DNA of 64,000 nucleotides from the human T2T-CHM13v2.0 reference genome, Homo sapiens (GCA_009914755.4 CP068257.2:8256001-8320000); one strand, 5' to 3'; shown: positions 1 through 64,000, counted from the first letter of the stretch. Notes: a model not told the origin generated them from the letters alone. Numbers and translations: made by a program.

Positions 1-959
1 AAAATTTTCCACTATAGGCCACAAAGCGCTTCAAATATCCACTTGCATATTCTTCAAAAAGAGTGTTTCAAAAGTGATGAATCAAAAGAAAAGTTCAACT
101 GTGTGAGATGAATGCACACATCACAAAGAAGTTTCTCAGAATGCTTCTGTCTAGTTTTATGTGCAGATATTTCCTCTACAATAGGGAACAAAGCACTCCA
201 AATATCCACTTACAGATTCTACAAAAGCGGTGTTTCAAAACTGCTCAATCAAAACAAAGTTTCAACTCTGTGAGATCATTGCACACATCATAAAGAAGTT
301 TCTCAGAATGCTTCTGTGTAGTTTTTATGTGAAGATATTTCCTTTTCCACCATAGGCCTCAAAGTGTTCCATATATCTACCTGCAGATTCTAGAAAAAGA
401 GTGTTTCAAAACTACTTAATCAAAAGAAAGGTTCAACCCAGTGAGATGAATGCACTCGTCACAGAGAAGATTCCCAGAATGCTTCTGTCTAGTTTTTATG
501 TGAAGATATTTCCTTTTTCACTATAGGAGGCAAAGCTTTCCAAATATCCAATTGCGGATTCCACAAAAAAAGTGTTCCAAAACTGCTCAATGAAAGGAAA
601 TGTTGAATTATGTGAGATAAAAGCACACATCATAAAGGAGTTTCTAAGAATGCTTTTGTCTGGTTTTTATGTGAAGATATTTCCTTTTCAACTATAGGCC
701 TCAAAGCGCTCCAAATATACATTTGCAGATGCTACAAAAAGAATGTTTCCAAACTCCTCAAAGATATGTTCAACTTTGTGAGTTGAATGCACATATCACA
801 AAGTAGTTTCTCAGAATGCTTCTGTCCAGATTTTATTTGAAGATATTTCCTTTACCAACATAGGCCTCAAAGCTCTCCAAATATCGAATTGCAGATTCCA
901 CAAAAACAGTGTTTGAATACTGCTCAAACAAAAGAAAGGTTCAACCCTGTGAGATGAAT

Positions 960-3760
960 GCATACATCACACAGAAGTTTCTCAGAATGCTTCTGTGTAG
1001 TTTTTATGTGAAGATATTTCCTTTACCACCATAAGCCTCAAAGAACTCCAAATATCCACTTACAGATTCTACAAAAAGAGTGCTTCAAAACTGCTCAACC
1101 AAAAGAAAGGTTCAACTCTTTGTGATGAATGCACACATCACAAAGTAATTTTTCAGAATGCTTCTGTCTAGTTTTTATGTGAATATACATCCTTTTCCAC
1201 TATAGGCCACAAAGTGCTCCAAACACCCACTTGCGGATTCTACAAAAAGAGTGTTTTAAACCTCCTCAACAAAAAAGTTTCAACTCTGTGAGGTGAATGC
1301 ACACCTCACAAAGAACATTCTCAGAATGCTTCTCTCTAGTTTTTATGTGAAGATATTTGCTTTTCCACCATAGGCCACAAGGCGCGCCAAGTATCCACTT
1401 GCAGATTTTACAAAAATAGTGTTTCAAAACTGCTCAAACAAAAGAAAGGTTCAACTCTGTGAGTTGAATGCACACATCACAAAGAAGTTTCTCAGAATGC
1501 TGCTGTCTAGCTTTTATCCAAAGTTATTTCCTTTTCCACTATACTCCACAAAGCCCTCTGAATATCCACTTGCAGATTCTACAAAAGAAGTGTTTCAAAA
1601 CTGCACAATCAAAAGAAAGTTTCGACTCTGTGAGTTGTATGCACACATCAGAAAGAAGTTTCTCAGAATGCTTTTGTGTAGTTTTTATGTGAAGATATTT
1701 CCTTTTCCACCATAGGCACCAAAGCTCTCCAAATATCCACTTGCAGATTATACAAAAAGAGGGATTCAAAACTGCTCAATCAAAAGAAAGGTTCAACTCT
1801 GTGAGTTGAAGGCACACATAACAAAACCGTTTCTCAGAATGCTTCTCCATAGTTTTTATATGAAGATATTTCCATTTCCACCATTCTCTCCAAAGTGCTC
1901 CAAATATCCACTTGCAGATTCTATAAAAAGAGTGTTTCAAAACTGCTCAATGAAAAGAAAGTTTCACCTCTGTTAGATGAATGGACACATCACAAAGACG
2001 TTTCTCAGAATGCTTCTGTCTAGTGTTTACGTGAAGATATTTCCTTTTCCACCACACGACTCAAAGCACTCTAAATATGCACTTGCAGATTCTACCAAAA
2101 GAGTGTTTCAAAAATGTTCAATCAAAGGAAAGTTTCAAATCTGTGAGATGTACGCACACATCACAAAGAAGTTTCTCAGAATGCTTCTGCCTTGTTTTTA
2201 TGAGAAGATAATTCTTTTCCACCATAGGCCCCAAAGGGCTCCAAATATCCACCGCAGATCCTACAAAAAGTGTTTAAAAAATGCTAAGTCAATAGAAAGT
2301 TTAAACTCTGTGAGATGTATGCACACATAACAAAGAAGTTTCTCAGAATGCTTCTCTCTAATTTTTATGTGAGGATATTTCCTTCTCCACCATAGGCCTG
2401 AAAGCACTCGAAATATCCCCTGGCAGATCCTAAAAAAAAGAGCGATTCAAAACTGCTCAATCAAAAGAAATTTTCAAATCTGAGATGAATGCGCACATCA
2501 CAAAGAAGTTTCTCAGGGTACTTCTGTCTAGTTTTTATGTGAAGATATTTCCTTTTCCACCATACTCATCAAAGTGTTCCAAATATCCACTTGCACATTC
2601 TACAAAGAGAGTGTTTCAAAACTGCTCAATCAAAAGAATGGTCCAACTATGTGAGATGAATGCACACATCACAAAGAAGTATCTCAGAATGCTTCTGTGT
2701 AGTTTTTATGTGAAGATATTTCCTTTACCACCATAGGCCTCAAAGCGCTCCAAATATCCACTTACAGATTCTCCAAAAAGCGTGTTTCAAAACTGCTCAA
2801 TCAAAAGAAAGGTTGAACTTTTTGAGATGAATGCACACATCAAAAATAAGTTTTTCAGAATGCTTCTGTCTAGTTTTTATGTGAATATACATCCTTTTCC
2901 ACTATAGGCCACAAAATGTTCCAAACACCCGCTTTCAGACTCTACAAAAAGAGTGTTTCAAACCTCCTCAATAAAAAAAGTTAAAACTCTGTGATGTGAA
3001 TGAACACAGCACAAAGAAGATTCTCAGAATACTTCTGTCTAGTTGTTACGTGAATATATTTGCTTTTCCACCATAGGCCGCAAAGTGCACCAAATATCCA
3101 CTTGCAGATTTTACAAAAGCAGTGTTTCAAAACTGCTCAATCAAAAGAAAGTTTCAACTCTGTGAGTTGAATGCACACATCACAAAGAAGTTTCTCAGAA
3201 TGCGTCTGTCTAGCTTTTATGCAAAGTTATTTCCTTTTCCACAATACTCCACAAAGCCCTCTGAGTATCTACTTGCAGATTCTACAAAAAGAGTGTTTCA
3301 AAACTGCATATTCAAAAGAATGGTTCAACTCTGCGAGTTGTATGCACACATCACAAAGAAGTTTCTCAGAGTGCTTTTGTATAGTTTTTATGTGAAGATA
3401 TTTCTTTTCACCAGAGGCCCCAAAATGCTCCAAATATCCACTTGCAGATTTTACAAAAAGAGGGATTCAAAACTGCTCAATCAAAAGAAAGGTTCAACTC
3501 TGTGAGTTGAATGCACACATCACAAAGACGTTTCTCACAATGCTTCTCCATAGTTTTTATATGAAGATATTTCCATTTTCACCATTCTCTCCAAAGCGTT
3601 CCAAATATCCACTTGCAGATTCTACAAAAAGAGTGTTTCAAAACTATTCAATCGAATTAAAGTTTCTTCTCTTTGAGAAGAATGCACATATCACAAAGAA
3701 GTTTCTCAGAATGCTTCTGTGTAGTTTTTATGTGAAGGTATTTCCTTTTACACCATAGGT
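960..3760 (-). repeat. Intra-array segmental duplication. A ~1.1 kb stretch at ~960-2050 recurs at ~2660-3760, an offset of ~1.70 kb or 10 monomers, at ~90-92% identity.
   Basis: Long colinear matches by eye. For example, 1141-1560 matches 2841-3260, including the unusual monomers gtgaatatacatccttttccactataggccacaaa and tagcttttatccaaagttatttccttttccactatactccacaaagccctctga. ORF-track peptides 1419..1715 and 3122..3505 are near-identical. Confidence 0.8.
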
Positions 3761-6700
3761 CAAAAAGGGCTCCAAATATTCACTTGCAGATTCTACATAA
3801 AGAGAGTTTCAAAACTCCTCTATCAAAAGATAGGTACAACGCTGAGTTCAATGCACACATCTCAAAGAAGTTTCTCAGAATGCTTCTGTTTAGTTTTTAT
3901 GTGAAGATATTTCCATTTCTACAATAGGCCTCAAAACGCTCCAAGTATCCACTTGTAGATTTTACTAAAAGAGTGTTTCCAACTGTTCAATCAAAATAAA
4001 TTTACAACTGTGAGATGAATGCACAAGTCACACAGAACTTTCTCATAATGCTTCTGTGTAGTTTTTATGTGAAGATATTTCCTTTTCCACAATGGGCCTC
4101 AAAGTGCTCTATGAGATGAATGCACACGTCAAAAGACATTTCTCAGAATGCTTCTGTGTAGTTTTTATGTGAAGATATTTCCTTTTCCACCATAGGCCAC
4201 AAAGGCCTCCAAATATCCACTTGCAGATTCTACAAAAAGAGAGTTTCAAAATTGCTCAAACAAAAGATAGGTTCAACTCTGTGATCTGAATGCACTCATC
4301 ACAAACAAGCTCTTCAGAATGCTTCTGTGTAGTTTTTATGTGAAGATATTTCCTTTTCCACAATAGGCCTCTAAGCACTACAAATATCCACTTGCAGATT
4401 CTACAAATAGTGGTTTTCAAAACTGCTCAATCAATAGAAATCTTCATCAACGTGTGTTGAACGAACATGTCACAAAGAAGTTTCTCAGAATGCTTCTGTG
4501 TAGCTTTATATGAAGATATTTCCTTTTCCACCATAGGCCTCAGTGCACTCCAAATATCTACTTGCAGATTATACAAAAAGTGTGTTTCAAAATTGCTCAA
4601 TCAAAAGAAAGTTGAACTCTGTGAGATGAATCCACACATTGCAAAGAAGTTTCTCAGAATGCATCTGTGTTGTTTTTATGTGAAGATATTTTCTTTTCCA
4701 CAATAGGCCTCAAGGGGCTCCAAATATCCACTTGCAGATTCTACAAAAAGACTGTTTCAAAACTGCTCAGTGAAAAGAAAGGTTCAACTCTCTGAGATGA
4801 ATGCACACATGACAATGAAGTTTCTCAGAATGCTTCTGTGTAGTTTTTATGGGAAGTTATTTCCTTTTCCACCAGAAGCCACAAAGGGCTCCAAATATCC
4901 ACTTGCAGATTCTACAAAAAGAGAGTTTGAAAACTGTGCAATTAAAAGATAGGTTCAAATTTGTGATTTGAAGGCACACATCAGAAAGAAGTTTCTCAGA
5001 ATGCTTCTGTGTAGATTTTATGTGAAGATATATCCTTTTCCACCATAGGCCTCAATGTGCTCCAAATATCCACTTAGAGATATTACAAAAACAGTGTTTG
5101 AAAACTGCTCAATAAAAAGAAAAGTTCAACTCTGTGAGATGAACACACACATCGCAGAAAGTTTGTCTGAATGTTTCTGTGTTGTTTTCATGTGAATATA
5201 TTTCCTTTTCCACAATAGGCCTCAAAGTGCTCCAAATATCCACTTGCAGATTCTACAAAAAAGAATGTGTCAAAACTGCTCAATCAAAAGCAATGTTCAA
5301 CTCCTTGAGATTAATGTACACATCACAAAAAAGTTTCTCAGAATGCTTCCATGTAGTTTTTATGTGAAGTCATTTCCTTTTCCAACACAGGACTCAAAAG
5401 GCTCCAAATATCCACTTGAAGATTCTACAAAAATAATGTTTCAAAACGCTCAATCAAAAGAAATGTTGAACTCTGTGAAATGAATGCACACATAACCAAG
5501 AAATTTTTTCAGAATGCTTCTGTGTAGCTTTTAAGCGAAGATATTACATTTTCCACCACAGGCTGCAACAGGCTCTAAATATCCACTTGCAGATTCTACA
5601 AAAAGAGATTTTCAAAGCTTCTCAATAAAAAGATAAGTTCAACTCTGTGAGTTGAATGCACACATCACAAAGAAGTTTCTTTGAATGCTTCTGTGTAGTT
5701 TTTATGTGAAGATATTACCTTTTACACCATAGGCCTCAAAGCGCTCCAAATATCCACCTGCAGATTCCAAAAAAAGAGAGTTTCAAAACTGCTTATCAAA
5801 AGACAGGTTCAACTCCGTGAGTTGAATGCACACATCACAAATAAGTTTCTCAGAATGCTTCTGTGTATTTTTTATAGGAAGATATTTCCTTTTCCTCAAT
5901 ATGCCACATAGCACTGCAAATATCCACTTGCAGATCGCACTAAGAGTATTTCCAAACTGCACAGTCAAAAGAAAGGTGAAATGAATGCACATATTGCAAA
6001 AAGTATCTCAGACTCTTTTGTGTAGTTTTTATTTGAAGATATTTTCTTTTCCACAATAGGCCTCAAAGCTCTCCAAAGATCCACTTGCAAATTCTACAAA
6101 AGAGTGTTTCAAAACTGCTCCATCAAAAGAAAGATTCAACTCTGTCAGATGAATGCGCACATCACAAGATAGTTTGTCAGAATGCTTCTGTGTAGTTTTT
6201 ATGTGAAGATATTTCCTCTTCCACCTTAGGCCGCAAAAGGCTCCACATATCCACTTGCAGTTTCTGAAAAAATAATGTTTCCAAACTGGTCAATCAAAAG
6301 AAAGTTTCAACTCTGTGAGTTGAATGCACACATCATAAAGAAGTTTCACAGAATTCTCCTGTGTAGTTTCTATGTGAAGATATTTCCTTTTCCACAATAG
6401 GCCTCAAAGCGTTCCAAGTATCCACTTGCAGATTATACAAAAAGATTGTTTCAAAACTGCTCAATCAAAAGATTGGTTCAACTCTGTGAGAGGAATGCAC
6501 ACATCCCAAATAAGTTTCTCAGAATGTTTCTGTGTAGTTTTTATGTGATAATATTTCCTTTTTCCACCGTAGGCTGCAAAGGGTTACAAATATACACTTG
6601 CAGAGTATCCAATAAGAGAGGTTCGAAAGTGCTCAATCAAAAAATAGGTTGAATTCTGTGAGTTCAATGCACACATCACAAAGAAGTTGCTCAGAATTCT

Positions 6701-9700
6701 ATTGTGTAGTTTTTATGTGAAGATATTTAATTTTGCAAAATAGGCCTCAAAGCACACCAAGTATCCAATGGCAGATTCTACAATAAGAGTGTTTTAAATC
6801 TGTTCAATCAAAAGAAAGGTTCAACTCTGTGAGATGAATACACACATCACAAAGAAGTTTCTCAGAATGCTTCTGTGTAGTTTTTATGTGAAGATATTTC
6901 CTTTTCCAAAATAGGCCTTAAAGCCCCCGAAGTATCCACTTGCAGATTCTACAAAAAGACTCTTTCAACACTGCTCAATCAAAAGAAAGCTTCAACTCTG
7001 TGAGATGAAGGCACACATCACAAATAAGTTTCTCAGAATGCTTCTGGGTAGTTTTTATGTGAAGAAATTTGCTTTTCCAAAATAGGCCCCAAAGCCATCC
7101 AAATATCCACTTTCAGATTCTCCTAAAGGGATTTTCCAAACTGCTCAATCAAAAGAAAGGTTCAACACTGTGAGATGAAAGCACACATAACAAAGAAGTT
7201 TCTCTGAATTCTTCTGTGTAGTTTTTATGTGAAGATATTTCCTTTTCCACCATAGGCCACAAAGGGCTCCAAATATCCACTTGCAGATTTGACAAAAAGA
7301 GAGATTCAAAACTGCTCAATCAAAAGATAGTTTCAACTCTGTGAGTTGAATGCACACATCACAAAGAAGTTTCTCTGAATGCTTTTGCTTAATTTCTATG
7401 TGAAGATATTCCCTTTTCTACCACAGGCATCAAAACGCTCCAAATATCCACTTGAAGATTCTACAAAAAGAGTGTTTCCAATCTGCTCATTCAAAAGAAA
7501 GGTTAAAATCTGTGAGATGAATTCACACATCACAAAGAAGTTTCTCAGAATGCATCTGCGTAGTTTTTATGTGGAGATATTTCCTTTTCTACCTTAGGCC
7601 TCAAAGTGCTCCAAATATCCACTTGCATATGCTACAAAAAGAGTGTTTCAAAACTGCTCAATCAAAACATATGTTCAGCTCTGTGAGATGAAAGCACACA
7701 TCACAAAGACGTTTTTGAGAACGCTTCTGTGTAGTTTTGATGGGAAGATAGTTCCTTTTTCACAATAGGCCTCAAAGCGCTCCAAATATCCAGTTTCAGA
7801 TTCTTCAAAAAGAGTGTTTCAAAACTGCTCAATGAAAAGAAAGATTCAACTCTGTGAGATGAATGCACACATCACAATGTAGTTTCTCAGAATGCTTCTG
7901 TGTAGTTTTTATGTGAAGATATTTCCTTTTCCACAATAGACCTCAAATCTCTCCAAATATCTACTTCCTGATTCTACAAAAAGTGTTTTTCCAAACTTCT
8001 CAATCAAAAGCAACGTTCAACTCTTTGAGATTAATGCACACATCCAAAGAAGTTTCTCAGAATGCTTCTGTGTAGTTTTTATGTGAACATATTTCCTTTT
8101 CCACCATTGGCCACAATCGGCTCCTTATACCCACTTCCAGATTCTACAAAAAGAGAGTGTCAAAACTGCTCAATCAAAAGATCAGTTCAACTCTGTGAGT
8201 TGAATGCAGACATCACAAAGGAGTTTCTCAGAATGTCTCTGTGTAGTTTTTAGGTGAAGATCTTTCATTTTCTACAATAGGCCTAAATGTGCTCCAAGTA
8301 TCCACTTGCAGATTCTACAAAAGGAGTTTTTCAAAACTGCTCAAACAAAAGAAAGGTTCAACTTTGTGAGATGAATGCATACATCCCAGAGAAGTTTCTC
8401 AGAATGCTTCTGTGTAGTTTTTATGTGAATGTATCTCCTGTTTCACCATATGCCGCAAAGGGCTCCAAATAGCAACTTGCAGTTTCTACAAAAAGAGTGT
8501 TTCAAAACTTCTCAATCAAAACAAATTTCAACTCTTTGAGATTAATGCATGACTCACAAAGAAGTTTCTCAGAATGTTTCTGTGTAGTTTCTATCTAAAG
8601 ATATTTCCTTTTCTAATATAGGCTGCAAAGGGCTCCAAATATCCAGTTGCGTATTCTACAAAAACAGTGTTTCAAAACTGCACAATCAAAAGAAAAGTTC
8701 ATCTCTGTGAGATGAAAGCACACATCACAAAGTTTCTCAGAATGCTTCCGTGTAGTTTTTATGTGAAGATATTCTCTTTTCCACAACAGGCTTGAAATCC
8801 CTCCAAGTATCCACTTGCAGATTCTACAAAGAGAGTGTTTCAAAACTGCTCAATCATAAGAAAGGTTCAAATCTATGAGATGAATGCACACATCACAAAG
8901 AAGATTCTCAGAATGCTTCTGTGTAGTATTTGTATCAGGATATTTCCTTTTCCTCCATAGGATACAAAGGGTTTCAAATATCCACTTGCAGATTCTACAA
9001 AAAGAGAAATTCAAAACTGCTCAATCAAAAGATAGGTACAACTCTGTGAGTTGAATGCACACATCACAAAGAAGTTTCTTTGAATGCTTCTTTGTAGTTT
9101 TTATGGGAAGATAAATCCTTTTCCACCATAGGCCTAAAATATCTCCAAATATCCACTTGCAGATTCTACAAAGCCAATGTTTCAAATCTGATCAATCATA
9201 AGATAGGTTAAACTCTGTGAGATGAAAGCGCACATCACAAAAAAGTTTCTCAGAATGCTTCTGTATAGTTTTTATTTGAAGATATTCCCTTTTTCTCCAT
9301 TGGCCACTAAGATCTCCCAATATCCACCTGCAGATTCTACAAAAAGAGAGATTCAAAACTACTCAAGCAAAAGATAAGTTCAATTCTGTGAGTTTAATGC
9401 ATACATAAAAAAGAAGTTTCTCAGAATGCTTCTGTGTAGTTTTTATTTGAAGATATTTCCTTTTCCACCATAGGCTGCAAAGGGCTCAAAATATCCACTT
9501 GCTGATTTTACAAAAAGAGAGATTCAAAACTGCTCAATCAAAAGGTATGTTGAAATCTATGCGTTGAATGCACTCATCACAAGGAAGTTCTCAGAATGCT
9601 TTTGTCTAGTGTTTATGTGAAGATATTTCCTTTTCCACAAAAAGCCTCAAAACGCTCCAAATATCCACTTGCAGATTCTACAAACAGGTTATTTCAAAAC

Positions 9701-10589
9701 TGCTGAATCATAAGATAGGTTCAATTCTGTGAGATGAATACACACATCACAAAGATGTTTCTCTGAATGCTTCTGTGTAGTTTTTATGTGAAGATATTTC
9801 CTTTTCCACAATAGTCCTGAAAGCGCTCCAATTATCTACCTGTAGATTCTACAAAAAGAGTGTTTCAAAACTGCTCAATTATAAGATAGGTTCAACTCTG
9901 TGAGATGAATGCACACATCACAAAGATGTTTCTCAGAATAATTCTGTGTCGTTCTTTTCTGAAGATATTTGCTTTTCCACAGAAGGCCTCAAAGCACTCC
10001 AAATATCTAATTTCAGATTCTACAAAAACAGTGTTTCAAAACTGCTGAATCATAAGATAGGATCAACTCTGTGAGATGAATGTACACATCACAAAGAAGT
10101 TTCTCAGAATGCTTCCTTGTAGTTTTTATTTGAAGATATTTCCTTTTTCTCCATGGGCTGCAGAGGGCTCCAAATATCCACTTGCAGCTTCTACAAAAAG
10201 AGATATTCAAATCTGCTCAATCAAAAGATAAGTTCACCTCTGTGAGTTTAATGCACACATCACAAAGTCGTTTCTCAGAATGCTTCTTTGTAGTGTTTAT
10301 GTGAAGATATTTCCTTTTCCACAATATACCTCAAAGTGCTCCAAATATCCACTTCTAAATTCTCCAAAAGAGTGTGGAAAAACTGCTCATACGAAGGAAA
10401 GTTTCAACTCTGTGAGATGAATGCACACACCACAAAGAAATTTGTCATTTTTCTGTGTGGTTTTTATGTGAAAATATTTCCTTTTCCACATTAGGCCTCA
10501 AAGCGCTCCAAATATCCACTTGCAGCATCTACAAAGCCAGTGTTTCAAATTTGCTCAATCATAAGATAGGTTCAACTCTGTGAGATGAA

Positions 10590-12990
10590 TGCACACATCA
10601 TGAAGAAGTTTCTCAGAATACTTCTGTGTAGTTTTTATGTGAAGATGTTTCCTTTTCCAAAATAGGCCTCAAAGCCCACCAAATATCCACTTGCAGATTC
10701 TACAAAAAGAGAGATTCAAAACTGCTCAATCAAAAGATAGGTTAAACTCTGTGACTTGAATTCACACATCACAAACAAGTTTCTCAGAATGCTTATTTGT
10801 AGTTTTTATGTGAAGATATTACCTTTTCCACAATAGGCCTCAAAGCACTCCAAATATCCACTTGCAGATTCTACAAACAGAGTGTTTCAAAACTTCTCAA
10901 TCAAAAGATAGGTTCAACTCTCTGAGTTGAATGCATACATCATAAAGAAGTATCTCAGAATGCTTTTGTGAAGTTTTTACGTGAAGATATTTCCTTTTCC
11001 ACAACAGTCCTGAAAGCCCTCCAAGTATCCACTTGCAGATTCTACAAAGAGAGTGTTTCAAATGTACTCAATCATAAGATATGTTCAAATCTATGAGATG
11101 AATGCACACATCACAAAGAAGTTTCTCAGAATGCTTCTGTGTAGTATTTATTTGAAGATATTTCCTTATCCTCCATTGGCTGCAAAGGGTTTCAAATATC
11201 CACTTGCAGATTCTGCAAACAGAGAAATTCAAAACTGCTCAATCAAAAGATAGGTTCAACTCTATGAGTTGAATGCACACATTGCAAAGAAGTTTCTCAG
11301 AATGCTTCTGTGTAGTTTTTATGGGAAGATATTTCCTTCTCCACAATAGGTCTAAAAGCACTCCAAATATCCACTTGCAGATTCTACAAAAAGAGTGTTT
11401 CAAAAGTTCTCAATCAAAAGAAACTTTCAACTCTGTGGGATGAATGCACACATCACAGAGTTGTTTCTCAGAATGCTTCTGTGTGGTTTTTACGTGAAGA
11501 TATTTGCTTTTCCACAGTAGGCCCCAAAGCGCTCCAAATATCCACTTGCACATTCTGTAAAAACTGTGTTTCAAAACTGCTCAATCAAAAGAAACGTACA
11601 ACTCTGTTAGATGAATACACACAACAAAAAGTAGTTTCTCAGAATAAATCTGTGTAGGTTTATGTGAAGATATTTCCTTTTACACAATAGGCCAAAAAGC
11701 ACTCCAAATATACACCTGAAGATTTTGCAAAGAGACTGTTTCAAAGCTGCTCAGTCATAAGATAGGTTCATCTCTGTGAGATGAATGCACACATCACAAA
11801 GAAGTTTCTCAGAATGCTTCTGTGTAGTTTTTATTTGAAGATATTTCCTTTGCCTCCATGGACTGCAAAGGGCTCCAAATATCCACTTGCAAATCCGAGA
11901 AAAAGAGAGATCCAAAAATGCTCAATTGAAAGATAGGTTCAAGACTGTGAGTTGAATGCACACATCACAAAGAAGTTTCTCAGAATGCTTCTGTGTAGTT
12001 TTTATGTGAAGATGTTTCCTTTTCCAAAATAGGCCTCAAAGCCCACCAAATATCCACTTGCAGATTCTACAAAAAGAGAGATTCAAAACTGCTCAATCAA
12101 AAGATAGGTTAAACTCTGTGACTTGAATTCACACATCACAAAGAAGTTTCTCAGAATGCTTATTTGTAGTTTTTATGTGAAGATATTACCTTTTCCACAA
12201 TAGGCCTCAAAGCACTCCAAATATCCACTTGCAGATTCTACAAACAGAGTGTTTCAAAACTTCTCAATCAAAAGATAGGTTCAACTCTCTGAGTTGAGTG
12301 CATACATCATAAAGAAGTATCTCAGAATGCTTTTGTGAAGTTTTTACGTGAAGATATTCCCTTTTCCACAACAGTCCTGAAAGCCCTCCAAGTATCCACT
12401 TGCAGATTCTACAAAGAGAGTGTTTCAAATGTACTCAATCATAAGATATGTTCAAATCTATGAGATGAATGCACACATCACAAAGAAGTTTCTCAGAATG
12501 CTTCTGTGTAGTATTTATTTGAAGATATTTCCTTATCCTCCATTGGCCGCAAAGGGCTTCAAATATCCACTTGCAGATTCTACAAAGAGAGAAATTCAAA
12601 ACTGCTCAATCAAAAGATAGGTTCAACTCTATGAGTTGAATGCACACATCACAAATAAGTTTCTTTGAATGCTTCTGTGTAGTTTTTATGGGAAGATATT
12701 TCCTTTTCCACAGTAGGTCTAAAAGCGCTCCAAATATCCACTTGCAGATTCTACAAAAAGAGTGTTTCAAAAGTTCTCAATCAAAAGAAACTTTCATCTC
12801 TGTGGGATGAATGCACACATCACAAAGAAGTTTCTTAGAATGCTTCTGTGTAGTTTTTATTTGAAGATATTTCCTTTGCCTCCATGGACCGCAAAGGGCT
12901 CCAAACATCCACTTGCAGGTTCCTGAAAAAGAGAGATCCGAAACTGCTCAATCAAAAGATAGGTTCAAGGCTGTGAGTTGAATGGACACA
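10590..12990 (-). repeat. Recent 8-monomer (1367 bp) tandem duplication. Copy 1 is ~10590-11960. Copy 2 is ~11960-12990 and lacks two internal monomers.
   Basis: 10620-11280 and 11990-12650 are ~98-99% identical. ORF-track peptides 11053..11253 and 12420..12620 differ at one residue. The offset of 1367 bp equals 8 x 171. Confidence 0.85.
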
Positions 12991-15900
12991 TCACAAAGAA
13001 GTTTCTCAGAAGGCTTCAGTGCAGTTTTTATGTGAAGGTATTTCCCTTTCCACCATAAGCCACAAAGGTCTCCAAATATCCACTTGCAGATTCTACAAAA
13101 AGAGTGCTTCAAAACTGCTCAATCAAAAGAAAGTTTTATCTCTGGGAGATGAATGCATACATCATAGGGAAATTTCTCAGAATGCTTCTGTGTAGTTTTT
13201 ATGTGAAGATATTTCCTTTTCCAAAAAGCCTCAAAGCCCACCAAATATCTACTTGCTGATTCTACAAAAAGAGTGTTTGAAGTATGCTGAATTAAAAGAC
13301 AGGTTCAACTCTGTGAGATGAATGCACAAATCACGTAGAAGTTTGTGAGAATGCTTCTGTGTAGTTTCTATTTGAAGATATTTCCTTTTCCTCCATAGAC
13401 CACAAATTGCTCCAAATATCCACTTCCAGATTCTAGAAAAAGAGAGATCCAAAATTGCTCAATCAAAAGAAAGGTTCAAGACTGTGAGTTGAAGACACAA
13501 ACCACAAAGAAGTTTCTCAGAATGCTTCTGTGTAGTTTTTATGTGAAGATATTTCATTTTCCCAATAGGCCTCCAAGCCCACCAAATATCCACCTGCTGA
13601 TTCTACAAAAAGAGTGTGTCAAATCTGCTCAATCAAAAGACAGGTTCAACTCTGGGAGATGAATGCACACATCACAGGGAAGTTTCCCAGAATGCTTCTG
13701 TGTAGTTTATATGTGAAGATATTTCCTTTCCCAAACTAGACCTCAAAGCGCTCCAAATATCCACTTGCAGATTCTACCAAAAGAGTGTTTCAAAACTGCT
13801 CAAAGAAAAGAATGGTTCAACTCTGTGAGATGAATGCACACATCACAAAGAAGTTTCTCAGAATGCTTCTGTGTAGTTTTTATGTGAAGATACTTCCTTT
13901 TCCAAAATAAGCCTAAAAATCCCTCCAAATATCCACTTGCAGATTCTACAAAAAGAGTGTTTCAAAACTGCTCAATCAAAAGAAAAGTTCAAATCTATGT
14001 GATGAATGCACTCATCACAAATTAGTTTCTCAGAATGATTAGTTTCTCAGAATGTTTCACAGTAGTTTTTATGTGAAATTATTTCGTTTTCCACAATAGG
14101 CCTCAAAGCGCTCCAAACATCCTCTTGCAGATTCTACAAAACAGTGTTTCAAAACTCCTCAATCAAAAGAAAGTTTCAACACTGTGAGATGAATGCACAC
14201 ATCACAAAGTAGTTTCTCAGAATGCCTCTGTGTGGTTTTTATGTGAAGATATTTGTTTTTCCACAGTAGGCCTCAAAGGGCTCCAAATATCCACTTGCAG
14301 ATTCTACAAAAACTGTGTTTCAAAACTGCTCAATCAAAAGAAACTGTCAACTCTGTCAAATGAATGCACACATCACAAAGAAGTTTCTCAGAATCCTTCT
14401 GTGTAGTTTTTATGTGAAGATATTTCATTTTCCACAATAGGACACAGAGTGCCCCAGGTATCCACTTTCAGATTCTACAAAGAGAGTGTTTCAAAACTGC
14501 TCAATCATAAGATAGTTTCAACTCTGTGGGATGAATGCACACATCACAAAGAAGTTTCTCAGAATGCTTCTGTGTAGTATTTATTTGAAGATATTTCCTC
14601 TTTCTCCATAGACTACAAAGGTATCCAAATATCCTCTTGCAGATTCTACAAAAAGAGAGATTCAAAACTGATCTATCAAAAGATAGGTTCAACTCTGTGT
14701 GTTGAATGCTCACATGGCAAAGAAGTTTCTCAGAATACTTCTGTGTAGTTTTTATGTGAAGATATTTCCTTTTCCACTATAGTCCTCAAAGTGCTCAAAG
14801 TATCCACTTGCAGATTCTACAGAAAGAGTGTTTCAAAATTGCTCAATCAAAAGAAATGTACAACTCTGTGAGATGAATGCACACATCACAAAGTACTTAC
14901 TCAGAATGCCTCTGCATAGTTTTTATGTGAAAATATTTACTTTTCCACAGTAGGCATCAAGGCGCTCAAAATATCCTCCTGCAGATTTTACAAAAACCGT
15001 GTTTCAAAACTGCTCTACCAAAAGAAAGGTTCACATCTGTGAGATGAATGCACACATCACAAAGAAGATTCTCATAATGCTTCTGTGCAATTTTTATGTG
15101 AAGATGTTACTTTTCCACAGTAGGCCTCAAAGTGCTTCAAATTTCAACTTGAAGATTATACAAAGAGAGTGTTTCAAAACTGCTCAATCATAAGATAGCT
15201 TCAACTCTGTGTGGTGAATGCACACATCAAATGAAGTTACTCAGAATGCTTCTTTATAGTTTTTATGTTATCATATTTACTTGTCCACAATAGGCCTCAA
15301 AGTGCTCCAAATATCCTCTTCCAGATTTTTCAAAAACAGTGTTACAAAAATGCTCTACCAAAAGAAAGGTTCAACACTGTGAGATGAATGCACACAACCA
15401 AAAGAAGATTCTCAGAATGCTTCCGTGTAGTTTTTATTTCATGATACTTCCTTTTCCTCCATAGGCTGAAAAGGGCTTCAAATATCTACTTGCAGATTCG
15501 ACATAAAGAGAGATTCAAAACTACTGAATCAAAAGATAGATTCAACTCTGTGTTATGAATGCACTCATCACAAAGATGTTTCTCAGAATGCTTCTGCATA
15601 GTTTTTATGTGAAGATATTTACTTTTACACCATAAGCTTCAAAACTCTCTAAATATCCACTGCAGATTCTACAGAAAGAATGATCCCAAACAGCTCAAAC
15701 AAAAGAAATGTTCAACTCTGTCAAATGAATGCACACATCACAAAGAACTTCCTCAGAATGCTTCTGTGTAATTTCTACGTGAAGATATTTCATTTTCCAC
15801 AATAGGCCTCAAAGAGCTCCAAATATCCACTTGCAGATTCTAGAAAAAGAATGTGAAAACTGCTCAATCAACAGAAAGGTTCAACTCTGTGAGATGAATG

Positions 15901-18306
15901 CATACGTCACAAAGAAGTTTCTCAGAATGTTTCCATGTGTTTTTTTTTTTTGAAGATATTTCCTTTTCCACAATAGGCACCAAAGCGCTCCAGATACCCA
16001 CTTTCAGATTCTTCCAACAGAGGGTTTCAAAATTGCTCAAAAGATAGGTTCAAGTGTATGAGTTGAATGCACACAACAGCAAAAATTTTCTCAGAATGCT
16101 TCTGTGTAGTTTTTATGTGAAGATACTTCCTTTTCCACCATAGGCCGCAAAGGGCTCCAAATATCCACTTGCAGATTCTACAGAAGGAGAGATTCAAAAC
16201 TACTCATTCAAAGGTAGCTTCAACTCTGTGAGTTGAGTGCACACATCACAAAGAAGTTTCTCAGAATGCTTCTGTGTAGTTTTTATGTGAAGATATTTCC
16301 TTTTGCAATATATGCCGCAAAGGCCTCCAAATACCCATTCCAGACTCTTCAAAAAGAGAGTTTCAAAACTGCTCCATCAAAAGATAGGTTCAACTCCATG
16401 AGATGAATGCACACATCACAAAAAGTTTCTCAGAATGCTTCTGTGTAGTTTTTATGTAATGATATTTTTTTTTCCACCATGGGCCGCAAAGGGCTGCAAA
16501 TATCCACTTCCAGATTCCACAGAAAGAGAGACTCAATACTGCTCAATCAAAAGATAGATTCAACCCTGTGAGTTGAATGACCAGATCACAGAGAAATTTC
16601 TCAGAATGCTTCTGTGTAGTTTTTATGTGAAGATGATATTTCCTTTTCCACTAGAGGCCTCTAAGTGCTACAAATATCAACTTGCACATTCTGCAAAACG
16701 AGTGTTTCCTAACTGTTCAACCAAAAGAAACGTTCAACACTCTGAGGTGAATGCACACATCACAAAGAAGTTTCTCAAAATTCTTCTGTGTAGTTTTTAT
16801 GTGAAGATATTTCCTTTTCCATATTAGGCTGCATAGGGCTCCCAATATCCACTTGCAGATTATTGAAAAAGAGAGTTTCAAAACCGCTTAATCAAAAAAT
16901 ACGTTCAACTCTGTGAATAGAATGAATACATCACAAAGAAGTTTCTCAGAATGCTTGTGTGTACTTTTTATGAGAAGATACTTCCTTTTCCACCATAGGC
17001 CACAAGGGTTTCCTAATATCCACTTGCAGATTCTACAAAAAGAGAGTTTCAAAACTGGTCAACCAAAAGATAGGTTCAACCCTGTGAGTTGAATGCATGC
17101 ACAACAAAGAAGTTTCTCACAATAGTTTTTTGTAGTTTTTATGTGAAGATATTTCCTTTTCCACTGTAAGCCTCAAAGTGCTTCAAATATTAAATTGCAG
17201 ATTCTACAGAAAGAGTGTTTCCAAACTGCTAAAACTAAAGAAAAGTTCAACTCTGTCAGATGAATGCACACATCATGATGAAGTTTCTCAGAATGTTTCT
17301 GTGTAGTTTTTATGTGAAGATATTTCCTTTTCCACAATAGGCCTTAAAGCACTCCAAATATCCATTGAAGATTCTACAAAAAGTGTTTCCAAACTGCTCA
17401 ATCAAAACAAAGGTTCAACTCTGTGAGATGAATGTACACGTCACAAAGAAGTTTCTCAGAATGTTTCTGTGTAGTTTTAAAGTGAAGATATTTCCTTTTA
17501 CACCATAGGCCACAAATGGCTCCAATATCCACTTGCAGGCTCTAGAAAAAGAGAGTTTCAAAACTTCTTGATCAAACGATAGGTTCAACTCTGGAAGGTG
17601 AATGTACACGTCACAAAAAGTTTCCCAGAATGCCTCTGTATTTTTCATGTGACGACATTTCCTTTACCACCATAGGACTCAAAACCCTCCAAATATCCAC
17701 CTACAGATTCTACAAAAAGAGTGTTTCCAAACTGCACAATCAAAAGAAAAGTTCAACTCTGTGTGATGAATGCACACATCACAAAGCAGTTTCTCAGGAT
17801 GCTTCTGTATAGTTTTTATTTGAGGATATTTTCTTTTATACCATAGGCCACAAAGGGCTCCAAATATCCACTTGCAGATTCTACAAAAAGAGAGTTTCAA
17901 GACTGCTGTATCAAAATATAGGTTCAACTCTGTGTGTTGAATACACAAATAACAAAGAAGTTTCTCAGAATGCTTCTGTGAAGTTTTTATGTGAAGATAT
18001 TTCCTTTTCTACAATAGGTCACATAGCGCTCCAAATATCCACTTGCAGATTCTACAGAAACAGTGTTTCAACCTGCACAATCAAAAGAAATATTCAACTC
18101 TGTGAGATGAATGCACACATCACCAAGAAATTTCTCAGAACGCTTCTGTTTAGTTTTTATGTGAAGATGTTTCCTTTTGCACCATAAGCCACAAAGGGCT
18201 CCATATATCCACTTCCAGATTCTACAAAAAGATATTTTCAAAACTGTTCAACCAAAAGATATGTTCAACTCTGACAGTTGAATGCACACACTGCAAAGAA
18301 GTTTCT

Positions 18307-18328
18307 CAGAGTACTGCTGTGTATTTTT
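18307..18328. repeat. Left copy of the L1#1 target-site duplication (alpha monomer segment cagagtactgctgtgta + T-run).
   Basis: The same monomer segment, cagtttgcttctgtgtagtt, recurs immediately after the L1 5' end at 24495-24516. The interrupted monomer resumes in phase with a ~17-20 bp overlap. Copies have diverged, with about 13 of 17 positions matching. Confidence 0.6.
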
Positions 18329-18561
18329 TTTAGAATTTATTTTATTTTATTATTATTACACTTTAAGTTTTAGGGTACATGTTCACATTGTGCAGCTTAG
18401 TTACATATGTGTACACGTGACATGTTGGTAGGCTGCACCCATTAACTTGTCATTTAGCATTAGGTATATCTCCGAATGCTATCTCTCCCCCCTCCCCCAC
18501 CCCACATCTCTCCCCAGAGTGTGATGTTCCCCTTCCTGTGTCCATGTGTTCTCATTGCTCA

Positions 18562-21500
18562 ATTCCCACCTATGAGTGAGAACATGCAGTGTTGGGTTTT
18601 TTGTCCTTGCGATAGTTTACTGAGAATGGTGATTGCCAATTTCATCCATGTCCCTACAAAGGACACGAACTCATCATTTTATGGCTCCATAGTATTCCAT
18701 GGTGTATATGTGCCACATTTTCTTAATCCACTCTGTTATTGTTGGACATTTGGGTTGGTTCCAAGTCTTTCTTATTGTGAATAGTGCTGCAATAAACTTA
18801 TGTGTGCATGTGTCTTTATAGCAGCATGATTTATAGTCCTTGGGTATATACCCAGTAATGAGATGGCTGGGTCAAATTGTATTTCTAGTTCTACATCCCT
18901 GAGGAATGACCACACTGACTTCCACAATGGTTGAACTAGTTTACAGCCCCACAAAAAGTGTAAAAGTTTTCCTATTTCTCCACATCCTCTCCAACACCTG
19001 TTGTTTCCTGAATTTTAATGATTGCCATTCTAACTGGTGTGAGATGGTATCTCATTGTGGTTTTGATTTGCATTTCTCTGATGGCCAGTTAAGGATGAGC
19101 ATTTTTTCATGAGTTTTTTGGTTGCATAAATGTCTTCTTTTGAGAAGTGTCTGTTCATGTCCTTCGCTCACTTTTTGATGGGGTTGTTTGTTTTTTCTTG
19201 TAAATTTGTTTGAGTTCATTGCAAATTCTGGATATTAGCCCTTTGTCAGATAAGTAGGTTGTGAAAACTTTCTCCCATTTTGTACATTGCCTGTTCACTC
19301 TGATGGTAGTTTCTTTTGCTGTGCAGAAGCTCTTTAGTTTAATTAGATCCCATTTGTCAATTTTGGCTTTTGTTGCCATTGCTTTTGGTGTTTTAGACAT
19401 GAAGTCCTTGCCCATGCCTATGTCCTGAATGGTAATGCCTGTGTTTTCTTCTAGGATTTTTATGGTTTTAGGTCTAACGTTTAAGTTTTTAATCCATCTT
19501 GAATTAATTTTTGTATAAGGTGTAAGGAAGGGATCCAGTTTCAGCTTTCTACATATGGCTAGCCATTTTTCCCAGCTCCATTTATTAAACAGGGAATCCT
19601 TTTCCATTGCTGGTTTTGTTCAGGTTTATCAAACATCAGATAGTTTTAGATATGCAGCGTTATTTCTGAGGGCTCTGTTCTGTTCCATTGATCTATTTCT
19701 CTGTTTTGGTACCAGTACCATGCTGTCTTGGTTACTGTAGCCTTGTAGTATAGTTCGAAGTCAGGGAGCGTGATGCCTCCAGCTTTGTGCTTGTGGCTTA
19801 GGATTGACTTGGTGATGAGGGATCTTTTTTGATTCCATATGAACTTTAAAGTAGTTTTTTCCAATTCTGGGAAGAAAGTCATTGGTAACTTGATGGGGAT
19901 GACATTGAATCTATAAATTACTTTGGGCTGTATGGCCATTTTCACGATATTGATTCTTCCTACCAATGAGCATGGAATGTTCTTCCATTTCTTTGTATCC
20001 TCTTTTATTTCATTGAGGAGTGGTTTGTAGTTCTCCTTGAAGAGGTCATTCACGTCCCTTGTAAGTTGGATTCCTAGGTATTTTATTCTCTTTGAAGCAA
20101 TTGTGAATGGGAGTTCACTCATGGTTTGGCTCTCTGTTTGTCTGTTATTGGTGTATAAGAATGCTTGTGATTTTAGTACATTGATTTTGTATCCTGAGAC
20201 TTTGCTGAAGTTGCTTATCAGCTTAAGGAGATTTTGGGCTGAGACAATGGGGTTTTCTAGATATACAATCATGTCTTCTGCAAACAAGCACAATTTGACT
20301 TCCTCTTTTCCTAATTGAATACCCTTTATTTCCTTCTCGTGCCTAATGGCCCTGGCCAGAAATTCCAACATTATGTTGAATAGGAGTGGTGAGAGAGGGC
20401 ATCCCTGTCTTGTGCCAGTTTCCAAAGGGAATGCTTCCAGTTTTTGCCCATTCAGTATGATATTGGCTGTGGGTCTGTCATAGCTAGCTCTTATTATTTT
20501 GAGATACGTCCCATCAATACCTAATTTATTCAGAGTTTTAAGCATGAAGTGTTGTTGAATTTTGTCAAAGGCCTTTTTTGCATCTATTGAGATAATCAGG
20601 TGGTTTTTGTCTTCGGTTCTGTTTATATGCTGGATTACATTTATTGATTTGCATATATTGAACCAGCCTTGCATCCCAGGGATGAAGCCCACTTGATCAT
20701 GGTGGATAAGCTTTTTGGTATGCTGCTGGATTCTGTTTGCCAGTATTTTATTGAGGATTTTTGCATCAATATTCATCAAGGATATGGGTCTAAAGTTTTG
20801 TTTTTTGGTTGGGCCTCTACCCGGCTTTGGTATCTGGATGATGCTGGCCTCATAAAATGAGTTAGGAAGGATTCCCTCTTCTTCTGTTGATTGGAATAGT
20901 TTCAGAAGGAATGGTACCAGTTCCTCCTTGTGCCTCTGGTAGAATTTGACTGTGAATCCATCTGGTCCTGGACTGTTTTTCGTTGTTAAGCTATTGATTA
21001 TTGCCACAATTTCAGAGCCTCTCATTGGTCTATTCAGAGAGTCAACTTCTTCCTGGTTTAGTCTTGGGAGGGTGTATGTGTCAAGGAATTTATTCATTTC
21101 TTCTTGATTTTGTAGTTTATTTGTGTAGAGGTGTAAGTAGTAGTCTCTAATGGTAGTTCATATTTCTGTGGGATTGATGTTTATACCTGCTTTATGATTT
21201 TTTATTGCATCTATTTGATTGTTCTCTCTTTTCTTCTTTATTAGTCTTGGTAGCAGTCTATCACTTTTGTTGATCTTTTCAAAAAAACAGCTCCTGGATT
21301 CATTAATTTTTCAAGGGTTTTTTGTGTCTCTATTTCTTTCAGTTCTACTCTGATTTTACTTATTTCTTGCCTTCTGCTAGCTTTTGAATATGTTTGCTCT
21401 TGCTTTTCTAGTTCTTTTAATTGTGATGTTAGGGTGTCAATTTTCGATCTTTCCTGCTTTCTCTTGTGGGCATTTAGTGCTATAAATTTCCCTCTACACA

Positions 21501-22372
21501 CTGCTTTGAATGTGTCCCAGAGATTCTGGTATGTTGTGTCTTTGTTCTCGTTGGTTTCAAAGATCATCTTTATTTCTGCCTTCATTTCGTTATGTACCCA
21601 GTAGTCATTCAGGAGCAGGTTGTTCAGTTTCCATGTAGTTGAGTGGTTTTGAGTGAGTTTCTTAATCCTGAGTTCTAGTTTGATTGCACTGTGGTCTGAG
21701 AGACAGTTTGTTATAATTTCTGTTCTTTTACATTTGCTGAGGAGGGCTTTACTTCCAACTATGTGGTCAATTTTGGAATAGGTGCAGTGTGGTGCTGAAA
21801 AAAATGTATATTCTGTCAACTTGGGGTGGAGAGTTCTGTAGATGTCTATTAGATCCTCTGGTGCAGAGCTGAGTTCAATTCCTGGGTATACTTGTTAACT
21901 GTCGCTTTGGTCTGTCTAATATAGACAGTGGGATGTTAAAGTCTCCTATTATTAATGTGTGGGAGTCTAAGTCTCTTTGTAGGTCACTCAGGACTTGCTT
22001 TATGAATCTGGATGCTCCTGTATTGGGTGCCTATATATTTAGGATAGTTAGCTCTTCTTGTTGAATTGATCCCTTTACCATTATGTAATGGCCTTCTTTG
22101 TCTCTTTTGATCTTTGTTGGTTTAAAGTCTGTTTTATCAGAGACTAGGATTGCAACCCCTGCCTTTTTTTATTTTCCATTTACTTGGTAGATCTTACTCC
22201 ATCGTTTTATTTTGAGCCTATGTGTGTCTCTGCACGTGAGATAGGTTTCCTGAATACAGCACACTGATGGGTCTTGACTCTTTATCCAAATTGCCAGTCT
22301 ATGTCTTTAATTGGAGCATTTAGTCCATTTACATTTAGAGTTAATATTGTTATGTGTGATTTTGATCCGTCT
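18562..22372 (-). pseudogene. L1#1 ORF2 (endonuclease and reverse transcriptase) pseudogene. It is split into at least 4 frames and the start ATG is lost.
   Basis: ORF-track pieces 21241..21819 (endonuclease C-terminal part with [10 protein letters not shown]), 19646..21097 (483 aa, all reverse-transcriptase motifs) and 19155..19607 (C-terminal part). The reverse-transcriptase catalytic box reads FAEDMIVY rather than FADDMIVY. The start ATG reads AAG, with an adjacent deletion, at ~22370. The ORF ends in the ..SLIGGN-equivalent at ~18562. Confidence 0.85.
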
Positions 22373-22436
22373 TTATGATGTTAGCTGGTTATTTTGCTCT
22401 TTAGTTGATGTAGTTTCTTACTAGCCACAATGGTCT

Positions 22437-23453
22437 TTACAATTTGGCATGATTTTGCAGTGGCTGGTACTGGTTGTTTCTTTCCATGTTTAGTGCTTCC
22501 TTCAGGAGCTCTTTTAGGGCAGGCCTGGTGGTGACAAAATCTCTCAGCATTTGCTCGTCTGTAAAGTATTTTATTTCTCCTTCACTTCTGAAGCTTAGTT
22601 TGGCTGGATATCAAATTCTGGGTTGAAAATTCTTTTCTTTAAGAATGTTGAATATTGGTCCCCACTCTCTTCTGGCTTGTAGAGTTTCTGCCAAGAGATC
22701 AGCTGTTAGTCTGATGGGCTTCCCTTTGAGGGTAACCTGACCTTTCTCTCTGGCTGACCTTAACATTTTTTCCTTCATTTCAACTTTGGTGAATCTGACA
22801 ATTATGTTTCTTGGAGTTCCTCTTCTCGAGGAGTATCTTTGTGGCATTCTGTGTATTTTCTGAATCTGAATGTTGGCCTGCCTTGCTAGATTGGGGAAGT
22901 TCTCCTGGATAATATCCTGCAGAGTGTTTTCCAACTTAGTTCCAATCTCCACATCACTTTCAGGTACACCAATCAGACATAGATATGGTCTTTTCACATA
23001 GTCCCATATTTCTTGGTGGTTTTGTTAATTTCTTTTTATTCTTTTTTCTCTAAACTTCCCTTCTCACTTCATTTTATTCATTTCATCTTCCATCACTGAT
23101 ACCCTTTCTTCCAGTTGATTGCATTGTCTCCTGAGGCTTCTGCATTCTTCGCGTTGTTCTGGAGCCTTGGCTTTCAGCTCCATCAGCTCCTTTAAGCCCT
23201 TCTCTGTATAGGTTATTCTAGTTATACATTCGTCAAATTTTTTTTCAAAGTTTTTAACTTCTTTGCCTTTGGTTTGAATTTCCTCCTGTAGCTCGGAGTG
23301 GTTTGATCGTCTGAAGCCTTTTTCTCTCAACCTGTCAAAGTCATTCTCTGTCCAGCTTTGTTCCATTGCTGGTGAGGAACTGCATTCCTTTGGAGGAGGA
23401 GAGGCACTTTGTTTTTTAGAGTTTCCAGTTTTTCTACTCTGTTTTTTCCTCAT
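22437..23453 (-). pseudogene. L1#1 ORF1 pseudogene with a premature stop or frameshift.
   Basis: 23064..23453 encodes MRKKQSRKTGNSKKQSASPPPKE.., the ORF1p N-terminus and coiled coil. 22611..22997 encodes the RRM and C-terminal-domain portion, LIGVPESDVE..KVEMKEKMLR..KGKPIRLTADL, and ends prematurely. The ORF1 stop is at 22437-22439 and a ~64-bp inter-ORF spacer follows. Confidence 0.85.
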
Positions 23454-24488
23454 CTTTGTGGTTTTATCTACTTTTGGTCTTTGATGATGGTGATGTACAG
23501 TTGGGTTTTTGCTGTGGATGTCCTTTCTGTTTGTTAGTTTTCCTTCTAACAGGTAGACCCTCAGCTGCAGGTCTGTTGGAGTTTGCTAGAGTTCCACTCC
23601 AGATCCTGTTTGCCTGGGTATCAGCAGCGGTGACTGCAGAACAGTGGATTTTCATGAACCACGAATGCTGCTGTCTGATCTTTGCTCTGGAAATTTTGTC
23701 TCAGAGGACTATCCGGCTGTGTGAGGTGTCAGTCTGCCCCTACTGGGTTGTGCCTCTCAGTTAGGCTGTTCATAGTTCAGGGGTCAGGGACCCACTTGAG
23801 GAGGCAGTCTGCCCGTTCTCAGATCTCCAGCTGTGTTCTGGGAGAACCACTGTTCTCTTCAAAGCTGTCAGACAGGGACATTTAAGTCCGCAGAGGTTAC
23901 TGCTGCCTTTTTGTTTGTCTGTGCCCTGCTCTCAGATGTGGAGCCTACAGAGTCATGCAGGCCTCCTAGAGCTGTGGTGGTCTACACCCAGTTCGAGCTT
24001 TCCAGCAGCTTTGTTTACCTAAGAAAGCCTGGGCAATGGAGGTTGCCCCACCACCAGCCTTACTGCCACCTTGTACTTTGATCACAGACTGCTGTGCTAG
24101 CAATCAGTGAGACACTGTGGAGGTAAGACCCTCCGAGCCAGGTGTGGGATATAATATCCTGGTGTGCCATTTTTTAAGCCTGTTTAAAAAGTGCAGTATT
24201 AGTGTGGGAGTGACCTGATTTTCCAGGTGCCATCTGTCGCCCCTTTATTTGATTAGGAAAGGGAACTCCCTGACCACTTCCACTTCCCATGTGAGGAAAC
24301 GCCTCGCTCTGCTTCAGCCCATGCATGGCACCCTGCACCCAGTATCCTGTGCCCACAGTCTGGCACTCCCTAGTGAGATGAACCTGGTATCTCAGATGGA
24401 AATGAAGAAATCACCCATCTTCTGTGTTGCTCATGATAGGAACTGTAGAACAGAGCTGTTCCCATTTGGCCATCTTGACTGCTGCCTC
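23454..24488 (-). promoter_or_regulatory. L1#1 5' UTR, holding the internal sense promoter. The antisense-promoter region would face the alpha satellite beyond 24488. Activity is unknown and probably decayed.
   Basis: Reverse complement of the L1 5' UTR. For example, 23760-23900 is ..cagtctgcccgttctcagatctccagctg..ctgtcagacagggacatttaagtc.. and 24360-24488 is gtctggcactccctagtgagatgaacc..ggccatcttg. Confidence 0.6.
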
Positions 24489-27400
24489 ATTTGCCAGTTT
24501 GCTTCTGTGTAGTTATTATGTGAGAATATTTCCTTTACTACCATAGGCTGCAAAGGGCTCAAAATATCCACTTGCAGATTCTACAAAAAGAGAGTTTCAA
24601 AACTGCTCAATCAAAAGATAGGTTCAACTCGGTGAGTTGTATGCACACATTCCAAAGAAGTTTCTCTAAATGCTTCTGCATAGTTTTTTTGTGAAGATAT
24701 ATCCATTTCCAACATAGTCCACAAAGTGCTCCAAATATCCACTTGCAGATTCTACAAAATGAGTGTTTCAAAACTGCTCAATCAAAAGAATGGTTCATCA
24801 TTGTGAGATGAAATCACACATCACAAAGAAGTTTCTCAGAATGCTTCTGTGTAGTTCTCATGTGAATATATTTCCTTTTCCACCATAGGCCTCAATATGA
24901 TCCAAACATCCAATTTTAGATACCACAAAAAGAGTGTTTCCAAACTGCTCAATCAAAAGAAAGGTTCAATTCTGTGAGATGAAGGCACACATGACCAAGA
25001 CGTTCCTCAGAATTCTTTTTTGTAGTTTTTATGTGAAGGTATTTCCTTTCCCACTATAGGCTGCAAAGGGCTCCAAATATCCTCCTGCGGATTCTACAAA
25101 AAGAGAGTTTCAAAACTGCTCAATCAAAAGATAGTTTCAACTCTGTGAGTTTAATGCACACTTAACAAAGTTGTTTCTCAGAATGCTTCTGTGTAGTTTT
25201 TATGTGAAGATATTCCCGTTTCCACCATAGGCCTTGAAGCACTCCAAATATCCACTTGCAGATTCTACAAAAATAAAGTTTCGAAACTGCTGAATGAAAA
25301 TAAAGGTTTAACACTGTGAGATGAATGCAAATATTGTACAGAAGTTTTTCAGAATGATTCTGTGCAGTTTTTATGTGAAGGTATTTCCTTTTCCACAATA
25401 GGAATCTAAGAGCTCCAAATATCAACTTGCAGATTCTACATAGAGAGTTTTTCAAAACTGCTCAATCAAAAGAAAAGTTCAATTCTGTGAGATGAATGCA
25501 CACATCCCAAAGAGGTTACTTGGAATGCTTCTGTGTACATTTCATGTGAAGATATTTTCTTTTCAACAATAGGCCTCAAAGCGCTCCAATTATCCACTTG
25601 CAGATTCTACAAAAAGAATGTTTCAAAACTACTAACTGAAAAGAAAGATTCATCTCTGTGAGATGAATGCACACATCACCATGAAGTTTCTCAGAATGAT
25701 TCTGTGCAGTTTTTAGTTGAAGATATTCCCATTTCCACCATAGGCCACAAATGGCCCCAAATATCCACTTGTAGATTCTACAAAAAGATAGTTTCAAAAC
25801 TGTTCAATGAAAAAATAGGTTCAACACCGTGAGTTGAATGCACACATCACAGAGAAGTTTCTCAGAAAGTTTCTGTGTAGTTTTTATGTGAAGATGTTTC
25901 CTTTTACACAATAGACCTCAAAGTGCTCCAAATATTCACTTGCAGATACTTCAAAAAGATTGTTTCAAAACTGCTCAATCAAGAGAAATGTTCATCTCTG
26001 TGAGATGAATGCACACATCACAAAGAAGTTTCTCAGAATACTTCTGTCTGTTTTTTATGTGAAGGCATTTCCTTTTCCACAACAGGCCACAAAAGGCTGT
26101 AAATGTCCACTTGCAGATACTACAAAAAGAGAGTTTCAAAATGGCTTAATCAAAAGATAGGTTCATCTCTGTGAATTGAATGCACACATCACAAAGGAGT
26201 TTCTCAGAATACTTCTGTCTAGTTTTCATGTGAAGGCATTTCCTTTTCCCCCATAGGCATCAAATGGTTCCAAACATACACCTGCAGATACTACAAAAAG
26301 AGAGCTTCAAAACTGCTCATCAAAAGATTAATTCACATCTGTGAGTTGAATGCAAACAACACAAAGAATTTTCTCAGAATGCTTCTGTGTGGTCTTAAGT
26401 TATTTCCTTTTCCACAATAGGCCTCAAAGCGTTCCAAATATGAACTTGCAGATTATCCAACAACAGTGTTTCAATACTGCTCAATCAAAAAAAAAAAGGT
26501 ACAACTCTGTGAGATGAAGGCACACATCACAAAGAAGTTTCTCAGAATGATTCTGTGTAGATTTTATGTGAAGATATTTCGTTTTCCAAAATAGGCCTCA
26601 AAGCCCTCCAAATATCCACATGCAGATTCTACAAAGTGAGTGTTTCAAAACTACTCAATCAAAAGAAAGGTTCAACTCTGTGAGTTGAATACACACATCA
26701 CAAAGAAGTTTCTCAGAATGCTTCCATGTACTTTTTACATAAAGATATTTCCTATTCCACCATAGGCATCAAAGCGCTCCAAATACCCTCTTGCAGAACC
26801 TACAAAAAGAGTGTCACAAAACTGCTCAATCAAAAGAACGTTCAACTCTTTGAGATGAAAGTAGATATCACAAAAATGTTTCTCAGAATGCTTCTGTGTA
26901 GTTTTTATGTGAAATATTTGCTTTTCCAGAGTAGGCCTCAAAGCGCTTCTAATATCCACTTGCAGATTCTGCAAAAACTGTGTTTCATAACTGTGCAACC
27001 AAAAGAAAGTTTCAACTCTGTGAGATGAAAGCACACAATGCAAAGACTCTTCTCAGAATGCTTCTGTGTAGTTTTTATGTGAAGATATTGCCTTTTGGAC
27101 AATAAGCTTCAAAGCGCTCCAAGTAACCTCTTGCAGATTCTACAAAAAGAGTGTTTCAAAACTGCTCAATCAAAAGAGAGGTTCAACTCTGTGAGATGAA
27201 TGCACACATCACAAAGAAGTTTCTCAGACTGCTCCTGTGTAGTTTTTTTTTGAAGATATTTCCGTTTCCACCATAGGCCACAAAGGACTCCAAACATCCA
27301 GTTGCATATTCTACTAAAAGAGATTCAAAACCGCTCAATCTAAAAATAAGTTGAACTCCGTGAGTTGAATGTACACATCTCAAAGAATTTTCTCAGAATG

Positions 27401-30400
27401 CTACTGTGTAGTTTTTATGTGAAGATATTTCCTTTTTCAAAACAGGCCTCAAAGACCCCAAATATCCACTTGCAGATTCTACAAAAAGTGTGTTTCAAAA
27501 CTGCTTGATCAGAAGACATCTACAATCTGTGTGATGAATGTACTCATCTCAAAGTAGTCTCTCAGAATGCTTCTGTGAAATTTTTATGTGAAGATATTTC
27601 CTTTTCCACAATAGGCCTCAAAGCGCTCCAAATATCCACTTTCAGATTCTACAAAAAGAAAGATTCAAAACTGCTCAAACAAACCCTAGGTTAAACTCTG
27701 TGTGTTGAATTCACAATTCACGAAGAAATTTATCAGAATGCTACTGTGTAGTTTTTATTTGAAGATTTTTTTTTGCACAATCTGCATCAAAGTTCTCCAA
27801 ATATCAAAAGGCAGATTCTACAAAAAGAGTGTTTCAAAACTGCTCAATCAAAAGAAAGGATTAACTCTGTGAGATGGATGCACACATCACAAAGAAGTTT
27901 CTCAGAAAGCTTCTGTGTGGTCTTTAAGTGAAGATATTTTCTTTTAAAGAGTAGGCCTCATGCGCTCCAAATATCCACTTGCAGATTCTACAAAAAGAGT
28001 GTTTCAAAACTGCTCAATCATAAAATAGGTTCAAACATGTGAGCTGAACGCACACATCACACAGAAGTTTCTCAGAATGCTTCTGTGTAGTTTTTATGTG
28101 AAGATATTTCCTTTACCACCACAAGCCTCAAAGCACTCCAAATATCCACATGCAGATTCTACAAAAAGAGTGTTTCAAAACTGCTCAATCAAAAGAAAGA
28201 TTCATCTCTGTAAGGTGAATGCACATATCACAATGTAGCTTCTGAGAAGGCTTCAGTGTACCTTTTATGTGAAGATATTTCCTTTTCCACAATGGCCTCA
28301 AACTGCTCCAAATATCCACTTGCACATTCTACAAAAAGAGTATTTCACAACTGCTCAATCATAAGATAGGTTCAACTCTGTGAGATGAATGCACACATCA
28401 CAAAGAAGTTTCTCAGAATGCTTCTGTGTAGGTTTTATTTGAAGACATTTCCTTTCCCACCACAGACCGCAAATTGCTCCAAATATCCACTTGCAGATTC
28501 TATAAAAAAAGAGATTCAAAACTGATCAATCATAAGATAGGTTCAACTCTGTGAGATGTATGCACATTTCACAAAGAAGTTTCTCTGAATTCTTCCGTAT
28601 AGTTTTTATGTGAAGATATTTCCTTTTCCACAATAGGCCTCAAAACGCCCCAAATATCCACTTTCAGATTCTACAACTAGAGTGTTTCAAATCTACTAAA
28701 TCATAAGACAGTTTCAAATCTGTGAGATGAATTCACAAATCACAAATATGTTTATCAGAATACTTCTGTGTAGTTTTCACATTAAGATATTTCATTTTCC
28801 ACAATAGGCCTCAAAGCACTCCAAATATCCACTTGCAGATTCTACAAAAAGATTGTTTCAATACTGCACAATCATAAGACAGGTTCAACTGTGTGAGATG
28901 AATGCAGACATCACAAAGAAGTTTCTCAGAATGCTTCTGTGAAGTTTTTATGTGAAGATATTTGCTTTTCCACAGTAGGCCTCAAAGCACTCCAAATATG
29001 CACTTGAAGATTCTACAAAAACAGTGTTCCAAAACTTTTGAATCATAAGATAGGTTCAACTCTGTGAGTTGAATGCACACATTGCAAAGAAATTCCTCAG
29101 AATGCTTCTGGGTAGTTTTTATTTGAAGATATTTCCTTTTCCTCCATAGGCCACAAAGGGCTCCAAATGTCCACTTGCAGATCCTACAAAAAGTGGGAAT
29201 GAAAACTGCTCAATGAAAAGATATGTTCAACTCTGTGAGTTTAATGCACATATCACCAAGTAGTTTCTCAGAATGCTTCTGTGTAATTTTTATGTGAAGA
29301 TATTACCTTTTTCACAATAGGCAACATGGGCTCCAAATACACACTTGCACTTTCTACAAAAAGAGTGTTTCAAAACTGTTCAATCATAAGATAGGTTCAA
29401 CATTGTGAGATGAAAGCACACATCACAAAGAAGTTTCTCAGAATGCTTCTGTGTAGTTCTCATGTGAAGATATTTCCTTTTCCACCATAGGCCACAAAGT
29501 GATACAAACATCCACTTGTAGATACTACAAAAAGAGTGCTTCCAAACTGCTCAATCAAAAGAAAGGATCAACTCTGTGAGATGAAGGCACACATGACCAA
29601 GACGTTCCTCAGAAATCTTTTTTGTAGTTTTTATGTGAAGGTATTTCCTATTCCACCATAGGCCGAAAAGGGCTCCAAATATCCTCTTGCAGATTCTACA
29701 AAAAGAGAGATTCAAAACTGCTCAATCAAAAGATACTTTCTACTCTGTGAGTTTAATGCACACTTAACAAAGTTGTTTCTCAGAATGCTTCTGTGTAGTT
29801 TTTATGTGAAGATATTCCCATTTCCACTATAGGCCTCGAAGCGCTCCAAATATCCACTTGCAGATTCCACAAAAATAAAGTTTCAAAACTGCTGAGTGAA
29901 AAGAAAGGTTCAACACTGTGAGATGAATGCACATATCGCAAAGAAGTTTCTCCGAATGATTCTGTGCAGTTTTTATGTGAAGATATTTCCTTTTCCACAA
30001 TAGGAATCTAAGCACTCCAAATATCAACTTGCAGATTGTACAGAAAGAGTGTTTCAAAACTGCTCAATGAAAAGAAAGGTTCAACTCTGTGAGATGAATG
30101 CACACATCACCATGAATTTTCTCAGAATGATTCTGTGCAGTTTTTATGTGAAGATATTTCCTTTTCCACAATAGGAATCTAAGCACTCCAAATATCAACT
30201 TGCAGATTGTACAGAAAGAGTGTTTCAAAACTGCTCAATGAAAAGAAAGGTTCAACTCTGTGAGATGAATGCACACATCACCATGAATTTTCTCAGAATG
30301 CTTCTGTGTAGTTTTTAGTTGAAGATATTCCCATTTCCACCATACGCTGCTAATGCCTCCAAATATCCACTTGCAGATTCTACAGAAAGAGAGTTTCAAA

Positions 30401-33400
30401 ACTGTTCAATTAAAAGACAGATTCACCTCCGTGAGTTGAATGCACACATCACAGAGAAGTTTCTCAGAAAGCTTCTGTGTAGTTTTTATGTGAAGATATT
30501 TCCTTTTACACAACAGGCCTCAAAGTGCTCCAAATATTCACTTGCAGATACTTCAAAAAGATTGTTTCAAAACTGCTCAATCAAGAGAAATGTTCATCTC
30601 TGTGAGATGAATGCACACATCACAAAGAAGTTTCTCAGAAAACTTCTTTGTGTTTTTTATGTGAAGGCATTTCCTTTTCCACAATAGGCCACAAAAGACT
30701 CCAAATATCCACTTGCAGATACTATAAAAAGAGAGTTTCAAAGTGGCTCAATCAAAAGATAGGTTCAACTCTGTGAGTTGAATCACATATCACAAAGGAG
30801 TTTCTCAGATTGCTTCTGTGTAGTTTTTATGTGAAGATATTTCCTTTTCCACAATAGGCCTCAAAGCTTTTCAAATATCCACTTGCAGATTAGAAAAAAC
30901 AGTGTTTCAAAACTGTTCAATCCAAAGTTTCAACTCTGTGAGATGAATGCACGTATCCAAAGAAGTTTCTCAGAATGATTCTGTGTAGTTTTTATGTGAA
31001 GATATTTCGTTTTCCAAAATAGGCCACAAAGCCCTCCAAATATCCACTTGCAGATTCTACAAATAGAGTGTTTCAAAACTGCTCAAGCAAAAGAAAGGTT
31101 CAACTGTGTGAGATAATTGCACACATCACAAAGAAGTTTCTCAGAATGCTTCTGTGTAGTTTTAATGTGAATATATTTGTTGTTCAACTGTTGGCCTCAA
31201 AGCGCTCCAAATATCCACTTGCATATTCTACAAATAGAGTGTTTCAAAACTACTCAATCAAAAGAAAGGTTCAACTCTGTGAGTTGAATACACACATCCA
31301 CAGAAGTTTCTCAGAATTCTTATGTGTAATTTTTATGTGAAGATATTTCCTATTCCACTGTAGGCCTCAATGCGCTCCAAATATCCTCTTGCAGATTCTA
31401 CAAAGAGAGTGTAACAAAACTGCTCAATCAAAAGAAAGTTCAGCTCCTTGAGATGAATGCACACATCGCAAATAAGTTTCTCAGAATGCTTCTGTGTAGT
31501 TTTTATGTGAAGATATTTGTTTTTCCAGAGTAGGCCTCAAAGCACTCCTAATATCCACTTGCAGATTCTGCAAAGACTGTGTTTCATAACTTCTCAATCA
31601 AAAGAAAGTTTCAAGTCGGTGAAATGAAAGCACACAACACAAAGACCCTTCTCAGAATGCTTCTGTGTAGTTTTTATGTGAAGATATTTAATTTTAGACA
31701 ATAAGCCTCAAAGCGCTCCAAATAACCACTTGCAGATTCAAAAAAAAAGAGCTTTTCAAAACTGCTCAATCCAAAGAGAGGTTCAACTCTGTGAGATGAA
31801 TGCACACATCCCAAAGAAGTTTCTCAGACTGCTTCTGTGTAGTTTTTTTTTTTAAGATATTTCCGTTTCCACAATAGGCCACAAAGGAATCCAAATATCT
31901 AGTTGCAGAATCTACAAAAAGAGAGATTCAAAACTGCTCGATCAAAAAATAGGTTCAACTCTGTGAGTTGAATGTACACATCACAAAGAATTTTCTGAGA
32001 ATGTTTCTGTGTAGTTTTTAGGTGAAGATATTTCCTTTTTCAAAACAGGCCTCAAAAGCCCCCAAATATCCACTTGCAGATTCTACAAAAAGATTGTTTC
32101 AATACTGCTCAATCATAAGGCAGTTTCAACTGTGTGAGATGAATGAAGACATAACAAAGATTTTTCTCAGAATGCTTCTGTGAAGTTTTTATGTGAAGAT
32201 ATTTGCTTTTCCACAGTAGGCCTCAAAGCCCTCTAAATATCCACTTGAAGATATTACAAAAACAGTGTTTCAAAACTGCTGAATCATAAAATAGGTTCAA
32301 CTCTGTGATTTGAATGCACACATAGCAAAGAAGTTCCTCAGAATGCTTCTGGGTAGTTTTAATTTGAAGATATTTCCTTTTCCTCCATAGGCCACAAAGG
32401 GCTCCAAATGTCCACTTGCAGATCCTGCAAAAAGAGGGAATCAAAACTGCTCAATGAAAAGATAGGTTCACCTCTGTGGGTTTAATGCACATATCACAAA
32501 GTCGTTTCTCAGAATGCTTCTGTGTAGTTTTTATATGAAGATATTTCCTTTTTCACAATAGGCTGCATGGGTTCCAAATATACACTTGCATTTTCTACAA
32601 AAAGAGTGTTTCAAAACTGCTCAATCATAAGATAGGTTGAACATTGTGAGATGAAAGCACACATCAGAAAGAAGTTTCTCAGAATGCTTCTGTGTAGTTC
32701 TCATGTGAAGATATTTCCTTTTCCACCTTAGGCTGCAAAGGGCTCCAAATATCCGCTTGCAGATTCTATAAAAAGAGAGATTCAAAACTGATCAATAATA
32801 AGATAGGTTCAACCCTGTGAGTCGTATGCACACATCAGAAAGAAGATTCTCAGAAGTCTTTTTTGTAGTTTTTATGTGAAGATATTTCCTTTTCCACAAT
32901 ATGCATCAAAGCGCTCCAAATATCCAATTGCAGATTGTACAGAAAGAGTGTTTCAAAACTGCTCAATCAAAAGAAAGTTTAAACTTTGTGAGATGAAGGA
33001 ACACCTCGCAAAGAAGTTTCTCAGAATGCCTTTGTTTTATTTTAAGATATTTCCTTTTCCTCCATAGCCCGCAAAAGGCTCCAAATATCCCCTGGCAGAT
33101 TCTGCAAAAAGAGAGATTCAAAACTGCTAAATCAAAAGATAGCTTCAACTCTTCGAATTCAATGCACACATCAGAAAGAAGTTTCTCAGAATTCTTTGGT
33201 GTAGTTTTTATATGAAGATATTTCGTTTTCCATGATAGGCTGCAAAGGGTTCAAAATACTCACTTGCAGATTCTACAAAAACAGAGATTCAAAACTGCTC
33301 AATCAAAACATACGTTCAACTCTGTGTGTTGAATGCACACATTACAGAGAAGTTTCAAAGAATGCTTCTATGTAGTTTTTATGTGAAGATATATCCTTTT

Positions 33401-33500
33401 CCACAATAAGCCACAAAGGGCTCCAAATATCCACTTGCAGATTCTACAAAAACGGTGTTTCATAAAGCCCAATCATAAGATAGGTTCAACTCTGTGAGAT
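24489..33500 (-). repeat. Divergent HOR-like tandem units. Unit 1 is ~24489-29100, 4.6 kb or 27 monomers. Unit 2 is ~29100-32340, ~3.24 kb or 19 monomers, and is missing the equivalent of ~27600-28800. Unit 3 starts at ~32340. Identity between units is ~88-93%.
   Basis: 24840-27600 is colinear with 29440-32200 at an offset of ~4600. 28830-29500 is colinear with 32070-32760 at an offset of ~3240. The monomer at ~32040-32210 is a hybrid: its first half matches the 27440 monomer and its second half matches the 28840 monomer. That is the signature of an unequal crossover inside a monomer. Confidence 0.75.
29960..30301 (-). repeat. Perfect tandem duplication of a single 171-bp monomer.
   Basis: 29960-30130 and 30131-30301 are identical by eye across the whole monomer: ..tctgtgcagtttttatgtgaagatatttccttttccacaataggaatctaagcactccaaatatcaacttgcagattgtacagaaagagtg..catcaccatgaattttctcagaatga. 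Confidence 0.9.
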
Positions 33501-36500
33501 GAATTCACATATCACAAAGAAGTTTCTCAGAATGCTTCTGTGTAGTTTTTATTTGAAGATATTTCCTTTTCCACCATAGGCTGCAAGGGGTTCCAAATAT
33601 CCACTTGCAGATTCTACAAAAAGAGAGATTTAAAACTGCTCAATCAAAAGATAGTTTCAACTCTGTGTGTTAAATGCACACATCACAAAGAAGTTTCTAA
33701 GAAAGCTTCTGTGTAGTTTTTATATGAAGATATTTCTTTTTCCACCATAGGCCTAAAAGCACTCCAAATATTCACTTGCAGATTCTACAAAAAGAGTTTT
33801 TCAAAACTGCTCAATCAATAGAATGTTCAACCCTGTGAGATTAATGCACACATCAAAAAGAAGTTTCTCAAAATGCCTCTGTGAAGTTTTCATGTGAGGA
33901 TATTTGCTTTTCCACAGTCGGCCTCAAATCACTCCAAATATCCACTTTCAGATACTACAAAAACCGTGTTTCAAATCTGCTCCATCAAAAGAAAAGTTCA
34001 ACTCTGTGAGATGAATGCACACATCACAAAGAAGTTTCTCAGAATATTTCTGTGTAGTTTTTATGTGAAGATATCTTCTTTTCTAAAGTAGGCCTCAAAG
34101 CACTCCAAATATCCACCTGCAGATTCTACAAAAACAGTATTTCAAAACTAGTCAATCAAAATAAAGTTTCAACTCTGTGTGGTGAATGCATTCATCACAA
34201 AGAAGTTACTCAGAATGCGTCCATGTAATTTTTATGTGAGGATTATGCTTTTCCACAGTAGGCCTCAAAGCACTCCAAATAACCACTTGCAGATTCTACA
34301 AAAGTGTGTTTCAAATATCCTCAATAAAAAGAAAAATTCAAATCTGTGAGATGATTGCACACATCACAAAGAAGTTTCTCAGAATGGTTGTGTGTAGTTT
34401 TTATGTGAAGATATTTCCTTTTCCGCAGAAGGTCTCAGAGCTCTCCAAATATCCACTTGCGGATACTACAAAAACAATGTTTCAAAACTGCTCATTCGAA
34501 AGAAATTTTCAACACTTTGAGATGAATGCACACATCAAAAAAGAGTTTCTCAAAATGCTTCTGTGTAGTTTTTATTGGAAGAAATTTCCTTTTCCACCAT
34601 AGGCCAGAAGGGGCTCCAAATATCCACTTGCAGATTCTACAGAAAGAGAGATTCAAAACTGCCGAATCAAAAGACAAGTTCAACTCGGTGAGTTTAATGC
34701 ACACATCACAAAGAGGTTTCTCTGAATCCTTCTGCGTAGTTTTTATATGAATATATTTTCTTTTCCACTGTAGGCCTCAAAGCGCTCCAAATATCCACTG
34801 GTGGATTCTACAAAAAGATAGATTCAAAGCTGCTCAATCAAAAGAATGGTTCAACTCTGTGGTAAGATAGATTCTACTCTGTGAGACGAATGCACAATTT
34901 ACAAAGAAGTTTCTCAGAATGCTTCTGCGTAGTTTATATTTAAAGATAACTTCTTTTCCTAAAGAGCATCAAATATCCAATTGCAGATTCTACAAAAAGA
35001 GAGACTCAAATCTGCTCAGTCAAAAGAAAGGTTCAACTTTGTGAGATGAATGCACTCATCATGAAGAAGTTTCTCAGAATGCCTCTGTGTGGTTTCTTTC
35101 TGAAGATATTTGCTTTTCCACAGTAAGCCACAGAGCACTCCAAATATCCACTAGCAGATTCCACAAAAACAGTGTTTCAAAACCGCTCAGTCAAAAGAAA
35201 GATTCAACTCTTTGAGATGAATGCACACATCACAAAGAAGTTTCTCAGAATGCTTCTATGTGGTTTTTATGTGAAGATATTACCTTTTCCACAATAGTAC
35301 TCAAAGCCCTCCAAGTATCCACTTACAGATTCTACAAAGAGAGTGTTTCAAAACTGCTCAATCATAAGATAGGATCAACTCTGTGAGATGAATGCACAAA
35401 TCACAAAGAAGTTTCTCAGAATGCTTCTGTGTAGATTTATTTGAAGATATTTCATTTTCCTCCAAAGGTCACAAAGGGCTCCACATATCCACATGCAGAT
35501 TCTACAAAAACATAGATTCAAAACTGCTCAATCAAATGATAGGTTCAAGTATGTGAGTTGAATGTTCACATCAAAAGTAGTTTGTCAGAATGCTTCTGTG
35601 TATTTTTTATGTGAAGATATTTCCTTCTCCACAATAGGCCTCAAAGCCCTCCAAATATCTACTTGCAGATTCTAGAAAAAGAGTTTTTCATAAGTGCTCA
35701 ATCAAAAGAAAGTTTCAACTCCGTGAGCACACATCACAAAGAAGTTTCTCAGAATGCTTCTGTGTAGTTTTTATGTGAAGATATATGCTTTTCTACAGTA
35801 GGCCTCAAGTATCTCCAAATATCCACTTGTAGATACTACAAAAAGAGTGTTTCAAAACTGCTCAATCGAAAGAAAGTTTCAACTCTGTGAGATGAATGCA
35901 CACATCCCAAAAAAACTTCTCAGAATGTTTCTGTGTAGTTATTACGTGAAGATATTTCCTTTTCCATAACAGGCTTCAAAGCGCTGCATATATCCTTTAG
36001 CAGATTGTACAAAAAGAGTGTTTGAAAAGTTCTCAATGATAAGATAGGTTCAACTCTGTGAGAAGAATGCACACATCACTAAGAATTTTCTCAGAATGCT
36101 TCTGCGCAGTTTTTATTTGAAGATATTTCCTTTTTCACCATAGGCAGAAAAGGGCCCCAAGTATCCACTTGCAGATTCTGCAAAAGAGATATTCAAAACA
36201 GCTCAATCAAAAGATAGGTTCAACTCTGTGAGTTGAATGCACACATCTTAAATAATTTTCTCAGAATGCTTCTGTGTAGTCTTTATTAGAAAATATTTCC
36301 TTTTCCAAAATAAGCCTCAAATCCTCCAAATATCCACCTGCAAATTTTATGAAAAGAGTGTTTCGAAACTGCTCAATGATATGATAGTTTCAGTTCTGTG
36401 AGATGAGTTCACACATCACAAAGAGGTTTCTCACAATGCTGTCATATAGAGTTTATTTCAAGATATGTCCTTTTCCACCATAGGCCAATAAGGGCTCCAA

Positions 36501-39500
36501 ATATCCAGTTGAAGTTTCTACAGAAAGAGAGATTCAAAACTGCTCAATCAAAAGATTGGTTCAACTCTGTGAGTTGAAAGCACACATCACAAAATAATTT
36601 CTCAGAATGCTTCTGTGTAGTATTTATGTGAAGATATTACCTTTTCCAAAATAGGCCTCAAATCCCTCCAAATATGCACCTGCAGATTCTACAAAAAGAG
36701 CGTTTCAAATCTGCTCAATCAAAATAAATGTTAAAATCTGTGTGGTGAATGCACAGATCAAAAAGAACTCTCTCAGAATGCGTACGTGTAGTTTTTATGT
36801 GAAGATATTTCCTTTTCCACAATAGGCCTCAAAGCTGTCCAAATATCCACTTGCAGATTCTACGAAAACAGTGTGTCAAAACTGCTCAATATTAAGATAG
36901 GTTCAACTCTGTGAGATGAATTCACACATCAGAAAGAAGTTTCTCAGAATGCTTCTGTGCAGTTTTTATAGGTAGATATTTCCTTTTCCACAATAGGCCA
37001 TAAAGTGCTCCAAATATCCACTTCCACTTGCAGATTCTACAAAAAGAGTGTTTCAAAACTGCTCAATCAAAAGATAGGTTCAACACTGTGAGTTGAATGC
37101 ACACATCAAAAATGAGTTTCTCAGAATGCTTCTGTGTAGTGTTTATGTGAAGATATTTCCTTTTCCAAAATAGGCCCCAAAGCCCTCCAAATATCCACTT
37201 GCAGATTCTACATAAAAAGTGTTACAAAACTGTTCAATCTAAAGAAAGGTTCAACTCTGTGTGATGAATGCACTCATCAGAAAGAAGTTTCTCAGAATGC
37301 TTCTCTGTAGTTTTTATGTGAAGATATATCCTTTTCCACAATAGGCCTCAAAGATTTCCAAATATCCACTTTCAGATTCTACAAAATAGTGTTTCAAAAC
37401 TGCTCAATCATAGTATAGGTTCAACTCTGTGAAAATAATGCACTCATCTCAAAGAAGTTTCTCAGAATGCTTCTGTGTAGTTTTTATATGAAGATATTTC
37501 CTTTTCCACCATAGGCTGAAAAGGGCTCAAAACATCCTCTTGCAGATTCTACAAAAAGAGAAATTCAAAACTGCTCAATCAAAAGATAGTTTCAACTTAG
37601 TGAGTTTAATGCACACTTAACAAAGGTGTTTCTCAGAATTCTTCTGTGTAGTTTTTATTTAAAGATATTTCCTTTTCCACAATAGGCCTCAAAGTGCTCC
37701 AAATGTCCACTTGCAGATTCTACAAAAAGAGTGTTTCAAAACTACTCAATCAAACGAAAAGTTCAACTCTGTGAGATTAAAGCACACATCACAAAGAAGT
37801 TTCTCAAAATGCCTTTGTGTAGTTTTTTTGTGAAGATGTTTTCTTTTCCACATTAGACCTGAAAACAATCCAAATATCCACCTGCAGATTCCACAAAATC
37901 ATTGTTTCAAAATTTCTCAATCAAAAGAAATCTTCAACTCTGTGAGATGAATGCACACATCACAAAGTAATTTCTCACAATGGCTCTGTGTAGTTTTTTT
38001 GTGAAGACATTTTCTTTTCCACAGTAGATCTGAAAGTGCTCCAAATATCCACTTGCTGATTCTACAAAAACAGTGTTTCAAAATTACTCAGTCAAAAGAA
38101 AGTTTCGACTCTGTGAGATGAATTCACATATTACAAAGAAGTTTCTCAGAGTGTTTCTGTGTAGTTTTTATGTGAAGATATTTCCTTTCCAACAAAAGGC
38201 ATCAAAGCTCTCCAAGAATCCACTTGCAGATTCTAGAAAGAGAGTGTAACAAAACTGCTCATTCATAAGATATGTTCAACACCGTGAGATGAATGTACAC
38301 ATTACTGAAGTTTCTCAGAATTCTTCTGTGTAGTTTATATTTGAAGATATTTCCTTTTCCCCCATGGGCTGCAAGGGCTCCAAATATACACTTTCAGATT
38401 CTACAAAAAGAGAGATTCAAAACTGCTCAATCAAAAGATAGGTTCAACTGTGTGAGTTGAATGCACATCACAAAGTAGTTTCTCAGAATGCCTCTGTGTA
38501 GTTTTTATGTGAAAATATTTTCTTTTTCAGAGTAAGCCTCAATTGCTCCAAATATCCACTTGCAGATGCTACAAAAACACTGTTTCAAAACTGCTCAATC
38601 AAAAGAAATGTTCAACTCTGTGAGAGGAATGCACATATCACAGGGAAGTTTCCCAGAAAGCTTCTGTTTAGTTTTTATGTGAAGATATTTCCTTTTCCAC
38701 AGTAGGCCTCATAATGCTCCAAGTATCCACTTACAGATTCTACAAAGAGAGTGTTTCAAAACTGCTCAATCAAAACATAAGTTCAACTCTGTGAGATGAA
38801 TGCACAGATCATGAAGAAGTTTCTCTGAATGCTTCTGTGTACCTTTTCTTTGAAGATATTTCCTTTTTATTCATAGGCCAGAAAGGCACCAAATATCCAG
38901 TTGCAGATTCTATGAAGAGAGATTCAATATTGCTCAATGAAAAGATAGGTTCAACTATGTGAGTTGAATGCACACATCACGAAGAAGTTTCTCAGAATGC
39001 CTCAGTGTAGTTCTTATGTGAAGATATTTGTTTTTCCACAGTAGGCCTCAAAGCACTCCGAATATCCACTTGCAGATTCTACGAAAACAGCGTTTCAAAA
39101 TTGCTCAATCAAAAGAAAATTTCAACACTGTGAGATGAATGCACACATCACAAAGTAGTTTCTCACAATTCCTCCGTGTAGAGTTTATTTAAAGATATTC
39201 CCTTTTCCACCATAGGCCAATAAGGTCTCTAAATATCCGGTTGAAGATTCTACGAAAACATTCAAAGCTGATCCATCAAGAGATTGGTTAAACTCTGTGA
39301 GCTGAATACACATATCACAAAGATGTTTCTCAGAATGCTTCTGTGTAGTCTTTATGTAAAAATATTTCCTTTTCCAAAATAGGCCTCAAAGCCCTGCAAG
39401 TATCCACCTGCAGATTCTACAAAAAGAGCGTTTCAAATCTGCTCAATCAAAAAAATGTTAAAATCTGTGTAATGAATGTACACATCATAAAGAAGTTTCT

Positions 39501-40460
39501 CAGAATGCCTACGTGTAGTTTTTATGTGAAGATATTTCCTTTTCCCCAATAGGCCTCAAAGCTGTCCAAATATCCACTTGCAGATTCTACAAAAAGAGTG
39601 TTTGAAAACTGCTCTATCAAAAGATAGTTTCAAAACTGCGAGTTGAATGTACATATCACAAAGAAGTTTCTCAGAATGTGTCTGTGTAGTTTTGATGTGA
39701 AGATATTTCCTTTTCCAAAATAGGCCTCAAAGTCCTCCAAATATCGACTTGCAGTTTCTACATAAAGAGTGTTACAAAACTGTTCAATCAAAAGGAAAGG
39801 TTCAACTCTGTGTGATGAATGCACTCATAACAAAAAGTTTCTCAGAATGCTTCTGTGTAGTTTTTATATGAAGTTATTTCCTTTTCCACAATATACCTAA
39901 AAGTGCTCCAAATATAAACTTGCAGATTCTACAAAAAGAGTGACTCAAAACTGTTCAATCAAAAGATAGGTTCAACTCTGAGTTGAATGCACACATCACA
40001 AAAAGTTTCTCAGAATGCTTCTGTGTAGTTGTTATGTGAAGATATTTCCTTTTCCACACTAGGTCTCAAAGCTCTCTAAATATCCACTTGCAGATTCTGC
40101 AATAAGAGAGATTCAGAACTGCTCCATCAAAATATAGGCTCAATTCTGTGAGTTGAATGCACATATCACAAAGATGTTTCTCAGAATTCTTTTGTGTAGT
40201 TTTTATGTGAAGATATTTCCTTTTCCGCAATTGGCCTCAAAGGTCTCCCAATATCCACTTGAACATACTTCAAAAAGAGAGATTCAAAACTGATCAATCA
40301 AAAGATAGGTTCGAGTCCATGAGTTGCATGAACGCCTCAAAAGGAAGTTTCTGAGAATGCTTCTGTGTAGTTTTTATGTGAAGATATTTGCTTTTCCTCA
40401 ATAGGCCTCAAAGCGCTCCAAATATCCACTTGCAGATTCTGCAAAAAGAGAGATTCAAAA

Positions 40461-40802
40461 CTGCTCAATCAAAAGATAAGTTCAACTCTGTTTGTTGAAT
40501 GCACACATAAATAAGAAGTTTCTCAGAATGCTTCTGTGTAGTTTTTATGTGAAGATATTTCCTTTTCCAAAAGAGGCCTCAAAGCCCTAAAAATATCCAC
40601 TTCCAGATTCTACAAAAAGAGTGTTTCAAAACTGCTCAATCAAAAGATAAGTTCAACTCTGTTTGTTGAATGCACACATAAATAAGAAGTTTCTCAGAAT
40701 GCTTCTGTGTAGTTTTTATGTGAAGATATTTCCTTTTCCAAAAGAGGCCTCAAAGCCCTAAAAATATCCACTTCCAGATTCTACAAAAAGAGTGTTTCAA
40801 AA
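40461..40802 (-). repeat. Near-perfect tandem duplication of a single 171-bp monomer.
   Basis: 40461-40631 and 40632-40802 are identical by eye: ctgctcaatcaaaagataagttcaactctgtttgttgaatgcacacataaataagaag..ccaaaagaggcctcaaagccctaaaaatatccacttccagattctacaaaaagagtgtttcaaaa. Confidence 0.9.
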
Positions 40803-41350
40803 CTGCTCAATCAAAAGAAAAGTTCAACTCTGTGTGATGAATGCACTCATCACAAAGAAGTTTCTCTGAATCCTTCTGTATAGTTTGTATTTGAAGATAT
40901 TTCCTTTTCCACCTTAGGGCGCAAGGGGCTCCAAATATCCCCTTGCAGATTCTACAGAAAGAGAGATTAAAAACTTCTCAATCAAAAGATAGGTTCAACA
41001 CTGTGAGTTAAATGTACTCATCACAACGAAGTTTCTCAGAATGCTTCTGTGTAGTTTTTATATGAAGATATTTCCGTTTCCACAATAGGACTCAAATCGC
41101 TCCAAATATCCACTTGCAGATTCTACAAAAGCAGTGTATCAAAACTGCTCAATCAAAAGAAAGGATCAACTCTGTGAGATGAATGCATACATCACAAAGT
41201 TTCTCAGAATGCTTCTGTGTAGTTTTTGTGTGAACATATTTCCTTTTCCACAATAGGCCTCAAAGTTCTCCAAATACCCACTTGCAGATTCTACAAAGAG
41301 TGTTTCAAAACTGCTCTATCAAAAGAAATGTTTAACTCTGTGACATGAAT

Positions 41351-44300
41351 GCACACATCACAAAGAATTTTCTCAGATTGCTTCTGCCTAGATTTTATAT
41401 GAAGATATTTCCTTTTCTAAAATAGGCCACAAAGCACTCCAAATATCCACTTGCAGATTCTACATAAAGAGTATTTCCAAACTGCTGAATCAAAAGAAAA
41501 GTTCAACTCTGTGAGATGAACGAACGCATCACAAAGCGTTTCTCAGAGTTCTTCTGTCTAGTTTTTATGTGAAGATATTTCCTTTTCCACCATAGGCCTG
41601 AAAGCGCTCCAAATGTCCACTTGCAAATTCTACAAAAAGAGAGTTTCAAAACTGCTTAAAAAAAGAATGTTCAAACTCCTTGAGATGAATGCACACATCA
41701 CAAAGAAGTTTCTCAGATTGCTTCTGTCTAGATTTTATGTGAAGACATTTCCTTTTCTACTATAGGCCGCAAAGCACTCCAAATGTCCACTTGCAGATTC
41801 TACAAAAAGAATGTTTCCAAACTGCTCAATCAAAAGAAAGGTTCTACACTGTAAGATGAATGAACACATCTCAAAGAAGTTTATCAGAATTCTTCTGTCT
41901 AGTTTTTATGTGAAGATATTCCCTTTTCCACCATAGTCTTCAAAGCACTCCAAATGTCCAGTTGTAGATTCTGCAAAAAGAGTTTCAAAACTGCTCAATC
42001 AAAAGAAAGGTTTAACTCTGTGAGATGAATGCACACATCACAAAGAAGATTTTCAGATTCCTTCTGTCTGGATTTTATGTGAAGATATTTCCTATTCTAC
42101 CAATGGAAATAAAGTGCTCCAAATGTGCACGTGCAGATTCTACAAAACGAGTGTTTCCAAACTGCTCAATCAAAAGAGAGGTACAACTCCGTGAGGTGAA
42201 CACACACATCACAGAGAAGTTTGTCATAATTCTTCTGTGTAGTTTTAAACTGAAGATATTTCCTTTTCCACCATAGGCCTCAAAACACTCCAAATGTCCT
42301 ATTGTAGAATCTACAAAAATAGAGTTTCAAAACTGCTCAATCAAACTAAAGGTTCAACTCTCTGAAATGAACGCATTCATCACAAAGAAGTTTCTCAGAA
42401 TTCTTCTGTCTAGTTTCTATGTGAAGATATTTGCTTTTACACCATAGGACTCAAAGCACTCCAAATGTCCACTTGAAGATTCCACGAAAAGAGTGTTTCC
42501 AAAATACTGAATCAAATGAGACGTTCAACTCTGTGAGATGAACGCACACATCATAAAGAAGTTTCTCAGAATTCTTCTGTCTAGTTTTTATGTGAAGATA
42601 CTTCCTTTTCTTCCATAGGAATCAAAGGGCTTCAAATGTCCCTTTGCAAATACTACAAATAGAGAGTTTCAAAACTGTGCAATCAACAGAAAGGTTTAAT
42701 TCTGTAAGACTAATGTACACATCATGAAGAAGTTTCTCAGATTGCTTCTTTCTAGATTTTATGTGAAGATATTTCCTTTTCTACCATAGGCTGCAAAGCG
42801 CTCCAATTGCAGATTCTACAAAAAAAGAGTTTCAACACAGTTCTATAAAAAGAAAGCTTTAAATCTATGAGATGAATGCATACATCACAATGAAGTTTCT
42901 CAGATTCCTTGTGTCTAGATTTTATGTGAAGATATTTCCTTTTCTGTGATAGGCCTCAAAGCACTCCAAATGTCCACTTTCATATTCTACAAAAAGAGGG
43001 TTTCCAAACTGCTCAATCTAAAGAAAGGTTCAACTCTGTGAGATGAACGCACACATCACAAAGAAGTCTGTCAGAATTCTCCTGTCTAGTTTTTATTTGA
43101 AGATAGTACCTTTTCCAGCATAGGCCTCAAAGCGATCTAAATGTCCACTTGCAGATTCTACAAAAACAGAGTTTCAAAACTGCTCAATCAAAAGAAAGTT
43201 TCAACTCTGTGAGATGAACGCACACATCACAAAGTAGTTTCTCAGAATGTTTCTATCTAGTTTTTATGTGAAGATATTTCCTTTTCCACCATAGGTCTCA
43301 AAGCGCTCCAAATGTTCACCTGCAGATTCTACAAAAAGAGTGTTTCTAAAATGCTCAATCCAAAGAAAGGTTCAAATATGTGAGATGAACGCACACATCA
43401 CAAACAAGTTTCTCAGAATGCTTCTAGATAGTTTTTATATGAAGATATTTCCTTTTCTACCATAGGACACAAAGTGCTCTGAATGTCCACCTGAAGATTC
43501 TACAAAAACAGTGTTTCCAAACTGCTCAATCAAAAGAAAGTTTCAACTCTGTGAGATGAAAGTACAAATCACAAAGAAGTTTCACAGAATTCTTCTATCT
43601 ACCTTTTATGGGAAGATATTTCCTTTTCCACCATAGGCCTCAAAGCACTCAAAATGTCCACTTGCAGATTCTACGAAAAGAGAGTTTCAAAATTGCTCAA
43701 TCAAAAGTAAGTTTTAACTCTGTGAGGTGAATGCACACATAACAAAGAAGTTTATCAGATTGCTTCTGTATAGATTTTATTTGAACATATTTCCTTTTCT
43801 ACCCTAAAGCACTCCAAATGTCCACTTGCAGGTTCTACAAAAAGAGTCTTTCCAAAATGCTCAATCAAAAGAAAGGTTCAACTCTGTGAGAGGAATACAC
43901 GCATCACAAAGAAGTTTCTCAGAATTCTTCTGTCTAGTTTTTATGTGTAGATATTTCCTTTTGTACCATAGGACTCAAAGGGCTCCAGTGGTCCCCATGC
44001 AGATTCTGCAAAAAAAGAGTTTCAAACTTCTCAATAAAAAGAAAGGTTTAACTCTGAGAGATGAATGCACACATCGCAAAGAAGTTTCTCAGACTCTTTC
44101 TCTCTAGATTTTATGTGAAGATATTTCCTTTTCTGCCATAGGCCACAAAGTGCTGCAAATGTTGTTTCAGATTTTACAAAAAGAATGTTTCCATACTGCT
44201 CAATCAAAAGAAAGGTTCAACTCTGTGAGATGAATGCACACAACACAAAGACATTTCTCAGAATTTTTCTGTCTAGTTTTTATGTGAAGATATTTCCTTT

Positions 44301-47300
44301 TGCACCATAGGCCTCAAAGCGCTCCAAATGTCCACTTGCAGATTCTACAAAAAGAGAGTTTCAAAACTGCTCAATCAAAAGCAAGTGTTAACTCTGTGAG
44401 ATGAATGCACACATAAAAAAGAAGTTTCTCAGATTACTTCTGTCTAGATTTTATGTGAAGATATTTCATTTTCTACCATAGGCTGCAAAGCGCTCCAATA
44501 TCCACTTGCAGATTCTTCAAAAAGAGATTTGCAAAACTGTTCAATCAAAAGAAAGTGTTAACTCTGTGAGATTAATGCACACATCACAAAAAAGTTTCTC
44601 AGATTGCTTCTGTCTAGATTTTATGTGAAGATATTTCCTTTTCTACCATAGGCTGCAAAGCACTCCAAATGCCCTCTTGCAGATTCTACAAAAAAAGTGT
44701 TTCCAAACTTCTTAATCAAAAGAAATGTTCAACTCTGTAAGATGAACGCACTCTTCACAAAGAAGTTTCTCAGAATTCTTCTGTCTAGTTTTCATGTGAA
44801 AATACTTCCTTTTCCACCATAGGGCTCAAGGCGCTTGAAATGTCCACTTGCGGGTTCTACAAAAAGCATATTTCAAAACTCGTCTTTCAAAAGAAAGGTT
44901 CAACTCTAGGAGATGAAAAAACACATTGCAAAGAAGTTTTTCAGAATGTTCCTATCTAGTATTTATGTGAAGATATTTCCTTTTCCACCATAGGCATCAA
45001 AGTGCTCCAAATGTCCACTTGCAACTTCTACTAAAGGAGGGTTTCAAGACTACTCAATCAAAAGAATGTTTTAACTCTGTGAGATGAATGCACACATCAT
45101 AAAGAAGTATCTCAGATTGTTTCTTTCTAGATTTTATGTGAAAATATTTCCTTTTCTAACTTAGGCCGTAAAGTCCTCCAAATGTCCACTTGCAGATTCT
45201 ACAAAAAGAGTGTTTCCAAACGGCTCAATCAAAAGAAACATTCACCTCTGTGAGATGAACACACACATCACAAAGATGTTTCTCAGAGTTCTTCTATCTA
45301 GTTTTTATGTGAAGATATTTCCTTTTCCACCATTGTCCTCAAAGCACTCCAAATGTCCACTTGCAGACTCTACAAAAAGAGAGTTTCAAAATTGCTCAAT
45401 CAAATCAAAGGTTTAACTCTGTGAGATGAATGCTCACATCACAAAGAAGTTTCTCAGATTGCTTCGGTCTAGATTTTATGTGAGAATATTTCCTTGTCTA
45501 CCATAGTCCGCAGAGAGCACAAAAAGTCCTCTTGCAGATTCTACTAAAAGAGTCTTTCCAAACTGTTCAACCAAAGGAAAGGTTAAACTATGTGAGATGA
45601 ATGCTCACATCACTAAGAAGTTTCTAAGATTGCTTCTGTCTAGATTTTATGTGAAGATATTTCTTTTTCTACCAAAGGCGGCAAAGTGCACAAAATAGCC
45701 ACTTGCAGATTCTGCAAAAAGAGTGTTTCAAAACTGCTCAATCAAAAGAAAGGTTCAGCTCCGTGAGAAGAACGCACACATCACAATGTAGATCCACAAA
45801 ATTCTTCTGTCTGGTTTTTATATAAACATATTTTGTTTTCCACCATAGGCTTCAAAGCGTTCCAAATGTCCACTTGCAGACTCGACAAAAAGAGAGATTC
45901 AAAACTGCTCAATCAAATAAAGGTTTAATTTTGGGAGATGCATGCACACATCACAAAGAAGTTTCTCAGATTGCTTCTGTCTACAATTTAGGTGAAGATA
46001 TTTCCTTTTTTACCAGAGGAAGCAAAGCGTTCCAAATGTCCACTTGCAGATTCTACAAAAAAGAGTGTTTCCAAACTGCTCAATCAAAAGAAAGGTTCAA
46101 TTCTGTGAGATGAATGCACACATCACAATGAAGTTTCTCAGAATTCTTCTGTCTAGTTTTTATGTGAAGATATTTCCTTTTCCACCATAGACCTCAAACC
46201 GCTCCAAGTGTCCACTTGCACATTCTACAAAAAGAGAGTTTCAAAACTGCCCTATCAAAAAAGAGGTTTAACTCTGTGAGATGAATGCACATAGCACAAA
46301 GTAGTTTCTCAGATTGCTTCTGTCTAGATTTTAAGTGAAGATGTTTCCTTTTTTACCATAGGCAGAAAAGCGTCCCAAATGTCCACTTGCAGATTGTACA
46401 AGAAGACTGCTCAATCAAAAGAAAGTTTCAACTCTGTGAGATGAACGCACACATCATAAAGTAGTTTCTCAGAATGTTTCTATCTAGTTTTTATGTGAAG
46501 ATATTTCCTTTTCCACCATAGGTCTCAAAGCGCTCCAAATGTTCACCTGCAGATTCTACAAAAAGAGTGTTTCTAAAATGCTCAATCCAAAGAAAGGTTC
46601 AAATATGTGAGATGAACGCACACATCACAAACAAGTTTCTCAGAATGCTTCTAGATAGTTTTTATATGAAGATATTTCCTTTTCTACCATAGGACACAAA
46701 GTGCTCTGAATGTCCACCTGAAGATTCTACAAAAACAGTGTTTCCAAACTGCTCAATCAAAAGAAAGATTCAACTCTGTAAGATGAACGCAGACGTCCTG
46801 AACAAGTTTCACAGAATTCTTCTGTCTAGTTTTTATGTGAAAATATTTCCTTTTCCACCTTAGGCCTCAAATTGCTCCAAAAAAAAAAAAAAAAACAGAC
46901 ATTAAAAAAAAAAAAAGATAGGTTCAACTCTGTGAGTTGAATGCACACATCACAAAGAAGTTTCTCAGATTGCTTCTGTCTAGATTTTATCTGAAGATAT
47001 TTCCTTTTCCATTAGAGGCTGCAAAGTGCTCCAAATATCCACTTGCAGATTCAACAAAAAGAGTTTTTCCAAACAGCTCTATCAAAAGAAACGTTCAACT
47101 CTGTGAGATGAATGCACACATCACAAAGAAGTTTATCAGACTGCTTTTGTCTACATTTTATGTGAAAATATTCCCTTTTCTAAAATGGGCCAAAAAGCCC
47201 TCCAAATGTCCACTTTCAGATTCCACAAAAAGAGTGTTTCAAAACTGCTCAATTAAATGTAAGATTCAATTCTGTGAGATGAATGAACACGTCACAAAGA

Positions 47301-50300
47301 AGTTTCTCAGAAATCTTCTGTCTAGTTTTTATGTGAAGATACTTCCTTTTCCACCATAAGCCTCAAGATGCTACAAATGTCCACTTGCAGATTCTACAAA
47401 AACCAGAGTTTCAAAACTTCTCAATCATAAGAAAGGTTCAACTCCATGAGATGAATGCACACATCAGAAAGAAGTTTCTGATTCCTTCTGTCTAGATTTC
47501 GTGGGAAGATATTTTCTTTTCTAACATGGGCCGCAAAGCGATCAAAATGTCCACTTGCAGACTCTACTAAAAGAGTGTTTCCAAACTGCTCAATCAAAAG
47601 AAAGGTTCAACTCTGTGAGATTAAATCACACATCACAAAGAAGTTTCTCAGAATTCTTTTGTCTAGTTTTTATGTGAAGATATTTCATTTTCGACCATAG
47701 GCCTCAAGGTGCTCGAAATGCCCACTTGCAGATACTACAAAAAGAATATTTCAAAACTGCTCAATCAAAAGAAAGGTTCAACTCTGTGAGATTAAATCAC
47801 ACATCACAAAGAAGCTTGTCAGAATTCTTCTATCTAGTTTTTATATGAAGATATTACCTTTTCCACCTTCGGCCTCAAAGCGCTCCACTACCAAATTCTA
47901 CAAAAAGAGAGTTTCAAAACTGCTCTATCAAAAGAAAGGTTTATCTCTGTGAGATGAATGCATACATCACAATGAAGTTTTTTCAGATTTCTTCTGTCTA
48001 GATTTTATGTGGAGATATTTCCTTTTCTACCATAGGCCACAAAGCAGTCCAAATATCCACTTGCAGATTGTACAAAAAGAGTGATTCCAAACTGCTCAAT
48101 CAAAATAAAGGTTCAACTCTGTGAGATAACTGCACGCATCACAAAGCAGTTTCTCAGAATTCTTCTGTATAGTTTTTATGTGAAGATATTTCATTTTCGA
48201 CCATAGGCCTCAAGGCACTCGAAATGCCCACTTGCAGATTCTACAAAAACAATATTTCAAAACTGGTCCATCAAAAGTAAGGTTCTACTCTGTGAGATGT
48301 ACACACACATCACAAAGAGGTGTTTCTGAATTTTTCTGTCCAGTTTTTATGTGAAGATATTACCTTTTCTACCATAGGACTCAAGGTGCTCCACTTGCAG
48401 ATTCTACAGAAAGAGAGTTTCAAAACAGCTCTATCAAAAGAAAGGTTTAATACTGTGAGATGAAAATATACATCATGGAGAAGTTTATCAGATTATTTCT
48501 GTTTAGATTTTGTGTGAAGATATTTCCTTTTTTACCAGAGTCCTCAAAGTGCTCCAAATATACACTTGCAGATTCTACAAAAAGAGTGTTTCTAAATAGC
48601 TCTATCAAAGGAAAGTTCAACTCTCTGAGATGAATGCACACATCGCAAAGAATTTTCTCAGAATTCTCTGTCTAGTTTTTACGTTCCTTTTCCACCATTG
48701 GCCTCAAAGCGCTATAAATGTCCACTTGAAGATTCTGCAAAAACGGAGTTTGAAAACTGCTCAATCAAAACAAAGTTTTAAATCTGTGAGATGAATGCAC
48801 ACATCACAAAGAAATTTCTCTGATTGCTTCTGTCTAGATGTTATGTGAAGATATTTGCTTTTCTACCATAGGCCACAAGGCACTCCCAATGTCCAATTGC
48901 AGTTTCTACAAAGAGTATTTACAAACTGCTCAATCAAAAGAAAGTTTCAACCCTGTTAGATGAATGCACACATCACAAAAAACTTTCTCAGAATTCTTCT
49001 GTCTACTTTTTATGTGAAGATATTTCCTTTTCTACCATAGGCCGCAAAACGCTCCAAATGTCCACTTGCAGATTCTACAAAAAGTGTTTCCAAACTGCTC
49101 AATCAAAAGAAAGTTTCAACTCTGTGAGATGAACGCACACATCACAAAGAAGTTTCTCAGGTTGCTTCTGTCTAGATTTTATGTGAAGATATTTCCTTTT
49201 CTTACATAGGCCAAAAAGCACTCCAAATGTCCACTTGCAGATCCTACAAAAAGAGAGTTTCAAAACTGCTCTGTCAAAAGAAAGGTTTAAATCTGTGAGA
49301 TGAATGCACACATCACAAAGAAGTTCCTCAGGTTGCTTCTGTCTAGTATTTATGTGAAGATATTTCCTTTTCTACCATGGGCTGCAAAGTAATCTAAATG
49401 TCTACTTGCACATTCCACAAAAAGTGAGTTTCAAATCTGCACTATCAAAAGAAAAAGTTTAACTCTGAGAGATGAATGCCCACATCACAAAGAAGTTTCT
49501 CAGATGGCTTCTGTCTAGATTTTATATAAAGATATTTCCTTTTCTACAATAAGCCACAAAGCGCTCCAAATGTCCACTTGCAGATACTACAAAAAGAGTG
49601 TTTCCATACTGCTCAATCGAAAGAAAATTTCAACTCTGTAAGATGAACGCACACCTCACGAAGTAGTTTCTGAAATTTCTTCTGTATAGGTTTTATGTGA
49701 AGATATTTCGTTTTCCACCATAGGCCTCAAGGCATTTCAAATATACAGTTGCAGATTCTACAATAAGGGAGTTTCAAAACTGCTCAATCATAAGTAAGGT
49801 TTAACTCTGTGAGATGAACACACACGTCACAAAGAAGTTTCTCAGATTGCTTCTGTCAATATTTTATGTGAAGATTTTTCCTTTTCTACCATAGGCCGCA
49901 AAGCTCTCCAAATGTCCACTAGCAGATTCTACAAAAAGAGTGTTTCCAAACTGCTCAATCAAAAGAAAGTTTCAACTCTGTGAGATGAATGCTCTACCTT
50001 ACAAAGGAGTTTCTCAGAATTCTTCTGCCTGGTTTTTATGTGAAGATATTTCTTTTTCCACAATAGGCTTCTAAGTGCTCCAAATGTCCACTTTCATATT
50101 CTACAAAAAGAGAGTTTCAAAACTCCTCAATCAAAAGAAAGCTTTACCTCTTTGAGTTGAATGCTCACATCACAAAGAAGTTTCTCAGATTGCTTCTGTC
50201 TAGATTTTATTTGAAGATATTTCCTTTTCTGCCATAGGCCACAAAGTTCTCCAAATGTCCACTTGCAGATTCTACAAAAAGAGTGTTTCCTTACTGCTCA

Positions 50301-51741
50301 ATCTAAAGAAAGGTTCAGCATTGTGAAATGAACACACACATCACAAAGAAGTTTCTCCGAATTCTACTGTCTAGTTTTTATGTGAAGATATTTCCTTTTC
50401 CACCATTGGCCACAAAGCGCTCCTGATGTCCATTTGCGGATTCAACCAAAAGAGATATTCAAAACTGCTCAAACAAAAGAAAATTTTATCTCTGTGAGAT
50501 GAATACACCCATCACAAAGAAGTTTCTCAGATTGCTTCTGTCTAGATTTTATGTGAAGATATTTCCCTTTCTACCATAGGCCGCATTGCGCTCCGTATGT
50601 CTACTTGCAGATCCTACAAAAAGAGGGTTTCCGAACTGCTCAATCTAAAGCATGGTTCAACTCTATGAGATGAACGCACACATCACAAAGAAGTTTCTCA
50701 GAATTCTTCTATCTAGTTCTTATGGGAAGATATTTCCTTTTCCACCATAGGCCACCTAGTGCTCCAAATGTCTACTTGCAGATTCTACAAAAAGAGAGTT
50801 TCAAAACTGCTCAATCAAAAAAAAATTTTAACTATGTGACATGAATGCACACATCACAAAGTAGTTTCTCAGATTGCTTCTGTCTGGAATTTATGTGAAC
50901 ATATTACCTTTTCTACAATAGGCCGCAAAGCGCTCCAAATGTCCACTTGCAGATTCTACAAAAAGAGTGATTCCAAACTGCTCAATCAAAAGAAAGGTTC
51001 AAATCTGTGATATGAATGCAGATATCACAAAGAAGTTTCTCAGAATTCTTCTGTATGGTTTTTATGTGAAGATATTACCTTTTCCACCATGGGCCTCAAA
51101 GCACTTCCAATGTACACTTGCAGATTCCACAAAAGGGAGTTTCTAAACTGCTGAATCAAAAGGAAGTTTTAACTGTGTGAGATGAATGCACACATCACAA
51201 AGAAGTTTCTGAGACTTCTTCTGTCTAGGTTTCATGTGAAAATAGTTCCGTTTTTACCATAGGCCACAGAGCGCTTCAAATGTGCACTTGAAGATTCTAC
51301 ATTAACAGTGTTTCCAAACTGCTCCATCAAAAGAGAGGTTCAACTCTGTGAAATGAACGCACACATCACAAAGAAGTATGTCGGAATTCTTCAGTCTAGT
51401 TTTTATGTTGAAGATACTACCTTTTCCACCATAGGCCTCAAAGCACTCCAATGTACACTTGCAGATTCTACAAAAAGAGAGTTTCAAAACTGCTTTATCA
51501 AAAGAAAGGTTTAACTCTGTGATATGAATGCATATATTACAAAGAAGTTTCTCAGATTTCTTCTGTCTAAATTTGATGTGAAGATATTTCCTTTTCTACC
51601 ATTGGCTACAAAGTGATCCAAATGTCCACTTGCAGATTCTACAAAAAGAGTGTTTCCTAACTGCTCAATCAAAAGAAAGGTTGAACTCGGTGAGGTGAAC
51701 GCACACATCCCAACAAAGTTTCTCAGAATTTTTCTGTCTAG
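41351..51741 (-). repeat. Alpha satellite block with a distinct dimeric monomer flavour, still in the same orientation.
   Basis: From ~41.35 kb on, monomers change from ..ctccaaatatccac../..gaatgcttctgtgtagtttttatg.. to ..ctccaaatgtccac..gtttccaaactgctc..atgaacgcacac... Two types alternate: ..gaattcttctgtctagtttttatgtgaagatatttccttttccaccataggcctcaaagc and ..gattgcttctgtctagattttatgtgaagatatttccttttctaccataggccgcaaagc. The resulting periodicity is ~340 bp. Confidence 0.8.
46879..46916. repeat. A-rich tract, A17-cagacatt-A13, replacing ~60 bp of an alpha monomer.
   Basis: taggcctcaaattgctcc[a17]cagacatt[a13]gataggttcaactctgtgag. The ccaaatgtccacttgcagattctacaaaaagag..gctcaatcaaaa segment expected at this position is absent. 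Confidence 0.7.
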
Positions 51742-51754
51742 TTTTTTTTTTTTT

Positions 51755-51797
51755 AAGAGCAGTTTGGGTTTTATTTCTTTTTTTATGTTCATAGAAG
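51755..51797 (-). other. A 43-bp non-canonical segment between the L1#2 canonical 3' end with its (TAAA)n run and the poly(A). Candidate 3' transduction or aberrant tail.
   Basis: In the L1 sense the element ends ..CTTAAAGTATAATAAATAAATAAATAAATA then CTTCTATGAACATAAAAAAAGAAATAAAACCCAAACTGCTCTT then A13. The middle 43 nt are neither consensus L1 3' end nor alpha satellite. Confidence 0.4.
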
Positions 51798-52019
51798 TAT
51801 TTATTTATTTATTTATTATACTTTAAGTTTTAGGGTACATGTGCACAATGTTCAGGTCAGTTACATATGTATACATGTGACATGCTGGTTCGCTGCACCC
51901 ACTAACTCACCATCTAGCATTAGGTATATCTCCCAATGCTATCCCTCCCCCCTCTCCCCACCCCACAACAGTACCCAGAGTGTGATGTTCCCCTTCCTGT
52001 GTCCATGTGTTCTCATTGT

Positions 52020-55841
<3,822 letters not shown>

Positions 55842-55901
55842 GATGTTAGCTGGTTATTTTGCTCGTTAGTTGATGCAGTTTTTTCCTAGTCTCGAAGGTC
55901 T

Positions 55902-56915
55902 TTACATTTTGGTATGATTTTGCAGCGGGCTGGTACCAATTGTTCCTCTTCATGTTTAGTGCTTCCTTCAGGAGCTCTTTTAGGGCAGGCCTGGTGGTGA
56001 CAAAATCTCTCAGCATTTGCTTGTCTGTAAAGTATTTTATTTCTCCTTCACTTATGAAGTTAATTTGTCTGGATATGAAATTCTGGGTTGAAAATTCTTT
56101 TCTTTAAGAATGTTGAATATTGGTCCCCACTCTCTTCTGGCTTGTAGAGTTTCTGCAGAGGGATCTGCTGTTAGTCTAATGGGCTTTCCTTTGAGGGTAA
56201 CCCGACCTTTCTCTTTCGCTGCCCTTAACATTTTTTCCTTCATTTCAACTTTGGTGAATCTGACAATTATGTGTCTTGGAGTTGCTCATCTCGAGGAGTA
56301 TCTTTGTGGCATTCTCTGTTTTTCCTGAATCTGATTGTTGGCCTGCCTCGCTAGATTGGGGAAGTTCTCCTGGATAATAACCTGCAGAGTGTTTTCCAAC
56401 TTGGTTCTATTCTCCCCGTCACTTTCAGGTACAACAATCAGACGTAGATTTGGTCTTTTCTCATAGTCCCATATTTCCTGGAGGCTTTGCTCGTTTCTTT
56501 TTATTCTTTTTTCTCTAAACTTCCCATCTCGCTTCATTTCATTCACTTCATCTTCCATTGCTGATACCCTTTCTTCCAGTTGATCGCATTGGCTCCTGAG
56601 GCTTCTGCATTCTTCATGTACTTCTCGAGCCTTGGCTTTCAGCTCCATCAGCTCCTTTAAGCACTTCTCTGTATTTGTTATTCTAGTTATACATCCCTCT
56701 AAATTTTTTTCAACGTTTTCAACTTCTTTGCCTTTGGTTTGAGTGTTCTGCAGCTCGGAGTAGTTTGATCATCTGAAGCCTTCTTCTCTCTGCTAGTCAA
56801 AGTCATTCTCCATCCAGCTTTGTTCCATTGCTGATGAGGAACTGCGTTCCTTTGGAGGAGGAGAGGCACTCTACTTTTTAGAGTTTCCAGTTTTTCTGCT
56901 CTGATTTTTCCCCAT
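55902..56915 (-). pseudogene. L1#2 ORF1 pseudogene. The ATG is at 56913-56915 and internal stops follow.
   Basis: ccacaaagatgggg-equivalent at 56901-56920. ORF-track pieces 56286..56648 (coiled coil, ..EECRSLRSQCDQLEERVSAMEDEVNEMKRDGKFREKRIKRNEQSLQEIWDY..) and 56052..56243 (MKEKMLRAAKEKGRVTLKGKPIRLTAD..). The stop is at ~55902-55904 and a 60-bp inter-ORF spacer follows. Confidence 0.85.
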
Positions 56916-57821
56916 CTTTGTGGTTTTATCTACTTTTGGTCTTTGATGATGGTGATGTACTGATGGGTTTTTGTTGTGGATGTCCTTTCTGTTTGTTAGT
57001 TTTCCTTCTAACAAACAGAACCCTCAGCTGCACGTCTGTTGGAGTACCTGGCCGTGTGAGGTGTCAGTCTGCCCCTGCTGGGTGGTGCCTCCCAGTTAGG
57101 CTGCTCTGGGTTCAGGGGTCAGGGCCTCACTTGAGGTGGCAGTCTGCCCATTCTCAGATCTCCAGCTGCATGCTGGGAGAACCACTGCTCTCTTGAAAGC
57201 TGTCAGACAGGGACATTTAAGTATGCAGAGGTTACTGCTGTCTTTTTGTTTGTCTGTGTCCTGTCCCCAGAGGCGGAGCCTACAGAGGCAGGCAGGCCTC
57301 CTTAAGTTGTGGTGGGCTCCACCCAGTTCCAGCTTCCTGGCTGCTTTGTTTACCTAAGCAAGCTTGGGCAATGGCGGTGCCCCTTCCCCAGCCTCGCTGT
57401 CTCCTTGTAGTTTGATCTCAGACAGCTGTGCTAGCAATCAGCAAGACTCTATGTGTGTAGGACCCTCTGAGCCAGGTGTGGGATATAATCTCCTCATGTG
57501 CAATTTTTTATGTCCGTGGGAAAAGCACAGTATACGGGTGGGAGTGACCCGATTTTCCAGGTGCTGTCTGTCAACCCTTTCTTTGACTAGGAAAGGGAAC
57601 TCCCTGACCCCTAGTGCTTCCCGAGTGAGGCAATGCCTTGGCCTGCTTCGGCTCTTGCATGGTGTGTGCACCCACTGACCTGCTCCCACTGTCTGGCACT
57701 CACTAGTGAGACGAACCCGGTACCTCAGATGGAAATGCAGGAATCACCCATCTTCTGCGTCGCTCATGCCGGGAGCTGTGGACTGGAGCTATTCCTATTC
57801 GGTCATCTTGGTTCCTCTCCC
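56916..57821 (-). promoter_or_regulatory. L1#2 5' UTR, ~906 bp, holding the internal promoter. The antisense-promoter region would face the inverted alpha block beyond 57822. Activity is unknown.
   Basis: Reverse complement of the L1 5' UTR through to the extreme 5' end. The YY1-site region reads aagatgacc, one mismatch from AAGATGGCC. Confidence 0.6.
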
Positions 57822-60800
57822 GGAACACTCTCTTTGTAGAATCTGCAAGTGGACATTTGGAGCGCTTTGAGGCCTATGGTGGATAACAAAATATCTTCAT
57901 ATGATAACTTGACAGAAGCATTCTAAGAAACTTCTTTGTGATGTATGTACTCGTCCCACAGAGTTGAACCTTTCTATTGATTTAGCAGTCTGGAAGCACT
58001 CTTTTTGTAAAATCTGCAAGTGGACATTTTGTGCACTTTTAGGCCTATGGTAAAAAGGAAATATCTTCACATAAAAACCAGACAGAAGCATTTTGACAAC
58101 CTTCTTTGCAATATGTGCATTCGTATCACAGAGTTGAGCCTTAATTTGATTTAGCAGTTTTGAAGCACCCTTTTGATAATACCTGTGATTGGACATTTGG
58201 AGTGCTTTGATGCCTTTGGTGGAAAAGGAAATATCTTCACATAAGAACTAGACAGACGCATTCTGACAAACTTCTTTGTGATGTGTGCATTCATCTCAGA
58301 GAGTTGAACATTTATTTTGATTGAACAGCTTTGAAAACCTCTTTTGTGGAATCTGCAAGTGGACATTGGGAGTGCTTTGAGGCCTATGGTAGAAAAGGAA
58401 ATATCTTCACATAAAAACTAGACAGAAGCATTCTGACAAACATCTTTGTGATGTGTGCATTCATCTCACAGAGTTGAACCTAACTTTTGATTGAGCAGTT
58501 TGGAAACACTCTTTTTGTAGAATCTACAAGTGGACATTTAGAGTGCTTTGAGGCCTATGGTGGATAAAGAAATATCATCACACAAAATATAGACAGAAGC
58601 AATCTTGGAAATTTATTTGTGATGTGTGCATTCATCTCACAGAGTTAAACCTTTCTTTTGATTGAGCAGTTTTGAAACACTCTTTCTGTAGAATCTGCAA
58701 GTGGATATTCGGAGTGCTTTGTGGCCTATGGTGGAAAAGGTAATATCTTCACATAAAAACTACGCAGAAGCATTCTAAGAAAGTTCTTTGTGATGTGTGC
58801 ATTCAACTCTAAGATTTGAACCTATCTTTTGACTGGGCAGTTTTGAAACACTCTTTTTGTAGAATCTGCAAGGGGATATTTAGAGCGATTCGAGGCCTAT
58901 TGTGGAAAAGGAAATATCTTCACATAAAAACTACAGAAAAGCATTCTACGAAAGTTCTTTGTGATGTGTGCATTCAATTCTCAGAGTTGAACCTATCTTT
59001 TGATAGAGCAGTTTTGAAACTCTCTTTTTGTAGAATTTGCAAGTGGATATTTGGATTCCTTTGTGGCCTACGGTGGAAAAGGAAATATCTTAACATAAAA
59101 ACTACACAGAAGCATTCTGAGAAACTACCTTGTGATGTGTGAATTCACATCACAGTGTTTAACATTTCTTTTGATTGTGCAGTTTGGAAACACTCTTTTA
59201 CTAGTATCTGCAAGTGGATATTTCGAGCCCTTGTAGGCCTATTGTGGAAAAGGAAATATCTTCACATAAAAACTACACAGAAGCATTTTGAGAAACTCCT
59301 GTGTGATGTGTGAATTCATCTTACAGACTTGAACCTGTCTTTTGATTGAGCAGTTTTGAAACACTCTTTTTATAGACTCTGCAAGTGGATATTTGCATCA
59401 CTTTGAGGCCTATGGTGGAAAAGGAAATATCTTCCCAAAAAACCTACACAGAAGCATTCTCAGAAACTTCTTTGTGATGTGTGCATTCATCTTACAGAGT
59501 TGAAACTTTCTTTTGATTGAGCAGTTTAGAAACACTCTTTCATAGAATCTGCAAGTGGATACTTGGAGCGTTTTGAGGCCCATGGTGGAAAAGGAAATAT
59601 CTTCCCATAAAAACTACAAAGAAGCATTCTGAGAAACTTCTTTATGATATGTGCATTGAACGCAAAGAGTTGAACCTATCTTCTGATACAGCAATTTTTA
59701 AAATCACTTTTTATAGAATCTGGAAGTGGATATTTGGAGCGTTTTGTATCCTATGGTGGAAAAGGAAATATCTTTCCATAAATGCTACACAGAAGTATTC
59801 GGAGTAACTACTTTGTGATGTGTGCATTCAACTCATAGAGCTGAACCTATCTTTTGATAGAGCAGTTTTGAAAATCTCTTTTTGTAGAATCAGCAAGTGC
59901 ATATTTGGAAACCTTTGCAGGCTATGGTGGAAAACTAAATATCTTCTTATAAAAACTTCACAGAAGCATTCTGAGAAACTTTTTTGTGATGTATGCATTC
60001 ATCTCATGGAGTTGAACCTCTCTTTCAATTGAGAAGTTTGGAAACACTCTTTTTGTGGAATCTGCAAATGGATATATGGAGGGCTTGAGGCCTATTGTGG
60101 AAAAGGAAATATCTTCCCATGAAAACTACACAGAGGCATTCTGAGAAACTTCCTTGTGAGGTGTACATTCAACTCACCGATTTGAACCTTTCTTTGGATT
60201 TAGCAGTTTGGAAACACTCTTTTTGTAGAATCTGCAAGTAGTTATTTTGATCGATTTGGAGCCTATGTGGGAAAGGAAATATCTTCACATAAAAACTACA
60301 CAGAAATATTCTGAGAAATTTCTTTGTGATGTGTGCATTCACCTCACAGAGTTGAGCCTATCCTTTGATAAAGTAGTTTTGAAACTCTCTTTTTGTAGGA
60401 TCTGCAAGTGGATATTTGGAGCCTTTTGCATCCTACGTAGGAAAAGCAAATATCTTCACATAAAAACTACACAGAATCATTCTGAGAAACTTCTTTGTGA
60501 TGTGTGCATTCAACTCACAGAGATGAACTTTTCTTTTGATAGAGCAGTTTTCAAACTCTCTCTTTGTAGAATCTGCAAGTGGATATTTGGAGCCCTTTGC
60601 AGCCTAGGTAGGAAAAGGAAATATTTTCACATCAAAACTACATAGAAGCATTCTGAAAAACTTCTTTGTGATGTGTGCATTCAGCTCACAGAGTTGAACT
60701 TATCTTTTCACAGAGCAGGTTTAGAACTCTCCTTTTGTATAATCTGGAAGTAGATATTTGGAGGGCTTTGAGGCCTGTGGTGGAAAAGGAAATATCTTCA

Positions 60801-63800
60801 GATAAAAACTACACATAAGCATTCTGAGAAAGTTCTCTGTTATGTGTGCATACGTCTCACAGAGTTGAAGATATCTTTTACATATAGCAGTTTTGAAAAT
60901 TTCTTTTTGTAGAATCTGCAAGTGGATATTTGGAGTCCTTTGCAGCCTACGGTGGAAAACGAAATATCTTCACATAAAAACTACACAGAAGCCTTCTGAG
61001 AAACTTCTTTGTGATGTGTCCACTCATCTCACAGAGTTGAACCTTTCATTTGATAGAGCGGTTTTGAAACACTTTTTTTGCAGAATCTACAAGTGGATAT
61101 TGGGAACGCATTGAGGCTTATGGTGGAAAAGGAACTATCTTCACATAAAAACTACACAGAAGCATTCTGAGAAACTTCTTTGTGATGTGTGCATTCATCT
61201 CACAGAGATGAACCTATCTTTTCATAGAGCAGTTTTGAAACTCTCTTTCTGTAGAATCTGCGACTGGATATTTGGAGCCCTTAGCGGCCTATGGTGGAAA
61301 AGGAATTATCTTCACATAAAAACTACACAGTATCATTCTGAGAAACTTGTTTGTGATGTGTGCATTCATCTCACAGATTTGAACCCTTCCATCTTTTGAG
61401 CAGTTTGTACACCCTCTTTTTGTAAAATCTACAAGTGGATATATGGAGCGCTTTGAGGCCTATTGTGGAAAAGGAAATACCTTCACATAAAAACTACACA
61501 GAAGCATTCTGAGAAACTTCTTTTTGACGTGTGCATTCATCTCACAGAGTTGAACATTTCATGTGATTGAGCAGCTTTGAAACACTCTTTTTGTAAAATC
61601 TGCAAGTGGGTATTTGCAGCACTTTGAGGCCTATTTTGGAAAAGGAAATATCTTCCCATAAAAACTACATAGAAACATTCTCAGAAACTTCTTTGTGTTA
61701 TGTGCATGTATGTAGAGAGTTGAACCTTTCATTTGATTTAGCAGTTTGCAAACACTCTTTTAGTAGAATCTGCAAGTAGATATTTGAAGCCCTTGGGGCC
61801 TATTATGGAAAAGGAAATATCTTCACATAAAAACTATGCAAAAGCGTTCTGAGAAACTTCATTGTGATGTGTGCATTCACTTAACAGAGTTGAACCTTTC
61901 TTTGAATTAAGCAGTTTTGAAACACTCTTTCTGTAGAATCTGCAAGTGGATATTCAGAGTGCTTTGTGGCCTACGGTGGAAAAGGTAATATCTTCACATA
62001 AAAACTATGCAAAGCATTCTAAGAAAGTTCTTTGTGATGTGTGCATTCAACTCTCAGAGTTGAACATATTTTTTGATAGAGCAGTTTTGAAACTCTCTTT
62101 TTGTAGAATTTGAAGGGGATATTTGGATTCCTTTGTGGCCTATTGTGGAAAAGGAAATATCTTAACATAAAAAATATACAGAAGCATTCTGAGAAACTTC
62201 TTTGTGATGTGTGCATTCATCTCACAGAGTTGAACCTATCTTTTGATAAAGCAGTTTTGAAACTCTCTTTTTGTAGAATCTGCAAATGGATATTTGGAGC
62301 CCTTCGCAGCCTGTGGTGGAAAAGGAAATATCTTAACATAAAAAGTACACAGAAGCATTCTGAGAAACTTCTTTGTGATGTGTGCATTCATATCATAGTG
62401 TTGAACATTTCATTTGTTTGTGCAGTTTGGAAACATTCTTTTACTAGTATCTGCAAGTGGATATTTCGAGCTATTTTAGGCCTATTGTGGAAAAGGAAAC
62501 ATCTTCACATATAAACTACACAGAAGCATTTTGAGAAACTCCTGTGTGAAGTGTGAATTCACCTCATGGACTTGAACCTTTCTTTGAATTAAGCAGTTTT
62601 GAAACACTCTTTCTGTAGAATCTGCAAGTGGATATTTGGAGCACTTTGAGGCCAATGGTGGAAAAGGAAATATCTTAACATAAAGACTACACAGAAGAAT
62701 TCTGAGAAGTTCTTTGTGATGTTTGCATTCAACACACAGAGTTGAACATATCTTTTGATAGAGCAGTTTTGAAACTCTCTTTTTGTGGAATCTGCAAGTC
62801 GATATTTGGAGCACTTTGTGGCCCATTGTGGAAAAGGAAATATCTTCACATAAAAACTACATAGAAGCATTCTGAGAAACTAATTTGTGATGTGTGCACT
62901 TATCTCACATAGTTGAACCTTTCATTTGATACAGCGGTTTTGAAACACTCTTTTTGCAGAATCTGCAAGTGGATATTGGGAGCGCATTGAGGCCTATGGT
63001 GGAAAAGGAACTATCTTCACATGAAAACTACACAGAAGCATTCTGAGAAACTTCTTCGTGATTTGTGCGTTCTTCTCACAGAAATGAACCTATCTTTTGA
63101 TAGAGCAGTTTTGAAACTCTCTTTTTGTAGAATCTGCGAGTGGATATTTGGAGCCCTTAGAGGCTTATGGTGGAAAAGGAAAAGGAATTATCTTCACATA
63201 AAAACTACACAGTATCATTCTGAGAAACTTGTTTGTGATGTGTGCATTCGTCTCACAGAGTGGAAAATTTCATTTGAATGAGCAGTTTTGAAAAACTCTT
63301 TTTGTAGAATCTGCAAGTGGATATTTGGAGGGCTTAAAGGCCTAATGTTGAAAAGGAAATATCTTCACATTAAATCTACAGAGAAGCATTCAGAGAATCT
63401 TCTTTCTGTTGTGTGCTTTGATCTCACAGTGTTGAACCTGTCTTTTATTCAGAAGTTTGGAAACAGTCTTTTTGCAGAATCTATAAGTGTATATTTGGAG
63501 CACTTTGAGGGCTATGGTGGAGATTGAAATGCCTTCAAATAAAAACTGCACAATAGCCTTCTCAGAAAATTCTTTGTGATGTGTGCATTCAACTCACAGA
63601 GTTAAACCTATCTTCTGTTAGAGCAGTTTTGAAACTCTATTTTTTTGGAGTTTGCAAGTGGATATTTGGAGCTCTTTGAGGCCTATGGTGGAAAAGGAAA
63701 TATATTCACATAAAAACTACTCAGAAGCATTCTCAGAAAGTGCTTTGTGATGTGTGTATTCATCTCACAGAGTTGAACCTTTCTTTTGATTGAGCAATTT

Positions 63801-64000
63801 TGAAACACTGTTTTTGTAGAATCTGCAAGTGGGTATTTTGAGCGCTTTGAGGCCTATAGTGGAAAAGGAAATGTCTTCACAAAAAATCTACGCAGAAGAA
63901 TTCTCAGAAACTTTTTTGTGATATGTACATTCATCTCACAGTGTTGAATCTTTCTTTTGATTGGGCAGTTTGGAAACACACTTTTTGTAGAATCTGTAAG
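57822..64000 (+). repeat. Alpha satellite in the opposite orientation to everything left of L1#2. The first ~5 monomers, 57822-58650, carry the gtggacattt/ctagacagaag flavour. After that the gtggatattt/ctacacagaag flavour takes over.
   Basis: Monomers here read ..ctttttgtagaatctgcaagtggatatttggagc..gaggcctatggtggaaaaggaaatatcttcacataaaaactacacagaagcattctgagaaacttctttgtgatgtgtgcattca..cacagagttgaacc... That is the conventional consensus orientation and the exact reverse complement of the motifs in 1-51741. Confidence 0.95.
58700..63270 (+). repeat. Overlapping intra-array duplications in the right-hand block. 58700-59400 resembles 61950-62600 at an offset of ~3.1-3.25 kb, or 18-19 monomers. 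60900-61400 resembles 62760-63270 at an offset of ~1.87 kb, or 11 monomers.
   Basis: Colinear matches by eye. For example, gtggatattcggagtgctttgtggcctatggtggaaaaggtaatatcttcacataaaaactacgcag at 58701 matches 61946. The distinctive monomers ..ctttgtggcctacggtggaaaaggaaatatcttaacat.. and ..tttactagtatctgcaagtggatatttcgagc.. are shared. ORF-track peptides 61187..61399 and 63021..63281 are near-identical. Confidence 0.75.

What the first reader, a model, noticed from the sequence alone, without database searches (positions are those of the whole stretch)
24489..33500. Divergent HOR-like tandem units of 27 and 19 monomers with a recombinant hybrid monomer
24840-27600 pairs with 29440-32200 at +4600, and 28830-29500 pairs with 32070-32760 at +3240, with ~88-93% identity. 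The result is a tandem array of long units in which the second unit has lost ~7 monomers.

At ~32040-32210 a single monomer is a chimera of two non-adjacent unit-1 monomers. Its first half, tttcaaaacaggcctcaaag..ccccaaatatccacttgcagattctacaaaaag, comes from 27440. Its second half, attgtttcaatactgc.caatcataag.cag.ttcaactgtgtgagatgaatg.agacat, comes from 28840. This chimera marks an unequal-crossover breakpoint at base-pair resolution.

Identity far below that of active HORs, together with L1 insertions, fits the divergent-HOR and monomeric layers that flank active centromere arrays in complete assemblies.
Basis: seen in the sequence. Interest (0 to 1): 0.5.

Follow-up and report, generated by a model that had tools for sequence, protein, structure and literature searches.

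The report
Two-copy duplication in monomeric alpha satellite
A 4.6-kb stretch of old, non-HOR primate centromere-flanking satellite DNA was duplicated in tandem once and one copy then lost eight 171-bp repeats, leaving two recognisable recombination joints; this is a clean but ordinary footprint of unequal exchange, not a higher-order-repeat array.

Summary
Window 24815-29416 (27 monomers, 4602 bp) is followed by a second copy at 29417-32657 (19 monomers, 3241 bp). Well-paired monomers are 88-95% identical, against a flat background of about 80%.

The chimeric joint is real. Copy 2 follows 27xxx up to 32061 and 288xx from 32093. The switch falls in a 31-bp tract identical in both parents, so resolution is 31 bp rather than a single base pair.

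I also found the other joint. Monomer 29387-29557 is a hybrid of the monomer at 32628 (left part) and the one at 24785 (right part). The exchange lies in an ~83-bp tract present three times, giving H-X-H -> H-X-H-X-H.

The interpretation needs a downgrade. There are only 2.02 copies. No 27- or 19-monomer periodicity exists elsewhere. All monomers are A-type, and the 64 kb contains no CENP-B box. Two old L1s and a strand inversion are present. This is a monomeric alpha-satellite layer carrying a local tandem duplication plus an in-register deletion. Both phenomena are well documented, so interest is low.

The parts
24815..29416 (+). Copy 1 of the duplicated unit (27 monomers, 4602 bp): H1 + rest of A (to 27457/27488), B (8 monomers), C.
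   Evidence: Diagonals and the monomer matrix.
24815..24897 (+). H1, the first of three copies of the ~83-bp tract in which the duplicating exchange occurred.
   Evidence: m2/m29 match at 79/83, m29/m48 at 79/83 and m2/m48 at 76/83. The private variant GTTCTCATGTGAA occurs only at 24854, 29456 and 32697 in the 64 kb.
27458..27488 (+). Left parental copy of the 31-bp identity tract CCAAATATCCACTTGCAGATTCTACAAAAAG (in m17).
   Evidence: Exact-match check. It contains the last P1-specific position before the switch.
27489..28851 (+). Segment B plus tract: about 1363 bp (8 monomers, m18-m25 in register) present in copy 1 and absent from copy 2. Its limits can slide left by up to 31 bp.
   Evidence: No partner at lag 27 or 19, and no lag +/-8 relatives (0.73-0.87, which is background). 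The offset changes from 4604 to 3241 at the joint.
28821..28851 (+). Right parental copy of the same 31-bp identity tract (in m25).
   Evidence: Only m17, m20 and m25 carry this exact 31-mer in copy 1.
28852..29416 (+). Segment C of copy 1 (end of m25 through m28, plus the left 30 bp of m29).
   Evidence: Pairs with 32093-32657 at +3241, at 93-94% identity.
29387..29557 (+). Duplication-junction monomer m29. Its left part resembles m48 (32628), its right part resembles m2 (24785), and the switch lies inside H2/1 (29417-29499).
   Evidence: Three-way alignment gives 32:10 left versus 7:33 right; max-chi-square 28.3, permutation p <= 1e-4, Fisher 8e-8.
29417..32657 (+). Copy 2 of the unit (19 monomers, 3241 bp): A' (29417-32061), joint tract, C' (32093-32657).
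32062..32092 (+). Deletion joint in copy 2: a 31-bp tract identical to both parents, within which the exchange occurred.
   Evidence: The last 8 informative sites to its left (32019-32061) are all P1-type. From 32093 onward the sites are P2-type.
32658..32740 (+). H2, the third copy of the H tract (in m48). Similarity to the unit ends at about 32740.
30116..30288 (+). Patch of about one monomer in copy 2 overwritten by the sequence 171 bp to its left (m33 is 95.9% identical to m32). Register is preserved, so this is a later conversion-like event.
   Evidence: BLAST 29775-30317 versus 29946-30488.
30755..31260 (+). Scrambled three-monomer patch (m37-m39) relative to copy 1 m10-m12 (26153-26661). 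Only m12~m38 pair, at lag 26. The history is unresolved.
18338..24489 (-). Old, ORF-broken full-length-size L1 (6152 bp) that bounds the finding on the left. It lies 326 bp outside the duplication.
   Evidence: A gap in the monomer tiling, RVT_1 hit at 5.7e-45, broken ORFs and a degenerate TSD.

Best explanation
The interval is part of a monomeric (non-HOR, all A-type) alpha-satellite layer that records two in-register unequal homologous exchanges.

**Event 1: duplication.** Two monomers 27 units apart, the ancestors of m2 and m48, shared an ~83-bp near-identical tract H. An exchange within H duplicated the intervening 4602 bp in tandem. This produced H-X-H-X-H and left m29 as a hybrid of m48-left and m2-right.

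**Event 2: deletion.** An exchange between the m17-type and m25-type monomers of one copy removed 8 monomers (about 1363 bp). It occurred inside a 31-bp perfectly shared tract and created the chimeric joint at 32062-32092.

**Afterwards.** The copies diverged by scattered point substitutions of about 7-10%. There was also one monomer-sized conversion (30116-30288) and one scrambled three-monomer patch.

**Shown:** the anatomy, both joints, the shared tracts, and the absence of any wider periodicity.

**Inferred:** the molecular route (sister-chromatid or homologue crossover versus another homology-directed route), the order of the two events, and the age. At ordinary neutral rates the age would be tens of millions of years.

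Nothing suggests that the sequence has a function. It is a structural fossil.
For: - **Alpha-satellite identity.** TRF reports a 171-bp period. 308 monomers tile everything except the two L1s. Modal monomer length is 171.
- **Monomeric character.** Identity by lag is flat at 0.793-0.799. Any register aligns at 80-82% across the window. There are 0 CENP-B boxes. A-box is closer than B-box in 262 of 265 monomers, with 3 ties.
- **Duplication.**
- **Deletion joint.**. The exact 31-mer is present in only 19 of about 308 monomers, and in copy 1 only in m17, m20 and m25, so the exchange used two of three possible partners.
- **Duplication joint and triple H tract.**, including the variant found only 3 times in 64 kb.
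- **B is not a local duplicate.**
- **Divergence.** Mismatches between copies are unclustered (dispersion 1.2; adjacent mismatches 8 versus 7.98 expected), which fits simple post-duplication divergence. K2P is 0.074-0.10.
- **Context matches published descriptions of monomeric layers.** These report common L1s, inversions and 16-30% intra-array divergence (10.1101/2021.07.12.452052; PMC9549924). Hybrid monomers and whole-monomer indels are described as routine (PMC9248890; PMC9549924).
Against: - The suprachromosomal-family class of the monomers could not be assigned, because no HumAS-HMMER or SF consensus set was available. 'Monomeric SF4+-like' therefore rests on indirect features.
- The m2/m48 similarity in H (76/83, top 1.7% of random in-phase pairs) together with a shared private variant requires an earlier relationship between two monomers 46 units apart in the present sequence. 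I cannot explain that relationship.
- Divergence is mildly uneven: 7.1% in m2-m9 versus 9.6% in m13-m17, with a two-sided p of about 0.05 by my own hand calculation from the counts.
- The ts:tv ratio is about 1, which is unusual for neutral primate DNA.
- The three-monomer scrambled patch is not accounted for.
- A one-step replication-based origin gives the same end product and cannot be excluded.
Confidence: 0.85

Rival explanations
1. This is the remnant of a genuine higher-order-repeat array (a divergent HOR, dHOR) whose 27-monomer unit was once amplified many times. The 19-mer would then be a structural variant of that HOR.
For: - Multi-monomer units lie in tandem, with inter-copy identity (89-94%) in the range quoted for dHORs ('intra-array divergence typically over 10%', PMC9549924).
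- The deletion of whole monomers with a hybrid joint is exactly how HOR structural variants look.
- The third partial copy of H could be read as the start of a third unit.
Against: - There are only 2.02 copies, with sharp boundaries. Sequences immediately outside (24490-24814 and 32741 onward) show only background similarity at lag 27 or 19.
- No B-type monomers or CENP-B boxes occur, whereas dHORs are described as remnants of SF1-3/SF5 arrays.
- According to the review, HORs found so far in SF4 proper and SF6 are all homogeneous.
- The window contains several other unrelated short local duplications at lags 8 and 10 and at other offsets. Sporadic duplication therefore appears to be the norm here.
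Confidence: 0.08
2. The 19-monomer unit (A-C) is ancestral and was duplicated. The 8 monomers of B were later inserted into copy 1.
For: The end structure A-B-C-A'-C' is formally compatible with this. The B monomers are somewhat atypical: m19 matches nothing better than 0.825.
Against: - An in-register gain by unequal exchange would make B a copy of its neighbours at an identity at least equal to the A/A' level (about 92%). Instead, lag +/-8 identities are 0.73-0.87, and no close relative exists anywhere in the 64 kb.
- Copy 2 carries the hybrid joint inside a tract shared by m17 and m25. Copy 1 shows no joint signature at either edge of B.
Confidence: 0.04
3. The same anatomy arose in a single complex replication-based event. 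Template switching or break-induced replication would have copied A-B-C, switched back to H, copied A, and then jumped forward to C, rather than two separate crossovers occurring.
For: Both joints lie in short tracts of identity (about 83 bp and 31 bp). These are shorter than the homology usually required for meiotic NAHR (my own background knowledge). Meiotic crossover is said to be repressed at centromeres (PMC9549924). A/A' and C/C' divergences are similar (7.1-9.6% versus 7.0%), so the data do not separate the two events in time.
Against: Nothing in the sequence distinguishes this from two sequential exchanges. Both joints are perfectly in register and carry no inserted or templated extra bases, which is equally what homologous exchange gives. 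Two simple events of a kind seen repeatedly in this window are the more economical reading.
Confidence: 0.12
4. The structure is an assembly artefact: a collapse or mis-join in satellite DNA.
For: Satellite arrays are prone to mis-assembly (general knowledge).
Against: The copies differ at about 7-10% of sites, and background monomers differ at about 20%. That is far too divergent for read-level confusion. The joints sit in phase with coherent parental signals on both sides for hundreds of bp.
Confidence: 0.01

Closest known systems
Monomeric ('dead layer', SF4+-type) alpha satellite flanking primate centromeres
   Same: - 171-bp A-type monomers with no higher-order periodicity.
- About 20% pairwise divergence.
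- Old L1 insertions and a strand inversion.

This matches the published descriptions.
   Different: The SF class was not assigned here. This stretch additionally carries a 27-monomer two-copy tandem duplication.
HOR structural variants with hybrid monomers (Uralsky 2019; CentromereArchitect/HORmon; review PMC9549924)
   Same: A whole-monomer in-register deletion whose joint fuses the prefix of one monomer to the suffix of another, with the ~171-bp length conserved.
   Different: Those variants are described in multi-copy homogeneous HOR arrays and recur many times. Here the event is a singleton in a two-copy duplication within a non-HOR array, and the 'parents' are 6-10% diverged paralogues rather than near-identical HOR copies.
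Divergent HOR (dHOR) arrays
   Same: Tandem multi-monomer units with roughly 10% divergence between copies, sited in decayed pericentromeric satellite.
   Different: - Only about 2 copies.
- No B-type monomers.
- No sign of a formerly larger array.
- Not shown to derive from SF1-3/5 HOR monomer classes.
Homology-mediated tandem duplication or deletion (unequal crossover / NAHR-type H-X-H -> H-X-H-X-H)
   Same: A flanking homology tract is present in n+1 copies. Joints fall inside tracts of shared identity, with no extra bases.
   Different: The homology tracts are very short (31 and ~83 bp) and sit within an ~80%-identical periodic background that enforces the register.

Membership tests
Alpha satellite | Tandem head-to-tail ~171-bp monomers related to the alpha consensus | tested here: met
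   TRF finds period 171 across 5-51746 and 57824-64000. An nhmmer profile tiles 308 monomers. Modal length is 171.
Homogeneous/active HOR array | Many tandem copies of a multi-monomer unit with about 95-100% identity between in-register copies | tested here: not met
   There are 2.02 copies. In-register identity is 89.2% (A/A') and 93.0% (C/C').
Homogeneous/active HOR array | Presence of B-type monomers or CENP-B boxes (SF1-3) | tested here: not met
   The pattern TTCGNNNNANNCGGG has 0 matches on both strands. No monomer is closer to the B-box than to the A-box.
Divergent HOR (dHOR) | Residual higher-order periodicity over an array of units, with >10% intra-array divergence | tested here: not met
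   Divergence is in range, but periodicity is limited to one duplication with sharp ends. No other lag-27/19 signal exists.
Divergent HOR (dHOR) | Monomers belong to HOR-derived classes (HumAS-HMMER / SF1-3, 01/02, 5) | not testable with these tools
   No SF HMMs or consensus set were available. The supplements I checked contain no sequences.
Monomeric alpha-satellite layer (SF4+) | No higher-order periodicity; one monomer class; 16-30% intra-array divergence | tested here: met
   The lag profile is flat at 0.793-0.799. Median pairwise identity is 0.806. Any register aligns at 80-82%.
Monomeric alpha-satellite layer (SF4+) | Interrupted by old L1s and inversions | tested here: met
   Two minus-strand L1s (6152 and 6073 bp) with broken ORFs, an RVT_1 hit, and 91.6% mutual identity. 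A strand switch occurs at 57822.
Monomeric alpha-satellite layer (SF4+) | Assignment to a specific SF/monomer class (M1, etc.) | not testable with these tools
   This needs HumAS-HMMER. The 171-bp length (not 172) and the all-A-type composition are only suggestive.
Hybrid monomer / in-register unequal-exchange joint | Prefix from one parental monomer and suffix from a non-adjacent one, length about 171 bp, better than any single parent | tested here: met
   - Left 57 bp: 96.5% to P1 versus 89.7% to P2.
- Right 114 bp: 93.9% to P2 versus 78.9% to P1.
- Chimera 94.7% versus best single monomer 92.4%.
- Context test p <= 1e-4.

The most novel reading that the evidence does not exclude
The two joints, and the fact that the deletion used two of only three monomers in the unit that carry an exact 31-bp match, may show something about 'dead' monomeric layers. 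These layers may keep undergoing homology-guided unequal exchange long after homogenisation stops, with a minimal processing tract of only about 30-80 bp. On that reading this 27-mer doublet is a caught-in-the-act seed of a higher-order repeat arising inside an SF4+-type layer. The review cited reports only homogeneous HORs in such layers so far.
Probability: 0.12. Interest if true: 0.35.

Novelty: already known. Interest (0 to 1): 0.15.

Why it matters
It matters little beyond bookkeeping. The locus is a tidy, fully resolvable example of how alpha-satellite arrays change by in-register unequal exchange. Both the duplication joint and the deletion joint can be mapped to short identity tracts.

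It could serve as a teaching case, or as one data point in a genome-wide survey of exchange-tract lengths and positions in decayed satellite layers. It does not open a new question.

Its practical value for a scan is as a caution. A two-copy segmental duplication in monomeric satellite should not be labelled a HOR or dHOR.

Tried and rejected
- **Self-BLAST.** A whole-window self-BLAST with permissive settings timed out. I replaced it with k-mer diagonals and a stringent BLAST.\n- **Dimeric organisation.** TRF slightly prefers period 342, so I looked for an SF5/SF2-like pattern. The lag profile shows no even/odd alternation, so I rejected it.\n- **Origin of B.** I tested whether B arose as a local 8-monomer duplication in copy 1 and rejected this.\n- **Paralogues of the 9-kb interval.** I searched elsewhere in the window, including the inverted block, and found only about 80-82% background similarity.\n- **Recurrence of 19-monomer offsets.** Offsets of about 19 monomers recur in the window (3227 at 43179; 3243 at 58665). 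I asked whether they reflect a shared periodicity. They are separate, short, unrelated matches, and 3227 is not a multiple of 171.\n- **Scrambled patch.** I tried to resolve m10-12 versus m37-39 as simple hybrids by comparing thirds of monomers, without a clear answer.\n- **SF consensus sequences.** I looked for these in Shepelev 2009 and in the supplements of the 2021 review so that I could classify monomers. None are held as text.\n- **Literature on breakpoint position.** A search for positional preference of alpha-satellite recombination breakpoints returned nothing directly usable.\n- **repeat finder.** Its output was dominated by the 171-bp family and served only as a cross-check.

Full report
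**What the window is**

TRF finds a 171-bp tandem repeat over 5-51746 and 57824-64000. An nhmmer profile built from the window's own consensus tiles 308 monomers, 271 on the + strand and 37 on the - strand. The only gaps are 18338-24489 (6152 bp) and 51749-57821 (6073 bp).

Both gaps are minus-strand L1 elements.
- Their ORFs are broken.
- One ORF fragment hits the reverse-transcriptase family RVT_1 at 5.7e-45.
- The two elements are 91.6% identical over 5.3 kb, but their 5' ~0.8-0.9 kb do not align.

The satellite is monomeric in character.
- Median pairwise monomer identity is 0.806.
- Mean identity is the same at every lag from 1 to 12 (0.793-0.799).
- Any register of one block aligns to any other block at 80-82%.
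- No CENP-B box occurs in 64 kb.
- No monomer is closer to the B-box than to the A-box: A is closer in 262, with 3 ties.
- Modal monomer length is 171.

This matches published descriptions of the decayed monomeric layers around primate centromeres: no periodicity, 16-30% divergence, common L1s and inversions (10.1101/2021.07.12.452052; PMC2729386; PMC9549924).

**Check of the observation**

The two off-diagonals are real and local.
- Ungapped scans single out offsets 4602 and 3241.
- 20-mer diagonals place them at 24815-27579 and about 28820-29733.
- Stringent BLAST gives 24750-26249 / 29352-30850 at 91.6% and 28821-29486 / 32062-32727 at 94.1%.
- The repeat finder independently shows 92-94% in-register pairs against about 80% for other registers.

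I numbered monomers from m0 = 24490. On that numbering, m2-m17 pair with m29-m44 at lag 27, and m26-m29 pair with m45-m48 at lag 19. Global identity is 89.2% for A/A' and 93.0% for C/C'.

The signal is well above chance. The lag-27 16-monomer run (0.891) is the maximum of 27,984 such runs, which have mean 0.792 and SD 0.023. The lag-19 4-monomer run (0.921) exceeds the 99.9th percentile of 0.877.

**Anatomy**

- Copy 1 spans 24815-29416 (4602 bp, 27 monomers) and consists of A, B and C.
- Copy 2 spans 29417-32657 (3241 bp, 19 monomers) and consists of A' and C'.
- A further 83 bp (32658-32740) repeats the start of the unit.
- B comprises 8 monomers, m18-m25 in register (about 1363 bp). It has no partner in copy 2.

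The loss is therefore 8 monomers, not about 7.

**The deletion joint**

I aligned copy 2 (31773-32457) against the two copy-1 regions it could derive from: P1 (27173-27850) and P2 (28533-29216).
- Left of 32061, 47 of 60 informative sites follow P1, including the last 8 in a row.
- From 32093 onward, 65 of 72 follow P2.
- Max-chi-square is 63.7, with permutation p <= 1e-4 and Fisher 2e-16.

The switch lies in 32062-32092, the 31-mer CCAAATATCCACTTGCAGATTCTACAAAAAG. This sequence is identical in the joint, at 27458 and at 28821. Resolution is therefore 31 bp, not one base pair.

The exact 31-mer is carried by only 19 of about 308 monomers. In copy 1 it occurs only in m17, m20 and m25. The exchange joined two of the three possible exact partners.

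Taken as an isolated 171-bp monomer, however, the chimera model (94.7%) beats the best single parent (92.4%) through only four diagnostic sites. The strong evidence comes from the flanking context.

By the conventional consensus phase, which I recall from memory and which is consistent with the window's own TRF consensus, the tract lies mid-monomer. It would therefore also be scored as a hybrid monomer under that phase. The field already notes that this label depends on the chosen start site (PMC9549924).

Monomer m29 (29387-29557) is itself recombinant.
- Upstream of about 29417 it follows m47/m48.
- Downstream of about 29500 it follows m2/m3.
- The split is 32:10 versus 7:33, with max-chi-square 28.3, permutation p <= 1e-4 and Fisher 8e-8.

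Between these points, the three segments 24815-24897, 29417-29499 and 32658-32740 are near-identical (79/83, 79/83 and 76/83). They share the variant GTTCTCATGTGAA, which occurs nowhere else in the 64 kb.

This is the H-X-H -> H-X-H-X-H signature of a tandem duplication made by exchange between two pre-existing similar tracts. The remaining differences within H are private to one copy. The exchange point therefore cannot be narrowed below about 83 bp.

**Direction and alternatives**

If B had been gained in copy 1 by unequal exchange, it should resemble its neighbours at lag +/-8 at about 92% or better. The observed values are 0.73-0.87, which is background, and B has no close relative anywhere in the window. 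Deletion from copy 2 is therefore favoured.

The order of the two events cannot be determined, and a single complex template-switching event cannot be excluded. A/A' divergence (7.1% and 9.6% in two halves) and C/C' divergence (7.0%) are similar.

Mismatches in the well-paired parts are not clustered: dispersion is 1.2, and there are 8 adjacent mismatches against 7.98 expected. This fits ordinary post-duplication substitution.

K2P of 0.074-0.10 implies tens of millions of years at ordinary primate rates. That is my inference, and the proposed hypermutability of dead arrays would shorten it.

**Later events inside copy 2**

- 30116-30288 has been overwritten by the sequence 171 bp to its left (m33 is 95.9% identical to m32). 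Register is preserved, so this looks like a conversion.
- A three-monomer patch (30755-31260 versus 26153-26661) is scrambled. Only m12~m38 pair, at lag 26. I could not resolve its history.

**Comparison with known categories**

The events themselves are standard and well documented in HOR arrays: whole-monomer in-register indels, hybrid joints, and local duplication by unequal exchange (PMC9248890; PMC9549924).

The 'HOR-like / dHOR' label fails on the tests I could run.
- There are only 2.02 copies, with sharp ends.
- There is no wider periodicity.
- There are no B-type monomers.

Assignment to an SF class needs HumAS-HMMER and could not be done here. The window also holds other unrelated short duplications, such as lag 8 at 96.9% and lag 10 at 91.9%. 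This one is simply the longest of a common class.

**Verdict**

The phenomenon is already known, and interest is low.

Noticed in passing
window 51749-57821 and 57822-64000: The second L1 (minus strand) sits exactly at a strand switch of the satellite. The left flank is in + orientation and ends at profile position 77. The right flank is inverted, so no target-site duplication is possible. This suggests an inversion breakpoint at, or mediated by, the L1.
   Followed up: partly
window 18338-24489: The first L1 looks like a simple insertion. The array resumes in phase, with a degenerate ~11-14-bp target-site duplication (ACTGCTGTGTA / GCTTCTGTGTA). The two L1s are 91.6% identical over 5.3 kb, but their 5' UTRs do not align, so they probably belong to different L1PA subfamilies.
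   Followed up: partly
window 43179-43560 and 46406-46787: A 382-bp pair is 99.2% identical at offset 3227, which is not a multiple of 171. It is far younger than anything else in the window and may be a recent conversion or small transposed copy.
   Followed up: no
window 10563-11505 and 11930-12872; 948-1944 and 2650-3645: Other local tandem duplications occur in the same array: an 8-monomer lag at 96.9% and a 10-monomer lag at 91.9%.
   Followed up: no
window 24815-26152 and 28852-29416 versus their copies: Substitutions between the paralogous copies have ts:tv of about 1 (99:103). Only 10 of 118 fall at CpG. This ts:tv ratio is unusually low for primate neutral DNA.
   Followed up: partly
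window 24854, 29456, 32697: The variant GTTCTCATGTGAA is private to the three H tracts. The ancestors of m2 and m48 must therefore already have shared this tract before the duplication, and I have no explanation for that.
   Followed up: partly
window 26153-26661 versus 30755-31260: A three-monomer patch is not colinear between the copies (m12~m38 at lag 26; m10, m11, m37 and m39 are unpaired), yet the overall register is restored afterwards.
   Followed up: partly
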